Position numbers and translations under genes: made by a program
Shown here: in pieces, positions 1 to 64,000 of the stretch
How the letters are laid out: each line of letters begins with the position of its first letter
Numbering within the stretch: position 1 is the stretch's first letter
Assembly: GCA_039096225.1 (NCBI GenBank)
Contig: JBBPEB010000002.1
Span: forward strand, 1-64,000
Reading direction: 5' to 3'
Length of the DNA stretch: 64,000 bases
Source: Blastocystis sp. Blastoise
Lineage: Eukaryota; Protista; Bigyra: Opalinata
The notes under the pieces: generated by a model
What the model saw: only the letters and a program-made list of their open reading frames with translations
Told to the model about the DNA's origin: nothing
Database searches by the model: none

Positions 1-132
1 ATATATGATGATATAAGATGAATATATATATGATAATATGATGATATTAGATGAATATATATATAGAATGAGTAATAAGAATGAATAAAAAGAATAATAA
101 GAATGCATATATATATATAATAAATAATAAGA

Positions 133-163
<31 letters not shown>

Positions 164-164
164 C

Positions 165-500
165 TTCACTTTTATGATTTTTATATTTTTTTAATATGAA
201 TCCTCTAATATTATTTCCTCTATAGTGAAGGTAGAATCCACAATCACTAAAAGGGCAGATAATGGTTATTTAAGTTTTATTTGATTTATTAATTTTATAT
301 GAATAGCCTTTATCTTTTAGTTTTGTACTTATATCTTTTATTAATTCTTGTTTTGTTTGATATATTGTTTTAATAAAGTATAAATTATTAATCTCGAATT
401 CTAGCATATCTTCTCGACTTGTAAATTCATCATAACACACTGATTCCATGTTTTCATTCTGAATACTATTTACATCATCAACATCATTAACCTGAATCAA
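165..500 (-). pseudogene. MULE/MuDR transposase N-terminal (WRKY-like DNA-binding) domain remnant
   Basis: Reading through the TAA at 270-272 gives IYQTKQELIKDISTKLKDKGYSYKINKSNKT*ITIICPFSDCGFYLHYRG, the MuDR N-terminal pattern (KxELxxA...GFxYKVxKSxKT...CxxxxCxxxLH). It has an in-frame stop, and a GT(AT)n intron-like stretch follows. Confidence 0.55.
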
Positions 501-2302
501 GTGAAAGTGAGTTTTAATAATGTTATAAATACATTATTTTGAGTCTCTATGTTTTCTAAATTATCACGTTATAAAAAAGAAACTTAAAAACTTAAATAAC
601 AAAAAATATTCTTAATATAAAAAATATATTTCTTCTTTTTATTTTAAATCATTTTTACACATCGTTTTCTTTAACAAAAGCGATAAATCAATAGATGACT
701 TATTCCAGCACACATTTCATTTGTAAAAAATTGTCTTCCTCAAATGGATTAGTAACAATTGTGAGCAAAATATTAAAAATAAGTTTTGTTTAACATTGAC
801 TCATCGAAGCAACTATAGTTTCACAATAAATAATTACTTATAACTTTTTCAAACTTAAAGTCATTCTTTGATTACACTTTTTTTTAACAATAAGAACCAG
901 TTATAAAGTTTTTCTAGATTTTTATTAAGCCAAAAGATGCTTTTGATTTAGAATAGCTATGCTGGCTGTTAATATAGTTCTGCCAAACACTAGCAGGCAC
1001 GGAAAAATTTGGTAATTTTTCTCCAGTCAAAAAGGTTAGTCTCCCATGGGGAAAACCAAAATTTTTTAGAAAATTCAAAAAATGCAAAAGGTTGACTGTT
1101 TTTCATTGACTTAGAGAAATTTTTGATAAAAGTTGAGTTTTTGATTTTTCATTTTGAGTCTATTTAGGCAACAGACAATGAATAATGACTTATTGTGGTG
1201 TATAAGGTATAAAATTACTAAAATTTATTAGTTTTGACCGAGTCTTCAGGATCAGTTAATTAGTGAGGTCAGAGTTGTTTGCTTTTTATTATGTGTATAT
1301 GTGTAGAGAGTAACTTGTAATGTAACCATGATCTCTATTATTCAAAATAAAAAGATAAGAGTCGTAATTCAGTCAACTTTCTCAATATTGGTTTCTAAAT
1401 GTTTTTATTGTTATATTATTGTTTACACAATCATTTCAAGTCTTTAAGACAATTCTATGAGTTTACACAACAATATTTGAGTCAAAATCAGAAAACTCTT
1501 TATTGTGTTATAAAATAAAAATTATCATGTAAATGAGTCATGTATGATATGTCTAAGTTATTTGAATAAGAAAAAGTTCAAATAAGTCAAAATATATATA
1601 ATTAAAAGTCAAAAGAAAAAATGAAAAAAATAATTCATAATTTTTGAAAAATGAAAGCATCTGTTTTACATCAAAAAAATTTCGATATCCATATTACAAT
1701 ATAAATAAACTCTGAAAAATAAAATAGAAATATATATTCAATTCATGATGATATATTATTTATAAAAAAGCATATAATGAAAACAGTATTGTTTGCTACA
1801 TTAAAATAAAAGCGAATTAAGTTTAATTATGCTTCTTCGAATAATATAATTTACGTTATTATCATTTCATGATAGAAAACACGTTTTATAATCCTAGAAA
1901 AGGACAAAAACACTGAAATAGAGTCATTAAGGTTTAGTAATTCTTTTGAATGAGAGGAGAAGTTAGTTATATCATTCCAAGGTTACAAAATTTGATCATC
2001 AATTAGTATATTAGTGCTATAAATACCGTATTACTACTCTTGGTCAATTCCGGTTTATCTTTAATCTGACGATGAAGTAAAGTTACATGGATTTCATTTA
2101 GAAACGTTGAGTATGACTCTAAAATAGAAATAATAGTTGTATATGTAAAATAATTAATTACACAATTACATTGGTCTTGAATTTCTCTTCAAAGAATAAG
2201 TTCTCTAATTACAAAAACTCTTTTACATGGGGAAAATAACAACTAAAGCAAGTTTTAACTTGAATACACAAAAAATACTAAAAATAAAATTTTTGATACA
2301 GA

Positions 2303-3180
2303 TAGAGTTGGGCGAAGTCCATCAAGTTTCACTTGTATCAAAATTTTCTTTTAAAAGTGACTTTTCTTGTATAATAGTATCAAAATACTTATTTTTTTAA
2401 ATTATATATATTTTTTGTATTCTATATACTTATGTTCACACTTCGAACAGGAGAGATTTTAAGTATATATGACAATTAGATGCAATTCACTTTATAAGTG
2501 ATTTATCTTATTTAATTGTAGAGTATGCCACTTTATAAATAGATTTTATGTTCTATTCAATATTAATAAGGCATTTATACAATTATATTTATTCATCATA
2601 TTCATTATATTTTGTAAATTTAATCTAAAATCTATCATTAAGAGTTATAAACTGTCTATTGTATACAAAAAAGCTGATATGATGACATTTAGAAAAGTTG
2701 ACATGAATAAAGATGAATCGATAGTTTATAAAATACAGATATTTTATATAAATAAGAATATAAATAAAGGGGCGTACATGACTAGATATTCTTATGGATA
2801 AAATAATGCAAAAAAATAATTGTTTGATTCAACTTTATTACAAAGTTGTAATTGATATATATTTATATAGACTATAGTGTCTAGAGTTGAATAGAAGAAC
2901 CAAATTCTAATTTTCATTTTACTAATTGTAATTATATTTTATACTCGTTCAATATTGCTTTATTTTTCAAAGTTGGTATAGCTATAGCATATACATTGAT
3001 TACCCCATGGTATCTTGACTCAACAATAGCTTGTACTGAAGATTGAAACCACACCAAAAAATGGTTTTTTTTTTCCCGTGAAAAAAAGTGAGAAAAACGA
3101 GCTACAAATTGGAGCTCCAACCCCAAAAATTGGACCTAGATGGACCTCCATACAAATGGACTTCCATTTGCCCAACTCTA
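2303..3180. mobile_element. Non-autonomous hAT-like DNA transposon (878 bp)
   Basis: TIRs TAGAGTTGGGC(2303)...GCCCAACTCTA(3180) extend to GAAGTCCAT with a 5-nt indel. Exact 8-bp TSD GATACAGA at 2295-2302 and 3181-3188. Subterminal TGGA(C/G)(C/T)TCCA repeats; no transposase ORF. Confidence 0.85.
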
Positions 3181-3846
3181 GATACAGAACATTTTTTTTT
3201 CTTTCTATATTATTTATATCCTTGAGTTTTTGCTTTTAAAACTGAAATGCTAGAGTACAACATCTCAAGAAACTTCTTAAAAGTTGCTTTGTTTAAAAAT
3301 TGAAGTGTATCTTCTAATCGGTGAAGTGTATTGGCTTTCTTGGTTTCGATAAAATACGTCTCTCAACTTGTGGATGATGAAAGTCGATGATTCTATTAAA
3401 ATTTGTTCTATTCTTTTATGGTTGACAACATGATTGGTCAATTTTTTTCATTGTTACTTATCCAGACGCTTCTGTATGCTTTATAAGTAATTCTACTTGC
3501 AAATTAGTTCTCTATTTTATGTTTTATAGTTTTCAGCTTCATTTTCTCTTTCACATTTCTACAATCAGTTTTGATTCAAATGAACAAACGTTATTGGTTT
3601 CTTCTAATTGTCAAAATTATTATTCACAGTTGTGTCAGCTTTGATTTCCTTATTTATGCCTGTATAAATTTATTTTTACTCTTTTTTATTTTTTTTTATT
3701 TATGCTTTTTTTTTATATATATAGTAACATTATTAAGTCCTTTATTACGATATTAAAAAAAATAGAAGACAGTCTATTTATTAGAGAAAAGTATATTAAA
3801 CGGATTTAAATATTCCTGTACAATCATCAAGGTATGTGATTGCTAT

Positions 3847-3985
<139 letters not shown>

Positions 3986-4336
3986 GGTTTAGACTGCTAT
4001 GATTCGTCAATTAATGCAAATATGACTACTGAAACAAGTGGTATATATATATATATATACATTTACAGTATTATTTTAATTCTTTTTAATTATTCTATAT
4101 GTTTAATATATATATATATATATAGATGATGAATTGAGTCTTTTCTTTGACCTCTATGATATATATAATAATCAATGTACTCATCACTTGCCTTCTTTAT
4201 ATACTATTATACGTGATTTAAATAGTAATTATACACGACAAGTCACTCTTTCCTTCGATTTCTATAAACAAAAATATGCATATACATTCACTCCAGAACA
4301 TACTACTAGGTATATATATATTATTATTATAGATAT

Positions 4337-4368
<32 letters not shown>

Positions 4369-4508
4369 TATAGCTATGAGATAACTCTATATAATCATAG
4401 GAAACTCGTTTTTACAACAATTATTCCTTACGTTACTTCATGTAAATATAAATATTATATATCAATTATATATTATATATAGATGATAAACCTGTTTCAT
4501 TTGATAAT

Positions 4509-4558
<50 letters not shown>

Positions 4559-5902
4559 TATATAGATATGAAATTCCTTGGAGAGGGAATGAATGGTGGA
4601 TTTATATATACACCACTAAATATATATATAACTATGAATACAAAGTATATATACTAATAATTATATATACATATTAATATATATAAATTTATATATAGAT
4701 GTCCTATGACAGTTGAGTATGAGTTTATAGGCAGTAATAATCAGAAGATAACCGCGGATATGTACATACTATATATATAAATTATATATATATATATTCG
4801 CTTGCTTATTTTATATATAGTAATTTCACTCTTAATAATATGATTTATACTTTTTTTATATATACATTTATATATATATATGTGCCTTCTACTTCTCCTT
4901 TCTTTTCTGAAATATCTTTATGTATGTATATAAGTGATAACCAATCAATTGTTGAGAAGCACATGAATACCACGCTCTATACTTTCGACGAATGTTCTTT
5001 TTCCAATAGAACATTCCAAGAATATATTACACATACAGGTATATATATATATCAGATTATATATATGATTATATACATGATTATATATATGATTATATAC
5101 ATGATTATATATATGATTATAAATATGATTATTTATAGGTAGTGCTAGTTTTTATTTACAGACATATATTCATTATATCAGATACACAAATTCCCAGGAT
5201 TATTTTTCAAATATTTCCCAAGAAGAAATTGATGAACGAATTAACCGCGGGGAAGCTACAAATATTTATTTAAAACGAACTGACCGATGTATTAATGTGA
5301 ATAATATTATTGTTTGTGTATATATAGTTATATATATAGTTATATATGTAGTTATATTTATGACTATTATATATATATAGAGTTCTCCTTCTGCTTCTTC
5401 CTCTCCATATATATATGCAGGTATATATATATAGATATATGTATATATATATAGGTGAAGGTCGATATGTTGTGAACATGCAACATTTGTCAACTCAAGA
5501 TTATTTTGTTTCTGTGTTCCTACAATCATCCAATATGAATGCTGTATTCATGATCAGTAGTCAATATCACGTGGTTAATAGAATGTCATTAGAGTTTTTA
5601 AGTGATTATGAATCTGTAGTTTATCTTATTGGTATATAATATATATATATTATTATTGTATATTAATTTATTTATTTATTTCTATTCATTATTCTATTAA
5701 TAATAATATAGATAAACCAATAACAATTCAGTTTCGAATTCGTACTCTGTACAGTAATCAGTATGTAACAGATGAAACGGCAGTTAACAAAAGTGTTCAT
5801 GCATCTGTGTTCCAAGCGCACGTGGTTCTCTATCCCTCTATTTATATTAATGAAGAAGAACAATTATTAGAAATCACGTTCACTCCTATATATAGACATG
5901 AT

Positions 5903-5953
<51 letters not shown>

Positions 5954-8900
5954 TCTCTGTTTACTCATTTTTTAAATATTATATTATATATATACTATAT
6001 TCTCTTTATATATATACTTATTCTTTGTATATATACCCTGTCTCTCTCTCTCATGCTTTATATATATATATATATATATATAGTTACTGATGAGAATGCG
6101 AATACAGTTGTACTTATATCTGTAGACTCTCTTGCTTATTATTTATATATACGAACTACCTCTATTGTACCCTCTATACAGTATATATAGTATTATTATT
6201 ATTAAATATTATTATATATTTCAATGCAAATTTGTAACTTATATATATAGAGTTGGTTTGTTCTTCTTTTATTTTTAAATAATCTTATTTCTTCAACTAG
6301 CTATGAAATCTTATCAACAGTTGTTTTTCAAGTTATATCTGGAGAGGTAGTAATGACACTGATTTCTTAAAGCTTGTTACATTCATTAATTCTTAATTGT
6401 TACTTTTATAAGTATTTGTAATAAGGTATATATATAATACTTATTATTGTCCATTTTAAAAAATTTATCAAATACTACTATATATATTTATATAGTTTAC
6501 TTGTATGTCTTATACTTATTACTTATATTCTACAAAGGCTTCTATTCCTACTGTATCTACTTCTACTGATACTATTACTACTACTTCCAACATTAAATTA
6601 TCTCCTATTATTTCTATTTCACTCTTAATTCCTTCTATTACCATAAATAGTAATATTCTAAATCCTCTTCTTCTTCTTACTACTACTACTTCTCCTTCTT
6701 TTCCTTCTTATTAAAAAACCATACCAGGAGAAGATAGTATAGACTCACGATCAAAAATGAATATTAATCAGACTATTATTAGTAATAATGATACTAATGA
6801 ATCTATTGATAATGAAAAAATCGTAGAAATTCTTTACATTATACAAATCCTTGTGTTGTTTCTCCTCGAACTCCAAAAAACCCACTATTCCATGTAGAAA
6901 ATGTTAAGAAAATAATTGAAAAATGCAATTACTTCTGATTCTATAAGATATTCAAGAAAACAATAGAAAATCAATTGCTGAAGTTTACGTATCTATTTGC
7001 TATTATTTAAATATAATAATAGCTATTGGATTTATTATAAGTTTTTTATGGTCAGTTGATATTCTTCTGGGAACTGAAATAATCATTATTATTATTATTA
7101 TTATTAATACCAATAAATAGGGTATTTATTTAGTATATAATGTACTCTTCTTAGTAGTAAGATTAGTATTTGGTATTACTATGGATGTATGTATAAAAAT
7201 ATATTATGCTTATTATAATTCTTATTGTGTTATTATTATTGTGTTTATAATAATAATAAGTATTATTATTATACTGATTATACTGTTTATTACTATTATT
7301 ATTATGATTATTATTAGATATATTATTATGCTTATTATTGTGTTTATAATAATAATTGTGATTAAACTGATTATACTTCTATAGGTAACTCCAACGGATG
7401 CCGAGAGATGGTTTGAAGCCTTTGGTTTATATGGTCATATTCATAAAGATGTTATTATTAGAGTTACTTTTACAGATAGTACTATTCTTATTGCTTGTAT
7501 TATTATGCTTATAAATGATATTATCTATATGATCACTTATTATGATTTCTATAATAATGAAGCTACGAAGAGAGAGTATATTATTATTATTTTTATTATC
7601 ACTATTATTATTATTATTATAAATATATAGATATCTAACATCTTTATATATTGATGAGAAAACTGAATATAACCGTAAATATCCTTCGCTTTCTACTAAG
7701 GAATTATCTTTATTACGAACTAATATACTTGCTCTTTATGTTCTTATCTATACTAAAGATAATGTTATCAAGTATATATATATAGTATTATATAATATTA
7801 TTAGTTTATTCTATCACATGTTATTTCCTCCTATTCTTCTATATAGACCTGAGTGTATAACGGATTTATATGCCTATTTAACTGCTAATAGTCCATCATC
7901 CTCTGCTCTTGTCGATATATTCTCCTATCTCACCTCTCTCTTAGACCAACCTGATATATCCTTATATATATTATATTTATATTATATTTATTACAGTATT
8001 ATATTTATTATATGTATTTTATTTATTATATATATATTCCTTCATTTCTATACTTCTGTTCTATGTATATATCCCGATCACCACTTCTTTCTATTGCGCT
8101 TTTTAACAACGAATCTCCCGCCGTTCGATGCGACTTATGGACTCATTTACAAAGATTATGTACCTTAGAAGACAATCCTAGTATATATTATATATATATA
8201 TTATATATATTATAATTTTTCATTTTTGTATGTACGTAGTTTTATAAGCATATATATATGTTCTATTATTTACATATATATCTTTCTTTAGAATGTCAAT
8301 CTATTGGTTCTCGTTATATATATACAATTCTGAATCGATCGATCTCTATTCCTCTTTCTATTCAAGAGTATATATATATATAGATTATCTCTCTATTTCA
8401 TTATCTCTCTATTTCATTATCTTTCTACATATATAGATATGATACTATTATTAATTTTGCCCTTTCTTCGAATGAAGAACATCGTGTACTATCAAATTCC
8501 CGTGGCTATTATTTTATATTTGGAAACAATTACTTATTTCCCCTTGTTCATTACGTTTGAAGCATCTTAGTTTAATTGCCTATATATATAATAATCATTA
8601 GTATTATAACTATTTATATATATAGCGCTTTTTACTGGTGATCATGCAGAAGAGAACTTTAAGTATATATCTATATATATATATATTAATATTACTATAT
8701 ATATAGGCAATTAAGTTCAATTCCCTGTTTCTATATCTATATATTTACATTATCTCATATTACATCTACTTCTTCGGAGTCTGATTCCCGCGGGAATGAG
8801 TCTGGAAATCATCGTACTTTATATGATTATAATAATATTATTATAAACAATCGAAATGATCTAGAGAAGAAGAAGGAAGCTATTGAATGCTTATTCGCTT

Positions 8901-9712
8901 TAAGTATATATATTTATATTTATTTATATTTTCTATTTATTCTTTATTTATTAAATTTTTTTTTATTCGCGTTATAAATATATATGCATCCTATTATGTG
9001 ATACACTTTTATATTTATTATACTATATATATATATCCTTCTTATTCTCTGTAGATACCGAAGAGTCTCAAGGATTATTAATTAAATACTTCAAAGACCC
9101 TCAAATAAATGAGGATATTCGCGATTATATATTGGATATTATGGCTATTAAGAATGCTGATGACGTTATGAGCATGCTTCTAGAGAAGTGTATTGTCATT
9201 CATGGGTATTATATATATAGATATATAGAATTAGACAAATTTGATCAAGTTCTTCTAGTATATATATATGATATATATTATCTTTATATATGTATTTATA
9301 GAATTACTATAGCTATTTGAATAATCATATATATTCTATTCCTTCATTAATGATCTATATACAACTTCTCAACCATCTCTGCAAGAACCTCAAAGAAGTA
9401 TATATATTTATTTATTATAAGAATATATATATAGAATCTTTCAAAAATGAAAATGTCACCTATAATTGCAAATAATATTAAATCTCTTACTCAATATATA
9501 TGCTATATATTTAAGAAGAATGATATTTTCAATGTTTCTATTTTCACTTCTCTGTCGGATATATATATATATATCACTTCTTATATTACTGCAAAAGATA
9601 ATTATAACACTGAATTTACTGTTCCTGAAGAGTATATATATAGTATTTTATTTTATTCTATATATATAGTAAATTCGTTGTTTCCTTAAAAACATCTATA
9701 CTTCATCCTTGT

Positions 9713-9787
<75 letters not shown>

Positions 9788-11135
9788 ATACTTATTATAG
9801 GTTCTCTCCATGATTATTTGACTCTTTGTCTCTGTAAAATGACATTTAACATGAAAAATAATATTCATAATGATACTGCTATTCTGGATACTATTATTTA
9901 TATTATTCAACGAATGGAAGTATATATATATATTATTATATATATTATCTTTAGTTAAGTGCATCTTCTACAACTAATAATGCCTCTACTCCCGCGGTTA
10001 TTCCTGTAATTGGTCGAAATGAAGGTGAACAACTATTTATCAGTTTCTTACTCTTCACTTTAAATGAATATAGAAATGTAAATATATATAATATTTATAA
10101 TGCTATTAAATAATATATATTTATAATACTATTAAATATCATTATATAGTTTTATTCTTCTAAGAATCATCAAATGGGTCCTTATATATATAAACATATG
10201 AATTCTTTACTTCGTAGTCCCGTGGGAAATGAGCAAGATATGAATACTTTAGTACATAGTGACACAATTATGAATAATATGAATATATATAATCAATATA
10301 CCGCTATTTATTTGGCGCGAATGGAAAAATATATTGATTTATATATAGAACACTTTGAAAAAGCAACCAAAAAGATTGAACAGGTATATAGTAATAATAA
10401 TAGTATTTATAATAATAATATTTATAATAATAATAACATATATATATAGACTATTACTTCAAGTACTCTTCCTACTCTTTCTCCTTCTACACAAACAAAT
10501 AATGATGTATATTTCCGTAGTAGAGAACAAGAAAAAGATAAATTATATATATATAAACTATTAGAATTATTAACTTATATATACTATACAAATATTCTTT
10601 ACAAACAAAATTCTTGGGAATATCGATCCTTATCTTCCCACGGGAATATCAACGGAACACATTTAATAGAAGATTTAAATTTTGGTGGTAAGAATTATGA
10701 GGATCATGCCCGCCGTGGGAAGTCTATAAAAGAGAAAGAGAAAGATGATTATATGAAGAAAATACAAGGACTATTAAATAAAGTACAATCGAAGAAACAA
10801 AATGAACTTGATGATGATCATGATGTATATATATATAATAATAATTATTTATAATATTTTTTTATTCTATTATATATATATATATAATTAATACTTTATC
10901 AATATAAACCACTATAGAAATTAATTTATATATTAATGTATATGATTATTATTATATATAGGCAGAAGATGATGAGTTAGAAGCCCTCCAGGAAGCTGTT
11001 CCCTCCATTTTATCGATTTATGAAGCTCGCTACAGAGAAGAAAATCAAGATTCTAATGACGTACCTCGATCCCCCGCTTCCCGCCCTCTTTCTGGCGGTT
11101 TAAAAGGTTTATTTGGAAAGAAGAAGAAGGAAGTA
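3986..11135 (+). CDS. Probable 5' exons of the BEACH-domain gene (many short exons; some appear frameshifted)
   Basis: Run of + strand exon-like segments bounded by GTATAT...ATATAG introns leading into the PH-BEACH exons. No domain recognised; stops/frameshifts around 6300-7000, so structure and 5' end are uncertain. Confidence 0.45.
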
Positions 11136-11306
11136 TAATTATATATAATGTTTATTATATTTTATTATATTTTATTATATTTTATTATATTTTATTCTAT
11201 TTTATTATATTTTATTCTATTTTATTCTATTTTATTCTATTTTATTATGTTTATGATTATATTTTATTATATAATTACTACTATATATACAATTATCTAT
11301 ATATAG

Positions 11307-13345
11307 GTTCTCTCTCCTGTTCCTACATCTCCTATAACTCATACTTATACATTTAGTGTTTCTTCTTTATCTTTTGATACTATCCTTCCTTCTCTTGATT
11401 CTCTACATTTCTATACACTTCAAGAATTCAGTAATCATATGCAAACGAATGGACAGGAAAAAGAACAGATTCCCATGGACTTAGAAGAGAATAATATTGT
11501 TTATTCTTCTCCTAGTAAATATATATATATGTCTTTTGAAGTTATTGGTACTATATATATTAATAAGAATCAACTTGAATTTGAAAGAACCTTAATTCGT
11601 CACTTAGGAAGGTATATATAATAAATTATAATAGTTATTATTATTCATTATATTTATCATTAATAATTTCTCTTTATATATAAATATATACATGATTATG
11701 ATCTTTATCTAGTCATTATTTAGTTATTATAAACTTATATATATATAGTTCATCCGAAAAGAAGTTACCATCCTATATGTCTTCTCTTTCTAAACAACTT
11801 CTTATTAAACAATCATTCTCTCTGGCTCTTGTTACTTATATATTTAGACGTAAATATCTTTATCAAGATATCGCTATTGAGTTTTACTTTGCTGATGGCT
11901 CTTCTATATATTTAGTTATGAATGATAATCAAGAACGAGAAGATTTCTATTATACAGTTAAGAAATATACTTCTGTCCGTCTATTCCGGTATATATATAA
12001 TAATAATTATTATTATTAGTCATATTTATTTATATGATTCTATTTATAAATATATACTAATAAGATGATTATTCTATTTCTCATATTATTGATTATTTAT
12101 CCTCAATTAAACATTATTATATCTTATTCTATATATATAGTTCTCCTATTAATAAACGTCTTTATCCTTCTTCCTCCCTCTTATCCTCTCTTCCTATTAC
12201 TCAGAAATGGGTCGATCGTCAAATTACTACTTATGATTATTTAATAGCATTGAATATATTTGCTGGGAGATCGTTTAATAATCTTGCTCAATATCCCGTA
12301 TTCCCGTGGATATTCAAAGATTATACAAGTGCTACCTTGGATCTTTCAAATCCTAATGTATATCGTGATCTTAGTAAGCCTATAGGTGCATTAAATCCCG
12401 ATCGTTTGGAGTCCTTTAAAGAACGTTATGAAGTAATGAAAGAGATGTATGCTAGTGATGACGGATCTAGTGTCAATAGTGTTCCATTCTTATATGGTAC
12501 TCACTATAGTAGTGCTGGATATACATTATTTTATTTGGTTCGAGAAGAACCTTATACTCTTCTTCATATATACCTACAAAGTGGAGTGTTTGATGAAGCA
12601 GAACGATTATTTACAAGTGTCGAAGGATGCTTCCAAAGTGCTATGAATAGTAATGGTATGTTTATATATATTAAGCTATACTACTTGTATTAATAGTTAT
12701 ATGTTATATATATTAAATTATTATTCAATATGATTTATCTTATACATTATTTTATACATACATATATATAGGAGATGTGAAGGAATTGACTCCAGAATGG
12801 TATTATCTTCCCTCCTTCCTGGTGAATCAAAATAAACTACCTCTAGGAACAAAACAAGTATATATATATTATTTATTTATTATATTAAATATATTATTCT
12901 TATTACTACTAATTATATATTCATTTTTTCTATTTATAATATTCTCCAATATATATATTATATATAGGATGGTATAGTGATTAATAACGTTATTCTCCCT
13001 CCTTGGGCATCATCCCCTGAACAATTCATCTACTTCCAGCGCGAAGGATTAGAATCTACTTATGCAGATATGCATATAGCTCAATGGATTGATCTTATAT
13101 TTGGGTATATATATATATTAAATCTATATATATATAATCTTCATTTTTTTCCTATAATATATATATATATATAGATATAAACAGAAAGGTGTTGCTGCTG
13201 AAGAATCTGATAATATATTCTTCTCTTTAACTTATGAAGATAATGTTAATGTTGATTCTCTAACGAATCCCTTAGATAAAGAAGCCGTATTAATACAAGT
13301 AGCAGAGTTTGGTCAATGTCCATCACAATTATTCACAACTCAACA

Positions 13346-13435
<90 letters not shown>

Positions 13436-14908
13436 TCTCTTTTTCTATTATTTATTCATATCTCTATATCTTTTCTTCATTTTTTTCATATAATAATAAT
13501 AATAATAATAATAAATATACATATGCTAAATATTATACTATTCTATAGCCTTCTCGAGTTGAGCTTCCTTTGGCGCCAACATCTCCCGCCACTGTGTCTA
13601 CTGTTTCTTTATTCTCTCCACTAAAAGAAGATGTAGTCTCTATATATATAAATAGTAAAACAAAACATTTATATGGAATTGATCGTTCAGGAAAGATTTG
13701 TGATTATATATATAAATATGATGGTATGAATGATATTAAATCCAATGTATATCTTGCTACCGAAGACAGAAAGAAAGCTATTCAAGAACATAAATTTGTT
13801 GTATATATATAATTAATATTAATGTTTTTATAATCAATATATATTTTTTTATTATTTATATATATATATTTATAATTATATAAATAACCATATATATAGA
13901 CTATGTATTCTGCTCCTCATTTTATTCCCGTTGATAATAAGCATACATATATACTCCAAACAGGTTATGTTGATAATAGTATGAGAATAACCGCGGTTAA
14001 TTCAATGTTCTCAAAAGATAATTCTGTGAAGGATATGATATTATATAATAATACAGATATTGTCACTTGTGCTTCTATTGATAGAGATATTGATTTCTGT
14101 ATATATATATATATTGACATATATATTATGTTCTAATTATTTTATTCTTAATGGATCATCTTATTCTCTTATATATAAATAACAATATATACATTTATTT
14201 ATCTTGTATATCTAGTGACTTCAAGTGAAGGTAGTGATATATATATGGTTGTAGGATCTAATGATTGTTCTCTTTCTCTATATATATACCCAGGTACTTA
14301 TACGGGTATACTCTCTTCTCTTTATAATATTAATAATTATACACCTTTACTTCAATCACCTTTATGTGTTAAATATATTGATTCCCCTGTTAATGGAGTA
14401 GATCTCTGCTGTAAATTGGATATATTAGCGGGAGTCGGTGATAATAGCAAGTTATACTTATATACAATAAAAGAAATGGAATTCTTACGAGAAATAGATA
14501 TTAACGATAGTAAGAAACAAATTGAAGAATTATTTGGTCATTCTATTAAATCATTATATATTCAAAAAGTTAAACTTGTAGAACGAGGTTATATTATATT
14601 ATATATTGAAGTTGTTTATAAACATAAACATAGACATGTATATATATATATTATTATTATATGTCTTCTTTCTTTATATATATATATATTATTTCTTTAT
14701 CAATATTTTATATATATATAAATCTATTATATGTTATATATATAGATACTTATGAATTATCATATAAACGGTAATTTCTTGAACGTTGTTCGATTGGAAG
14801 AAGATGAAGAGGATGTGATGACAGATCTATGCATCAATATGAAAGGTAATAAGATTATAACTGCGGATATGAGATGTATTGCCATACGAGATGTCTTTTC
14901 TTTACAAG

Positions 14909-14939
<31 letters not shown>

Positions 14940-15018
14940 CTTTTTAAATAATATATAACACTCCATTTATAAATATTTATTGAATTATATTATGTAGATA
15001 ATAAATTATGATGTCTAA
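11307..15018 (+). CDS. PH-BEACH-WD40 protein (neurobeachin/LRBA/LYST family), multi-exon 3' part
   Basis: BEACH signatures [80 protein letters not shown]. Upstream PH motif [15 protein letters not shown]; downstream WD40-like exons. Predicted last exon IINYDV* ends at 15018. Confidence 0.9.
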
Positions 15019-17087
15019 TAGTTTATATCAATTATCAGAATACTATACTATTTTCAAATTGTTTTATATTTCACTATATACATGGATTCAAACTCAACAA
15101 ATGAAAATATACTATATATATACTATTTTTATATTGTTTTCATATATTTTTATTCATATAATATAAATTATTTTTATTAAATAATAATTTATGTTTGGTT
15201 TTATGTTTTTCAATTGTTAAAGATATTTTTTAAAGTAATTTTGTTTATATTTTCATACATATATCTGAGACACGCTTTATATAAAGATATTTCATAGAAT
15301 TGAAATCATTTAGAAATATTTTTTTAAGAAATCTCAGCATTAATTGGTAATGTTGCAACAATTCAAACTCTTTATTATTGGATGCTGTTGATTACAAATA
15401 TATGATCTACTATGACATAATTAATGTAGTTTTTAATAAGACCAATACATCATTTCACAATTAACTCTAGTCAGAACTAAAACTATATATTTAAATTAGC
15501 GTGATTTTGATTTGATAACTACCTGTATCAACATATAAAACAAAATCTTAAACTAGGTCTTTTATTTGCAACATTTGTTCGAGAATGGAGAGAAATATTT
15601 AAAAAAAAAACACTATACTGTAATTATCACTTGTTTACATGTCTGTGATTAACCTTATAATCTCAATTTGTTTATAATATAAACTCTCAGTGACTTTAAT
15701 TTAATTTGATTGTTGTCAGTCATTTTTAACATTTTCCTTCTAATTTCTATTTTTAACTAAGGGAAGGCCGAATTTCCGTGTTTTTCATTTTCTGCCAGCC
15801 ATACTAGCAAACCTGAGCTGTCGAGTCCACTCGGGATGGAAAAACTATTTAAAAAAACTTTTGCAGTATCCTTAAAAGGGGCCTCTAGTATATATGGGGG
15901 AAGATACTTTTTAAAAAATCCTTTATAAGAGTATCATATATGACTTTTTTACCAGTATAAGTGATTATTATCACTTATTTTTTGTATATTGATATATTAT
16001 ATATATTATATATATGATATATTCATATAATATGTCTTTGGTGGTTAACCAAAAAGTAAATGTGTTTGTAATCGTGTGTGTTTTTATTTCTTGTTTTGTT
16101 TTAATTTGTTTGATATATACTTGGATATGTCATATATGTGTTTATAAATTAAATAATATTTTTTGCTACCCGTCTACTTAATAAAAAAATATTTTTTTGT
16201 AGTATGGTCAACTCAGCTAGTAAATGTGGGAATACCGACATTGTTTCCAGTATTCGCCACTTTTATATGCCGCTAATACTCGTTGTCACGCCTCCCTGTA
16301 TTACTCGACATATACGGCATTCTCGGCATATAGCCGATACCTGTCGATGATAAAAGACCGTCAAAAAGCAATATCGCGATACACCCGACAAATGGTCGCT
16401 TTCGCCCATAATTAAAAATAAAATAATAATTTTAATAGACATATATATAGACTAATATATAATATTATAAAAAAGTCAACAATAAATATTTTTTTGCCAA
16501 AAAATAATAAATTTATTGAATATAGTCTATATATATAATAATAAATTTTATTTCTTTTTAATTTTTTTATTTATTTATATATATATTTTATATATATATT
16601 TAAAACTAAAAAATTCAAAAGGAATTAAAAGGCGTATTGACCTATGACTGTATAAAACAAATTTGTTTAATCTTAACATTGCTTATTTTTAATATTTTTT
16701 GTATTTTACGCTTACGTGATCAATATACGTTGTATGACACGACAGGAGTTCGACAGTGTCTAAATTTTTAAAAACGTCAAATAAATTACAAACTGATTCA
16801 CTTCTCAAAAAAATTATTTTGGCTCTAAATATGTCAGTAGTCAGTGTTATATGCCTCTGAATGTGTTAATGGCATTTAAAATAAAAAAGTAGTTAGGTAT
16901 ATTGGGAATCATGCGCCAATTGTGCTTATTCATAATTTTAAGCAGAGTAAACTGAGTAGCACATATGTCTAAATTATGATAATACGTTATTATTATAATA
17001 AACGCTTTATTAATGAGTGAACATGACTTATCAAAAATTTGTTTTTTGTAGTTATTATTGCTAAGCTTGAAAATTGTTTTAATATTA

Positions 17088-17203
17088 ATTCTTCCGTTCT
17101 TCGAACTGCAGAAGGGGGTATGCAAACCCCGCATAGAGTCTGCGCGACGCGCGCAGCCATAAGCGGGGAAGTCATCCCCCCTTTTTGTTCTCGACGGAAG
17201 AAT
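17088..17203. other. 116-nt GC-rich imperfect terminal hairpin
   Basis: Arms ATTCTTCCGT/ACGGAAGAAT, GAAC/GTTC, AAGGGGGTATG/CATCCCCCCTT, CCCCGC/GCGGGG and CTGCGCG-ACG-CGCGCAG (apex 17147-17149). Identical at 42108-42223 and 61497-61612. Confidence 0.9.
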
Positions 17204-17807
17204 TAATAACATTTCTGAAGTAAAATAACCATGGGAGTGTAGGGTAGTGTGTGTGTATTTTTATTTTTCCCCATGTTTATTTATTTTTAATTTATTTGTG
17301 TTCCGATTCCAACGTGAAACGTAAAGTGATCAAGGAGAAACTCATAGTAATCATAAAAGAAATAAAATACACAGTCCAACCCTCCCCTTTACAGGGAATA
17401 TTCATGGGAAATGGCTCCATCGTTGGTAAAGTGAGTAAAATAATCACGGGAATACAGAAAGAAATACGAAAAGAAGCACAGAATGTGCTAAATAAGCACA
17501 CACCCCGACCCTCCCTTTATATAGAGAAAAGATGAAATGGATGGTTCTATCTAAAAAGAAATAATAAAAATAATCACGGGAATATATAAAATAAAAATGT
17601 ATGTATAGTGATCAATAAATAATATAAAAAGTCATGATAATCATAAAAAAATATATATAAAAAGAGTAAAGTGATCAAGGTATGTATTTATAGTGGGTGA
17701 AAGAAAAGCTGGTGGTGGTGTGGTCTTGTAAAAAGATGTACCCACCACCACGATTATAACGAGAGACTTTTGGAAACATGAGCGACCGTTATGGAAAAAT
17801 ATAAATT

Positions 17808-17845
17808 TTCGAGAACATTCTATAACATTCTCGAAACTTCTAGAA
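17808..17845. promoter_or_regulatory. Heat-shock-element-like array at inner TIR edge
   Basis: 8 alternating nGAAn/nTTCn pentamers (1 mismatch) about 46 bp upstream of the 17892 ORF. Confidence 0.65.
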
Positions 17846-17891
17846 TAATAAAATTGTATTATTCGTTTTTTCTATTTTTATACTATTTATT

Positions 17892-18059
17892 ATGGATTCT
17901 CCAAAGCAATTTGCTCCAGATTATAAAGAAGGCAATTGGAAACCTTATGGAAATTTTGAAGTTGATGAATTAAGTGATAGTGATTCTGAAATGGATACTA
18001 TTAAAACTGAAAGTGAGGATGATTATGAAGATTATATAAGAAATTTTATTGATTTTTAA
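17892..18059 (+). CDS. Small acidic viral protein (55 aa; below ORF-track cutoff)
   Basis: MDSPKQFAPDYKEGNWKPYGNFEVDELSDSDSEMDTIKTESEDDYEDYIRNFIDF*. Frame preserved with an in-frame indel in copy 2 (62438-62608). Preceded by an HSE array and followed by the 3' motif at 18087. Confidence 0.75.
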   Translation: MDSPKQFAPDYKEGNWKPYGNFEVDELSDSDSEMDTIKTESEDDYEDYIRNFIDF

Positions 18060-18133
18060 ATTAACGTTTATAAATAACAAAACAAATTGTTTAGTTTTTA
18101 AAAATAATAATAAATAAAACAAATTAAAATTAA

Positions 18134-19618
18134 CTAATGTTTTCTACGTTTATTTCTTAATTTTTTATTTTTTGAAATACGTCTTTTTCTACGTAATCCA
18201 TTACCTTCTTCGAGATCATAAAATACCTCACCATCATCTTCATCAAATGATTGAAATTCATCATCTTCTTTTTTATTTCTTTTATTTTCAAGAGTGACAT
18301 TTTCTACTGGATTAGAAATAGGTGCTACAGGTGTAATATTTGGAGTGAAATTATTCGTGATTGCTTGAGACATTGGAACAGTATCAGGTAAAGGAACAGT
18401 AGGATCATTCATAAGAGGAATTAAATTTGGAGGATTTGAATCTTCAATAGTAATATTATGAATATTTTCTTGTGTTAGAGTATCAGGAGTAGATGAAGAA
18501 GTTGGTATAACATTATTATTTGCTTCTATTGGATTTTTTGTTTGTGGTATTTCTTCCTCTGGATTCTTACCAAATAAAAATCCAGAAAAAGTATTGTATA
18601 AATTATTTACACCACTAACAACAGAGTTTGCAACTTTTTTAACACCATTAACAATTGGTGTTCCTACATTTGTTGCAGTATTAACAACTTTATTAACGAA
18701 TGTTGGGTTTTCTGCATAGGGAATATAATTATTATGAAATGTTTTTGCTTGATCTTCTAAAGATTTACTTTTGTTAAGTCTTTGTTGTTTCGTATCATTA
18801 CCTGACATATGAGCAAATCTAAAATAGTTATCAGCTAATAATTTATTCTTTTTCTTAGCTTCATTATCATCAGTTAATTTCCAATTATCATATAAATTAT
18901 TTCTATCACTTACAAGTTTTCCTTTAATATCATTGAATCCTTCTTTTGGATCAACATTAATATCTCTCCACCAATTCTTGAGATCTTTGAATTTATTTGC
19001 ACCATAATCAACAGCATTACTTATTCCATGAGTGATGTTATTAATACCTCCAGTTAATTTATCAGACACATTGTATACATCACTTACAGTGTGATAAATA
19101 TTAGAAAATAAATTACCACCTCTAGAATATAAGTAACCATCACGATCTCTTTTAGTAAAATCAATAGCACTATCAATTGTACGAGGATTTAATAATCTAG
19201 AATATTTAGAATAATCAGACATATGATTTTGTTTCATATAAGGTAAGACATAATCATGAGCATAAATAAGTTTTCTTGTAAAGTTCTTTGGAATTCTACC
19301 ATCAGGTAATAACCCAGATCCTTCATCTATTGGTTCACTTTCTTCTGATTCTTCTAATGAATTTTGTATAACATCTTGTCTGGTTTCTGACAAATATGAA
19401 TAGAATGGATTTGACGTTGCTCTATTAACCATATTACTTTCTATTCGCTTAACAGCAGCTAAAGAATTAGGAGCAATAGAATAATTAATTGGATGACGTT
19501 CTTCTCCATCAGGAATAGATCCTGGAACAATATAATTTCGATATTCATGACCAGTAGCACGATGATTTACGCCTACTAATCCTTTATTTGAAACATTTAA
19601 TCTAGCACTTTGTATCAT
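18134..19618 (-). CDS. PLV protein, putative protease-processed core/structural protein (494 aa)
   Basis: Intact ORF; homologue at 62677-64000. Motifs EGSGL, SRGGN and EGNGL followed by an Arg/Lys-rich C-terminal tail. Confidence 0.75.
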   Translation of the reverse strand: MIQSARLNVSNKGLVGVNHRATGHEYRNYIVPGSIPDGEERHPINYSIAPNSLAAVKRIESNMVNRATSNPFYSYLSETRQDVIQNSLEESEESEPIDEGSGLLPDGRIPKNFTRKLIYAHDYVLPYMKQNHMSDYSKYSRLLNPRTIDSAIDFTKRDRDGYLYSRGGNLFSNIYHTVSDVYNVSDKLTGGINNITHGISNAVDYGANKFKDLKNWWRDINVDPKEGFNDIKGKLVSDRNNLYDNWKLTDDNEAKKKNKLLADNYFRFAHMSGNDTKQQRLNKSKSLEDQAKTFHNNYIPYAENPTFVNKVVNTATNVGTPIVNGVKKVANSVVSGVNNLYNTFSGFLFGKNPEEEIPQTKNPIEANNNVIPTSSSTPDTLTQENIHNITIEDSNPPNLIPLMNDPTVPLPDTVPMSQAITNNFTPNITPVAPISNPVENVTLENKRNKKEDDEFQSFDEDDGEVFYDLEEGNGLRRKRRISKNKKLRNKRRKH

Positions 19619-19745
19619 TTAACTTTATTAAAAAAAAATATGACTCTTTTAACAAAACAAAAACAAAGAAATTTAAAAAAAAATAACTTTATACATATTA
19701 ATATACAATCAAACAATATAAATATATAAGTATAACATATTAGGT

Positions 19746-20744
19746 CTAGTTGGTATCTGGTGATTCATCGTTTTCACCATTTGTAATAGCATGTGTCTTA
19801 TCAAACCCACTTTCATATGCTTTAAGAAATTGTGGTACAGTCATCGTTTCATAACCCCAATCGAAATAACCTTTTTCGTTTGCTTGAACCTTTACTTGAT
19901 TCTTCTCATAAAGAAGTATCCATCCAAAGAATCTTGGATCTGAGGTAACGACTTCCTTTTTCTTTCCTTTATCAATGATAGTAAATGTTACACCTGAATC
20001 AAGAATATCATAATGAGTACCTTGATCTGTAACTGTTTTCTTAACATCTTCAACATCATTTTGACGATTCTTTTCATTTTTATCAATCTTATTATTCAAA
20101 TTCTTATTATCTTTTTGACGATTACTTTCATTTGAATCCATTTTTGCATTCATATTAGTATTATCAGCATGTAAATTATCGTAGTTAGTTTTCATATCCT
20201 TTTTTAATGAAGCTGTTTCAGAATGAAGATCAGCGTTATTAGTCTTCGTTTGATCGTAAATATTATTCAATTTAGAGTTTAATTCTTGTTGCGCCTTTGT
20301 ATAGTATTGATAGTTTTCTTTATTTTGTTCAAATGCTTGTGAATTCAATCCATTTAATCCTTGTATAGATGATAATAACGTTTCAAATTGATAATTATTA
20401 GGATTACTAGCATCATACCATATCTTACTTGTAGTAGGAATACCATAATTCGTTTGCCATTGAGATAACATAGATGAGTATCTTGCAGTATCTCCATTAG
20501 CTTTAGCTGAATTCATAGTAGCTATAAACATATCTTCAGGTGATTGACCATGATTTCTTAATGCTTGAACTGCCATTGAGCTATACATAGATCCTTGTGC
20601 ATTAGGATCATGTGCTAATGGTTGTACTGGTTGTTCATCTTGACAAATATATGAATTGGGTAACCATGGATCCCAAGATTGTTTTTTCTGATTTCTTGAT
20701 AAAATATCATAGAGAGTTACACTATCTCCTAAATTACTTTGCAT
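19746..20744 (-). CDS. PLV hypothetical protein with coiled-coil repeat (332 aa)
   Basis: Intact ATG ORF; internal repeat KMDSNESNRQKD/KIDKNEKNRQND. Confidence 0.75.
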   Translation of the reverse strand: MQSNLGDSVTLYDILSRNQKKQSWDPWLPNSYICQDEQPVQPLAHDPNAQGSMYSSMAVQALRNHGQSPEDMFIATMNSAKANGDTARYSSMLSQWQTNYGIPTTSKIWYDASNPNNYQFETLLSSIQGLNGLNSQAFEQNKENYQYYTKAQQELNSKLNNIYDQTKTNNADLHSETASLKKDMKTNYDNLHADNTNMNAKMDSNESNRQKDNKNLNNKIDKNEKNRQNDVEDVKKTVTDQGTHYDILDSGVTFTIIDKGKKKEVVTSDPRFFGWILLYEKNQVKVQANEKGYFDWGYETMTVPQFLKAYESGFDKTHAITNGENDESPDTN

Positions 20745-20820
20745 TATTTATTGTATTAATTTAAAAATAATTATATAACAAAACAAATAATTAATTATGA
20801 AATAATAAAAGTTAAAATAA

Positions 20821-21858
20821 TTAATTTAAATGAAATTTTTTTAAGAAGAATTGAACAAGATTAATAATTAAATTAGTAGTAGTATCAAAGGATGTAGAGT
20901 TGACAAGAGCACCACCACAACGTTCAGCATTCTCTTTTGTAACACCACTTCCACTAGGATTTTTAAAATAGTTATCAGCAGTTTCTTTACGTTTCTTATC
21001 ATCATCAGTAGTAATCATATTATAAGCGAAATCAATAGGGATACCAAGAGAAGGATAATAGTATTTTAATGCATTCACTACAATAGGAACAATCGTTTTA
21101 ATAGTTTTAATAGCAGTATTCGCAATAATAGAATGCTTTTGTTTTGGATCCATAGGATATTCTTTATCGATAACGACATTAACAATATCACGTACAGACA
21201 CATGCTCATCATTTTTAGGTAATCGTTCTTTAATATCTTGTAATTTCTTTCTATTAGACTTTACATTATTAGAACGAATAGCCTTCTTAGCAATAATTCT
21301 TATTTGAGGAGTTACGAATTTACTTGTTTTCTTTTCTTTTTCTCGGTGACTCCCATGTTCTTTACGATGTTTCTGATGCCTTCTATGTATACCTTGACCA
21401 AATATATCATCATAATTTTCATCTTCAAGATTTGCATTATTATAATCTTTATCATCATCAGCCATCATTTTTCTTGTTATTCTCTTTGGTTGATAAGTAA
21501 CATCATCGTTATATAATTCATCATCTCTATTAGCATCTTCAATATGTTCTTCAAATTGTCTTTTCTTTTCTTCTTTTGCTTTTTCTTGACGTTTTTGTTC
21601 TTTACGTTTCTGATAATAATTATATCCAGCAAATGCTCCTAATGTACCTAAAATAGGTAATGCAGTATAGACACCATTTTTAAAATCAGCCCAATCAGCA
21701 TCTCTAGTTTGTTGTCTAACAATTTCTTCAAAGCCTGTTCCTCCATATCTTACATAACGTTTATGATAAAGATCACGTCTATTTGATTTTGGTGGTGATC
21801 CTCCAAATAATCGTGGATCACAATTTTGTTTTAAATATCTTTTTGTAATTGAACTCAT
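20821..21858 (-). CDS. PLV putative membrane/core protein (345 aa)
   Basis: Hydrophobic helix GVYTALPILGTLGAFAGYNYY followed by a charged segment; GG/GxG motifs LFGGS, RYGGT, FGQGI, SGSGV, RCGGA. Confidence 0.7.
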   Translation of the reverse strand: MSSITKRYLKQNCDPRLFGGSPPKSNRRDLYHKRYVRYGGTGFEEIVRQQTRDADWADFKNGVYTALPILGTLGAFAGYNYYQKRKEQKRQEKAKEEKKRQFEEHIEDANRDDELYNDDVTYQPKRITRKMMADDDKDYNNANLEDENYDDIFGQGIHRRHQKHRKEHGSHREKEKKTSKFVTPQIRIIAKKAIRSNNVKSNRKKLQDIKERLPKNDEHVSVRDIVNVVIDKEYPMDPKQKHSIIANTAIKTIKTIVPIVVNALKYYYPSLGIPIDFAYNMITTDDDKKRKETADNYFKNPSGSGVTKENAERCGGALVNSTSFDTTTNLIINLVQFFLKKFHLN

Positions 21859-21911
21859 AACAAAACAATAAAATAATTATGGTTTATTTAACAAATTAAA
21901 ATATAAAAAAA

Positions 21912-22949
21912 TTAATGAAAAGAAGGATAACCAGAATAATGTTTTTTATTTAAATAAGGATTGAAAATGCGTCGTTGACTATCTTGTATGATTTGATCTT
22001 GTATGATTTGTAAGATGGATTCTTTAGGTTTATCTTTTTCATCTCGTTCAATACCTTTCAATGAGACTTCTTCTTCAACAGGTAAAAACTTCTTCATTTT
22101 CTTTTCATATGTAGATATATGTTCATTAGGACGTTTAATGCCACTACCTGATGCTTCACCTTGTTCTTCTCGTTTCTCTTTTTCACTATCTTCTTCTGTC
22201 CATTTTCGTTTCTTTACCATCTTATATACATTCTGTTTACTACCACAATCAGGATTAGTCCATATCGTTAAATCATCACTACCTTGTTTTAACATAAAGA
22301 ATTGATGTGGATCATTCATTAATTCTTCATCTGTAAGAATTTCATTTAAATTTGATGGCATAATCTTTAATTTATCTGGTAAGAATCCAGGATCACGTTT
22401 TAAGATTTGACTATTAATAAAGAAATGAGATACTTGACTTAATATAGATTGATTGGTAACATCTGTATGACTTTGAAGACATATAATAGCATTCTGTTTA
22501 TAATGACGACCTTTAGATAATATAGATACAATCAATTGTTTGGTTTGTCTAGATAATGGATAGATATCATCCAATACAATAAAATTATGTTCTGGTAATT
22601 TATATGTATTGACTAATTCATCAACAGTTTTAATCTTTTTAAATTTATCATCTACAGAATCATACCATTTATAATCAATTCCAGCATGTTCACAAATATC
22701 TTGAAAGGATGTATAACATTCATTCTTATTGGATGCATCAGGACAAATTACTGTGACTTGTTTATATTTATTTTTAAGATCCATGGAACATAAGAGATTC
22801 ACAGTTAAGAAAGATTTTCCTGAGAATGTTCTTGCAATAATCAATATAAATTTTGATTCATATGTTTTATGATGTGATTTTCCATATTTAAATTCTAAGA
22901 CTCCACATCCTTTACGTGTTTCTTTTAATGGATTTATTTTATTCACCAT
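21912..22949 (-). CDS. A32-like (FtsK/HerA) genome-packaging ATPase
   Basis: Walker A ARTFSGKS, Walker B FIVLDD, A32 signature SKGRHYKQNAIICLQS. Confidence 0.92.
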   Translation of the reverse strand: MVNKINPLKETRKGCGVLEFKYGKSHHKTYESKFILIIARTFSGKSFLTVNLLCSMDLKNKYKQVTVICPDASNKNECYTSFQDICEHAGIDYKWYDSVDDKFKKIKTVDELVNTYKLPEHNFIVLDDIYPLSRQTKQLIVSILSKGRHYKQNAIICLQSHTDVTNQSILSQVSHFFINSQILKRDPGFLPDKLKIMPSNLNEILTDEELMNDPHQFFMLKQGSDDLTIWTNPDCGSKQNVYKMVKKRKWTEEDSEKEKREEQGEASGSGIKRPNEHISTYEKKMKKFLPVEEEVSLKGIERDEKDKPKESILQIIQDQIIQDSQRRIFNPYLNKKHYSGYPSFH

Positions 22950-23019
22950 TTTATATGATTTTAATCAACAAAACAAAAAAAATAATTAATGATAAGTTAA
23001 AGATAAATAAATGATTTTA

Positions 23020-23700
23020 TTAAGATGCAGTAAAGTATATATAAAGATTTGTATTCGATAAATCAATTGGATTATTTAATTGATCATATATTTCCCATTG
23101 GATATCTGTATATTTACCATCAATACATGGAATAGATAAATCACTTAAAGCAAATGTATTATCAAATCCTTGTTTAGCATATAAAGGAATAGAAATCAAA
23201 TCATTATCTTTATTAATAATATCACAATACACACGTAACATATAGATCTTATACCATGAAATATTCTTGGATATATAATCATCAGTAAAAACGATAGGTT
23301 GGCTAGTATAATCCCAATAATAGGTTTTAATACCTAACAAATCAAACAATATTTTAGATTCATCTATTCTGTGTTGAGCATATGTTCCAAATGTTTTTGT
23401 TTCTTTATCATAATAATAAGCACAAGTCTTTCCATCTACTAATGATTTCATATTTTTTCCAATTTCAACAATTTTTTCTAAGAATTCTTCCAATGAATAG
23501 TTACCAGCTGGAAATGTATATTTTTGAAATGGGATAGATGCGGTATCATACAAAAGAAATTCAGGAATATTAATGATATCACTTGTATTCACTAATGTAT
23601 TGATATGAGTAATATTTTTACCTACTAAATCCAAAGTATAATTGAATTGTTCATGACAGATTTGACTTGTAATTTTACTTAGATGAGATATTGATGTCAT
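23020..23700 (-). CDS. Minor capsid protein (penton, single jelly-roll)
   Basis: FPAGNYSLEEF, LRVYCDII and C-terminal DIQWEIYDQLNNPIDL match Polinton/PLV penton motifs; lies between ATPase and MCP. Confidence 0.75.
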   Translation of the reverse strand: MTSISHLSKITSQICHEQFNYTLDLVGKNITHINTLVNTSDIINIPEFLLYDTASIPFQKYTFPAGNYSLEEFLEKIVEIGKNMKSLVDGKTCAYYYDKETKTFGTYAQHRIDESKILFDLLGIKTYYWDYTSQPIVFTDDYISKNISWYKIYMLRVYCDIINKDNDLISIPLYAKQGFDNTFALSDLSIPCIDGKYTDIQWEIYDQLNNPIDLSNTNLYIYFTAS

Positions 23701-23799
23701 TTTTATTAAATGAATTAATTATGAAATTATAAACAAAACAATATTTTTTTTAGAATAATATAAAGTTGATACAAATAATAAAAATATCAAATAAATAAA

Positions 23800-25017
23800 T
23801 TAATTGGTAGCACCATCTCTAACAAATTTAACAAATATAAAATGAGCATATAAAGTATAAGGACCAGTAACAGTTCCACCAGTATATTCAGTTAATAATG
23901 AGATATTAACTTCACAACCACTACGCGTATTGACATCAACAACACTTGAAATAGGGAATATATAAATAGGTTGTTCATACCACTTTTCACCATTTAAAGG
24001 AGATTGAGGATGACTATTACATCTCCAAGTATTATAAAGCATAGCATTAGGGATAATTTGTGATGGATTCGTTGTTTTATACGTAGTAGGGAAATCCGTC
24101 TTTGGTAAGATATTTTGACCACCAATTTGGAATTGACATGATTTTAATAATTCAGTTTTAATAGGAATCATGCTCTTCTCTTGATTTGTGAAGTATAACA
24201 TACAATAATCAGGTACGAAAACAACACTTCTATTGGATAAGAATTGTTGTGGAGTTGGTGTACCTGATACTGATGCTTGTGAATAAACAGGTGTAGTGAA
24301 TGCAGATATCTGACAATTATTAGGAATACATTTAATCAAAGCACGTGGATCATTACCAAAATTAATATCATAGATTTGTTGAAGATGAATATAAACACGA
24401 TCAAATTTCAATGCAGTGATTACAGTGGTACCGGTAAATAGATTCTTTAAATAATTTGTAACGAATTGCATCTTCAAAGATTTTACTTTAATAGCATAAT
24501 CAAATGTACCAAGACCAGTAATAAGAGATAAAGGAATAATAACTTGAGCTTTTTCTTTCATTTCCATTCCAGCAATACTACTCAACGTGTTATTATATAA
24601 GCATTCTGTCATACTATACATAGATTTATCAATTTCATCTTTACTTAATTCTTTAATAGTAACAAATTTTCTTGCTTTACTGGATTCAATAGAAGATTCA
24701 GAATAATTAATAAGAATATCTTGACCAGTAGGAGATACAAACGTAAGATCTGTAGTAATTTTATCAATAATACTATAGATATTAGAATGTTGTACAACAG
24801 AACTAGTTGTAGCTGCATTTGTTGTAATATTGAAATTCAGTTCTAAGAATGAATTGCTGAAATCAATAAAAGGACTATCCACTGAATTATATAAGAATTC
24901 AAATGGATAAGGTTGATTTAATAAATCTTGACTTGTAGAAACTAGAATAGGAATTTGTACAGGTTTAATAGTTTGATTTGCCTTTGAAGGTAAGAATTGT
25001 CTTGGGAATCCTTCCAT
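23800..25017 (-). CDS. Major capsid protein, double jelly-roll, paralogue A (405 aa)
   Basis: N-terminal PFIDFSNSFLELNFNIT is typical of Polinton/PLV MCPs; beta-rich; size and synteny fit. Confidence 0.75.
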   Translation of the reverse strand: MEGFPRQFLPSKANQTIKPVQIPILVSTSQDLLNQPYPFEFLYNSVDSPFIDFSNSFLELNFNITTNAATTSSVVQHSNIYSIIDKITTDLTFVSPTGQDILINYSESSIESSKARKFVTIKELSKDEIDKSMYSMTECLYNNTLSSIAGMEMKEKAQVIIPLSLITGLGTFDYAIKVKSLKMQFVTNYLKNLFTGTTVITALKFDRVYIHLQQIYDINFGNDPRALIKCIPNNCQISAFTTPVYSQASVSGTPTPQQFLSNRSVVFVPDYCMLYFTNQEKSMIPIKTELLKSCQFQIGGQNILPKTDFPTTYKTTNPSQIIPNAMLYNTWRCNSHPQSPLNGEKWYEQPIYIFPISSVVDVNTRSGCEVNISLLTEYTGGTVTGPYTLYAHFIFVKFVRDGATN

Positions 25018-25194
25018 GTTAATAATTATTGTTTATATATATTTTTTTTAACAAAATAAAAATAAATAATAATAATATTTTATAATTATTAATTAATTTT
25101 AATTTTTATAACAAAACAAATGATTGTATTATAGAATAGAATAGAATTAATTAAACAAGTTAACGTTAAGAATAGTAAGTAAGAAATATTAAAT

Positions 25195-26688
25195 TTAAAT
25201 ATCACGCACACTACGTACAGCAATCATATGTAAGGTATAAGGAGAACTATCACTTAGATCAGTAGTAGTATGTTTATAAATACCAGCATGAGAAGCTACC
25301 GTATAAGAGGCAGTATCAGCTTCCCAGTGATATTTTGTCTTTTTATCTGTTGGATCAACGTAACTTTTCCATTGACACGTTTGTCCATCAGGAACAGTGG
25401 ATGAATCAATATGTTCATATTTAACATCATGAACATCAACATTACAATCGAAATTCAATTCAATACCACTATCTGATTGGATATTCATTAATGATTTTGT
25501 TGGAATAATATAAATAGGATGTTTAATCCATTCATCATATTTAAGAATAGTTTCAGGATTTGAATTATCAGCCCATAAACAATATAAATTCTTATTAGGA
25601 CAAGATAAACTAGTAGTTTCTGCATTATTGAAGACATGACCTTTTGTAGTAAGATTATGATAATACATTTGAGTAGGGAATTCAGTTTGAGGGAACATTT
25701 GAACATCACCAATCAAACAACTTTGATATGTTGGCCATACATTTGGACTAGCTATATTACTAATAGTTGTTGAACTATAACCATTTGTAAACCAAAATAA
25801 TATATATTCAGGTATAAATGGTAAAGCTCTATTGATATTGAAATGATCACTAGTTATTCTTGTATTTTGATAATCGACTTGAATACATGTAGGTATAGTT
25901 TTATATAATTCATTCGTTTGGAATTGAATATCTTTATAAGTCATTAAATTCATAGTAGCTGATTCCAATTCAAATGTCTTAAACCATTTTTCATCAGTTA
26001 GATGTAACCATTGTGTTGATAGATCTTTACCACCATTCTTGAAATAAATACTCATATTATTATCAATTAAGGATTCAATTGTACTTGTTCTAAATAGCAT
26101 ATTGAAATGTTTAGTTAATATTAATGAATCTCCATCAACACCTAAACCACTAATAAGATATAAAGGAATAGCAATATGAATAGATTGTTTTGGATGTGCA
26201 CGTATATAACGAATAGAATTCAATTCATAAGTATCTGCAGATAAATCCTCACCATACATAGATTTTTCTAAATCATTCTTACTGATATCTTTTAATAAAA
26301 TCATTTTACGACCACGTGAAGCATGTGTACAGTTTTCTTCATATTTTAAAGCACGATCGGATCCATCAGGTAAAGTATAAACCATTTCAACATCAGTGGA
26401 ATCAATAATAGAATAAATATTTGCTTTTTGAACTAATTGATCCAAGAAATATTGACATAATTGATCATAAGTGAAACTAACAGAAGTACCTGTTTCATCT
26501 AAATAAACAGAAACTGGTCCAGCTTTATCTGTTACAGTTGCCTTGACAGTAAGATCCAAATAGGATTGATTGAAATTGATATAAGTATTATCCACATTAG
26601 TCCAATGATATTGAAAGATATAAGGACTTGATAGAATATCAGTATCACTTTGAATAGGAATATTATCTTTAATTCTTAAGATTCTCAT
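25195..26688 (-). CDS. Major capsid protein paralogue B (497 aa)
   Basis: Colinear with 23800-25017: YINFNQSYLDL, NIYSIID, KSMY, IPLxLIxGLG, F(I/V)P(E/D)Y, P(Q/K)T(E/D)FPT, PIYIxP, PYTL, plus extra insertions. Confidence 0.75.
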   Translation of the reverse strand: MRILRIKDNIPIQSDTDILSSPYIFQYHWTNVDNTYINFNQSYLDLTVKATVTDKAGPVSVYLDETGTSVSFTYDQLCQYFLDQLVQKANIYSIIDSTDVEMVYTLPDGSDRALKYEENCTHASRGRKMILLKDISKNDLEKSMYGEDLSADTYELNSIRYIRAHPKQSIHIAIPLYLISGLGVDGDSLILTKHFNMLFRTSTIESLIDNNMSIYFKNGGKDLSTQWLHLTDEKWFKTFELESATMNLMTYKDIQFQTNELYKTIPTCIQVDYQNTRITSDHFNINRALPFIPEYILFWFTNGYSSTTISNIASPNVWPTYQSCLIGDVQMFPQTEFPTQMYYHNLTTKGHVFNNAETTSLSCPNKNLYCLWADNSNPETILKYDEWIKHPIYIIPTKSLMNIQSDSGIELNFDCNVDVHDVKYEHIDSSTVPDGQTCQWKSYVDPTDKKTKYHWEADTASYTVASHAGIYKHTTTDLSDSSPYTLHMIAVRSVRDI

Positions 26689-26781
26689 ATTTCTTTTTAT
26701 TTTAAATAAATATTAATAAATAAATAAAATTAAATAATTTTTATAAATTAATATAAATTATTATTTTATAAATTAGAAAAT

Positions 26782-29267
26782 ATGGAACTTGATGATGATA
26801 ATTATGAAGAACAGACTTCATTAGAAGAGAAGGATACTCGTATTAAAACACATGTAGTCCCTATTGATGTTCATTGTATTGATAATCAATTCAATATACA
26901 TTTATCGAATTCTATTGATATCACTAAAAATATCATTTCTTATATTGATCTTAATTTAATTGGTAGTGAAAGTGTGCCTCTATTTGATACATTCACAAAA
27001 ACACAAATATTCAAATATATAAATACTCGTGTTAATGGAAATAATAACAAATTCAAACAATCACTTTAGATCAGAAAAATTATTCAATTCCACAATTATT
27101 AGAACTATGTCATTTTGATATATGTGATAGGCCATTAATAAGTGAATCTCCTGATATCGATTCTACTGTTAAAATTAAGAAAATTCCAACAATTACAATT
27201 AATAGAGATGATTTTTATTGTGAATTTTATATTGCTAAAACAAGACGTGGTTTTAATTTCCCAAAAGGAACTTATACAGATATAGAATTTTGGTGGATCG
27301 CTGTTTGTTTGGTATCTTCTGTATGGTTAGATAACAAAAATCGACTGATGATGAAATATGATGATGATAATATAATATTATATCGACCCAAAACAACTTC
27401 TTTTCCTATTCCTGTTAGAACAACAGGGACTTATTCATTAAAAGAATATGCAAATAATGGTGTATTTAGTAAGTTCATTCATGATATTCCTACACAAAGT
27501 AGTGATGGAACAATTCAATGTGTAATTAATGAAGAACATGATTTTTATTTTCCAAATGTAACTTCTCCAAATATAAATATGATTCTGAAAATGGAAAATA
27601 GTTTATTTACTGGTTTATTTGACGGTAATGGAACACTAATACACACTGGAAATAAACCAGAAATTGTTTTACAAAGAATTAAGAATCCAGTTAAACATGA
27701 TGATATATTTAATATCAAAACATTAATTACTGTTGAAGATGGATATAATACAATGATTGTTCGACAATTGAGTGGTTATGATGGTGTTCATGAAACTACA
27801 TTCACTGTTCCTCCAGGTGACTATATTGAAGACGAATTCTATGATTTATTAGAAAGTTCAATCAATAATACAATTTATACTGATTATTTAAATATATCCA
27901 AAGATGCTCAAACTATGGACGATAAGGATGGATATATTTTATATTTATCATTTCAAGATATTGATTCAACATCATGGACATTTACAGCTATGGATATAGA
28001 GCACTCCTTATTTAAGTATCGTGGTGCTCTACATAATATACGTCCTGATTTAGTTTATGATGAACAAGGATGTTTTGCTTGGCATGTATCTTATGGTAAA
28101 CAATTATTACCAGATACACCTGTTGATTTGAATACATTAGATTTAGATGGTAATTATAAGTGTTATACTGATAGTCATCATATAGATTTCTCTCAAGCTC
28201 AAGAATTAGGTGAAATCTTAGGTTATAATAAATTAGGTCATGATGAAATTGTTAATTATGGTGTTCATAATATTGATAGTAGTCGTCCAAAAGGAATGTT
28301 AATAGCTCAATCGAATATAGTAGATAATAGTCAGAATTCTTTATATTCATTCAATGTGAATAATTATAAAGGCAATAATGAATTTCATGATATTATGAAT
28401 ATTAATGTGTCTCCTTATTTAAATACTATTCAAGATATTATTATACGATATACTGATAAAAATAAACAATATGTGAATTTCAATAATAATTGTATTTTAA
28501 GAGGATTCTTAGAATTCTCAGATACAGTCGATACGATTCAACCTAGTGAAACCATTAAGAAATTATGTTTGAATTGTTTAACAGCAGACACACAATTCTA
28601 TGCTGAATATCCTACATTGAATATCCAGAATAAGATCTTAAAAGATATTATTATTCAGAATGATACTGATACGATCCAAACAAATGCATCTAAATTATGT
28701 ACTGGATATATAAATGGATCTTATTATCCTACATTTAGTTTTCCTTTATCTGATAAATATGTTACATATAGTAATATAAATTCTCCAATCACCATTGATC
28801 ATCATATAGATTTAAGATTTGATGAATTATTCAAAGGAAATATCATTTGTAATATATGTGAACCGAATGGTAGTGATATACGTTTCAAAGCTTATGATGA
28901 AGTATATTGTGATTTTAGTACGAGTAAGAATTTAATTTATGAATTGAAGAAAACCAATGTCTATGGATATCAATATTTAACTAATATACAAATTATATCA
29001 GTGTATGGTCAATCCACTGATTACTTATATCCTATTTCATTAAGATGTTTTACTAATGAATATGAGAATAATATTCATGTTATTGATACTACAAATCTAC
29101 CTTATTACTATTCTAATGGTATTAAATATGAAGGTATATCAAATAAGATCAATAAGAATGTTTATTATTGTAATCGTAAATTATTAAAGTTATTACCTCA
29201 TGATAATATGTTCTTTATTACTTGTGATTATCCTTGTGTTGTTTTATTAACTATCTCTTATATATAA
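26782..29267 (+). CDS. Large penton-like/spike protein (~828 aa if joined), split by a frameshift near 27048-27069
   Basis: The downstream frame is open from 27048 with no ATG until ~27345 and overlaps the end of ORF 26782-27069. Penton-like motifs ITLDQKNYS, FPKGTY, VPPGDY, DIIIRYTDKNKQYVNF. No 3'-end motif between the parts. Confidence 0.6.
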
Positions 29268-29335
29268 ATATTTTAATTCATTTCATTTAAATTAAAAATG
29301 TTTTGTTATATTATTCATTTAAAAATTATTAAAAA

Positions 29336-29758
29336 ATGGAGCCTAAATCTGTATCTGAATCCTTACATTCTTTATCAAGTACAAGTTCAACAAGTTCAGA
29401 TAGTTCAACAACAACCACATTATCCGAAGAAGAAATAGAAAAGAAAAATACTTTATTAGAATTTATTATAAAAGCTATAAAATGTTTATTTGAGAAATCA
29501 ACTGAATTCTTTCAATTAATTGTTAAAAATATAGATATTCATTGTAATTGTTGTAATCCACAAACAAAGAAAGTCTATTATAAGACAATGAAAATACAAC
29601 AAACTATTATAGAAGAAGAAGTCAAACATATATCTGAAGTCTTGAATGAATTAGAAGAAATCGATTCTAATCAAAATGAATCAATACAAGAATTAGCTGT
29701 TCAATTAATGAAATTAAATATAAGTGTTGATTCTATTGTTCAATCTCTTCATTTATAA
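29336..29758 (+). CDS. PLV hypothetical protein (140 aa)
   Basis: Intact ATG ORF with Ser/Thr-rich N-terminus, HCNCC and helical C-terminus; 3' motif at 29793. Confidence 0.7.
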   Translation: MEPKSVSESLHSLSSTSSTSSDSSTTTTLSEEEIEKKNTLLEFIIKAIKCLFEKSTEFFQLIVKNIDIHCNCCNPQTKKVYYKTMKIQQTIIEEEVKHISEVLNELEEIDSNQNESIQELAVQLMKLNISVDSIVQSLHL

Positions 29759-29825
29759 TTCTATGAAATGTTATAAAATATTAATAATAAATTTGTTTTG
29801 TTTATAAATAATTTAATTTTTAATA

Positions 29826-31622
29826 ATGCAATCAACAGGTTATTCAGATAAAGATTGTGAAGAATTCTTTACAAATTGTATAGATCAATTATTACATTGG
29901 AAGAAAATACAATTATCAACAAGTATAAATTGGAAGAAATGGATAAAGACAATATGTAAGAAATTTCGTAATGAAGAACGAATTCAAATAGATGATATGG
30001 AAGAACCATTCTTTTGTGTAGAAGTGTTAACAGATCCATTTCAATTTCAAAATGTTATGCAACATACACAAACAGAAGCTCCTGGACAACAAGGTAGATT
30101 ATCCAATACTACTGTAGCTAATTATATGCAAATGATTACTTATATAATGAAAAATATATCTATTTGTACAGATGATGAAGATATCATTAATTATAAAGCA
30201 TTTACTCCACAAAATATAAAGAAATGGGAACATTTATGGGGTTCTTTACAAATTGATGCTACTTATTCAAGACATTATGAAATCACTCAGAAAATTATTA
30301 ATTGTGAAGCTGATTGGGGAGAAATCATTAATATCACCAAAAAGAATTATTTAGAGAATCCTAATGATTTATATTATGTGAATAGTTATTTATTAGTTTT
30401 AACTTATGATACATTATGTGCTCGTAATGATTATAATGATTGTGTAATCTATACTCGTGGTCAACAAATTCCTTTATCGTTAAGAAGAACAACCAATTAT
30501 ATTGATTTAAATACTTTGACTATTCATGTGAATGATACAAAGAATCGATTTGAAATTGGTAAGAATGAATATCCTACTTATCAGTATTTATCAGAAGAAT
30601 ATTTAAATGTCTTAGCTAGATCCTTACGTTTATTTCCAAGACATTATTTATTTGTTACTGAGAATGGTGGTAAAGTACGTGATTTGAAATTTGGTGATGA
30701 ATATATAAAACCTCATTTAGGATGGATTTATAAAACACAACAGAATAATTCTTTAATTAATGGTTGTGATATTATAAGACATTTATTTGCTCAATATTAT
30801 TATAGATTATCAAGAGAAGCACAATTCCAACATGATGATTCAGAACATGAATCTAAAGGTGTAGAACTCTTTGAAAATTCTATTATGAAGATGTTACACA
30901 GTCAATCAACACATATGGAAAATTATATATCTCCTTATTTATCTTCTCATTCAACTAAATTGCAAGATTTAGATAATAAAACAAGAACATTTCATATTGA
31001 TATGAATAATATTACTTATACAAGAGAAATTAATCAATTGAATAAATTATTATTTTTATGTAAACGATTTAATGATCGTATAGAACAATATGAAGAAGAC
31101 TATGAAGATGTATTTGGTAAAGAGAATTTCAATATGAAATCAGAATCGATATTATCTACATTAGAACAATATTCATCAGATAATGATACTATAATGATTA
31201 CATTAAGATATTATAAAGATCTATTAAAGCATCATTATCCAGATAAAACAGATTTAGAAAATGAATTACCTGTAGGATGTTCATTAGAATCTGAAGAAGT
31301 CCCAGAGAATTCTAGAGATCGTTATAATCGTTTTATACGTAATAAACAATTATTACCTGATCATTTACATAATAATACAACAGATTCAGAATTAACGAAT
31401 ACTCAAGCATCTCTTATGCAACAGAATACCCAAGATGAAAACTCTACACCTATAGTTATGAATAATTCAGATACTTATGCATTACGTAGTCTTTCTACTA
31501 TGCCTCCTTTAGACCCTATTCATCGGGGTCATGGTTTATTGAAAAAACATAAAGGTAATGCATTCTTTAAAGTCAAAGTCCCTAAAAAACATTTTCATGG
31601 AATTCAATTTAAATTTTATTAA
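29826..31622 (+). CDS. Tyrosine recombinase-family protein, large (598 aa)
   Basis: Catalytic series LCARNDY (R), NDTKN (K), CDIIRHLFA (xxxR), MLHS (H), THMENY (Y), colinear with ORF 40432; long C-terminal extension. Confidence 0.75.
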   Translation: MQSTGYSDKDCEEFFTNCIDQLLHWKKIQLSTSINWKKWIKTICKKFRNEERIQIDDMEEPFFCVEVLTDPFQFQNVMQHTQTEAPGQQGRLSNTTVANYMQMITYIMKNISICTDDEDIINYKAFTPQNIKKWEHLWGSLQIDATYSRHYEITQKIINCEADWGEIINITKKNYLENPNDLYYVNSYLLVLTYDTLCARNDYNDCVIYTRGQQIPLSLRRTTNYIDLNTLTIHVNDTKNRFEIGKNEYPTYQYLSEEYLNVLARSLRLFPRHYLFVTENGGKVRDLKFGDEYIKPHLGWIYKTQQNNSLINGCDIIRHLFAQYYYRLSREAQFQHDDSEHESKGVELFENSIMKMLHSQSTHMENYISPYLSSHSTKLQDLDNKTRTFHIDMNNITYTREINQLNKLLFLCKRFNDRIEQYEEDYEDVFGKENFNMKSESILSTLEQYSSDNDTIMITLRYYKDLLKHHYPDKTDLENELPVGCSLESEEVPENSRDRYNRFIRNKQLLPDHLHNNTTDSELTNTQASLMQQNTQDENSTPIVMNNSDTYALRSLSTMPPLDPIHRGHGLLKKHKGNAFFKVKVPKKHFHGIQFKFY

Positions 31623-31666
31623 TTTTAAAACAAAACAACTTTTTATAATAAAAAATAAATATAAAT

Positions 31667-34600
31667 TTAATTTGGTATAGCATATAAAGTATTATCTATT
31701 AAAATTCGTTTTGTTGATGACGTATTATGATATTGATCTTCACTATAAACAATTTCTTCTTTCTTAGATAAACAATTGGATAAACAGAATAAATCTGTAT
31801 CCACACAATTATTATAAGTATTATCAATCATTAAACCACAAATACCAATAGCATTCCCTCCCTTATAGAAATTTGAAGTATGTTTTCTATGAATATTCAC
31901 AATATCTATAGAATTAAATGTATCTTTACTACTTAAACAACCAAATAAAGCATTTGTAAATTTATCTAAATCTTTCTTAATCGTAAATTGATTATTATTA
32001 TTCACTTTCTTATAACTATTAAAAATATCTTCAATAGTAACTACATTCAAATAATAAGGATCTATAGTAATATGGTTATCAACAAAAGATTTCAAATCAT
32101 ATCCTTCTGTACTACGATCAAAGAATCGTTTCTTACATTCACTTATATGATATTCATTATCTAATTCATGCATATCTAATTGCATACTAGAATAGAAATA
32201 ATTACTTACTAGATAACTAAAGATAATTGAACGATTCTGATAGAATTTATCGGATAGAGTATAATCCATTTCATAATGATTTGGTTTCAATCTCTTTTCT
32301 ACTGTCTGTTTACGTTTCGGTAAATTATGATCTACATAATCTTCATATAAATTAGCATTACCAGGAGGGAAATAACGACAACATGATGGTAAGAAACAAA
32401 CTCTTCTTTCAATAGGACCAGCATTCACAGCAGTAGGTTGGATATTACTTGTCATAAATAAAGTACCCGTGAAATGAACTTTTGTAAATATATTACTGAA
32501 TAATTTACGAGCACTAGCACCTTCTTTCTTTTCTGCTATTTCTTTAAAGACTTTAGAAGAGAATGGATTGAATGTTTTCTTTCTACCAGTAACATCTTCT
32601 TCTATTAATTCATTCATATAATACATAGTCTTATTAGACATATCTACAATCTTAGGAGCTATAGATGTTTCTTCTAAATTATCTGGATTTACTATAATAC
32701 ATTGATTACTACCTACAATACGAGAAATTAAATCAGTTGTTATTGTTTTACCATTACTACCTGTACTACCATATAATATATAAGAAACAGTTTTCTGAGT
32801 ATTGACATAGAAAGCAGTGGTTAGGATACGTAACATAATACTTTCATATTTCTTATCGAATTCACAATATCTTGCATAATGTTGTTCAAATAATTGGATA
32901 ATATCTTTCTGTTCATTATTAATATTCCAACTTACATTAAATTCAGTATCAATTAATAAATCTTCAAATACCATATCTTCTTTATGATATGGTTGGATAT
33001 AATATTGTCTAGGATCTTCTTCTGTAGATTCTTTTGGATATAAATAACCAAGTTGTGTATAGATAACACGTTCTTTATGAACCATATACGTATCTAAATA
33101 TTCTTTATAAGATTTACCATAAGTCTTCAAATAACGATTCAACCATTCTTTATAATGATATTCATTAGTAACAGAAGCAGACATTATTTTATCAACTATT
33201 TTTTGATGTTGTTCATTCTCTTTGGAATATAATCTTGATAGTTTGAATTTCTCTACAATCGATTTCATAAATGTAGTTATTTTGGTTTCAAAGAAATTAA
33301 TATCATAATTATTCTTACAACGTCTTAAGATATTATATTCATCAAATGTATATAAGATAAAATTATCTTTATCTAATATAATAGAAACAATTTCATTAAA
33401 TTCTAATAATTGAAATAACATAACTAATGTTTGTGAATCTACAAGATTAAAGGATTGAATACATTCTAAAATAGACATAAATATGAAATCATTATCATCA
33501 TCTTTATTAAATAATTTATTCTCCATTAATATCTTCAAAATATAATTATTCGATAAATGAGTAGGATCAACTTGTATATGATTCCATGTAGATTCAATTA
33601 CATCATCACTTCGATCATGGCCATAACGTAATGAATAATTTTTAAATAATTCTAATCCTCTTGTTGTATTACAAATCTGTTTTGCTGCACAACATAATTT
33701 ATACCAAGTATTATGAGATTCAAAATAATTCATATCTTCAATAGAACCAATCAATAATAAATATCGTTCTAATAAAGCTTCTTTAGATGCTGTAGTATCC
33801 AATATAGTATCTGTAGAAATCAACATAGGAATATCTTTAATATCTTGTATAGAACATAATATAGTACGTGAACAATTATTTAATCTTTCATAATAACGTT
33901 TATAACGTGAATATTGTTTTAATTTATAAAAGATAATAGGATTAATAATATCACTTATAAGATCATCTTCATTCTTATAATTCAATAATGTTTTGAAATA
34001 ATAATGTTCATTGATTTCGCCTTCTATTTTCTTCCATGATTTATTGGTATATTCTTCATATAATTTATAAGTAGATGGAGAATTATCTTTACTACAACCA
34101 AGAAACATACAACCATTATTCTTTCTGGGTTTACCAATAACATTATAATCAATGAATTCTTTTATATCTAAATTATATGTTTTACATAAATCAACCAATT
34201 TGGTATTCAAAATCATACTATTATATAAGAAAAATAAATAATCACCATTTACAAACCAATTTGTATATATATGAATTCCCCATGAATAATGTATTTCATT
34301 ATGAACTGTCTTCTTATTCACTTCTTTCTTTGTATACACAAGCGAAATAAATTCTTGATTATAATAATGAATACAATGATTACATATTTCTTCAATAAAT
34401 TCATGAATAAAAGAATCTGTTAGAAAAGAAAAATCATTTGATATTTGGTGATAATCTAAATCAAACCATAATCTTCTATAATTAGTTGATGTATTACAAG
34501 GAGTACAATCAATATAATGTAATAATTCTTTTGGATTTTGATAATTAGTAAATAGACTTTTATAAAATGGTAATGGATTTGGTATAATAATTTCACTATG

Positions 34601-34669
34601 ATTATCTTTTGAATTATCATGATTAAAGGAACCAAAAGTATAAACAAAATGAATTTGTGAATTTTCCAT
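31667..34669 (-). CDS. AEP primase - PriCT-2 - D5/SF3 helicase (~1000 aa)
   Basis: AEP motifs LWFDLD, GIHIY, FID. PriCT-2-like NTWYKLCCAAK...LELFKNYS. Walker A YGSTGSNGKT, YYMNEL, LFMTSN, IERRV. First ATG at 34669. Confidence 0.9.
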   Translation of the reverse strand: MENSQIHFVYTFGSFNHDNSKDNHSEIIIPNPLPFYKSLFTNYQNPKELLHYIDCTPCNTSTNYRRLWFDLDYHQISNDFSFLTDSFIHEFIEEICNHCIHYYNQEFISLVYTKKEVNKKTVHNEIHYSWGIHIYTNWFVNGDYLFFLYNSMILNTKLVDLCKTYNLDIKEFIDYNVIGKPRKNNGCMFLGCSKDNSPSTYKLYEEYTNKSWKKIEGEINEHYYFKTLLNYKNEDDLISDIINPIIFYKLKQYSRYKRYYERLNNCSRTILCSIQDIKDIPMLISTDTILDTTASKEALLERYLLLIGSIEDMNYFESHNTWYKLCCAAKQICNTTRGLELFKNYSLRYGHDRSDDVIESTWNHIQVDPTHLSNNYILKILMENKLFNKDDDNDFIFMSILECIQSFNLVDSQTLVMLFQLLEFNEIVSIILDKDNFILYTFDEYNILRRCKNNYDINFFETKITTFMKSIVEKFKLSRLYSKENEQHQKIVDKIMSASVTNEYHYKEWLNRYLKTYGKSYKEYLDTYMVHKERVIYTQLGYLYPKESTEEDPRQYYIQPYHKEDMVFEDLLIDTEFNVSWNINNEQKDIIQLFEQHYARYCEFDKKYESIMLRILTTAFYVNTQKTVSYILYGSTGSNGKTITTDLISRIVGSNQCIIVNPDNLEETSIAPKIVDMSNKTMYYMNELIEEDVTGRKKTFNPFSSKVFKEIAEKKEGASARKLFSNIFTKVHFTGTLFMTSNIQPTAVNAGPIERRVCFLPSCCRYFPPGNANLYEDYVDHNLPKRKQTVEKRLKPNHYEMDYTLSDKFYQNRSIIFSYLVSNYFYSSMQLDMHELDNEYHISECKKRFFDRSTEGYDLKSFVDNHITIDPYYLNVVTIEDIFNSYKKVNNNNQFTIKKDLDKFTNALFGCLSSKDTFNSIDIVNIHRKHTSNFYKGGNAIGICGLMIDNTYNNCVDTDLFCLSNCLSKKEEIVYSEDQYHNTSSTKRILIDNTLYAIPN

Positions 34670-34755
34670 GATTATTTGACTTATAAATAATGAAAATAAA
34701 TATGGTATAAAATTCAAAACAAATAATATATTAAAGATTCTAGAAGTCAGTTTTG

Positions 34756-34904
34756 GAAGCTTCTAGAACATTCAAGAACCTTCTAGAACCTTCTAGAACA
34801 TTCTATAATAGTAAATATTACTTTATATTTTAAATGTTCTAGAACCTTCTAGAACCTTCTAGAACCTTCTAGAACCTTCTAGAACCTTCTAGAACCTTCT
34901 AGAA
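34756..34904. promoter_or_regulatory. Two long heat-shock-element arrays upstream of the primase-helicase
   Basis: 34756-34803: 10 alternating GAA/TTC pentamers. 34837-34904: TTCT(AGAACCTTCT)6AGAA, 14 perfect pentamers. Confidence 0.7.
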
Positions 34905-35014
34905 CATCCTTTTTATACTTTAGTGTTTTAAATGTATATACAATAAACAAAACAATTTTCAATGATTTTTTACAAGTTTATAAGTAAAAATAGAAAAATA
35001 AACAAGAAAAATAA

Positions 35015-35638
35015 TTAAATTTCAATTGGTTCTTGACTATTAATATATGTACATGAATGAGGCCATCCATTTTTATCATATAAAATACCATCCCAGAAAT
35101 ACATTTGTTTTGAAGGATCTCTTTTAATCTTGTTAATACTCTTAGCATGAACAACTTCATAAGAATAAACTTTACCTTTTTCATCATAAAGAAATCCATC
35201 TTCCATATGGAATTTCATAATATCAAAATCATCATCTTTAGAGTTCGAATGTTCTTTAGAATCTTCAGAACATAAAATAGTAGTTCTATCACTTTCTAAA
35301 AGATCTTCAGTATTGATAATATCTTGAATATCTTGTTCTTCATTAAGTTGTTGAGTATAAATATCAGCAGCGAATTCTTCATAATCTTCAAGACCTTTAA
35401 TAACCGCGTTTATACGTTTTAAAGCTGATCTATAGTTTTCGACTTCGAAAGAAGCAAGACGTTCTTTAGATTTTGCAATACCCAATAGATTCTTTTCTCT
35501 ATTCAATTGAGACTGATGTAAATCAATATCACGAAGAACATTCTTATGAACTTCAACAGCCTTCTTAGAATTCTTAAGAAGTTCCATACGAACAGTTTGA
35601 AGACATTTACGGGAATCAGCAGAAAGATTAAATTGCAT
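35015..35638 (-). CDS. PLV hypothetical coiled-coil protein (~207 aa)
   Basis: ATG at 35638 (MQFNLS...); 4-unit HSE at 35750-35767 upstream; 3' motif at 34946. Confidence 0.7.
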   Translation of the reverse strand: MQFNLSADSRKCLQTVRMELLKNSKKAVEVHKNVLRDIDLHQSQLNREKNLLGIAKSKERLASFEVENYRSALKRINAVIKGLEDYEEFAADIYTQQLNEEQDIQDIINTEDLLESDRTTILCSEDSKEHSNSKDDDFDIMKFHMEDGFLYDEKGKVYSYEVVHAKSINKIKRDPSKQMYFWDGILYDKNGWPHSCTYINSQEPIEI

Positions 35639-36036
35639 TATAATCGCGAATATCGTTACAGAGAGAAAATTTGTATTTATCAAAATGAAATAAATAATAC
35701 ATTTAAATGGAATATTAAATATTCTAGGAGACAGTGTAGAATCTCTATGGAATGTTCTAGAAGGTTCATTTGATTGGCTAATTTTGTCGACTTAGCATTT
35801 AGTATTTGTGTTTCAATGACGAGCATAGTCGGCATCTGTAATCTGATTGGATAAAAAAATTAGTAAAACACAATTAGACGATGACGACGATGTGTCATAC
35901 GAAATAAGTTATTTTATTGGCTTATTTTCCAGCTGGAAGCAATAGGCTTTTGTTAGCAACTGAAATGAAGAACTGTACACTAAAAATAGTATATTTAATA
36001 TATTGTATAAAAATACTTTTGAAGGTTTAAATAATC

Positions 36037-36564
36037 ATGGAAATTCCTGATAGTCTTTCTGCCAGTTTATCCCCTTTCGGTCAAGCCATGATATCCCCCT
36101 TGTTGAATCCATTTGAAAATAGTGTTTCTGCAAATCCTATGGCTTTACCCAATGATAATGATTTCTGTTTTAATTCGCGTGACGAAATCATGTTTGAAGA
36201 TCCACCTCAAGATATTCATCCAATCAATGATGTTTACGTATCTAAAAATCCAGATAGATATCATTCGGTTAACAATCAACCAATACAATTTCAAGATCAA
36301 GTAAATACAAATCCTGATAAGCAAGCATTATTATTTACAAATGAGGAGTTAACAAATATATCCAGTCAATTCGAATCTTTATTTCAAACTATTGAAACAG
36401 CTGATAATATATTAAATGGTATTTATTGTACTGTTGATCATTTAAAAACAAAGATTGAAAGTCAGAAACAAGATTTGAAACAGATTCATGATGATTCTAA
36501 AGAAATTGTTTCATTATTATCCGAATATTCTATTTCTTCTATGTCTGAAATATTTGATCATTAA
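36037..36564 (+). CDS. PLV hypothetical acidic/coiled-coil protein (175 aa)
   Basis: Intact ATG ORF, divergent from 35638 across a promoter with several ATTGG (CCAAT) boxes; 3' motif at 36588. Confidence 0.7.
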   Translation: MEIPDSLSASLSPFGQAMISPLLNPFENSVSANPMALPNDNDFCFNSRDEIMFEDPPQDIHPINDVYVSKNPDRYHSVNNQPIQFQDQVNTNPDKQALLFTNEELTNISSQFESLFQTIETADNILNGIYCTVDHLKTKIESQKQDLKQIHDDSKEIVSLLSEYSISSMSEIFDH

Positions 36565-36654
36565 TTATTTTTATTTAATTAATTATTTTGTTTTGTTTAT
36601 TTTTTTTAAAATTAATTACACAAAGTTTAAATGGAAAATAGAATAGTTTCAAAT

Positions 36655-36764
36655 AGAATTCTTGAATGGTCTAATGGATCTATTAAAGAAATATGTAACC
36701 ACAGTATCATGGTTCGATTCCGTTAAAATGTTTCCATTAGATTATTCAAGTGTTCTTTTTTTTT
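36655..36764 (+). ncRNA. Putative Pol III hairpin RNA (tRNA-type promoter; VA-RNA-like)
   Basis: A box TGGTCTAATGG 36667-36677 and B box GGTTCGATTCC 36711-36721 (44-nt start-to-start, as in tRNA). Stem 36661-36678 pairs with 36733-36750 over 18 bp. T9 terminator at 36756-36764. Confidence 0.65.
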
Positions 36765-36820
36765 CTAGAACCTTCTCGAACCTTCTAGAACCTTCTAGAA
36801 CCTTCTCAAACCTTCTCGAA
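36763..36820. promoter_or_regulatory. HSE array upstream of putative SSB
   Basis: 12 alternating TTC/GAA pentamers (1 mismatch), ~77 bp before ATG 36898. Confidence 0.65.
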
Positions 36821-36897
36821 AATTGATTCATTTGAAAAGAATATCGTAAAATATTAGTATTAAAATACTTATATTTTTACTAAATACTTAACTAAAA

Positions 36898-37491
36898 ATG
36901 TCTACAACTGAATTTAAAAAACCTACTATTCTTGATACTTCGAACTTTAATTTACAATGGGATGACACCAAAGAAAATGCTGTTCTTTTAAATAATAATC
37001 ATCGTGTATGTATTTCTACTGATGCTACACCATGTTTATTTGGTTATATTGTTACACGTGATAAATGGACTTTATTAACAATTGAAGATGATAATCAAGT
37101 ATTCTTAGCTGCTTATAAAGAACTTTATCGTAAATTATGTGAATTATGTCCTGATGGTGATATTGTTAATTTTGTACGTATGGATAATGGTAAATATAAG
37201 ATTACAATTAAAGTACCTATTAATGCATCGAAGAATGTTACTATTGATATTACTGATAAAAGAGATAAGAAGATTAATATCGGTAAAGATCCTAAGTTAA
37301 CTTACGAAGAAATACGTGAAAAGTATATTCCACCAAATACGTTATGTAAAGTATTATTTACAATACATGGTATTCATCGTTATAATAACAAGTATTATAT
37401 TGGTTTATATGCTCGTTCTATTAAAGTCATCGATAAATCTACGAAGAATACTAATAGTAATGATACTATTATTGATTTAACTAATTTATAA
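36898..37491 (+). CDS. Probable single-stranded DNA-binding protein (OB fold, T7 gp2.5/NCLDV-like)
   Basis: 197 aa; C-terminal IPPNTLCKVLFTIHGIHRYNNKYYIGLYARSIKV resembles the closing strands of viral SSBs. Pattern recognition only. Confidence 0.5.
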   Translation: MSTTEFKKPTILDTSNFNLQWDDTKENAVLLNNNHRVCISTDATPCLFGYIVTRDKWTLLTIEDDNQVFLAAYKELYRKLCELCPDGDIVNFVRMDNGKYKITIKVPINASKNVTIDITDKRDKKINIGKDPKLTYEEIREKYIPPNTLCKVLFTIHGIHRYNNKYYIGLYARSIKVIDKSTKNTNSNDTIIDLTNL

Positions 37492-37567
37492 ATTTTTAAT
37501 GTTAAATTTATTTTTTATTAATATATTTGTTTTGTTTATAAATAATTTTATAATTGAAATAAAAAAA

Positions 37568-39295
37568 ATGCAAAGTTGTATATTAGGAATGCCAAGTCCT
37601 GGTACTTTTGGTATGAATTTAATTTCAACTGGAAAAGAATATAGGCGATATAATACACAACCATTACATAAAATGGATCAATATAATCCAATATTTCATG
37701 AAATAGGTCCAAATTCATCTATGCCTGTGTCTACTTTAGAAAGTAAAGAAATACATGATGGTAAAGAAGATGATTATGTAGATCGTTCTAAAACATTTGG
37801 TAAAGATGCTGTTCCACAAGGAAATGGTGCTTTAATTCGTGCTAGAGCAGCAGGTAAAGGTATAATGAAAGCAGCTGGTCCAGAAGAAGATAAAATAGAT
37901 GGTGAAGATCGTCAATATAAAGTATTAAATCCATGTAAACCAAGACGTAAATCTGGTAGAGGAATTATTCCAAATAAATCAGAAATCAATAAATTAGAGA
38001 ATAATCAAGGTTCTGGTATTGGTGATGCAATTAAAAATAAAGTAAAAGATATGTATCAACGAAATGTATTAGATATAAGAGATGCTATTGTAGATAAAAA
38101 AGCTAATAGAAAAGCTCGTGATGCATTAGCTATTTTAGCTCAATATGTTGGTGATGGTCATCATGATCTTGATGATGAATTCAAAAGATTCTATGAACAT
38201 AAAATAAAACGTGGTGGAAAGATTCCTATATCTGTTGCTTCAGCAATTATGAATGCAATTAAAAATAAGAAAATGATTATTAATCCAAAATTAAGAAGAA
38301 TGTTAAGACCCTCTATTATACCAAAATATATAGATTTAGATTCAGCTCAAAGTGGTGATGGTATATTAAGAGTAAAAAGAGGTGGTGGATTCTGGAGCGG
38401 ATTAATGGATTATGCACCAGCTCTATTAGGTGTAGTTGATAAAGGTATGGATTCTTTTGCTAAAGGTAGAAAAGCTTATTATGATACACATTTGGCACAA
38501 CAATCAAGTGAATTAAATGATATGGAATTTGAAATGGAAAAATTAAAACGTCAACAAGCATTAAATGAAATGAAAAAGCAAATAGGTAATGGTATAGTAA
38601 TGGGAACAATTAATGATGGTTACGATACAGTTGAACGACAATCAGAATTATTAGATCAAGAAGTGCAACCATTAAGAGATTTGCACAGTATGAAACAACA
38701 ACTTAGAAAGAATCTTCCTGTTCGTCAACCACCTCCTCCAGCAGCACCCATTCAACCACAACCAGAAATTGAACCTGAATTGAATGTTGATACATTTGAT
38801 ATACCTCAAAATGATACACCAAGACATCCACAAACTCAACAACCTCCTCAACCTTATAAACCCATGTCTCGTGATGAACAAAGTTATCCTTATAAGATTT
38901 ATGGTTTCCCTCAAAATGATAAAGAGAAAGTCGATAGAAAATGGAAAGAAGATGAAAGGGATAAACGAATAGCTGCAAGAAGAGCTAAACGTAGAGGTTA
39001 TGGTGGTCGAGTTAAATTAAGTAAAGCAGAATTCTTAGAACGAATGAGAAGAGGAAAAGAAGCTAAAAAGAAAAGAGGTGGTGATTTGAATCCATTAGTA
39101 TCATTTTATACAGATTTTATAATACCTGCAGGAGTGGCACGAAAAAAACGTAAAATACAAGAGGCTGATTTAAAACAATTACAAATTATAAAACAGAAAA
39201 GAGATAATAATGAAACATTAAATGCAGGTGACGAATTGTTTTGGAAAAAAAAGAAATATATGTTATCAAAAAACTCAGGGGAGGGGATCTGGTAA
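37568..39295 (+). CDS. Basic core polyprotein with about 12 GxG/GG protease-site-like motifs (575 aa)
   Basis: Likely ATG 37568, after the upstream gene's 3' motif. Motifs QGNGA, AGKGI, SGRGI, QGSGI, KRGGK, SGDGI, KRGGG, IGNGI, GYGGR, KRGGD, SGEGI; Lys/Arg rich. Confidence 0.75.
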   Translation: MQSCILGMPSPGTFGMNLISTGKEYRRYNTQPLHKMDQYNPIFHEIGPNSSMPVSTLESKEIHDGKEDDYVDRSKTFGKDAVPQGNGALIRARAAGKGIMKAAGPEEDKIDGEDRQYKVLNPCKPRRKSGRGIIPNKSEINKLENNQGSGIGDAIKNKVKDMYQRNVLDIRDAIVDKKANRKARDALAILAQYVGDGHHDLDDEFKRFYEHKIKRGGKIPISVASAIMNAIKNKKMIINPKLRRMLRPSIIPKYIDLDSAQSGDGILRVKRGGGFWSGLMDYAPALLGVVDKGMDSFAKGRKAYYDTHLAQQSSELNDMEFEMEKLKRQQALNEMKKQIGNGIVMGTINDGYDTVERQSELLDQEVQPLRDLHSMKQQLRKNLPVRQPPPPAAPIQPQPEIEPELNVDTFDIPQNDTPRHPQTQQPPQPYKPMSRDEQSYPYKIYGFPQNDKEKVDRKWKEDERDKRIAARRAKRRGYGGRVKLSKAEFLERMRRGKEAKKKRGGDLNPLVSFYTDFIIPAGVARKKRKIQEADLKQLQIIKQKRDNNETLNAGDELFWKKKKYMLSKNSGEGIW

Positions 39296-39861
39296 AGAGT
39301 AAAGATGAGAAATTAATTCAAAATTCAATGAATTGCGATAATCCTATTATATCTGATAAAACTCGTCATGTTACTCCTAGATCCCCTGATAATTTCAAAC
39401 AAACTCTATCTCAATATTGTAATATACCAAATTCTTTAATATCTCAATTATATAATTATGCTTATTTAAATAAACCTACCTCTTCTGTTGCTTGTGATCG
39501 TGCTGAAAATGTTATGAAACAATTAAATAAAACGAATTCTCAATCTTATAATTATTATAATAGTTATGATGATTTTGAACAAAATATAGATCAAGATCAA
39601 ACTAAATTTAATATGATCTTTCATGAAAGTCCTAGTGATCCTTATAATGGTCATTTTGAAGCTGTTATTTATAATGGTAATAAAAACATAGAACACTATT
39701 CATCATTAGGAAATGAACCTACTTTTTCAAAATCATTTATTCAAAATCATAATATTCAATATAATCCTATTCAACACCAAAAAACTACAAGTAATGCAAA
39801 TGGTTGCTTTTATTATTCTTTACTTTATTTACTTTCTAATGGAAATCTTATGCCTTGTTAA
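39241..39861 (+). CDS. Adenain/Ulp1-like maturation cysteine protease, in -1 frame to the upstream ORF
   Basis: GHFEAV (His), EHYSSLG (cf. YFDSFG), QHQ...NGCFYYSLLYL (Gln, Cys). Overlaps the upstream ORF; first ATG only at 39328. Confidence 0.8.
   Translation: MEKKEIYVIKKLRGGDLVKSKDEKLIQNSMNCDNPIISDKTRHVTPRSPDNFKQTLSQYCNIPNSLISQLYNYAYLNKPTSSVACDRAENVMKQLNKTNSQSYNYYNSYDDFEQNIDQDQTKFNMIFHESPSDPYNGHFEAVIYNGNKNIEHYSSLGNEPTFSKSFIQNHNIQYNPIQHQKTTSNANGCFYYSLLYLLSNGNLMPC
39268..39387 (+). promoter_or_regulatory. Predicted -1 programmed ribosomal frameshift signal
   Basis: In-frame A AAA AAC 39268-39274 and a 7-nt spacer. Stems: 39282-39292/39377-39387 (11 bp), 39297-39302/39371-39376 (6 bp), 39304-39309/39362-39367 (6 bp). 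Confidence 0.75.
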
Positions 39862-39983
39862 AACATTCTAGAACATTCTAGAACATTCATTTTGAACTGG
39901 CTCTATTTGTAGAATCTTTAATTTATTATATTAGTATTTTATATAATTAATTTGTTTTGTTTAATCATTGGTTAATTTAAATA

Positions 39984-40358
39984 ATGAACAAGAAATATCT
40001 TAGTTATTCTTATTTTTGTCGTGTGATGAAGAATCTAAAAGAAGAAGGAATTAAATCCAAAAAGAATGAAATAGCGAATCTATTAGAACAATTTTTAAAT
40101 AATAATAACAACAAGAATCTTAGTGATTTGCAATTGAGTTACTGTAGAAATATGTTACTTTATATAGATGATCCTGTGATTCATCAACGTCTTGAAATGC
40201 TATTGGATAAACAATATATGAAGAATGAGAATCAATATCAAGATGATAAGAATCTTATTCAACCCAATAATATGTTTATGCCAACTATGAAAAGTAATCA
40301 ACAACAAAATCAATATCAAAATAATAATAATAATCTATCTTTCTTACCTTTTAATTAA
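39984..40358 (+). CDS. PLV hypothetical protein (124 aa)
   Basis: Intact ORF; 5-unit HSE at 39866-39888 upstream, 3' motif at 40382. Confidence 0.65.
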   Translation: MNKKYLSYSYFCRVMKNLKEEGIKSKKNEIANLLEQFLNNNNNKNLSDLQLSYCRNMLLYIDDPVIHQRLEMLLDKQYMKNENQYQDDKNLIQPNNMFMPTMKSNQQQNQYQNNNNNLSFLPFN

Positions 40359-40431
40359 TTTTTATATCCTTTTATTACTAGTTGTTTAGTTATATTCAAA
40401 ATTAAAACAAAACAAACATAAAAACATAAAA

Positions 40432-41367
40432 TTATTCAATTAATTTTTTAAATAAATTATTATTTTCTAAAGATACATAAGAATTAATATGTGTATAATC
40501 ATTATGACATAAAGCAGAAGCAGAATTTTCTATATCTTGGAATGTATTGGTTGTAGTTGTAGCATATAATTTTCTTAATGCATTAATGGTCAATTTTGGA
40601 TGGATTTGTTTTAAATGCTTATTCACAAACCAATCAAATGCTTTAGTAGTAAATCCAGTTCTTACAGAAGATTCAAATATAAATTTACGATTTGGATTTC
40701 TTTTTAAGAGTAATTCTAGATCTTCAATCAATTCTTTTGGTGCATCTAATTGAATTGTAGAGTATTTACCAGCAGTTTTATAATCATTTAATAGAATAGA
40801 ACCAGTATGTTTCTCTTTATCATAAACAATATAATTCTTATGAATAGCTGGATCAATAGTATCTTCTGGTGATAGAATGAATAATTGAGCATAATCAGCA
40901 CGAGCAGGAGGAAGATAGGAGTAAAAATCTAATATTAATCGTAATGGATTATAATTTTCTAATTTATCGTGATATTCATGTAAATATGGAGTCGTAATAC
41001 CATCTTTAATAAGATCTTGAATTAAAGTACGTTTCTTATTATCCAGATATTTTTCATACATTGAATTGATAATCACATAAAATTCACACCATTTATTTAA
41101 AATACCTTCTTTATTTAATGAAGAAACATTACGTATAATAAATAATATCAATTCACATAACGATTTCATTGGACTAATTTTGATTTTACGTTCATTTACC
41201 ATATAATCCATGAATGAATAAGGATTCTTCAAGAATTCTGAGAACTTTTTAAATGGTAATGGGAAAATATATAAATTGAAATAATTGGTTAAACGTTTTT
41301 TCCAAATATCAGAATAATTTGAATTCTGTATAACCAAAAGATACTTGTCATAATTTGTATTTTTCAT
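40432..41367 (-). CDS. Tyrosine recombinase/integrase (~311 aa)
   Basis: LPPARADY (R), NDYKTAGKY (K), LTINALRKLYAT (xxLR), LCHN (H), THINSY (Y). First ATG 41367; HSE array 41456-41503 upstream. Confidence 0.85.
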   Translation of the reverse strand: MKNTNYDKYLLVIQNSNYSDIWKKRLTNYFNLYIFPLPFKKFSEFLKNPYSFMDYMVNERKIKISPMKSLCELILFIIRNVSSLNKEGILNKWCEFYVIINSMYEKYLDNKKRTLIQDLIKDGITTPYLHEYHDKLENYNPLRLILDFYSYLPPARADYAQLFILSPEDTIDPAIHKNYIVYDKEKHTGSILLNDYKTAGKYSTIQLDAPKELIEDLELLLKRNPNRKFIFESSVRTGFTTKAFDWFVNKHLKQIHPKLTINALRKLYATTTTNTFQDIENSASALCHNDYTHINSYVSLENNNLFKKLIE

Positions 41368-41465
41368 TGATTTTCTCAAGTAGAATCTCTAAAACTTCTA
41401 TTTTCAAAAGAATAATACATAAGAAAATCAAAATAAAATATCTAAGATTCTCATGTTCTCGAATG

Positions 41466-42223
41466 TTCTAGAAGTTTCGAGAATGTTATAGAATGTTCTC
41501 GAAAATTTATATTTTTCCATAACGGTCGCTCATGTTTCCAAAAGTCTCTCGTTATAATCGTGGTGGTGGGTACATCTTTTTACAAGACCACACCACCACC
41601 AGCTTTTCTTTCACCCACTATAAATACATACCTTGATCACTTTACTCTTTTTATATATATTTTTTTATGATTATCATGACTTTTTATATTATTTATTGAT
41701 CACTATACATACATTTTTATTTTATATATTCCCGTGATTATTTTTATTATTTCTTTTTAGATAGAACCATCCATTTCATCTTTTCTCTATATAAAGGGAG
41801 GGTCGGGGTGTGTGTTTATTTAGCACATTCTGTGCTTCTTTTCGTATTTCTTTCTGTATTCCCGTGATTATTTTACTCACTTTACCAACGATGGAGCCAT
41901 TTCCCATGAATATTCCCTGTAAAGGGGAGGGTTGGACTGTGTATTTTATTTCTTTTATGATTACTATGAGTTTCTCCTTGATCACTTTACGTTTCACGTT
42001 GGAATCGGAACACAAATAAATTAAAAATAAATAAACATGGGGAAAAATAAAAATACACACACACTACCCTACACTCCCATGGTTATTTTACTTCAGAAAT
42101 GTTATTAATTCTTCCGTCGAGAACAAAAAGGGGGGATGACTTCCCCGCTTATGGCTGCGCGCGTCGCGCAGACTCTATGCGGGGTTTGCATACCCCCTTC
42201 TGCAGTTCGAAGAACGGAAGAAT
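41466..42223 (-). repeat. Right terminal inverted repeat (758 bp)
   Basis: Reverse complement of 17088-17845, including the terminal hairpin 42108-42223. Confidence 0.97.
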
Positions 42224-42945
42224 GAATTAAATATAAATAAACGTGATTATTATGAAATAAATATGCGTGCTAGCAGCATATTAATAATTCGTATAAATCG
42301 ATATTAGTTAATTAATTATAAACGATAAATTCTTGTTTTCATTATAAAACGAAAATATTGAATAGGAATTAGAATTATTTCGTAATATTGAGAGTAAACA
42401 TTCTAGCGGCGTGGTTCGCTTGTTAAGCATATTTGAAAATATTTTATTTTGACAATAATTATTTCCAACATAATGAAATAAAACTATTTTGTTATTTTAT
42501 CACACATTTTCGAAAAACAATAGTGATATCGTTAATAATATGGATAATTTATAACGGCATAAATGAATATATATATGATTTTTATATATTAATTTCATGA
42601 ATATCTAATTGTATCTGTGTATAAGTGATATATAGCCATATTAACATATAAATATATTAATTATGCTATTATTATCATTTTAATTGTGAATGGCAATTAA
42701 ATATGGTATATATTAGTATATTATAATGTACTATTAGTGTAAAACAAAAATCTAGTAAACTAATAACATTAGTAATGGAATATATACAAACATATAATTA
42801 GTAAAATATATTAAATAAAATAATATATACGCATATATATAAAGAGACTATATAATTAAAAATAATGAAATATATATATAATATATAAAAATATATAAAA
42901 ATTATATATTAAAATAGTTAATGAAATGATAAAGTAATATTTTTA

Positions 42946-45900
42946 TTACATATAATCATCGTCTAAAACGGCTTTGAATGAAGTGAAGACCGATACATGG
43001 AAAACGTCATTTTGATTGACTTGATCATTTGCCGGAATATATTCATCGTCAGGATTCTAAATATATATATGAATATATTAAAAACAAATATATATACATA
43101 TATATACATTATTATTATTACTGCGGCTTTCTATTTCTTTTGATACGCCAAAGTCGAGAGATATCACGTTATATGGCTTCATCTCGTTAAGTAAACAGTA
43201 TTCATACTCGTCATCCATCAGTGATGCTATACGAGAAGAGGGATTCACGAAATAGCCATATAATCTAGTTTGGCTGAAATTACCTTGTTGGTACTTATGT
43301 ATCTTAAGAACCATCATATCCTCAATTTGTAAGAAAAAAAGAACCTGGCACAATAAAGGACGAATAACGAAGTTACCAGAATCTAACTCAACAACGATAT
43401 TTCGTATCATATACGAATTATTTTTGTATTCAGCATTTGACTTTTCTATATATTCTCTGAATGATATTTCACCGTTAACTACAATTGAGCTGTAGCAGTA
43501 TCGTTTTAATGATCTAAACCCCATTATAAGCCTATGCTGTATATCCACGTTATGATCTATCGCTTCTTTGATAATACTAGTAGGAGTTGACTCATCGAAA
43601 CATGGATAAAATAATTTTGATTTTATACAAGTTGATGAAGAAGAGGATAGGAGGGAGATAATGGATAGGATATCTTTATCGGATAGATCAGGTAATGACC
43701 TTTCCTTAACGCCTTTGAATGAATGTATGCCGGAGTATCCATCGACAGCCATTTCATGATATTGAAGAGACGTATAGCGGTTATCGCTATTGTTCTGATT
43801 GTTCTCAATTTGATTTATTTTAGGAGGGAATATCTGAATGCATTCTCTATCCTGAATTTTTATAATAGCCGATTCATTGAAGTTCGTCGTACCTTTAGTA
43901 ATTCTCTTAATAGTCTTATATGATCGTTCGGCTTCCCATGTTGACGTATAGTATAGCGAACCGCTATTTCGTATACATAAAGCTAAATGCTTTATTGAAT
44001 GCATTTGATTACTTATAAGGACAGCGGGTAATACCGACTCAAGAAGGCAGACAAATAGAATACATCTTTTCTCAAACGCCTCTAGTTCGTTTTTCTGGGT
44101 GATTGGGTTTATCTCCATAGTATCACATATAATTGAACCGAATAATTCAATTACAGAAACAAGTGGAGAGTCAGCACACGTAAAATCCGATGTAAGAAGC
44201 GGAAGAAACCTAGAGAAAAACATAATACGGCTATGAGAAGAAGCAGAAAAGAAATTCATATCATCTAGTATAGTATGTATTTGATAGGTGTCTATGTCAT
44301 ATAACGAGTTTATCTCTTTCATTCTATTTAAAATAATCCTTTTGTTATCGCCAGATAGCGAAATCTTTTTAATTATCTCTGCCTGTTCTGTTTCTGACGC
44401 AATATATACCAAGTTGGAGTATATTTTGGTATTCGGATAATTCCATAATAATTCCATTAGAGACGTAGTAACATTATTTAGTAGATGCATCGGATCAAGT
44501 GAGGTAGACTCATACATATTAAAATATTTAAGTTTCTGAAAACTTAAACTAAGTACTATTGGCGTAATTTCATTTGTAGCATCGGCAGAATCAGCGGTAT
44601 TATCCGTATCAGCGGTATCATCAATATCAACATTATTAGTAGTATCAGCATTATTAGTAGTATCGGCAGTATCGGCAGTATTGGTAGTAGTAGTATTAGT
44701 AGTAGTATTAGTAGTATTAATATTAGTAGTAGTAGTAGTAGTAGTAGTATTTGACCTCAGAGAAGCAGGAGAAGAGTTGATTGCATCTGTGTATATTGAG
44801 CTAGTAGGTATCTCTATAGGTGCAGAAATAGAAACGACTACATTTGAATCAATAATAGATTCATCTATATAGTTTGTAAGCATCCTTGTTGAATTTTCTG
44901 TTTCATTCGGACGATATATAGGAATGAAAAACGTCGTTTTATTATCGTATTCGTCCCGTAACTCGCTAACTTCCGAATAACAGCACTTAATACCATTATG
45001 AAACGTATTATCTCTTTTACGGCATACTGGGACCTCGCAAAAGCGGCATGGATATGTATTAGCGCTTGATGGAGTGTTAACCATTTTTGATACTGCCGGA
45101 TAATCACCATAAACATCGAGAAGAATAGCTATAACTCTCTTATTCTCGTTTGAATCGCCAAATGGGATATCAATACCATTTTGAAGGATTTCGAATTCAG
45201 AACATAGTATATCAATAACAGAAGATACCATTTTAGCAGTAGGGCAGCCATAAAGCCATAAACGGCGATGATCGGTATTCCTTTTCTGAGAATAGTTAAG
45301 CAGCTTCACTGTAATGGGATAACTTGATTTATTTTCGTCTTTCTTAGGTTTATCGAAAACTGAAATACCATCGCTTGTAAGTGAGAAGAAGAGGAAGATA
45401 TCGGCTTTATCATACAATGGGCGTGTATACCTATAAAAGCTAGAACCATAAAAAAACAGCGGGATAGATTCGGTGGATACGGGAAAGTTACTAGGTCGGC
45501 TCATATCGTCACCAATCGGTAAATAATAGCTTTCTTGCTGGTGAAGGCGAAGCATCGACAGTATTTCATCCTTATTATAATAGCATAAGTCTTTAATAGT
45601 ATCTGTATTTAGAAGCAGCTTCTTTATTCGTGGTATTATTGGCAGAATCGTCGTATGATATATATCTATATATAATATATAATATATATAATATATAATA
45701 TATAATAATATATAATATATAATATATAATAATATATAATATAATAATATATAATATATAATATATAATATATAATATAATAATATATAATATATAATAT
45801 ATAATATATAATATATAATATATAATATATAATATATAATATATAATATATAATATATAATATATAATATATAATATATAATATATAATATATAATATAT

Positions 45901-46402
45901 AATATATAATATATAATATATAATATATAATATATAATATATAATATATAATATATAATATATAATATATAATATATAATATATAATATATAATATATAA
46001 TATATAATATATAATATATAATATATAATATATAATAATACATAATATATATACCTTTTACTAGTATATCTGGATCTTGTGGGCATAATATATCTTTTTC
46101 TGGTAAATGATTTCTCGTTAACGTAAAATTTGTTACTTGCTGACACTTAGGGCATATATATAATCGTAATGATTCTGGCAAGAATTTTTGTTTGGAGCGA
46201 AGTCTTCGGATATACGATTGACTATCACAGTTTGTATCGATATATATGTTATTATCAGATTTGACAATATTACAGACAGACATAAAAGATTCTAGTATAT
46301 TGTGAAATTTTTCATAGGGTAATTCTTGTTTTACCCATAACTTATAAGCCTCCATTTCAATTTCGTCTTTTACCGTGTTACAAGTGAAATTTTCGTTTGA
46401 TT
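42946..46402 (-). CDS. CMC (EnSpm/CACTA/Mirage)-type DDE transposase, spliced
   Basis: Motifs LTSDGISVF, SSYPI, GDYPAVSK, YPCRFCE, LDPMHLL, MHSIKHL, GSLYYTSTWEAER. GT-AG intron 46054-45666 joins in frame (LVK/DIYHT). Terminal exon 43056-42946 is open; further 5' exons likely. Confidence 0.8.
45666..46054 (-). repeat. (ATATA)n microsatellite forming a 389-bp intron
   Basis: Near-pure pentamer repeat between GT and AG; explains the YII/YIL runs in the ORF track. Confidence 0.9.
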
Positions 46403-46765
46403 CCTATGTAATACAAAAATTGTTTTAAAAATATTATTATTATGTTATATACTGATATATTCATTAGTGTCGAAAAAAGCTTATTTAGACTGCTGTCTTC
46501 ACTATCTCCTATATGAAAAATTATTATATCCATTTTTCATTAAGCGTTTAAATAGTATTTTAATTAATTTTAAAAAAATTGTAAAATTACAAAACAAATA
46601 ATATATATTAAGATTTAGGTATGTAGAAGCATATATATAGAAATATGAAATGCTAACATACTTATTATATTGTTGAAATTAGGAGTTAACAAATTATTAC
46701 TAATAGTATTTAACTCGTTGGGATTGGCATCATTCTGAATAATAAATGATGTATCGATTAGACCT

Positions 46766-47000
46766 AAATATATTTATACAAATATATTTATACAAATATA
46801 TATATAGAAAAATATTTATAGAAATATATTTATAGAAAAATATTTATAGAAATATATTTATAGAAATATATTTATAGAAATATATTTATAGAAATATATA
46901 TATCTAGAAATATATATTTAGAAATATATATAGAAATGCATTTATAGAAATATATATTTAGAAATATATCTAGAAATATGCACATAGAAATATATATGCA
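46766..47000. repeat. ~14-bp minisatellite (ATATATTTATAGAA)n
   Basis: Tandem, slightly degenerate copies. Confidence 0.85.
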
Positions 47001-47618
47001 TATATTTTAGAAATTAATCTTGATATTCTTTTATATATAAAAGAATTTATAGATTATAATATTATTTGATAAAGAATGTAAAACATTTTATAATTAATGA
47101 TTCGAAAGGGAATAGAAAAACTTTTACAGAGAAAATATCAAAATAATACATATATATACTTCTATGTGATTCATGTAATCTGATCTGTATTGAATTCGTA
47201 GTATTGCATTCTGATGATATAATATCTATATATAGTAAAAGATTATTAATAAGCATATATACGTATAGCAGATTTCTTCCTGTGTGCATAGAAACGTTTC
47301 AGCGTTGTTTGTTTCATTACATAAAAACCAAGGAAGAAAATTGTTTAAATATTAAAATTTATTTAGAAATATATATTAAATATAATCTATATTGTTTGGT
47401 ATTCACTGTTCTTATGATAGATTGATTATATTTATTTTTTAAGAGAAAATTTAAAAATAATTATAAAAATAATAACCTTAATTCTATCTTCTAATCATGG
47501 GAATATTCTTTTAGAGTACTTAAATACCAAAATTATTCGATATTTGATATTAAAAAAATATTTTATTTAATTTTTTGTATTTTCTGAATATATAAGCATA
47601 TATACTTATAGGGATTAA

Positions 47619-48690
47619 ATGGAGTTTAACACGCCTCAAGATTCCAGCCAAATAGATACTTTTCTTACATCTCCGGATGATGATAGTATCTCGGCTGACA
47701 GTATTATCCCGAATAATCAAAATGAAACTACTCGAGATGGTCGGCTACAGAGTCTACGCCAATTACGGATCAAAACTCTAAGTGAAGTCGAATCGTTTTT
47801 CACTTATTATGAAAAACTAATAAATGGAGGTATGTTTGAAATATTTATAATTATTTATTTATATAGAACAATCTCGTCTTGAATGTAGTAGTGATGTCGA
47901 AATACTCCTTCGAAAGTTATGTATAAAATCATTCGGTTTTGTTACGCCCAAACTGGTTACCAGAGAAATTATTTATGTATATATATATATCATAATATCA
48001 AAATTTATATATATTTATATTATATGTATATTTATATAGAAATTTCTTGATTTGATTCCTCTCGTGATTTCACAATCCGAGAGAGAATCAGCGTTATCGA
48101 TGTGGGAGAAAGGTCCTAGAGGCTACAACATCTCTACACGTCATCCTTTGTTTACTAAGATTTGTAGCATTACTTTGAATGCGACTACAAAAATAGATTC
48201 TTCCTACAAATATGACCCTTTCAGTTTGGAACTGGCAATAATAGTCTCCTTTCGAAACAAAAAAAACAAAAGAAATCTTATGAAATATTTCAAGGTTGTT
48301 CCTATTACTGAGATCGATGCAAATAGTATTATGAATAGTGAATACGATGATATATTTGTAAGTAAATTCTTTTATACTTTTATATTAATATTAAAGTTAT
48401 ATATACTTATTTATATATGTTTATTAATATTATATTAATATATATACTTATTTATATATGTTTACTAATATTATATATATATATACTTATTTATATATGT
48501 TTATTAATATTATATATATATATATAATATTTATTTATATTATATTTTATTTATATTATATTTTTATAGAAATACCGATATCGAGCATTACCTGTAGTTG
48601 AAGATATTTTTGGTCTTAAACAAGATCAAAAGAAATTGTATGAAATATTATATTCTTGCTATATTAACTATTCTGATATAAACCAATAAT
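47619..48690 (+). CDS. Spliced hypothetical gene divergent from the transposase (possible accessory gene of the CMC element)
   Basis: Exons at about 47619-47829, 47867-47977, 48040-48357 and 48570+ with GT-AG introns; CpG-rich codons like the transposase. Confidence 0.5.
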
Positions 48691-49500
48691 ATTGTACATA
48701 TATATATATATACAATATTATATTATATTCTATATTACTATACATATAAATGTATAAATATATATATATAAATCAATAAATTATTTATATCTTGTTATCA
48801 TTATTGTTTAAAATAACTGTTATTACAATGATTATTCTATTATAATTAGTTTTGTTTCATGCATTGCTAAATGTAGTTTTTACTGGATATATGCTGATTT
48901 TTTCTAATCTAAATTTTATTCTAATATACATAAACAATCCATTTAAAAGTAATTTAAGCATTTATTATTTAAATAAATACACATTTTCACAATTGCCCAA
49001 CATGTAATTCATTATGAGACAATATGCTATTTCTCAGTGTATTCATTTACTTAATATAAAAAATATCAAACTAAATTTACAAGGAATCTATATTCCAAAA
49101 TTTATAAGAGAATTGTCAAAAAAAAAAGAAAAATAAAAAAAAATAAGTTAATAATTTTATTATTTTAATTTTTCTTTGAATCGAGTCAATATGAATATTC
49201 TGCTCTTATTTCTGTCAGTATAGGAATTATTTAATATAGAAAATATGATTTAAAATTTATTTTCGTAGGATTTGCGTTGGAAATGTTTGGTCATCTTCAA
49301 AAAAATAATATAAGGTTGTGTTCAAATCAATATACAGATTTGTAATATAATGTAATTATTTAATTCTATGTTGTTTATAGAATTGCTTAACCAGAAAATT
49401 TAGACATTTCTGTTTTCTTTAATAAGGAAATATAACGAAAATAACCGAGTAGTTATTTTCTTTTCAAAACAAAAAACAAGAATATTTGTAACTTAATCTT

Positions 49501-49642
49501 GGCGTAATTCACACTCAGCATAGTAGAAGGTGTTTTCTTTAGAGTATGCATAGTAGACCAGGCCAATAGGCGGGTAGCCTATTGGCCATACTATGCTGAG
49601 CATGAATTTTTTCGTCATACTATGCTGAGCATAAATTATCCC
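49501..49642. mobile_element. 142-bp MITE with 10-bp TSD (Mutator-like)
   Basis: ACTTAATCTT at 49491-49500 and 49643-49652; 25-bp TIRs (20/25 match, core CTCAGCATAGTA); central GGCCAATAGGC/GCCTATTGGCC hairpin. Confidence 0.8.
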
Positions 49643-49944
49643 ACTTAATCTTCGATTATTTTTCTTACCTATAGTTTGGTATTATCATGTAATTAGTATC
49701 TACAGTTTGTTTCCTGAATGGACTATGTATGTCTCTTTTATATTTATTTATTCATTTTTTGTTTTGAGTAAATATAAATTTTTTAGATTTTTTAGAATTA
49801 GTCTTATTCAAAATTAAATAAGTTTCTACGTTACTAAATGAGATGAAATCATTGTTGGAATGATCCTATAAAGTCAAAATTACTTTCTGGATACAATTAT
49901 TATTTAATTTGTTTGTATATTTAATTTATTTGTAACTGTATAGA

Positions 49945-55800
<5,856 letters not shown>

Positions 55801-58800
55801 ACAGTATATATATATTATATTAAATTACACATAGTTTTATAATCACTTTATATAGGATAAGAAAGAGGTTTCATACATATATACATACATATTAAATATA
55901 CTATGATGATTAATTTCTATATACATATTTTATGTATATAATGATGATTAATTTTTATATACATATTACCTATTATCTTTTTTTACATTTTATTATATTA
56001 TATTTAGTTATTAAGTATTCTTTTTATTTGTGGATAGCTTACAATGCATTATTGTAAAGAATTCTTTACAAATAACAATAAAATGGAATACACATTAATC
56101 TGTTTTTGTGTTTTTATTAGATTTTATTATTTATTATGTTGATAACGACATTCAAACCTTCTCAACTCATTTACTCACTTATATTATCAACAATTCGTTG
56201 AAATAGAATATATTATAATAAAAATGTTTGTAAAATGTGAATTATGACTTTATAAACAACTATGTCAAATGTATATCTTTATTCACTATGACATTCACAT
56301 TATGAATCAAATACTATTATATAAGTCTAACTCATAAATACTCTTAATTGAAATTATAGTTTGTTAAAATAAGTTTATTTTTGTTCTATTCAGTCTGAAA
56401 ACGTGTTGTAATGAAGTAATTTAGCTTAATACACATAAATAACATTTATAAATGAATTTTACACAAATGCACTTTTTAGAAGAGAAACAGGGAAAATTTT
56501 AGAGATCTAATAGCCCCTGGAAATAAAGAAATTTGTATAGACTTTTATCATAGAAAAAAAAGATTTTCTGTATTTTTTAGGGCCATCGATGTGTTTTTAA
56601 ATAAATTCTAAAAAATTTCATATTTATTTTTATTTTTAGTTGATTTACAACTGAATTTTCTATATCTTTTATAATGTATATAATATATTTTATTTATTTG
56701 ATATCATATAGGCTTACTGGTCCGTGAAAGAGCTTTAAATAGGTCCTGATTCCTCCTCATTTTTAAAGGTATGCTTCTTTTTCTTTTTTCTTTATTCTCT
56801 TTAGTTTGTCTATGAGTTCTGAAGTATGGACTAGAAGGAATCCTGTGTTTCTGAAGGTATATATTTTTAGTATTCTCTTTGTTATTATTATTTATTATCT
56901 TCTATAGGTTCCAACATCGTCTTAGGTCTCCTTGTTCAACAGCTCCATGGTTCCAAAGGTATTTTATTATATTTTTTTTTGCAATTAACTACTCTTATTT
57001 TTATATAGGTTCTAATTACTTCATGATGTCCCTCTTTGTCTACACTGTTTGGATTTGAAAGGTATATTATTATATTATATTTATTTTTATACATTTTATT
57101 TTTATAGTTGTGGTTCTTTCAATAATTGTTCTATACGTGTTTGTAAAAGGTATATATTATATATTATTATCTATTATTATTGATTCTATCATTTTCTATA
57201 TATAGTGGTCAAAAGTGGTTCCTAATTAACTCAAAACTAGTCAAAATAATTATTCTTTTATTATTTTTTATTTGTTTTAATTATTATTGTATTATTAATT
57301 GTCTTTTGTTATGTTTATATTATTATGATTACACAACTATTCAATAAATGAAAATAAAGATAAAAAATAATCAGGTAAAAACCTATTAGTGTAAAATAAC
57401 AATCTGTCTCTTGGAAATGAAAAAATCTGCCATTTTGGAATTGGAAACTATTTCCAATTCCAAAATGGAAAAATTTTCATTCACGCATTGTTGCCAATTC
57501 TATTTAGCGTTCCAGATTTTTCCCAAGAAAATGCCTGCTAGTGAAAGAAAATTAGCTACACTAAACTTTTATTTTATGCATAATAATAAAAGGAAGTGTC
57601 TATTTATAACTAATTTATATAACAGAATTGCTATTTATTCAAAACTGATAACAAAACAGCACAAATTATAAATATATACGGTTTATTTTGATAAACAACA
57701 ATTATTTTGTTCTTTATTTCTCTATTTATCCAATAAAAATTATTTTTATAAAATGTTATCCAATAAAAAAACTATTTTTTTTATTCACGGGAATTAATCT
57801 TTAAAAAAGGAGGAAAATACTATGTTTAAGAACAAATCAGAAGAAAATAAGTCATAAAAGAGACATTTTTATCAGTTTTGAAAAAAAAAACGATATTTTG
57901 CTAAAAAAAAATTAAAAAGAGACATGCTTCTCACCAAAATCGAATTTTCAGACACTTTTATCAGAACCTCTTAATATATATTATGTATTTGATGCATAAA
58001 TATTTATTCTCCTATTATTATAATATTAGTATAAATTTAAATCATTGTCTGTTTAGTTTAAAACTGATTTATATACAACCGTATGATAAATAAGTGTCGT
58101 TATTCAATTATCTAATAATTAATTTTGTGTTCTAATTATATCTATTATTTTTGATAAACTTTTAGTTAAGCAATTAAATTATATTTATTTTTTATTTAAA
58201 TCATTTATACAAGCATGTTTCTACTCTTATAAACAAGAAAAAATAATTATTTTTTAAAGAATGTACTAATTATATAAACATAAAGACATATAAATTGTCT
58301 TATTTTATGCATCACTCTATTCTTATCAATTATATCATATAATTATATCAATAGAACCTATACATGAGGGCAATTATGACTTCATTCCTTGAAAATATTA
58401 AAATTGTTTTGCCAGTGGTCTTTAAACGTCATTAATAAGAATAAATAAATGTATACAACTCATTTTAAACTCTGTTAATAGACTTTGGTTTAACAAGGAC
58501 TTTTTAGTATAAAAAAAAGAGAAAAACAGACGTTTTCATCTATCTCCTGGATTTAAATCAAATTTTAATGAAATTTTTATATATAAATAAAAAGATTCTT
58601 TTTTACCCCCACCCCTGTTTATTTTTTTTTATATTTTTCATTCTTTACATAAATATTTTTTCTATTTATATTTCAAAAATATATAATAAAGGTTCTATAA
58701 AATGTATTTTTATTATTTTATACATATAATAGTATATAGGTTTCTTTATATCATCAATATAATAAGCAAATAAATGCAATTATGGATAAGGTATATATAT

Positions 58801-60139
58801 ATTTATTCTATAATTAATTCTATAGGTTTATTATATTATTATCAACTCAAAATATCAAAAACAATAGTAATTGGAAAGGTATGTTTCTATTCATTTTTAC
58901 TAATTATATTCTAGCATCTATAGGAAGACCAAGTATCTCAACCTTGACCCATTACAAAGCTTCTTATCAATGGTATTTACTTATATTCACCTTTTATTCT
59001 TTACATTCTTATCGTTTCTTTATATATAGGTATTGAAACTTTCTGCGCTCTTATTAGAGTATTAATAGCTGTATAGATTACTCCATTACAAACTTAAATT
59101 GTTCTTCTCTTCTTCTTTTTTTTCCTTGTCTTTTTTTCTCTTTTCTTTGTTCTTTCTTCTGTATATTAATGCTTGAAAAATTATCCAATCGTTTTGTTTA
59201 TTTTAAATATGTTTTATTGGCTGATATAAAATAATATATAATTTTCATTGGGTCATTTTTAAAGACATTTTTTATATTCCCGTGAATTTATCAAATATAT
59301 TAAGGTTTTTCCCCATGCTTATAATTAAGCTGAAAGGGTTCTGATTCAGTCTGATATACAAATCTTCATTTTGGAGAGATTTTGCAAAAGAAAACTGCCT
59401 CATAGTGTTGATATGTTGTCAAGTTCATAATATAAACAAATTTACCCGTCAAAACTATTTATACGACTAACCCGTCAATAAAAGTCAATTTTATAAAAAT
59501 AAATCATTACTATTATAAAGCAAATAGGCAAAAAAATTCCCATTGGTCAGTTTTTGGAAAATGCATTTGATTGGCTACTATATACTCTAGTTTGTCGCCG
59601 CAACTCCTCTAAACTTACGGGGAGTTAACTTTTGAGTGAAACACAGTTCAATACGATATAACGTGTAGTTGTGCACCGTATATTTGGTTAAGCGATATTG
59701 TTTATAATTAAAAAGTTATTAATAAAAAAACAGAAAACATGATTTTTGAGTCGTTTTTGATTGGCTCTTTGGGATCATCCCGATAAAAATTGTTGACCAG
59801 ACAATTAAAAAATAAACATGGGGTAAACTTGATTTTTTCTCAATCCCACAATATACGTTATCCGTGTTTATTCTTTATATTTATCTATTTTTTAATACTT
59901 TTTCATATTGAACACGTGAGGCCTTAACGGTCAAATTTAGATTCTTATTTTGACATCATATTCTGATTCAGGAGGTTCAAAAACCTAGGTGTACCAATTT
60001 TGAGCTCCTGAGGACGATTTTTGAGTGATCGATATTTTCTTCGATCTTCTTATTATCGACTAATATTACAGTATTGTAATTGATAGGTCCTCAAACTACT
60101 ATAGTAGCAACATGATCTTAAAATAATGAGTTTGAGTGT

Positions 60140-61496
60140 CACAATTTTGAAAAATGTGAATTAAGTGGTCTTAGAGTGAGAGATTCAATATAATGACTTT
60201 TATTTAGTAAACTAGAGATAATACTCTATACTATGTTAAAAGGAGAGTCAAAATTATGAAGGTCAAAGTGTATGACCAAATGACAAAATGTGTCTTAAAA
60301 AGTAAAAGTGTTTGCATATGTGTTAAGAATGTTGAATAAAGTCTATTCTATGAATAAGAGCTTAAAATAAATAGTTTAAGGTTGTCAAATTTAAATAAAT
60401 GTGTAAAACATAGTCTTAAACTATGAATAAAAAATTTAGAGATATTAATTAGTATACAGCTGTAGTAGCTCTACAACATATCAAAAGTACAGTTAAAATA
60501 ATTTTTAGAGAGTGGATGTGTGAAGGGTTGTGACTATTATTTAAAATTTATTTTTACTTCAGTTTATGTTAAATCGTGAATTTCATACACTGTGGAAAAA
60601 TTGAGCCAAAAAGTCAACTCTAAGGGTCTTAAATTTTGAAAAATGTAAAAATGAGTGACTTAGATGACGAGATTCAAAATAAGAGTGTTTATTCATTAAA
60701 CTAGACTGTATGATCTATATTATGTTAAAAGAAGGGACAAAAATATTTTGATCAAAGTGTATGAGCAAATGGTAAAGTGTCTTTAAAAAGTCTAAAGTGA
60801 TGACTAATGTGCTTATAGAGTCATATAAAGTCTACTATGTAAATATTAGCTTTTAAAAATATGTTTAAGCCTTTCAATTAGTAAAAATATGTTCAAAGAG
60901 AGTCATAAAATGAGAGTTTTAAGAAACGAGATATTGTTCAGTATACACTAAGAGACACTCTACAACATATCAAAAATATAGCAAAAACTATTTTTAGAGA
61001 GTGGATGTGTAAAGGGTTGTGAGAGTTATTGAAAAAATATTTTTACTTCAGTTTGTGTAAAATCCTGTTTTTGGAACACTGTAGAAAAATTAACTTCAAA
61101 AATCAACTCTAAGGGTCTTAATTTTTAAAAATGTGAAAATGTTTGACTTAGAGGACGAGATTCAAAATTCCCCCTCACTTTTATATAACTAGACCACACA
61201 CTCTATATTATGTCAAAAGGAGAGACGAAAATATTTTGGTCGAAGTAAATGAGCAAATGCAAAAGGTTTACGAAATGTCTTAAAGTGATGACCAATGTGT
61301 AGCTATGGTCTTATTAAGTATAGTGTGTAAATATTAACTCTTAAAAATGAGTTTAAATGTCTTAACTTTTCATAATGTGTCAAAAAGGGTCTTTAAGAAA
61401 GAGATTCAAAACATTTGCTATTATTTAATAAATAGTATGATAAACTCTATACTATATCAAAAGACTGAAGGAAATTATTTTGATATAGTGGATCTT
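60140..61496. repeat. Diverged ~489-bp tandem repeat (about 2.8 units), truncated by PLV copy 2
   Basis: GAGATTCAA at ~60180, 60669, 61158; CTACAACATATCAAAA at ~60471 and 60960; third unit breaks after AGTGGAT at the TIR. Confidence 0.85.
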
Positions 61497-62437
61497 ATTC
61501 TTCCGTTCTTCGAACTGCAGAAGGGGGTATGCAAACCCCGCATAGAGTCTGCGCGACGCGCGCAGCCATAAGCGGGGAAGTCATCCCCCCTTTTTGTTCT
61601 CGACGGAAGAATTAATAACATTTCTGAAGTAAAATAACCATGGGAGTGTAGGGTAGTGTGTGTGTGTATTTATTTTTCCCCATGTTTATTTATTTTTAAT
61701 TTATTTGTGTTCCGATTCCAACGTGAAACGTAAAGTGATCAAGGAGAAACTCATAGTAATCATAAAAGAAATAAAATACACACTCACACCCTCCCCTTTA
61801 CAGGAAATATTCATGGGAAATGGCTCCATCGTTGGTAAAGTGAGTAAAATAATCACGGGAATACAGAAAGAAATACGAAAAGAAGCACAGAATGTGCTAA
61901 ATAAACACACACCCCGACCCTCCCTTTATATAGAGAAAAGATGAAATGGATGGTTCTATCTAAAAAGAAATAATAGAAATAATCACGGGAATATATAAAA
62001 ATAAAAATGTATGTATAGTGATCAATAAATAATATAAAAAGTCATGATAATCATAAAAAAATTTATATAAAAAGAGTAAAGTGATCAAGGTATGTATTTA
62101 TAGTGGGTGAAAGAAAAGCTGGTGGTGGTGTGGTCTTGTAAAAAGATGTACCCACCACCACGATTATAACGAGAGACTTTTGGAAACAAGGGTGACCGTT
62201 ATGGAAATAGGATGCGTCATCGTGAATTGTCCAATCAAATTGCTTAAAAATGTAAAAATGAGGGATTTTGGAACACAAAAACATAATTATATTGGGGAAA
62301 CTGGGGAAACTAATTGTGTTCCAGTGGTTTTAGGTGGCGGGATGTATATCAATTTTCTAGAATATTCTAGAACATTCTCGAAACTTCTAGAATAATAAAT
62401 TGTATTATGCGTTTTTTCTATTTTTATACTATTTATT

Positions 62438-62608
62438 ATGGATTCTCCAAAGCAATTTGCTCCAGATTATAAAGAAGGTACTTGGAAACCTTATGGAAAT
62501 TTTGAAGTTGATGAATTAAGTGATAGTGATTCTGATATGGACAGTTTTCATACTGTAAGTGAAGATGATGAATATGAAGATTATATCAAGAATTTTATTG
62601 ATTTTTAA
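62438..62608 (+). CDS. Small acidic protein, orthologue of 17892-18059 (56 aa)
   Basis: MDSPKQFAPDYKEGTWKPYGNFEVDELSDSDSDMDSFHTVSEDDEYEDYIKNFIDF*. Confidence 0.75.
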   Translation: MDSPKQFAPDYKEGTWKPYGNFEVDELSDSDSDMDSFHTVSEDDEYEDYIKNFIDF

Positions 62609-62676
62609 ATTAATTTTTATAAATAACAAAACAAATTGTTTAGTTTAAAAATAATAATAAATAAAATAAATTAAAA

Positions 62677-64000
62677 TTAACTAATGTTTCTGCGTTTATT
62701 TCTAAATTTCTTAGGTGTTGTAGTACGTCTTTTTCTACGTAATCCATGTCCTGCAATATAAAATTTATTTCCTTCTCCATCATCACATGACTCAAAATCA
62801 TCATCATCATCATCATCTTTATTTTTATTATTTTTATTTTCAAGAGTAACATTTGATACTGGATTGGGAATCGGGGCTACCGGTGTAATGTTTGGAGAGA
62901 AATTGTTTTTGACTACTTGGGACATTGGAATGGTGACAGGTAAAGGAGCAGTAGGATCGTTCATACGAGGAATTAAATCTATTGGTCTTGATTCATTTAT
63001 ATCAATATTATGAATATTTTCTAATGTTACAGGGGGACTTGGTGAAGGAATTAAAATATTATCATCATTATTATCGCCTAAAGGGAAGATTGGTGAAGGA
63101 GTAATATCTTCATTTAAATGAGGGATTGGTGAAGGACTTGGAACATCACCAATATCTATTTCTAATGGATTCTCATCTTGTAATAATTGTTGTTCTTCAG
63201 GACGTTTACCAAAATAATAATCAGAGAAACTATTAAATGTATCTTTAATATACGAACCTATTTTATTTGCACCATCAACCAATTTATTTGCTGTTTTTTT
63301 AGCAACATTAACAACAGGTTTTGCTGTATTTGTTACAGTATTAACAACTTTTTTAACAAGTGTTGGATCTGCTGCATATCTAATATAATCTTCATGGAAT
63401 GTTGGCGTTATTTTGTTTAGATAATCACGTCTTGCAAGAACTTCACTAACTGAATCTTTATTAGAAAAATGGGCTTCAGGATAATAAAGATCAGCTAATT
63501 CTTTATTCTTTTTCTTAGCTTCATTATTATTAGATATTTTCCAATTATCATACAAATTATTTCTATCACTCACAATTTTTCCTTTAATATCGTTAAATCC
63601 TTCTTGTGGATCAATATTAATATCTTTCCACCATTTCTTAAGATCTTTAAATTTATCTGCACCATAATCAACTGCACTACTTATTCCATGAGTGATATTA
63701 TGAATGCCTCCAGTTAAATTATTAGCAACACTATATACATCACCAACAACACCAAAAACATTTCCGAATAAATTACCTCCTCTTGAATATAAATATCCTT
63801 CGCGATCTCTTCTAGTAAAATCAATAGCTTTATCAATTGTACGAGGATTTAATAATCTTGAATATTTAGCATAATCAGGCATATGATGCTGTTTCATATA
63901 AGGTAAGACATAATCATGAGCATAAATGAGTTTTCTTGTGAAATTCCTTGGAATTCTACCATCAGGTAACAACCCAGATCCTTCATCTATTGGTTCAGTT
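62677..64000 (-). CDS. Orthologue of 18134-19618 (5'-truncated by window edge)
   Basis: LPDGRIP(K/R)NFTRKLIYAHDYVLPYMKQ onward is conserved; the Pro-rich middle is diverged; GHGL plus basic tail retained. Confidence 0.85.
   Translation of the reverse strand, partial: TEPIDEGSGLLPDGRIPRNFTRKLIYAHDYVLPYMKQHHMPDYAKYSRLLNPRTIDKAIDFTRRDREGYLYSRGGNLFGNVFGVVGDVYSVANNLTGGIHNITHGISSAVDYGADKFKDLKKWWKDINIDPQEGFNDIKGKIVSDRNNLYDNWKISNNNEAKKKNKELADLYYPEAHFSNKDSVSEVLARRDYLNKITPTFHEDYIRYAADPTLVKKVVNTVTNTAKPVVNVAKKTANKLVDGANKIGSYIKDTFNSFSDYYFGKRPEEQQLLQDENPLEIDIGDVPSPSPIPHLNEDITPSPIFPLGDNNDDNILIPSPSPPVTLENIHNIDINESRPIDLIPRMNDPTAPLPVTIPMSQVVKNNFSPNITPVAPIPNPVSNVTLENKNNKNKDDDDDDDFESCDDGEGNKFYIAGHGLRRKRRTTTPKKFRNKRRNIS

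Follow-up and report, generated by a model that had tools for sequence, protein, structure and literature searches.

How Polinton-like viruses (PLVs) that combine long terminal inverted repeats (TIRs) with a tyrosine recombinase (YR) integrate and replicate is a question for which the literature, in the parts available, assumes circular forms, notes that target-site duplications are missing and finds the link between YRs and primase-type replicases elusive. The question is raised anew by a 64,000-bp stretch of the Blastocystis sp. Blastoise genome, hereafter the window, in which a virus-like element ends in a GC-rich sequence that can fold back on itself. A preliminary description of this locus had proposed that a linear genome with hairpin ends is joined to AT-rich host DNA at the base of the hairpin. 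We asked what the fold-back is, which enzymes accompany it and how the ends could have been joined to the chromosome.

A fold-back sequence marks the ends of the element

Element 1, a Polinton-like endogenous virus of 25,136 bp (17088..42223), is bounded by TIRs of 758 bp that differ from each other by 1 mismatch (left, 17088..17845, plus strand; right, 41466..42223, minus strand). A second element begins at 61497 on the plus strand and is truncated by the window end (61497..64000); it is 98% identical to element 1 in the TIR and 82-85% in the interior. The outermost 116 nt, which we call H, match letter for letter at element 1's left and right ends (17088..17203, plus strand, and 42108..42223, minus strand) and at the left end of element 2 (61497..61612, plus strand). 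The preliminary description had reported the same fold-back in the same isomer at all three termini, with identity ending at the base of a 10-bp stem, and both points held. One and the same isomer is present at 3/3 termini of the window, identity among them stops at the stem base, and the three flanks diverge from the first base outside ATTCTTCCGT (a, c and t). H marks the exact ends of a multicopy YR-type Polinton-like element. Because the isomer count comprises three ends, two of them from one element, and would be reached by chance with a probability of 0.25 under a 50:50 mixture, the single isomer is compatible with flip/flop.

When positions 17080-17212 were folded as single-stranded DNA, the predicted free energy was -36.4 kcal/mol (z -7.15), and that of the other strand was -40.4 kcal/mol (z -9.53); on either strand, 0 of 200 shuffled sequences folded as strongly. 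When 2,203 segments of 116 nt from the whole 64 kb were ranked by fold strength, the first three places went to the three termini. The predicted fold contains 39 Watson-Crick pairs and runs, from the base inward, through a 10-bp stem, a 4-nt bulge, 3 bp, a 7x7 loop, 7 bp, a 1x1 mismatch, 3 bp, a 4x4 loop, 6 bp, small mismatches and a 7-bp GC stem to a 3-nt loop at the tip, which in the left copy is 17147-17149. H has a GC content of 55%, against about 23% in the host; the preliminary description had likewise called it a GC-rich mismatched hairpin. The mismatches are not scattered along H but grouped into bubbles (17 runs, p 0.003), in a test that is biased because the ladder was taken from an energy-minimised fold. 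At the 17088 end, fold-back pairing extends 5 bp into the flank, an extension that the other two ends lack. The hairpin starts with a short direct repeat (17089-17103, TTCTTC twice), which accounts for the 4-nt bulge and would permit slipped pairing of the outer stem. Elements 1 and 2 have 0 differences in H and 13 in the 710-bp TIR alignment, which is not a significant excess of conservation (p ~0.1). A search of Rfam gave one weak chance match, outside H.

Gene content of the element

Element 1 has the size of a PLV (25,136 bp, in a range of 14-40 kb), the long TIRs (758 bp) and a place in a protist genome; it also has a likely A32/FtsK-type packaging ATPase and, as its replication and integration module, a primase-helicase plus YR. 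The ATPase candidate (21912..22949, minus strand) is a P-loop protein, likely of the FtsK/A32 type, with a Walker A motif, a match to phrog_2666 (E 1.1e-10) and a weak FtsK match (E 0.049). Its gene adjoins two capsid-like genes on the same strand. The product of the first (23800..25017) is a candidate major capsid protein. In the ESM Atlas it resembled viral clusters with a score of 0.97, and PF21738 (DJR-like) is present in 10% of the members of one of them, which offers a lead only to a double-jelly-roll identity; no sequence match to it was found in Pfam, PHROG or PDB. The second (25195..26688) is adjacent and encodes a paralogue with 35% identity. A primase-helicase of 1000 aa (31667..34669, minus strand) contains a DxD motif and matches phrog_1156 (DNA primase, E 6.3e-9); we take it to be, as is likely, of the AEP and D5/SF3 type. 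Candidate ORFs for a minor capsid protein and a maturation protease had no match in Pfam or PHROG.

The preliminary description had also recognised neither pPolB nor an RVE integrase, and the same result was obtained here: neither motif occurs in 99 six-frame segments of at least 50 aa, and Pfam and PHROG gave no match, in scans whose sensitivity is limited since they also missed both YRs and left several ORFs unassigned. Membership of the Maverick/Polinton group was rejected on this negative, with its limited sensitivity, and on the lack of a 5-6-bp target-site duplication (TSD). Nothing in element 1 was recognised as a DNA polymerase or as a convincing HUH nickase; the one HUH-like motif falls within a segment of 78 codons that overlaps a 207-aa ORF of the same strand, out of frame with it.

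Several genes of the element have arrays of a 10-bp unit (TTCTAGAACC-like) upstream of them, and such arrays also lie at the inner boundary of the TIR (34713-34937, 36725-36853, 17798-17862, 41456-41520 and 62345-62409). They are possibly promoter or protein-binding repeats.

Two paralogous tyrosine recombinases

YR1 (311 aa; 40432..41367, minus strand) is encoded beside the right TIR, and YR2 (598 aa) at 29826..31622 on the plus strand. The catalytic residues of YR1 are R156, K197, R265, H288 and Y297; in an alignment of 111 sequences the first three are invariant and the last two nearly so. Position 266 of YR1 is a lysine, where nearly all relatives have a histidine. YR1 has 834 relatives at E values up to 0.001, 21/111 members of its alignment match PF00589, and it matches an integrase in PDB with an E value of 5.7e-5. 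By hhalign, YR2 is related to the YR1 family with a probability of 96.9 (E 1.9e-10), and its R, K, R, H and Y motifs are all present. Judged by their sequences, both proteins belong to the tyrosine recombinase superfamily, with its catalytic R, K, (H)xxR, H/W and Y.

The predicted model of YR1 (pLDDT 96.5; an earlier model from 9 sequences was poor, with a pLDDT of 46, and was discarded) has the fold of Cre, XerA and lambda Int in a comparison with PDB. Cre ranked first (TM 0.57) and the protelomerase TelA 29th (TM 0.38), and the closest proteins in BFVD were those of giant viruses. The analogy with protelomerases that had been drawn earlier is weak, because the YR1 model resembles TelA less than it does Cre, XerA and lambda Int and because the hairpin is mismatched. 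Membership of the protelomerases was rejected for YR1, the one YR compared, since TelA ranked below Cre, XerA and lambda Int in likeness to its model.

The junctions with host DNA

A scan for duplications of 2-12 bp, with the ends shifted by 0-2 nt, left the terminal AT as the only possible duplication, in agreement with the earlier statement that a 5-6-bp TSD is lacking and that AT is the most that could be duplicated. A TSD of 8 bp was rejected, as the flanks agree at 4/8 positions. Element 2 sits inside a 488-bp tandem repeat of about 3 copies, 73-78% alike (60100-61496). Two upstream copies match the 61497 flank through GTGGAT and then differ at 2/3 bases; at the place equivalent to the junction these paralogues carry TA and TG, not AT, which weakly favours an origin of the AT from the element rather than the host, the repeat copies being just 73-78% alike. 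Short near-repeats are present at two junctions: GAAT is followed by GAAT at 42223, and 61494-61496 departs from the paralogous repeat. For the flanks of element 1, no paralogue was found within the window. A transposase-like gene lies 850 bp from element 1 (43078-46355, minus strand); it has a weak DUF4218 match (E 0.0017), presumably a link to CACTA, and is broken by a long TATATAA-type repeat. No inverted repeat tying the flanks of element 1 to this gene was found.

At the base of H, positions 17194..17221 (plus strand) form an imperfect arm-spacer-arm palindrome of 28 bp (10-8-10 or 11-6-11), whose left half is the inner arm of the stem: ACGGAAGAAT is followed by an 8-bp spacer and a body-side arm. 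Arm-spacer-arm is the layout of YR core sites, and the palindrome is a candidate for such a site. Read as 11-6-11, it matches at 7/11 arm positions, and a score of at least 7 is reached at 7/731 TIR positions; these statistics are weak, the palindrome having been noticed post hoc.

At each terminus, host DNA stands directly after ACGGAAGAAT on the strand whose 3' end lies there. This polarity at the 3' end of the stem, also noticed post hoc, is the one that YR chemistry needs. Over the three ends, the 8 host bases that adjoin the stem agree with the spacer of the element itself at 14/24 positions (null mean 8.4, p ~0.015). For 6 bases the match is 10/18 (p 0.10) and for 7 bases 11/21 (p 0.06), and with these values, a post hoc comparison and n = 3, the likeness between host and spacer is just a hint. 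The reading that the junctions retain the 6-bp spacer of the element was rejected (10/18, p 0.10).

Copies and relatives of the element

The protein cluster of YR2 has 21 members (20 with a name) and that of the primase-helicase 19 (18 with a name). All names listed are Blastocystis sp. Blastoise, on contigs of 0.5-2.2 Mb, and these counts point to about 20 recent, near-identical copies of the element family. The same assembly also contains further subfamilies of the element, at least two in number and more divergent (ATPase 53-77% and YR 30-40% identical).

Metagenomic relatives share 42% identity in the YR, 84-87% in the ATPase and 50-52% in the helicase. Their longest listed contigs reach 27.5 kb and are often about 23.7 kb; the unique part of element 1 measures 23.6 kb, and contigs of ~23.7 kb would fit either free genomes or collapsed TIRs. 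Close relatives are frequent in metagenome assemblies, with single proteins on 134, 94, 41 and 89 contigs, and suggest a widespread, undescribed virus group. A hairpin pattern search of viral_contigs gave 0 matches, and protein-based scans of viral_contigs, metagenome_contigs, genome_contigs, phages and plasmids yielded no relatives. A scan for distant YR homologues gave 5 loci from 8 pattern matches, on large-virus contigs (4/5 named GVMAG); at these loci no fold beyond -17 kcal/mol occurs in the first or last three segments, which are not element ends, and the homologues are too distant for this result to bear on H.

How the ends could be joined to host DNA

The explanation that we favour, with a probability of about 0.45, is that H is a folded hairpin telomere, which the element's own YR would cut at the base of the stem and link to host DNA. 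In its free form the genome would be linear, with both ends closed by the mismatched hairpin; if the ends were closed in this way, the body arm, the 8-bp spacer and the 10-bp stem would together make up one YR core site. Bound to the stem, a YR would cleave after ACGGAAGAAT and keep that 3' end as a phosphotyrosine, and the attack of a host 5'-OH on the phosphotyrosine would produce the junction that the 3'-ending strand shows at either end. H would then be copied onto both strands by repair synthesis across the hairpin. The same cut, made on both strands of the replicated head-to-head junction and followed by a strand swap, would remake the hairpin ends, so that one site and two paralogous YRs could serve telomere resolution and integration alike.

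This reading accounts for the finding that at 3/3 termini the element ends on the base of the fold-back and the inner arm is continued by the TIR. YRs are able to recombine folded single-stranded DNA by one strand exchange that replication resolves (PMC5027507), mismatched hairpin ends are known in Nucleocytoviricota (PMC12085832), and in polisuviruses YRs accompany AEP/PolA replicases for a reason called elusive (10.64898/2026.10.13.758929). The earlier proposal is supported in part, by the lack of a recognised pPolB or RVE, by two YRs with their catalytic residues and by a junction right at the base of the hairpin in the YR polarity; its analogy with protelomerases is weak and that with attC fails on sequence.

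Several observations fit joining of folded ends less well. Resolution by replication only of a two-strand exchange would leave H at one end per daughter, so that an extra repair step must be assumed for element 1, which has H at both ends. A single staggered cut of 8 bp in the target would predict an 8-bp TSD, and the flanks agree at 4/8 positions. Resolution of the replicated junction would yield both isomers, and one was seen (3/3). The predicted YR1 structure is not protelomerase-like (TelA rank 29 versus Cre rank 1), and YR-encoding PLVs are assumed to circularise (PMC12220804).

It is possible, although we regard it as doubtful, that a circular form is excised and integrated by ordinary duplex YR recombination at the outermost bases, with AT as the core or with short heteroduplex coupling sequences. 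H would then be a replication origin or packaging signal that merely lies at the end, and the second YR may linearise the palindromic junction of the circle. Such recombination would need no isomer switching, in keeping with 3/3 ends in one isomer, and would leave H at both ends without extra repair; the AT is the only formal duplication, and the YR1 model is Cre-like. In phaeoviruses, whose YRs use a CC core of 2 nt to integrate circles, there is a separate telomere resolvase too (PMC13236599), and YR-encoding PLVs without TSDs are presumed to circularise (PMC12220804). The lack of TSDs is already the rule for the latter (PMC12220804), and by itself it is therefore no argument for hairpin ends over a circle. 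However, recombination of a circle leaves unexplained why the element ends exactly on the base of the fold-back and why a second, inner core-like site is present. Given the TIRs, closing such a circle would create a perfect palindrome of ~1.5 kb at its junction, and the repeat copies paralogous to the 61497 flank have TA and TG instead of AT, a weak point given copies that are 73-78% alike.

A rolling-hairpin mode is distinctly unlikely. In this case the linear genome would have open ends, its 3' strand would fold back and prime as in parvoviruses, a YR or host enzyme would nick the base, and the unfolded duplex ends would be inserted into AT-rich DNA by the YR or by host end-joining. Terminal resolution in AAV leaves ends exactly at the hairpin base. 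Ends at this position are the expected product of terminal resolution, and the near-repeats at 42223 and 61494-61496 could be scars of end-joining. Such a mode has been proposed for the palindromes that terminate PLVs and virophages lacking pPolB in Halocafeteria (10.64898/2026.07.28.741278). However, neither a DNA polymerase nor a convincing HUH nickase was recognised, the primase makes self-priming less necessary, and 3/3 ends intact to the base would be unusual for end-joining. Finally, it is highly improbable that H is fortuitous, decayed or an artefact of assembly and has no role in mobility, as the non-significant excess of its conservation over the rest of the TIR (p ~0.1) would allow, given the strength of its fold (z -7.15 and -9.53; top 3 of 2,203), three independent and different flanks, and mismatches that set it apart from the mirror-perfect fold-back of a read artefact.

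If the element's YR does join folded ends, YR recombination on folded DNA would extend from bacterial integrons to a eukaryotic virus, and the ends of PLVs would be linked to the hairpin telomeres of large DNA viruses. If, in addition, the free genome is closed by hairpins, a linear genome would be integrated by a YR without any circular intermediate. We consider it conceivable, with more doubt than confidence, that there is a whole family of gut-protist viruses with linear genomes closed by GC-rich mismatched hairpins, in which a paralogous YR pair acts at one hairpin-base site to resolve telomeres and to splice folded ends into chromosomes. The 28-bp candidate site, the two intact enzymes and the ~20 recent copies in a culturable host genus make the question directly testable.

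Comparison with known systems

The element family is apparently undescribed. The literature searched, largely open-access papers, describes neither element 1 nor a YR-only PLV with mismatched hairpins at its ends, and the word 'polinton' has 0 occurrences in the available text of the Blastocystis assembly paper (PMC10690189). The Blastocystis MELD virus shares the host genus, the medium size and divergent virion genes with element 1 and differs in having PolB and an integrase (PMC8502044).

The PLVs and virophages of Halocafeteria seosinensis resemble element 1 in their stramenopile host, in palindromes at the TIR extremities and in replication genes other than pPolB, and hairpin priming has been proposed for them (10.64898/2026.07.28.741278). 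They have RVE integrases, adjacent TSDs and, in subtype 5, a 52-nt palindrome, and the available text states that the two integrase types do not occur together in these PLVs (10.64898/2026.07.28.741278). In contrast, element 1 has a 116-nt, heavily mismatched fold-back, no recognised RVE, no TSD and two YRs.

With the YR-encoding PLVs (cryptophyte cluster C1, PMC12220804; TsV S2x, 10.1101/2025.10.09.676808; entomopoxvirus PLVs, PMC11296320), element 1 shares a size of 15-30 kb, long TIRs, an MCP (a candidate in element 1), an ATPase, a primase-helicase beside a YR and the lack of a regular TSD. One YR is described for these PLVs, whereas element 1 has two paralogues. In their available text, 'hairpin' is absent from PMC12220804 and 10.1101/2025.10.09.676808 and is used in PMC11296320 for poxvirus telomeres only; the latter reports sequence common to the inverted repeat of a PLV and the TIR of an entomopoxvirus, and suggests YR action on poxvirus-type ends (PMC11296320).

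Poxvirus/ASFV-type telomeres are not joined to host DNA, whereas H is GC-rich and known here in integrated form only. These hairpin telomeres are AT-rich, are resolved by a Holliday-junction resolvase and occur as flip/flop isomers. Like H, they are incompletely paired fold-backs of ~100 nt that end long inverted repeats (PMC12085832). The endogenous phaeoviruses, with their N15-type resolvase, are also eukaryotic DNA viruses that integrate by a YR with minimal homology and have a second YR-fold enzyme, and a linear form with closed ends has been proposed for them (PMC13236599). Unlike in element 1, whose YR1 model is not TelA-like, attP and telRL are separate in phaeoviruses, telRL has an internal position and the ends do not consist of long TIRs (PMC13236599).

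Integron attC sites and CTX phage share with H an imperfect hairpin with bulges and unpaired loops and an enzyme of the YR fold, and selectivity for strand or isomer is possible (PMC5027507). The attC analogy of the preliminary description applies to shape only, in the 4-nt and 1-nt bulges and the internal loops of the predicted H fold. It fails on sequence: attC requires an RYYYAAC/GTTRRRY box (PMC5027507), no such R box forms the outer stem of H, and membership of the attC sites was rejected. The attC cut lies inside the fold, beside the spacer (PMC5027507), and the H junction at the outer base; one end is joined in attC, whereas two ends must be joined in element 1. Terminal palindromes, in RVE-type PLVs, and YR PLVs without TSDs have each been published already. 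What is new is to find the two together, with two intact YRs and a long, mismatched hairpin that has a core-like site at its base.

Follow-up and report, generated by a model that had tools for sequence, protein, structure and literature searches.

Endogenous Polinton-like viruses (PLVs) of protists, including the Tetraselmis S2x group, share with the element described here a size of 15–30 kb, terminal inverted repeats (TIRs), a double-jelly-roll capsid protein, an ATPase, a D5-like primase-helicase, a tyrosine recombinase and the presence of many copies (PMC10120064; 10.1101/2025.10.09.676808). Where reactivation has been described for PLVs and virophages, giant viruses bring it about, and for mavirus host stress is explicitly ruled out as the cause. 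The capture of stress elements is already known in transposons, Caenorhabditis Helitrons carrying tandem heat-shock element (HSE) arrays bound by HSF-1 and Arabidopsis ONSEN being an HSE-carrying, heat-activated transposon (PMC6927752, where ONSEN is cited). The MELD virus known from Blastocystis datasets is likewise of middle size with a linear dsDNA genome, but encodes a protein-primed PolB and an adintovirus-like integrase (PMC8502044) where the present element has a primase-helicase and tyrosine recombinases. For HCMV, KSHV/EBV and HIV-1, all unrelated to this element, a host heat-shock factor (HSF) is reported to promote viral gene expression or exit from latency. SOS induction of prophages proceeds through RecA-stimulated cleavage of the phage repressor. 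The literature searched contained no report of control by HSE arrays in a Polinton-like virus. The arrays described below are probably binding sites through which host HSF would switch on the early genes in an integrated PLV.

An endogenous Polinton-like virus

The window, meaning the whole 64,000-nt stretch of Blastocystis DNA analysed, contains one copy of the element and the left end of a second, with the following features:

17084..42227, endogenous Polinton-like virus, copy 1 (25.1 kb), with inverted arms and an intron-free ORF block
17084..17845, + strand, left terminal inverted repeat, its inner end forming the left array
17892..18059, + strand, acidic ORF (55 aa), array-bearing, no family match
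21912..22949, - strand, P-loop ATPase (PHROG, Pfam), no array
23020..23700, - strand, putative penton (226-aa ORF; label taken from the preliminary description), no array
23800..25017, - strand, major capsid protein, double jelly roll, no array
25195..26688, - strand, second capsid paralogue (497 aa), no array
29826..31622, + strand, large tyrosine-recombinase-like ORF (598 aa; catalytic-type motifs by eye), no array
31667..34669, - strand, AEP primase-SF3 helicase, D5-like (1000 aa; PHROG primase E 6e-9, D5/PriCT-2 profile matches, alignment)
35015..35638, - strand, 207-aa ORF, array-bearing, no family match
36037..36564, + strand, 175-aa ORF, sharing a divergent promoter with ORF 35638
36898..37491, + strand, likely single-stranded-DNA-binding protein (SSB) of giant-virus type (ESM Atlas)
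39328..39861, + strand, likely maturation cysteine protease (motifs by eye), no upstream array
39984..40358, + strand, 124-aa ORF with Q/N-rich tail, array-bearing
40432..41367, - strand, small tyrosine recombinase of PLV type (311 aa; Pfam, tblastn)
61497..64000, + strand, left end of the second copy, with terminal repeat, acidic ORF and array 62355-62392

The inverted arms of copy 1 (17084-17845 and 41466-42227) are 762 nt long and 100% identical, and with its 25.1 kb the element has the size and TIR-flanked structure of PLVs. Its major capsid protein (AlphaFold pLDDT 72; 87 homologues) matches the folds of the Sputnik, PBCV-1 and PRD1 capsids, the best Foldseek match being Sputnik (E 1.6e-11), and the second capsid paralogue aligns to the capsid profile with an hhalign probability of 100 (E 6e-40). 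The P-loop ATPase, which matches a PHROG head-and-packaging family (E 1e-10) and, weakly, Pfam FtsK (E 0.049), likely serves in genome packaging. PLVs encode either pPolB or a primase-helicase, and here it is the latter, with a C-terminal domain that is conserved in alignment, has no family match and may be a winged helix. They likewise encode a tyrosine recombinase or an rve integrase, and the small recombinase matches PLV recombinases in tblastn (E 7e-10 to 7e-4) and Pfam Phage_integrase weakly (E 0.084). Protein-primed PolB and rve integrase found no match among the scanned ORFs (Pfam, PHROG), and assignment to the Mavericks/Polintons of adintovirus type was rejected on these grounds. The SSB candidate scores 0.94–0.95 in the ESM Atlas to giant-virus clusters in which 10–18% of members carry DUF5871/DUF2738, the second of which we take to denote an SSB role. 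Neither the large recombinase-like ORF, the putative penton nor the protease ORF matched a family in searches that included Pfam and PHROG, and the 124-aa ORF yielded no usable ESM Atlas match and no scored homologue.

The element is an isolated PLV lineage, with 13 profile matches among 1.84 billion representatives, and it carries a pair of capsid paralogues and a pair of recombinase-like genes. Relatives are known at 40–45% identity, and public metagenome assemblies commonly contain relatives whose capsids are 55–62% identical. Some 20 near-identical, intact copies with primase identities of 98.5–99% occur in one Blastocystis genome, pointing to recent activity. The terminal repeat of the second copy is identical to that of copy 1 at 697 of 709 nt, and this copy holds 137 extra bp carrying a CCAAT box.

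Arrays of alternating GAA and TTC units

The preliminary description had listed eight arrays of alternating nGAAn and nTTCn pentamers. A scan for perfect alternation of GAA and TTC on a 5-bp register, with units and spacers tabulated, recovered all eight with the same positions and unit counts, far above chance:

17808-17845, 8 units (1 mismatch), 46 nt upstream of the acidic ORF
34756-34803, 10 perfect units, 86 nt upstream of the primase-helicase ATG
34837-34904, 14 perfect units, a pure 10-bp tandem repeat
35750-35767, 4 units flanked on each side by a half-site, within a divergent promoter
36763-36820, 12 units (one core mismatch), 77 nt upstream of the SSB gene
39866-39888, 5 units, 95 nt upstream of ORF 39984
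41456-41503, 10 units (1 mismatch), 88 nt upstream of the small recombinase
62355-62392, 8 perfect units, at the left end of copy 2

Eight perfect runs of at least four units were observed against 0.01 expected per window, and 0.75 three-unit runs are expected, both from 200 dinucleotide shuffles. Of the TTCT[AC]GAA words in the window, all 28 are in viral DNA and none in the 36.4 kb of host DNA. The array in the divergent promoter lies 111 nt away from ORF 35638 on one side and 269 nt away from ORF 36037 on the other, with CCAAT boxes near 35777 and 35850, and array 39866-39888 precedes the 3'-end motif of the protease gene. The arrays of the small recombinase and of the acidic ORF had been listed as separate occurrences; both are present, but 17808-17845 is the inner end of a TIR and hence identical in sequence to 41466-41503, so that the two are not independent. 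The right-hand array lies mostly within the right terminal repeat, and copy 1 apparently gained its left array as a duplicate of that end.

Seven of 20 ORFs have a perfect three-unit site within 300 nt upstream, and the other 13 have none over the same distance even when one mismatch is allowed. Array-free genes include both capsid genes, the putative penton and the ATPase, in agreement with the earlier observation, and also the large tyrosine-recombinase-like gene. The proposal that the arrays mark replication and recombinase genes thus stands for the primase-helicase, the SSB and the small recombinase, but not for the large one. By gene class, arrays occur at 3/4 replication and recombination genes versus 0/10 virion-type genes, a post hoc contrast (Fisher p 0.011) that is confounded by the physical clustering of the array genes at 34.7–41.5 kb. 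Six genes have an array 46–111 nt upstream of the ATG, and a seventh shares the divergent promoter; all six loci fall in a 40–140 nt window that covers 30% of intergenic DNA (crude p 0.0008–0.0025, the window having been picked post hoc). The arrays likely divide the genome into an early set and a late set of genes, the gaps of the late block being short, AT-rich and array-free.

The 14-unit array was likely expanded by slippage, and its 10-bp unit recurs in the SSB array; these facts, together with the copied left array and some 760 metagenome stretches that carry seven-unit arrays in mixed contexts, are what would be seen if the arrays were neutral minisatellites spread by slippage and recombination among viral loci, with no bound factor. 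Such an origin is highly improbable, given that the cores stay fixed while outer spacers differ between loci, that every array is placed ahead of an ATG while the three convergent gaps of the element and the host DNA are free of them, and that eight-unit arrays are rare (2.9 million viral contigs yielded 4 stretches, from 2 distinct loci). Core positions are conserved at 187/189 with the left-end duplicate excluded, a figure that is partly circular, the arrays having been defined by their cores. Variation had been described as falling mostly in the two-base spacers, which is true of GAAnnTTC, whose spacer varies freely (5 kinds), but not of TTCnnGAA, whose spacer is TA in 21/29 instances. The base preceding GAA is A in 50 of 58 cases. 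In the one comparison free of this circularity, the left arrays of the two copies differ by two spacer changes and one core change in 38 nt, too few for a test.

Candidate proteins binding the arrays

HSEs are defined by at least three alternating inverted nGAAn units, and the arrays, with 4–14 units, a pyrimidine-purine TTCnnGAA spacer and a free GAAnnTTC spacer, match the spacer and flank pattern described for HSEs (human HSF1/2, PMC8379338). They also match the yeast ChIP consensus for Hsf1, TTCTAGAAnnTTCTAGAA (PMC6340206), and the P. infestans HSF PITG_04701 binds TTCTAGAA, three units more strongly (PMC11267843); the preferred core of the arrays, TTCTAGAA, coincides with the consensus of yeast Hsf1 as well as with this oomycete site. 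Most of the oomycete HSFs tested, on the other hand, recognise ungapped sites, and specificity varies among them (PMC11267843). Two to three HSF DNA-binding domains are present in each of eight Blastocystis genomes (PMC12129017 Table S5). With consensus match, distance from the ATG, Blastocystis HSF domains and stramenopile HSF binding all in agreement, the earlier assignment of the arrays to HSF-family sites in early-gene promoters is well supported at the level of sequence. In their core, free head-to-head spacer, promoter position and three or more alternating units the predicted sites resemble cellular HSEs, from which they differ in numbering 4–14 units per locus on a viral genome. No hsp gene was noticed by eye in the window.

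The preliminary description itself named as a rival that the arrays bind an element-encoded protein. This rival is real, because similar alternating arrays occur inside the replication-initiator genes of phages (L006, L019, L024), where no HSF exists, and also before other phage genes, indicating that the motif can arise without HSF. In the provirus, the protein in question could be the C-terminal domain of the primase-helicase or the product of a small ORF, and the arrays would then be iteron-like origin sites or autoregulatory operators. Helicases of D5/P4 type carry an origin-binding winged helix, which counts for this possibility, as do the conservation of the helicase C-terminal domain, the position of the longest arrays beside the helicase gene, the presence of an array in each terminal repeat and, by eye, the array that lies inside an origin-like hairpin in the CRESS virus L029. 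It is nonetheless unlikely, since the arrays occupy six separate loci at promoter distance from an ATG and not a single origin, and no viral protein of the element scored to an HSF or HTH family. An iteron-type origin, taken as one repeat cluster in or beside the initiator gene, does not describe this arrangement. Furthermore, TA inner spacers are found in 0/10 cases in the phage initiator arrays against 21/29 in the provirus and 18/29 in eukaryotic viruses, the virus sets having been partly picked with an A-biased pattern. Possible origin or recombinase sites of another kind are also present in the terminal repeats, which contain further direct repeats and hairpin-like, GC-rich DNA, and the left array of copy 2 sits 137 bp further inward, outside the part that matches the terminal repeat of copy 1.

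Binding by a host factor, by contrast, is what other eukaryotic viruses point to: in unrelated viruses the motif precedes Rep by 99–135 nt (L171/L190, L186, L191) or adjoins a TATA-like box (L020, L009). Because several CRESS viruses that are unrelated to one another have it ahead of Rep, and another PLV has it too, HSF capture may be a recurrent and overlooked strategy of small eukaryotic DNA viruses. Counting against HSF control, intergenic arrays were absent from all six other recombinase-bearing PLVs checked, unlike the Blastocystis element with its arrays before early genes.

Proposed control of the provirus by host HSF

If host HSF binds the arrays, HSF trimers would cooperatively occupy the 4–14-unit sites and transcription would begin. 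The small recombinase would then excise the provirus, while the primase-helicase and SSB would replicate viral DNA with host polymerases, and a viral protein from an array-driven gene, or another factor, would activate the array-free capsid block; the 124-aa ORF is a speculative candidate for such a late-gene activator. Transposons of the Helitron and ONSEN kind have one control region, whereas this capsid-encoding provirus carries arrays before six separate genes, suggesting an early regulon. The parallel with SOS prophage induction drawn in the preliminary description is functional only: the provirus would likewise read a host stress pathway to leave latency, but through a host activator binding viral promoters directly in place of repressor cleavage.

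What activates the HSF would determine when the provirus leaves latency. The trigger would be anything that activates it, heat or proteotoxic stress being the likeliest single one, and stress-triggered excision and replication is a plausible outcome that falls short of being probable. The full scheme, in which a helper-independent PLV has wired its exit from latency directly into the host heat-shock regulon, with six early promoters fired by HSF, one product excising the provirus and another activating the capsid block, is put forward tentatively. Stress induction is not implied by HSF binding, as oomycete HSFs are often life-stage factors. As one of the ways in which host HSF could act, a constitutive or life-stage (e.g., cyst-stage) HSF could strongly activate early genes after entry into a new cell, with no stress alarm. 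Yeast Hsf1 drives basal transcription of ~18–20 genes (PMC6340206), and in P. infestans all 10 profiled HSF genes are up in some life stage or growth condition, with expression of the TTCTAGAA binder mostly confined to zoospores (PMC11267843). The lack of an array at the large recombinase and the arrays before Rep in CRESS viruses, in whose loci no integration function was seen, agree with such a role. It is somewhat unlikely, however, since high-quality multi-unit HSEs track occupancy better during heat shock than before (PMC6340206), and some 20 intact proviruses that were always active would presumably be costly unless silenced.

Reactivation could also come from a helper giant virus, as in mavirus and the Tetraselmis PLVs, with the HSF sites at most priming early genes under the stress of co-infection. 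A helper is suggested by the dependence of known reactivations on giant viruses, by a capsid whose best fold match is a virophage, by an SSB similar to giant-virus proteins and by the short, AT-rich, array-free gaps of the late block. Against this, the element has host-type nuclear signals, namely HSE-type arrays, CCAAT boxes and a Blastocystis-like 3'-end motif after 17/19 genes, and a gut giant-virus survey gave no gene-flux link to Blastocystis, making a helper very unlikely.

For endogenous PLVs without a known helper, the provirus offers a candidate trigger, a host factor and exact candidate sites, in a host that is culturable and carries ~20 intact copies. If true, host-HSF control under stress would constitute a stress-driven eukaryotic counterpart of prophage induction in a common gut protist, and stress induction, if positive, could bear on virus release and genome change across Blastocystis, relatives of the element being common in metagenomes. 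The early/late split drawn by the arrays further provides a functional handle on four genes without an assigned role.

Gene content and relatives of the virus

The element under study fits the description of endogenous Polinton-like viruses (PLVs) in the available text of PMC10120064. Its 405-aa protein, for which an alignment of 35 sequences gave a predicted fold with pLDDT 72 (34 only from the single sequence), matches double-jelly-roll capsids, Sputnik being the best match (E 1.6e-11); it has a paralogue in the 497-aa protein. The element also encodes an AEP primase-SF3 helicase of 1000 aa and a small recombinase with matches among those of PLVs. The 197-aa protein, a likely SSB, resembles giant-virus clusters in which a minority of members carry DUF5871/DUF2738, DUF2738 having an SSB role. 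The labels penton, protease and large recombinase are putative and derive only from position or motifs. Pfam, at a loose cut-off, was uninformative on the C-terminus of the helicase, the acidic ORF, the large recombinase and the protease; the primase profile met only chance P-loop matches among PDB sequences, the two recombinases share no pairwise similarity (E 0.054), and nothing was found for the 124-aa ORF in Atlas or in the homologue search.

Features of the virus and its arrays of alternating GAA/TTC units of heat-shock-element (HSE) type
17084-42227, element (copy 1), bounded by 762-nt perfect inverted repeats
From 61497, second copy, left end in the window
17808-17845, array of 8 units, before the acidic 55-aa ORF
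34756-34803, array of 10 units, before the primase-helicase
34837-34904, array of 14 units, before the primase-helicase
35750-35767, array of 4 units, before ORF 35638 (207 aa)
36763-36820, array of 12 units, before the SSB candidate
39866-39888, array of 5 units, before ORF 39984 (124 aa)
41456-41503, array of 10 units, before the small recombinase
62355-62392, array of 8 units, before the acidic ORF of copy 2

Because the primase is 99% identical to proteins named by NCBI as Blastocystis, the host is a Blastocystis, and its low GC is in keeping with the reptile-associated clade. Identity among 15 copies of the primase is 98.5-99.2%, the clusters for two genes hold 19-21 members, and relatives in metagenome assemblies reach 42-45% identity for the primase and 55-62% for the capsid. 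Among contigs searched as DNA loci, relatives of the primase-helicase were found in neither viral nor metagenome contigs, and relatives of the capsid were absent from the viral ones. The same named Blastocystis genome also holds more distant virus families (protein families P0007, P0064, P0065 and P0180-P0182; primase 39%, capsid 47-50%). The gene at 26782-27347, a 95-aa ORF with 278 nt of coding-like DNA after it, looks interrupted in copy 1, through mutation or assembly error. Since the first 23 annotated codons of the ORF at 37499-39295 contain the 3'-end motif of the SSB gene, its true start is likely 37568; its protein has many GxG-type motifs, as protease-cleaved core proteins do.

Distribution and structure of the arrays

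A re-scan of the window recovered the arrays at the positions and with the unit counts of the preliminary description. Eight perfect alternating runs of at least four units are observed against 0.01 expected from 200 dinucleotide shuffles of the window, which yield 0.75 perfect three-unit runs per window, and all 28 occurrences of TTCT[AC]GAA in the window fall in viral DNA; the 36.4 kb of host DNA contains no such word. Perfect three-unit sites lie within 300 nt upstream of 7 of 20 ORFs; the remaining 13 have no three-unit site in that interval with one mismatch allowed. The array stands 46-111 nt before the ATG of six ORFs (the acidic ORF starts at 17892) and 269 nt before ORF 36037 (175 aa), in a divergent promoter, and the second primase array is at least 167 nt from the ATG. 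A test of position gave p 0.0008-0.0025 and one of gene class p 0.011, both post hoc and on clustered genes. The rival view of the arrays as neutral repeats is very improbable. The association with replication and recombinase genes extends to the small recombinase but not to the large recombinase-like gene, which lacks an array.

The array at 17808-17845 is likewise present, but it duplicates the right-end array as part of the terminal repeat: both terminal repeats of copy 1 finish with an array directed at the first inward gene, and the left array is identical in sequence to that of the right end. In copy 2, 137 extra bp with a CCAAT box, missing in copy 1, separate terminal repeat and array (17797-17808 versus 62208-62354), which suggests that the left end of copy 1 was overwritten from the right end via recombination inside the arrays. 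CCAAT boxes stand beside both the divergent-promoter and the copy-2 array.

Variation had been described as falling mostly in the two bases between units; this is true of the outer spacer (GAAnnTTC), but the inner one (TTCnnGAA) is constrained (TA 21, TC 6, AA 1, GA 1), and the base preceding GAA is A in 50 of 58 cases across the arrays. The arrays obey both the definition of the HSE in the available text of PMC8379338, three or more nGAAn units in alternation where the spacer of TTCnnGAA is pyrimidine-purine and that of GAAnnTTC is free, and the yeast ChIP consensus TTCTAGAAnnTTCTAGAA, as given in the accessible part of PMC6340206.

Similar arrays in other viruses

In IMG/VR, four stretches (two distinct) hold arrays of eight units and 27 hold arrays of six, and a scan for A-biased arrays of five units gave 46 rows.

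Array-bearing loci in other viruses
CRESS viruses, 99-135 nt upstream of Rep: L171:4978-5000/L190; L186:1484-1511 and 4545-4567; L191:998-1025
CRESS virus, before Cap, with a TATA-like box: L020:315-342
Unrelated 22-kb PLV, six units, TATA-like box and small basic ORF on one side: L009:6001-6028 (the contig of L156 and L194)
Giant-virus contigs: L165/L189 and L188
Phages, inside replication-initiator genes: L006 group (L006, L008, L012, L027), L019 and L024
Phages, 68-71 nt before terminase-small-subunit-like genes: L017, L018 and L022

On its other side, the array of the 22-kb PLV lies 88 nt upstream of the ORF preceding the recombinase. The presence of one motif before unrelated replication proteins points to a host factor. 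Many matches of the same scans come from phages, and some from mobile elements, so a heat-shock factor (HSF) is unnecessary for such arrays; in ten phage contigs (L155, L160, L162, L164 and kin) an array stands 2-3 nt before a small conserved gene, the array of CRESS locus L029 sits in an origin-like hairpin, and that of L159 overlaps the end of Rep. Binding of the arrays by a viral protein, which such placements could suit, is unlikely. TA inner spacers, counted in hand-picked representatives drawn in part from the A-biased scan, make up 0/10 in phage initiators, 4/23 in other phages, 21/29 here and 18/29 in eukaryotic viruses. Of the array-bearing CRESS viruses listed above, several have a TATA-like box between array and gene.

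Arrays are not a general PLV trait, because six of the seven recombinase-bearing PLV loci retrieved have no intergenic array (one three-unit site lies within a gene), the seventh being the array-selected L009. The sole tblastn match of 17 element proteins to the array loci compared was the recombinase of one PLV. Seven-unit arrays occur in about 760 metagenome stretches, and the 120 fetched show mixed contexts. A 16-unit array (L001:10001-10078, the locus of L003 and L004) lies in 19%-GC DNA with a Rep-like fragment some 4 kb away; this DNA is filed as viral and is likely eukaryotic host DNA.

No description of HSE arrays in PLVs or Mavericks, or in Blastocystis PLVs, was found in the portions of the literature covered, which lie outside most subscription journals. 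The available literature records HSF use by herpesviruses and HIV and, in the accessible part of PMC8502044, a Blastocystis virus of another type; term searches of the available main texts of PMC10690189 and PMC12129017 turned up nothing about endogenous viruses or heat shock.

Array function, gene ends and flanking DNA

The arrays are a real and striking feature, and their likely mechanism is that of early promoters driven by host HSF. The possibility that the host lacks an HSF, raised in the preliminary description, does not hold at domain level, with two to three HSF DNA-binding domains listed for each of eight Blastocystis genomes (PMC12129017, Table S5). For the oomycete HSF PITG_04701 the site is TTCTAGAA, with stronger binding to three units than to two or one (PMC11267843, available text). 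A four-letter HSF motif was absent from the first 4.0 million characters of the Proteromonas supplement. The 175-aa coiled-coil ORF was considered as an HSBP1-like damper and dropped for want of Pfam support, although HSBP1 is absent from Blastocystis in the same Table S5.

In the HSF-driven model, host HSF would bind the arrays and activate transcription of the early genes, the small recombinase would excise the virus, and a late switch would turn on the late block. This block is array-free, its gaps are short and AT-rich, and it would therefore need a second trigger; speculative candidates are the array-driven proteins of 55, 124, 175 and 207 aa. Even if HSF binds, stress induction would not follow, because most oomycete HSFs recognize ungapped sites and are stage-regulated (PMC11267843) and yeast Hsf1 has basal targets (PMC6340206), as far as the available texts go. 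Helitrons and ONSEN are known examples of stress-element capture (PMC6927752, in part). Within the HSF reading, stress-induced excision and replication has a slightly larger share than constitutive or life-stage activation, with which stage regulation and basal targets would agree; neither by itself is more likely than not. In the cases described, PLVs and virophages depend on a giant virus for reactivation, and host stress does not reactivate mavirus (10.1101/2025.10.09.676808); the available text of a gut giant-virus survey gives no link to Blastocystis (10.1101/2024.03.23.586382). Dependence on a helper giant virus is improbable here.

Downstream of 17 of 19 viral genes, at 14-92 nt (18058-41367; for example 18085/18087, 36588 and 40382/40415), stands TGTTT(T/A)GTT or TGTTTGTT, with 15-16 matches in the element versus 3-5 in host DNA. 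A role of TGTTTTGTT as late promoter was rejected in favour of one as a 3'-end signal, because two convergent gaps also have it on both strands and, behind ORFs 35638 and 36037, a long distance separates it from the next ATG. The motif resembles what we take to be the Blastocystis downstream gene element. This element is enriched in human-isolate and not in tortoise-isolate genomes (PMC12129017, available text), and the virus may retain the 3'-end signal of another Blastocystis lineage.

No target-site duplication is evident at the element junctions. Close to the outer end of the terminal repeat (17084-17800) lies GC-rich, hairpin-like DNA, and the terminal repeat also contains direct repeats of about 15-18 nt in two to three copies; these are candidate origin or recombinase sites. 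Less than 1 kb from the right end of the virus, a transposase-like ORF with a long 7-bp repeat and no Pfam match (43078-46355) shows motifs that we assume to be of CMC/EnSpm type. Upstream of the insertion lies an intron-rich host gene (3500-15000) with, by eye, what is presumably a BEACH-like domain.

Follow-up and report, generated by a model that had tools for sequence, protein, structure and literature searches.

The window, by which is meant the whole 64,000-nt stretch of DNA analysed here, contains a 25-kb element that is a Polinton-like virus integrated in a protist genome, likely of Blastocystis, as judged from its terminal inverted repeats (TIRs), its double jelly-roll major capsid protein (MCP), its ATPase and its replication genes, together with a weak candidate for a recombinase. 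The features assigned to the element as a whole are the following.

17084..42227, no strand: Polinton-like virus, 25 kb, with TIRs of about 760 nt (17084-17845, 41466-42227)
21912..22949, minus strand: P-loop ATPase, likely packaging ATPase, with PHROGs support
23800..25017, minus strand: double jelly-roll MCP (pLDDT 73; Sputnik MCP, E 2e-10; MELD virus sp., E 2e-16)
31667..34669, minus strand: primase-helicase-like protein (phrog_1156, E 6e-9)
40432..41367, minus strand: possible tyrosine recombinase, weak (Phage_integrase, E 0.08, below the cut-off)

The capsid ORF reached this pLDDT when folded with a 35-sequence alignment (single-sequence fold, pLDDT 34), and the model matches the double jelly-roll capsids of virophages and PBCV-1, the best match being a MELD virus protein. 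Among the element ORFs scanned, no PolB was detected. Blastocystis sp. Blastoise supplies the nearest named protein relatives (92-99% identity), and the low GC of the window fits the 21-23% given for tortoise-associated Blastocystis (PMC10690189). Eleven members make up the cluster of the ATPase, one of them seen on 8 contigs, and divergent genomic copies stand at 45-69%. Metagenomic relatives of the element proteins were found on contigs of up to 27 kb (76-80% for the ATPase, 56-62% for the capsid protein). These belong to a large metagenomic family of related viruses, with contigs of 20-27 kb, in which a single protein may be present on as many as 134 contigs; a scan of the viral contig collection did not find the family.

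The hairpin unit that is the subject of this report lies inside the TIR-bounded element, in the intergenic region between the ORFs at 36037-36564 and 36898-37491, where the first-pass annotation had placed it. It occupies a slot of its own, after the poly(A)-type motif of the upstream gene and before a heat-shock-element (HSE) array.

36037..36564, plus strand: upstream ORF, 175 aa, no assigned function
36589..36597, plus strand: TGTTTTGTT motif after the upstream ORF, likely a poly(A)-directing signal
36655..36759, plus strand: predicted Pol III transcript of ~105 nt, placed by the boxes, the closure of the stem and the T run
36655..36678, plus strand: 5' arm of the terminal stem, pair probabilities 0.75-1.0 except at one U-U position
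36667-36677, plus strand: A box TGGTCTAATGG, 11/11 consensus, within the 5' stem arm
36697..36714, plus strand: predicted 5-bp apical helix occupying the 5' half of the B box, pair probabilities 0.93-0.99
36711-36721, plus strand: B box GGTTCGATTCC, 11/11 consensus
36733..36756, plus strand: 3' arm of the terminal stem, in which TT facing the A-box GG makes two G-U pairs
36756-36764, plus strand: T9, a Pol III terminator-type run right at the stem end
36763..36800, no strand: HSE-like array (TTCnnGAA repeats) before ORF 36898, with degenerate units to about 36821
36898..37491, plus strand: downstream ORF, 197 aa, no assigned function, 4 relatives found

The TGTTTTGTT motif follows 15 of the 18 element ORFs on the coding strand (18076-40414). 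It is longer by one base than TGTTTGTT, a Blastocystis motif that, according to PMC5608401, lies 5 bases beyond the poly(A) site. Because a copy stands at 36589, after the upstream ORF, the mRNA of that gene likely ends before the hairpin. In tortoise isolates the TGTTTGTT downstream element is described as not enriched (PMC10690189), and the 9-nt TGTTTTGTT may be the form used in these isolates or one retained by the virus.

Arrays resembling HSEs are located at 17808-17845, 34756-34904, 35750-35767, 36763-36800, 39866-39883, 41456-41503 and 62355-62392. They are read as HSE-like from the TTCnnGAA repeats that they contain. The arrays precede the primase-helicase gene, ORF 35638, ORF 36898, ORF 39984 and the recombinase-like ORF and are also found in the TIRs; the capsid-module genes are not preceded by one. 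Host heat-shock factor may turn on the early genes of the virus, and 2-3 HSF domains per Blastocystis isolate are tabulated in supplement file 7 of PMC10690189. Host-type signals of both kinds, TGTTTTGTT and the HSE arrays, suggest nuclear transcription by host enzymes, which would make access to Pol III plausible. Relatives of the capsid protein are many and those detectable for ORF 36898 are few, so the region of the unit may be variable. A sequencing-run contig (run type guessed) over 36887-37462 differs from the window in 7 letters; the unit lies outside it, and it has no bearing on expression. Two further runs yielded no contig here.

Boxes, terminator and stem of the unit

Both boxes match their consensus at 11/11 positions and stand, as first annotated, at exact tRNA spacing: the 44 nt from the first T of the A box to the first G of the B box equal the T8-to-G52 distance of a tRNA and are inside the 30-60 nt range for a Pol III type-2 gene. 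The B box at 36711 is the single full match to GGTTCRANYCC on either strand of the window, and the two boxes form the sole A+B pair in its 64 kb. Exact pairs appeared in none of 1000 Markov-simulated 25-kb elements, nor in any of 400 elements simulated with the unit masked from training. When one mismatch per box is allowed, 0.075 pairs are expected per simulated element, and the real window still holds this pair only.

The longest T run inside the unit is 3, and the first run of T4 or longer downstream is the T9 at 36756, the first T of which is the last position of the stem, in keeping with the earlier description of a T9 directly following it. The last two T's of the run are also the start of the HSE array. 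Absence of an internal T4 discriminates weakly (2226 of 5010 windows compared also have none). Transcription is predicted to start at A36655 or at A36651/36652 and to end at the fourth T of the run.

When read as plus-strand RNA, the arms 36661-36678 and 36733-36750 pair at 18/18 positions (16 Watson-Crick, 2 G-U). The earlier claim that they pair fully is thus correct for RNA, and, because two of the pairs are G-U, the arms are not a perfect inverted repeat as DNA. The extension of the stem to ~24 bp is likewise correct as 24 positions out to 36655/36756, of which 23 are paired (3 G-U) and one is a U-U mismatch. The unit folds at -34.2 kcal/mol (z -6.1), with 0 of 200 shuffles as stable, and its 18-bp stem is the longest uninterrupted one in the element, the runner-up having 15 bp. 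In a coarse energy scan, which used 110-nt windows at a step of 20 that were not centred on the unit, the unit window ranked 30th of 2504; those ahead of it came from the GC-rich TIR ends and the palindromic heat-shock arrays, plus a few more. Taken by themselves, the inner 54 nt (-3.7 kcal/mol, z +0.5) fold no better than shuffles. Within them, the apical helix pairs 36697-36701 with 36710-36714 and is preferred to the T-arm proposed in the first-pass annotation, which can be drawn with 4 bp, has a pair probability of about 0 and costs 4 kcal/mol.

The minus strand of the unit also folds (-29.1 kcal/mol, z -5.9). All three wobble positions are G-U on the plus strand, the strand that the boxes would transcribe, and two of them are opposite the A-box GG, so that promoter and pairing are both preserved; three such positions do not suffice as proof of strand-specific selection. 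Taken as observed, the Pol III-type hairpin unit of this protist Polinton-like virus is real and non-random. Judged from the sequence, the best reading is that it is likely a Pol III type-2 gene for a panhandle RNA of ~105 nt, in line with the hairpin ncRNA of the first-pass annotation; it is not a VA RNA.

A role at the level of DNA has also been considered, in which occupancy by TFIIIC and Pol III would create a boundary or a nucleosome-free site between the upstream gene and the heat-shock promoter, with the RNA as a by-product. The unit does sit between the poly(A)-type motif and the HSE array, its T run overlapping the array, and tDNA barriers, which are established in yeast and animals, offer a precedent. 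However, a 24-position stem closing at the terminator is not needed for such a role, and none of the window's six other HSE arrays has an A+B pair. The TFIIIC-bound insulator that had been suggested would explain the boxes but not the stem and the terminator, and is regarded as quite improbable.

Comparison with tRNA genes and known Pol III RNAs

ARAGORN, run at its default and at thresholds of 95 and 90%, detected no tRNA in the unit, and an intron-containing tRNA called at 85% was rejected as implausible. The cloverleaf (acceptor, D, anticodon and T arms) is absent, which rules out identity as a tRNA and agrees with the first description of a locus with two intact boxes and no anticodon or acceptor cloverleaf. 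No Rfam family was found for the unit either: eight weak matches at E up to 10 did not include the VA model, and the best of them, MIR9486 (26 bits against a cut-off of 100 bits), was rejected as a generic hairpin. An Rfam scan of the element gave 0 matches at gathering. The tRNA and Infernal-type check that had been recommended, carried out with ARAGORN and Rfam, therefore yielded no tRNA and no family.

Searches by pattern returned mostly tRNA genes. Among the matches listed for viral contigs with the same two boxes, 110/111 were tRNAs, and none of those listed that were folded had such an enclosing stem. A metagenome scan with the box pattern gave 13 loci (9 called tRNA, 4 tRNA- or SINE-like, none related), and a pattern of B box, T run and TTCTAGAA gave 18 (12 called tRNA, 6 tRNA-like or unrelated). 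The HSE-array pattern was found at 1 locus, which was without a B box. No relative was found in the viral contig and genome contig collections, and a tblastn search of phages gave none either.

The unit may have arisen by remodelling of a tRNA gene, since MELD viruses carry tRNA genes, as recorded in section 10 of PMC8502044. These genes have in common with the unit that tRNA-type boxes are found on a Polinton-like element; the unit differs in that it is without a cloverleaf, internal, single and enclosed by a long terminal stem. Another explanation is a neutral relic: a decayed captured tRNA gene or the head of a tRNA-derived SINE, combined with a local inverted duplication. The exact tRNA spacing, the tRNA genes of MELD viruses (PMC8502044, Fig. 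6 legend) and the ease with which inverted repeats arise in AT-rich DNA are in its favour. However, decay would not leave 22 box positions intact while wiping out all other arms, and the GC-rich boxes have been kept within DNA of 27% GC. Two further forms of this explanation are a hairpin at an mRNA 3' end, against which the upstream mRNA has its own end motif ahead of the unit and other genes have no comparable trailing hairpins, and a DNA hairpin, against which both strands fold weakly and about equally as DNA (-14.9 and -14.4). Altogether, a neutral origin of these kinds is improbable. Boxes that are intact where the cloverleaf is absent are counted here for a Pol III gene of the decoy type discussed below.

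VA RNAs are about 160 nt long, compared with ~105 nt for the unit. Adenovirus VA RNA I and II share with it intragenic A and B boxes, an A box in the terminal stem and an oligo-U end. They are also alike in having a stem of the length cut by Dicer, which in VA RNA carries box A and is cut to 21-23 nt (PMC7589676), and in coming from a virus of the same broad capsid lineage. In contrast to VA RNA, the unit contains neither GGGU nor ACCC (neither word in 36655-36760), lacks both a central domain and a long, very stable apical stem, as the inner 54 nt illustrate, gives no Rfam VA match and is found in a protist host. Membership in the VA RNAs is ruled out by the absence of GGGU/ACCC, of a stable apical stem and of an Rfam match. 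What survives of the "VA-RNA-like" label is the A box in the terminal stem and the oligo-U end, and on the decoy reading the unit would work, by analogy, like the terminal-stem half of a VA RNA. Nothing connects the unit to adenovirus VA RNA by descent, and this host offers no evident target for antagonism of vertebrate dsRNA sensors; PKR, the inhibition of which is a further mark of VA RNA, is vertebrate.

Vault RNA and the EBERs of EBV are panhandle RNAs made from Pol III type-2 genes, about 90-170 nt long and ending in U's. The unit has no Rfam match to connect it with them, and the InterPro table for the host genus shows no matching row for vault.

The pre-miRNA genes of bovine leukemia virus (BLV) are compact type-2 genes in which the A box is in the 5' arm, G-U pairing is allowed and the terminator is at the stem end (PMC5622367). 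All of this is shared by the unit, which has a stem of about 21-24 bp, an A box in the 5' arm and, with the start placed as above, a short 3' overhang. The BLV hairpins differ in being shorter, with a small loop and with the B box within the hairpin or directly downstream (PMC5622367), whereas the unit is single and carries its B box in a 54-nt top in place of a short terminal loop.

Host machinery and possible functions of the predicted RNA

For three low-GC tortoise isolates of Blastocystis, supplement file 7 of PMC10690189 gives counts of 2/1/0 for Piwi, 3/1/0 for PAZ and 2/1/1 for RNase III domains. In the same file, Pol III and several TFIIIC subunits are present in these isolates, the TFIIIC B-block-binding domain stands at 0 in all three, RdRP at 0 in all eight Blastocystis isolates and the Exportin-5 C-terminal domain at 0; dsRNA-binding domains and exportins occur in the genus. 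The InterPro table of that study shows no matching row for Dicer, vault or oligoadenylate synthetase, and its RNase III proteins could be rRNA-processing or mitochondrial enzymes rather than Dicers. The words RNAi, Dicer, Argonaute and Piwi are absent from the main text of PMC5608401, and nothing relevant on Blastocystis RNAi was found in the open-access literature. By these tabulated domains, a small RNAi kit is present in the genus, the Dicer among it being putative, and the Piwi, PAZ and RNase III domains make an RNAi-related role of the unit possible.

The reading tentatively preferred here, at somewhat less than an even chance, is that the virus-encoded panhandle RNA would be a competing substrate, or decoy, for a host Dicer-like RNase III and Argonaute. 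Host TFIIIC would probably bind the boxes, with Pol III starting near 36651-36655 and stopping in the T run; the product would be ~105 nt long, with a 3-4-nt U overhang that depends on the start chosen, and the start purine would place the A box at about +13 to +17. Once made, such an RNA would very probably form the terminal stem, topped by 54 nt of loose structure. If both steps hold, it is slightly favoured that the stem, which is one Dicer cut long, would be bound and cut starting at the open end, and that abundant RNA and its 21-24-nt products would occupy the small RNAi kit and so spare the virus from silencing by it.

No target complementary to the arms was found in the element: 16 21-mers were tested against the window at <=4 mismatches with 0 matches, and the best arm duplexes in the element do not stand out from those of 12 shuffles per arm. 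Lack of a complementary target in the element fits a decoy better than self-regulation, and the decoy is favoured because the genus has a small RNAi kit and neither arm was found to have a target in the window or element. Several points speak against it. The 54-nt top is far larger than the loop of a pre-miRNA, the identity of the host RNase III as Dicer is putative, and the RdRP, Exportin-5 C-terminal and TFIIIC B-block-binding domains stand at 0 in the supplement cited above; moreover, this is a single sequence, the minus strand of which folds nearly as well.

The first-pass annotation had offered a Dicer decoy or a small-RNA precursor, and the second of these is given less credit here. By analogy with the BLV pre-miRNAs, the RNA might be the precursor of a guide small RNA, that is, a viral miRNA silencing host genes. 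Its architecture is near that of the BLV genes, and Piwi and PAZ domains occur in the genus; the lack of targets and the shuffle-level duplexes just described argue against such a guide, as does an arm sequence constrained by the A box. This reading is considered improbable.

A true Pol III RNA could also act on a target other than RNAi, as a panhandle of vault-, EBER- or Y-like outline that sequesters La, an exportin or a stress or dsRNA sensor, or that assists a protein of the virion or of replication. The evidence from promoter, stem and terminator applies equally to this explanation, which is helped by the 54-nt top unlike that of a pre-miRNA, by the thin host RNAi kit with its putative Dicer and by the dsRNA-binding domains and exportins tabulated for the genus. 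On the other hand, no partner can be named, the InterPro table lists no vault or oligoadenylate-synthetase rows, the top is unstructured and the stem length matches one Dicer cut. We regard an action outside RNAi as unlikely, with some weight of its own.

Adenoviruses, gammaherpesviruses and some retroviruses, all of vertebrates, are known to make Pol III hairpin RNAs, and adenoviruses are thought to come from the Polinton-like virus lineage. In the open-access literature, no Pol III hairpin RNA was found described for Polinton-like viruses. To return to the decoy, its widest form would be that protist Polinton-like viruses make their own Pol III hairpin RNA against host RNAi. The VA-RNA strategy, with the A box in a terminal stem of Dicer length, would then extend far beyond vertebrate viruses, occur in the presumed source lineage of adenoviruses and be older, as an anti-RNAi device, than PKR, and a whole gut-associated virus family would carry the unit. 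This is placed somewhat on the unlikely side. A real Pol III hairpin RNA in a protist virus would provide a counter-defence gene for a group of viruses with almost unknown host interactions, would imply antiviral RNAi in Blastocystis and would allow the origin of VA-type RNAs to be tested in a host that can be cultured and has many endogenous copies.

Other features of the element

A second related element begins at 61497 and runs past the end of the window at 64000, which falls before the region that would correspond to the unit. Its TIR is 98% identical, with an insertion near 62207-62345, and the first large ORF is diverged between the two elements (406 vs 494 aa). A short acidic ORF just inside the left TIR, after the HSE array (17891-18059, plus strand), is kept in the second copy (62438-62609, plus strand). 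Three basic proteins, encoded at 37568-39295, 20821-21858 and 18134-19618, have repeated glycine-rich putative cleavage sites and no Pfam or PHROGs match, and the ORF at 39328-39861 (plus strand), also without a Pfam or PHROGs family match, possibly encodes a cysteine maturation protease, as judged by motif. Beside the capsid gene, a 497-aa ORF (25195-26688, minus strand) appears by eye to be a capsid paralogue and is a candidate second jelly-roll protein. The GC-rich TIR ends (17084-17207 and 42104-42227) can fold back with a 15-bp closing stem at ~-48 kcal/mol per 110 nt, and these fold-backs are the most stable folds in the element.

Follow-up and report, generated by a model that had tools for sequence, protein, structure and literature searches.

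A predicted −1 frameshift joining a core-like protein to a clan CE protease in an endogenous Polinton-like virus of Blastocystis sp. Blastoise

An endogenous Polinton-like virus of Blastocystis sp. Blastoise probably relies on programmed −1 frameshifting to make its protease, which would form the C-terminal portion of a core-protease fusion with a predicted length of 764 aa. The element lies in the window, i.e. the whole stretch of 64,000 nucleotides that was analysed. A single mRNA would extend from 37568 to a putative 3′-end motif at 39953. The majority of ribosomes would terminate at 39293 and yield a 575-aa basic protein, and a minority would pause at a 23-bp stem, slip by −1 on the heptamer A_AAA_AAC, and continue past the stop into the protease. 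Its core part would carry the fusion into particles, and the dose of protease would thereby be fixed at a low ratio. Judged from the mavirus protease MVP, cleavage by the clan CE domain would follow at GG/X (the slash marks the cleaved bond), both at the GG that follows the shift and at the [KR]GG sites of the core.

The element is delimited as follows.
17084–42227, no strand assigned: endogenous Polinton-like virus of 25.1 kb, recognized by its 762-nt terminal inverted repeats and its ORFs
17084–17845 and 41466–42227: arms of the terminal inverted repeats, 762 nt, 100% complementary

A second copy of the element starts at position 61497, still within the window. Near-identical proteins occur in NCBI records labelled Blastocystis sp. 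Blastoise that are spread over many contigs, implying a multicopy endogenous Polinton-like virus of this gut protist. Size, terminal inverted repeats, and multicopy state match what characterizes Polinton-like viruses (15–40 kb, protist genome). Two capsid-like paralogs, the ORFs of 405 and 497 aa, share 28% identity, and the former had an Atlas score of 0.97 to viral clusters, one of them with 10% DJR-like Pfam. Pfam matches were weak for the P-loop ATPase (345-aa ORF; FtsK, E 0.049) and for the tyrosine recombinase (311-aa ORF; phage integrase, E 0.084), and the 1000-aa ORF matched no Pfam family. Protein-primed PolB and RVE integrase, which mark Polintons/Mavericks in the strict sense, gave no Pfam match among the 14 ORFs scanned, five smaller ones (95–207 aa) being left out. 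A different, PolB-bearing MELD virus is mentioned for Blastocystis hominis data in PMC8502044.

The motif TGTTT(T)GTT was found on the sense strand within 100 nt of the stop for 15 of the 19 ORFs of the element. It is present between convergent genes and absent between the divergent pair 26688/26782, a placement that would fit a role at 3′ ends. The ORFs without it are the core ORF, two convergent ORFs, and an ORF of 95 aa that takes part in a second overlap. This second overlap, at 27043–27069, ends in the acceptor-like sequence TTTAG.

The region of the predicted fusion comprises the following features.
37568–39295, + strand: 575-aa basic ORF, putative core/structural precursor; zero frame of the fusion
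39268–39274, + strand: slippery heptamer A_AAA_AAC, in frame
39274–39861, + strand: −1 frame of 195 codons, with the LRGG junction and the predicted clan CE protease domain
39328–39330, + strand: first ATG of the protease frame, within the hairpin loop; Leu in the fused relative P0115
39953–39961, + strand: TGTTTTGTT, first putative 3′-end motif past the core ORF

The 575-aa ORF encodes 107 K+R and 78 D+E, carries [KR]GG at residues 217, 273, and 505, and has no Pfam match. Its charge and the repeated GG sites suggest that it may act as a core protein. The zero frame ends with ...TCA AAA AAC TCA GGG GAG GGG ATC TGG TAA, the stop (39293–39295) being located six codons past the heptamer. In the −1 frame, the translation is K K L R G G D L V K ..., and this frame stays open to 39861. 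An initial annotation of this DNA had described the overlap in the −1 frame, the in-frame A AAA AAC, and a fusion of ~764 aa; the coordinates hold, the heptamer is present as claimed, and the computed length is 764 aa. Canonical in-frame heptamers occur 28 times in the 19 ORFs of the element. The one at 39268 has the strongest downstream structure of all (z −4.4; next −2.2) and is alone in being followed by a long −1 frame, the others reaching at most 16 codons. As had also been stated, no TGTTT(T)GTT is present between the core stop and the protease. With the first such motif only at 39953, it is deduced that core and protease would share one transcript.

Downstream of the heptamer, the following structure was predicted.
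39275–39281, + strand: spacer, 7 nt
39282–39387, + strand: stem-loop predicted to act as stimulator, with 23 bp over three helices
39282–39292 with 39377–39387: helix 1, 11 bp
39297–39302 with 39371–39376: helix 2
39304–39309 with 39362–39367: helix 3

Refolding reproduced the arrangement drawn initially, a 7-nt spacer followed by 11 bp, a 4-nt bulge, and two 6-bp helices. The minimum free energy was −33.8 kcal/mol (z −3.61), and none of 200 shuffles was equally stable. The bulge, on the 5′ side (39293–39296), contains the zero-frame stop. Stem pair probabilities were 0.72–1.0 in a 251-nt context, and the hairpin ranked first in stability among 1175 windows of 110 nt on the + strand of the element. 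When the −1-frame peptide was recoded synonymously, none of 1000 sequences folded as well (mean −15.7), and the same was true of 1000 recodings in which the eight overlap codons were kept fixed (mean −18.7, best −33.5). Thus, an in-frame heptamer and a predicted structure at the 5–9 nt given as the usual spacer in PMC7618472 are both present, as in canonical −1 frameshifting. A candidate pseudoknot pairing, 39332–39340 with 39415–39423, is rich in A/U, includes two G-U pairs, and was not adopted.

Relatives were collected by a protease search, which led to two clusters, and by a full HMMER scan with P0018, which led to nine proteins, all of which were inspected. In three lineages, P0018/P0002, P0115, and P0116, core and protease are joined in frame, with 52, 63, and 48% identity, respectively, to the protease of the window. 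P0018/P0002 consists of the C-terminal half of the core, PTGG, and then SKDEDKIQDAMDCD, and P0115 continues from QWGG into SKNEKLIQEHLDCD. P0116 is a full-length fusion of 533 aa, and its N-terminal part is homologous to the 575-aa ORF from residue 1 (E 1e-22). A GG is located three residues before S-K-[DN]-E in P0018 and P0115 and is missing at the junction register in P0116. P0001 and P0018 retain the ATG that comes first in the protease frame; P0115 has Leu instead. The existence of three in-frame fused relatives, together with an ATG that is not conserved, points to the trans-frame product as the conserved functional form.

The P0001 cluster represents a split lineage. None of its 15 members exceeds 190 aa, on contigs of up to 23,956 nt; eight of them were called from the ATG and five from 13 residues upstream of the Met. 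Agreement of P0001 with the window amounts to 5 of 12 residues ahead of the Met and 109 of 177 after it. More distantly related are P0119 and P0120, in which the protease stands alone.

The stand-alone cores P0117 and P0118 end in TLKGLAGF and RLKVAGGF, each followed by a stop, in register with SKNSGEGIW and the stop of the window. By codon enumeration, either end could be encoded with U_UUA_AAA where the slip would occur and with G-G-[FILV]-L as the −1-frame reading. Among other core positions, 5 of 1583 fit this joint pattern, as does 1 of 2861 in other proteins of the element. P0117 and P0118 are partial, they are available as protein only, and the register was chosen after the window had been seen; the agreement is thus strong circumstantial evidence and not proof. 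The Leu that is forced in their −1 frame coincides with the called start of P0001. We infer that this start call is a TTG that overlaps the core stop and was taken as an alternative start codon, and P0117 would then pair with P0001. A search for the DNA of the relatives in viral, metagenome, and genome contig collections gave no confirmed match; conservation of heptamer and stem among these relatives, found as proteins only, therefore rests on protein compatibility. The relatives' peptides are compatible with 21 (P0001), 20 (P0008), 21 (P0115), and 18 (P0018) of the 23 stem pairs. Fused P0115 equals split P0001 in this respect, suggesting that the stem may be inherited or may serve another role. 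Stem compatibility was dropped as support, as pair counts do not separate split from fused lineages.

In a tree of the protease domain, from which P0117 and P0118 were excluded as lacking that domain, split and fused forms are interleaved, and the window groups with the fused P0115 at 83/88. The split state needs two changes across the bootstrap range; it may still have had a single origin, which the starred branches of the tree permit. There is about an even chance that what is seen here holds for a whole family of Polinton-like viruses of gut protists, in which the protease would always form the tail of a GG-punctuated core. Such a family would have switched repeatedly between 1:1 in-frame and frameshift-throttled expression, with the heptamers A_AAA_AAC and U_UUA_AAA at one conserved position, and its protease would have a His-Cys dyad with Ser in place of the acid.

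The alternative that the protease is a separate 177-aa protein, translated from the ATG at 39328 by reinitiation or from its own transcript, is improbable. The hairpin would then be a 3′-end or pausing signal, and an ancestral fusion would have left the overlap as a remnant. A hairpin rule for 3′ ends is known from Mimivirus and virophages. The ATG is located 33 nt past the stop, is kept in P0001 and P0018, and is the called start of the eight P0001-cluster members mentioned above; furthermore, the low model confidence before residue 25 implies that the domain can do without the upstream residues, and an in-frame relative also has stem-compatible sequence. However, the hairpin of −33.8 kcal/mol encloses this ATG in its loop, the A/T-only leader that precedes the other ORFs is missing, and P0115 has Leu at this site. 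The residues that precede the ATG are conserved and stop-free in a split lineage that is 60% identical, and independent initiation would account neither for the heptamer at a distance of 7 nt nor for core ends compatible with slippage in P0117 and P0118.

Further evidence for the frameshift came from the other copies of the element, which were compared at the protein level only. All 21 annotated copies, namely 20 named records and the one of the window, have an upstream protein that ends in KYMLSKNSGEGIW; the 57 residues before this end occur in nine variants. The identical ends rule out an indel in one copy, and no annotated copy has the two ORFs in one frame, the outcome that the initial annotation had named as evidence of an indel or assembly error. 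Its reading of a frameshift fusion is thus strengthened by the agreement of all copies, the three in-frame relatives, the loss of the ATG in P0115, the slippery-compatible ends of P0117 and P0118, and the conservation of upstream residues in the split relative.

Splicing that joins the two frames is very unlikely. A short intron, e.g. 39238–39278 or 39262–39380, would remove the stop or shift the frame. GT-AG intron-like text exists in the host region, the other overlap of the element ends in TTTAG as mentioned, and an open fusion would result from 32 GT-AG pairs whose donors lie at or past 39000, a few of the acceptors being pyrimidine-rich. Those pyrimidine-rich acceptors, however, pair with GTTTTG or GTTATC donors, and the other acceptors are mostly purine-rich. 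Longer introns would remove residues conserved in four lineages, all 21 annotated copies are unspliced at the junction, and the geometry of heptamer, spacer, and stem would have no explanation.

It is slightly less probable still that the gene is really in frame, owing either to a systematic under-call of the A6 run in all copies or to correction by RNA-polymerase slippage. One added A in the run would fuse the frames, three relatives are in frame, and the site has no independent read cover. The sequencing data consisted of one run with a small share of the sequence, and no RNA run was listed as containing it. Contigs from this run matched 39351–39503 and 39624–39775 with zero differences, thus covering the 3′ stem arm, and no read or contig of the run spanned the heptamer; a systematic under-call is unlikely, although the reads themselves do not exclude it. 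One contig at depth 2 skipped 72 nt (39476–39549) and was set aside. Tortoise Blastocystis assemblies were built from nanopore reads with several rounds of Illumina polishing (PMC10690189), which may not apply to the window. An under-call is opposed by the agreement of 21 of 21 copies and by the other long ORFs, which are intact across copies (1000-aa ORF in 13 of 15 among those listed, 311-aa recombinase in 10 of 10). The ORFs of the element tolerate A/T runs of six (19 cases), seven (two), and eight (one). In addition, the separate P0001 lineage, obtained from other sources, is likewise split, and the heptamer deduced for P0117 and P0118 is not a homopolymer. A hairpin downstream of the site cannot help in transcriptional slippage.

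In the −1 frame, the codons of His127, Ser143, Gln169, and Cys178 start at 39652, 39700, 39778, and 39805, respectively. According to the alignment, His127, Gln169, and Cys178 are invariant in all eight rows, including the distant ones. Ser143 occupies the acid position of the triad, which all six close rows fill with Ser; of the two distant rows, P0120 has Asp and P0119 has Asn. The close rows thus lack the Asp, Glu, or Asn that clan CE enzymes have as third triad residue, and activity, although likely, is not assured. The possibility that the catalytic Cys is replaced was rejected, as alignment with P0119 and P0120 showed that it is kept.

The fold was assessed with a structure model derived from an eight-sequence alignment (pLDDT 80.7). 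Foldseek against the PDB returned Ulp1 as the best match (E 4.8e-4), two matches having E ≤0.001. The best viral structural match was a MELD-virus protease (E 2.5e-6, rmsd 2.6 Å over 134 columns); adintovirus adenain and Sputnik V9 ranked lower. In VIA-align, the top 29 rows were all of clan CE type, led by OtDUB (Z 9.4, rmsd 2.8, 120 aligned); adenovirus protease scored Z 7.6 (rmsd 3.1, 118 aligned). The predicted model confirms a clan CE (Ulp1/adenain-like) fold for the −1-frame domain and is in line with the maturation-protease identity proposed initially. An earlier model from six sequences (pLDDT 61) had no clear structural match, and PDB sequence searches returned nothing below E 0.5. 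The Atlas leads for the protease, with Peptidase_C5 clusters among them, were all under 0.9.

Adenovirus protease has the consensus (M/L/I)xGG-X, on which the initial annotation had based its reading of the junction as LRGG-D. This sequence indeed follows the shift in the window, but the P4 residue is not conserved; the window and two of the three fused relatives have LRGG, PTGG, and QWGG, with only GG in common. Mavirus MVP cleaves GG/X and GY/G and is packaged in virions (PMC6048507), which makes cleavage of the core at GG plausible. Least probable of all is a real frameshift that delivers a weak or dead protease as a structural cap with its triad acid replaced, for which Ser143 and the lack of a Pfam C5/C48 match in the protease of the window and its close relatives would speak, and against which stand the invariant His127, Gln169, and Cys178 and the GG sites, which are kept in all cores.

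The predicted frameshift resembles retroviral gag-pro in that a structural polyprotein is joined to its own maturation protease. The likeness to the MMTV/HTLV signal asserted by the initial annotation is borne out by PMC3835772, which tabulates A_AAA_AAC with a 6–7-nt spacer for MMTV, HTLV-I/II, and BLV, and a stem-loop stimulator is given for HTLV-II gag/pro in PMC7618472. In contrast to the retroviruses, the host of the signal is here a dsDNA Polinton-like virus of a protist, the enzyme is a clan CE cysteine protease and not an aspartic one, and the stimulator, a signal predicted from sequence, is a 106-nt long-loop stem and not a compact pseudoknot. Frameshifting in nuclear dsDNA viruses is described for KSHV LANA1, EBV EBNA1, and drug-resistant HSV thymidine kinase (PMC5009743); these cases concern latency proteins or rescue of an indel and not a heptamer with a stem by which the proportion of a virion enzyme is set. 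The domain has the same clan CE fold as mavirus MVP, adenain, ASFV pS273R, and poxvirus I7L but differs from them in the Ser at the triad acid and in its tethering to the likely substrate. All four of those proteases are encoded by separate genes.

Closest to the present case are adintoviruses, for which a 2024 preprint by Buck et al. (PMC11071296) predicts −1 slippery sites at the ends of Penton and "a similar relationship" for potential Hexon-Adenain ("Hexain") fusions, at least 12 "Hexain" names being contained in its supplement. A −1 frameshift has thus been predicted before in Polinton-class viruses. In the accessible text of that preprint, the fusion involves the major capsid protein, and the frameshift is predicted by KnotInFrame with neither comparative nor experimental backing. 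In the present element, a protist virus without pPolB, a basic core-like protein takes that place, and the case is built on copies, in-frame relatives, and conservation of the register. The literature matches listed, which leave subscription papers largely out of scope, include no description of a core-protease frameshift in Polinton-like viruses and none of this element, and a word search of the accessible text of PMC10120064, PMC11161782, and 10.64898/2026.10.13.758929 returned no programmed frameshift. The novelty supposed initially for Polinton-like viruses and Polintons therefore stands for a core-protease frameshift and falls for the general idea: gag-pro logic in a dsDNA Polinton-like virus is better supported here than in PMC11071296, as far as that source could be consulted, but is foreshadowed by it and is not a first.

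In the named copies that were checked, the locus tags of core and recombinase are consecutive (e.g. 000657/000656), and the protease ORF as called from its own ATG is absent from the protein collection. This suggests that such proteases can be missed and that Polinton-like viruses may be scored as protease-less. Virophages and Polinton-like viruses need a maturation protease inside a closed capsid, and the protease of mavirus must be packaged during assembly (PMC6048507). If the reading is true, a core-protease fusion metered by frameshifting would solve packaging and dose alike, and a dsDNA virus would have converged with retroviruses on the gag-pro solution. The in-frame and split relatives would then represent a natural experiment on protease stoichiometry.

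Analysis of the protease encoded behind the core open reading frame (ORF), in the -1 frame, revealed departures from the expected active site in the following region:

39652-39807, + strand, protease active-site region

In this protease family, the triad acid position is occupied by Ser, and the catalytic Cys is followed by F/L (C-F/L) in place of C-G. A Glu two residues past the catalytic His was conserved in all six close rows of the eight-row alignment and might compensate.

Arrays built from a 10-nt repeat unit with the palindrome TCTAGA were located at 34713-34937, 36725-36853, 39864-39888, and 17799-17852. They occupy intergenic regions, the stretch immediately 3' of the stop codon of the protease ORF, and the inner edge of the terminal inverted repeat (TIR). 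Possible roles of these arrays are an origin, a promoter, or recombinase sites. Separately, TTGTTTTGG at 39236-39244 (+), a near match to the putative 3'-end motif of the element, lay within the core ORF, 24-32 nt upstream of the heptamer A_AAA_AAC (39268-39274).

The element harbors a second -1 overlap and, on the opposite strand, two capsid-like genes:

26782-29267, + strand, second -1 overlap (95-aa ORF and 639-aa ORF)
25195-26688, - strand, capsid-like gene (497 aa)
23800-25017, - strand, capsid-like gene (405 aa)

Translation of the 95-aa ORF would end at 27069, whereas the reading frame that encodes the 639 aa is open from approximately 27043 onward. Neither a canonical slippery heptamer nor a stable RNA structure (z +0.56) was found at this overlap, and both ORFs were absent, as such, from the protein collection. 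The arrangement could reflect an intron, with TTTAG at the overlap as a possible acceptor, an indel specific to this copy, or recoding of a non-canonical kind. The capsid-like genes are tandem paralogs (28% identical). All 8 of the other distinct sequences listed for the shorter protein have 407 aa, two residues more than the 405-aa form in the window.

Outside the element, one further region was delineated:

43078-46355, - strand for the 1002-aa ORF, 1002-aa ORF plus upstream ORF

Its GC content is above that of the flanks, the 1002-aa ORF has a low-complexity start, and the region resembles a transposase region.

The core ORF (37568-39295, +) has a likely counterpart within the element:

18134-19618, - strand, 494-aa ORF

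Because the two have a common N-terminal domain (33% identity across 64 aa, E 8e-6), with weaker similarity in the RGG region, the 494-aa ORF is probably a paralogous core-type precursor. A diverged version of it is carried by a second element copy that begins within the window (61497-64000; TIR 98% identical). The annotated copies of the core protein (P0019-P0039) are mosaics, in which exchange of a central segment yields lengths of 542, 548, 575, and 583 aa and two C-terminal haplotypes are combined independently. This mosaicism suggests that integrated copies of the element recombine with one another.
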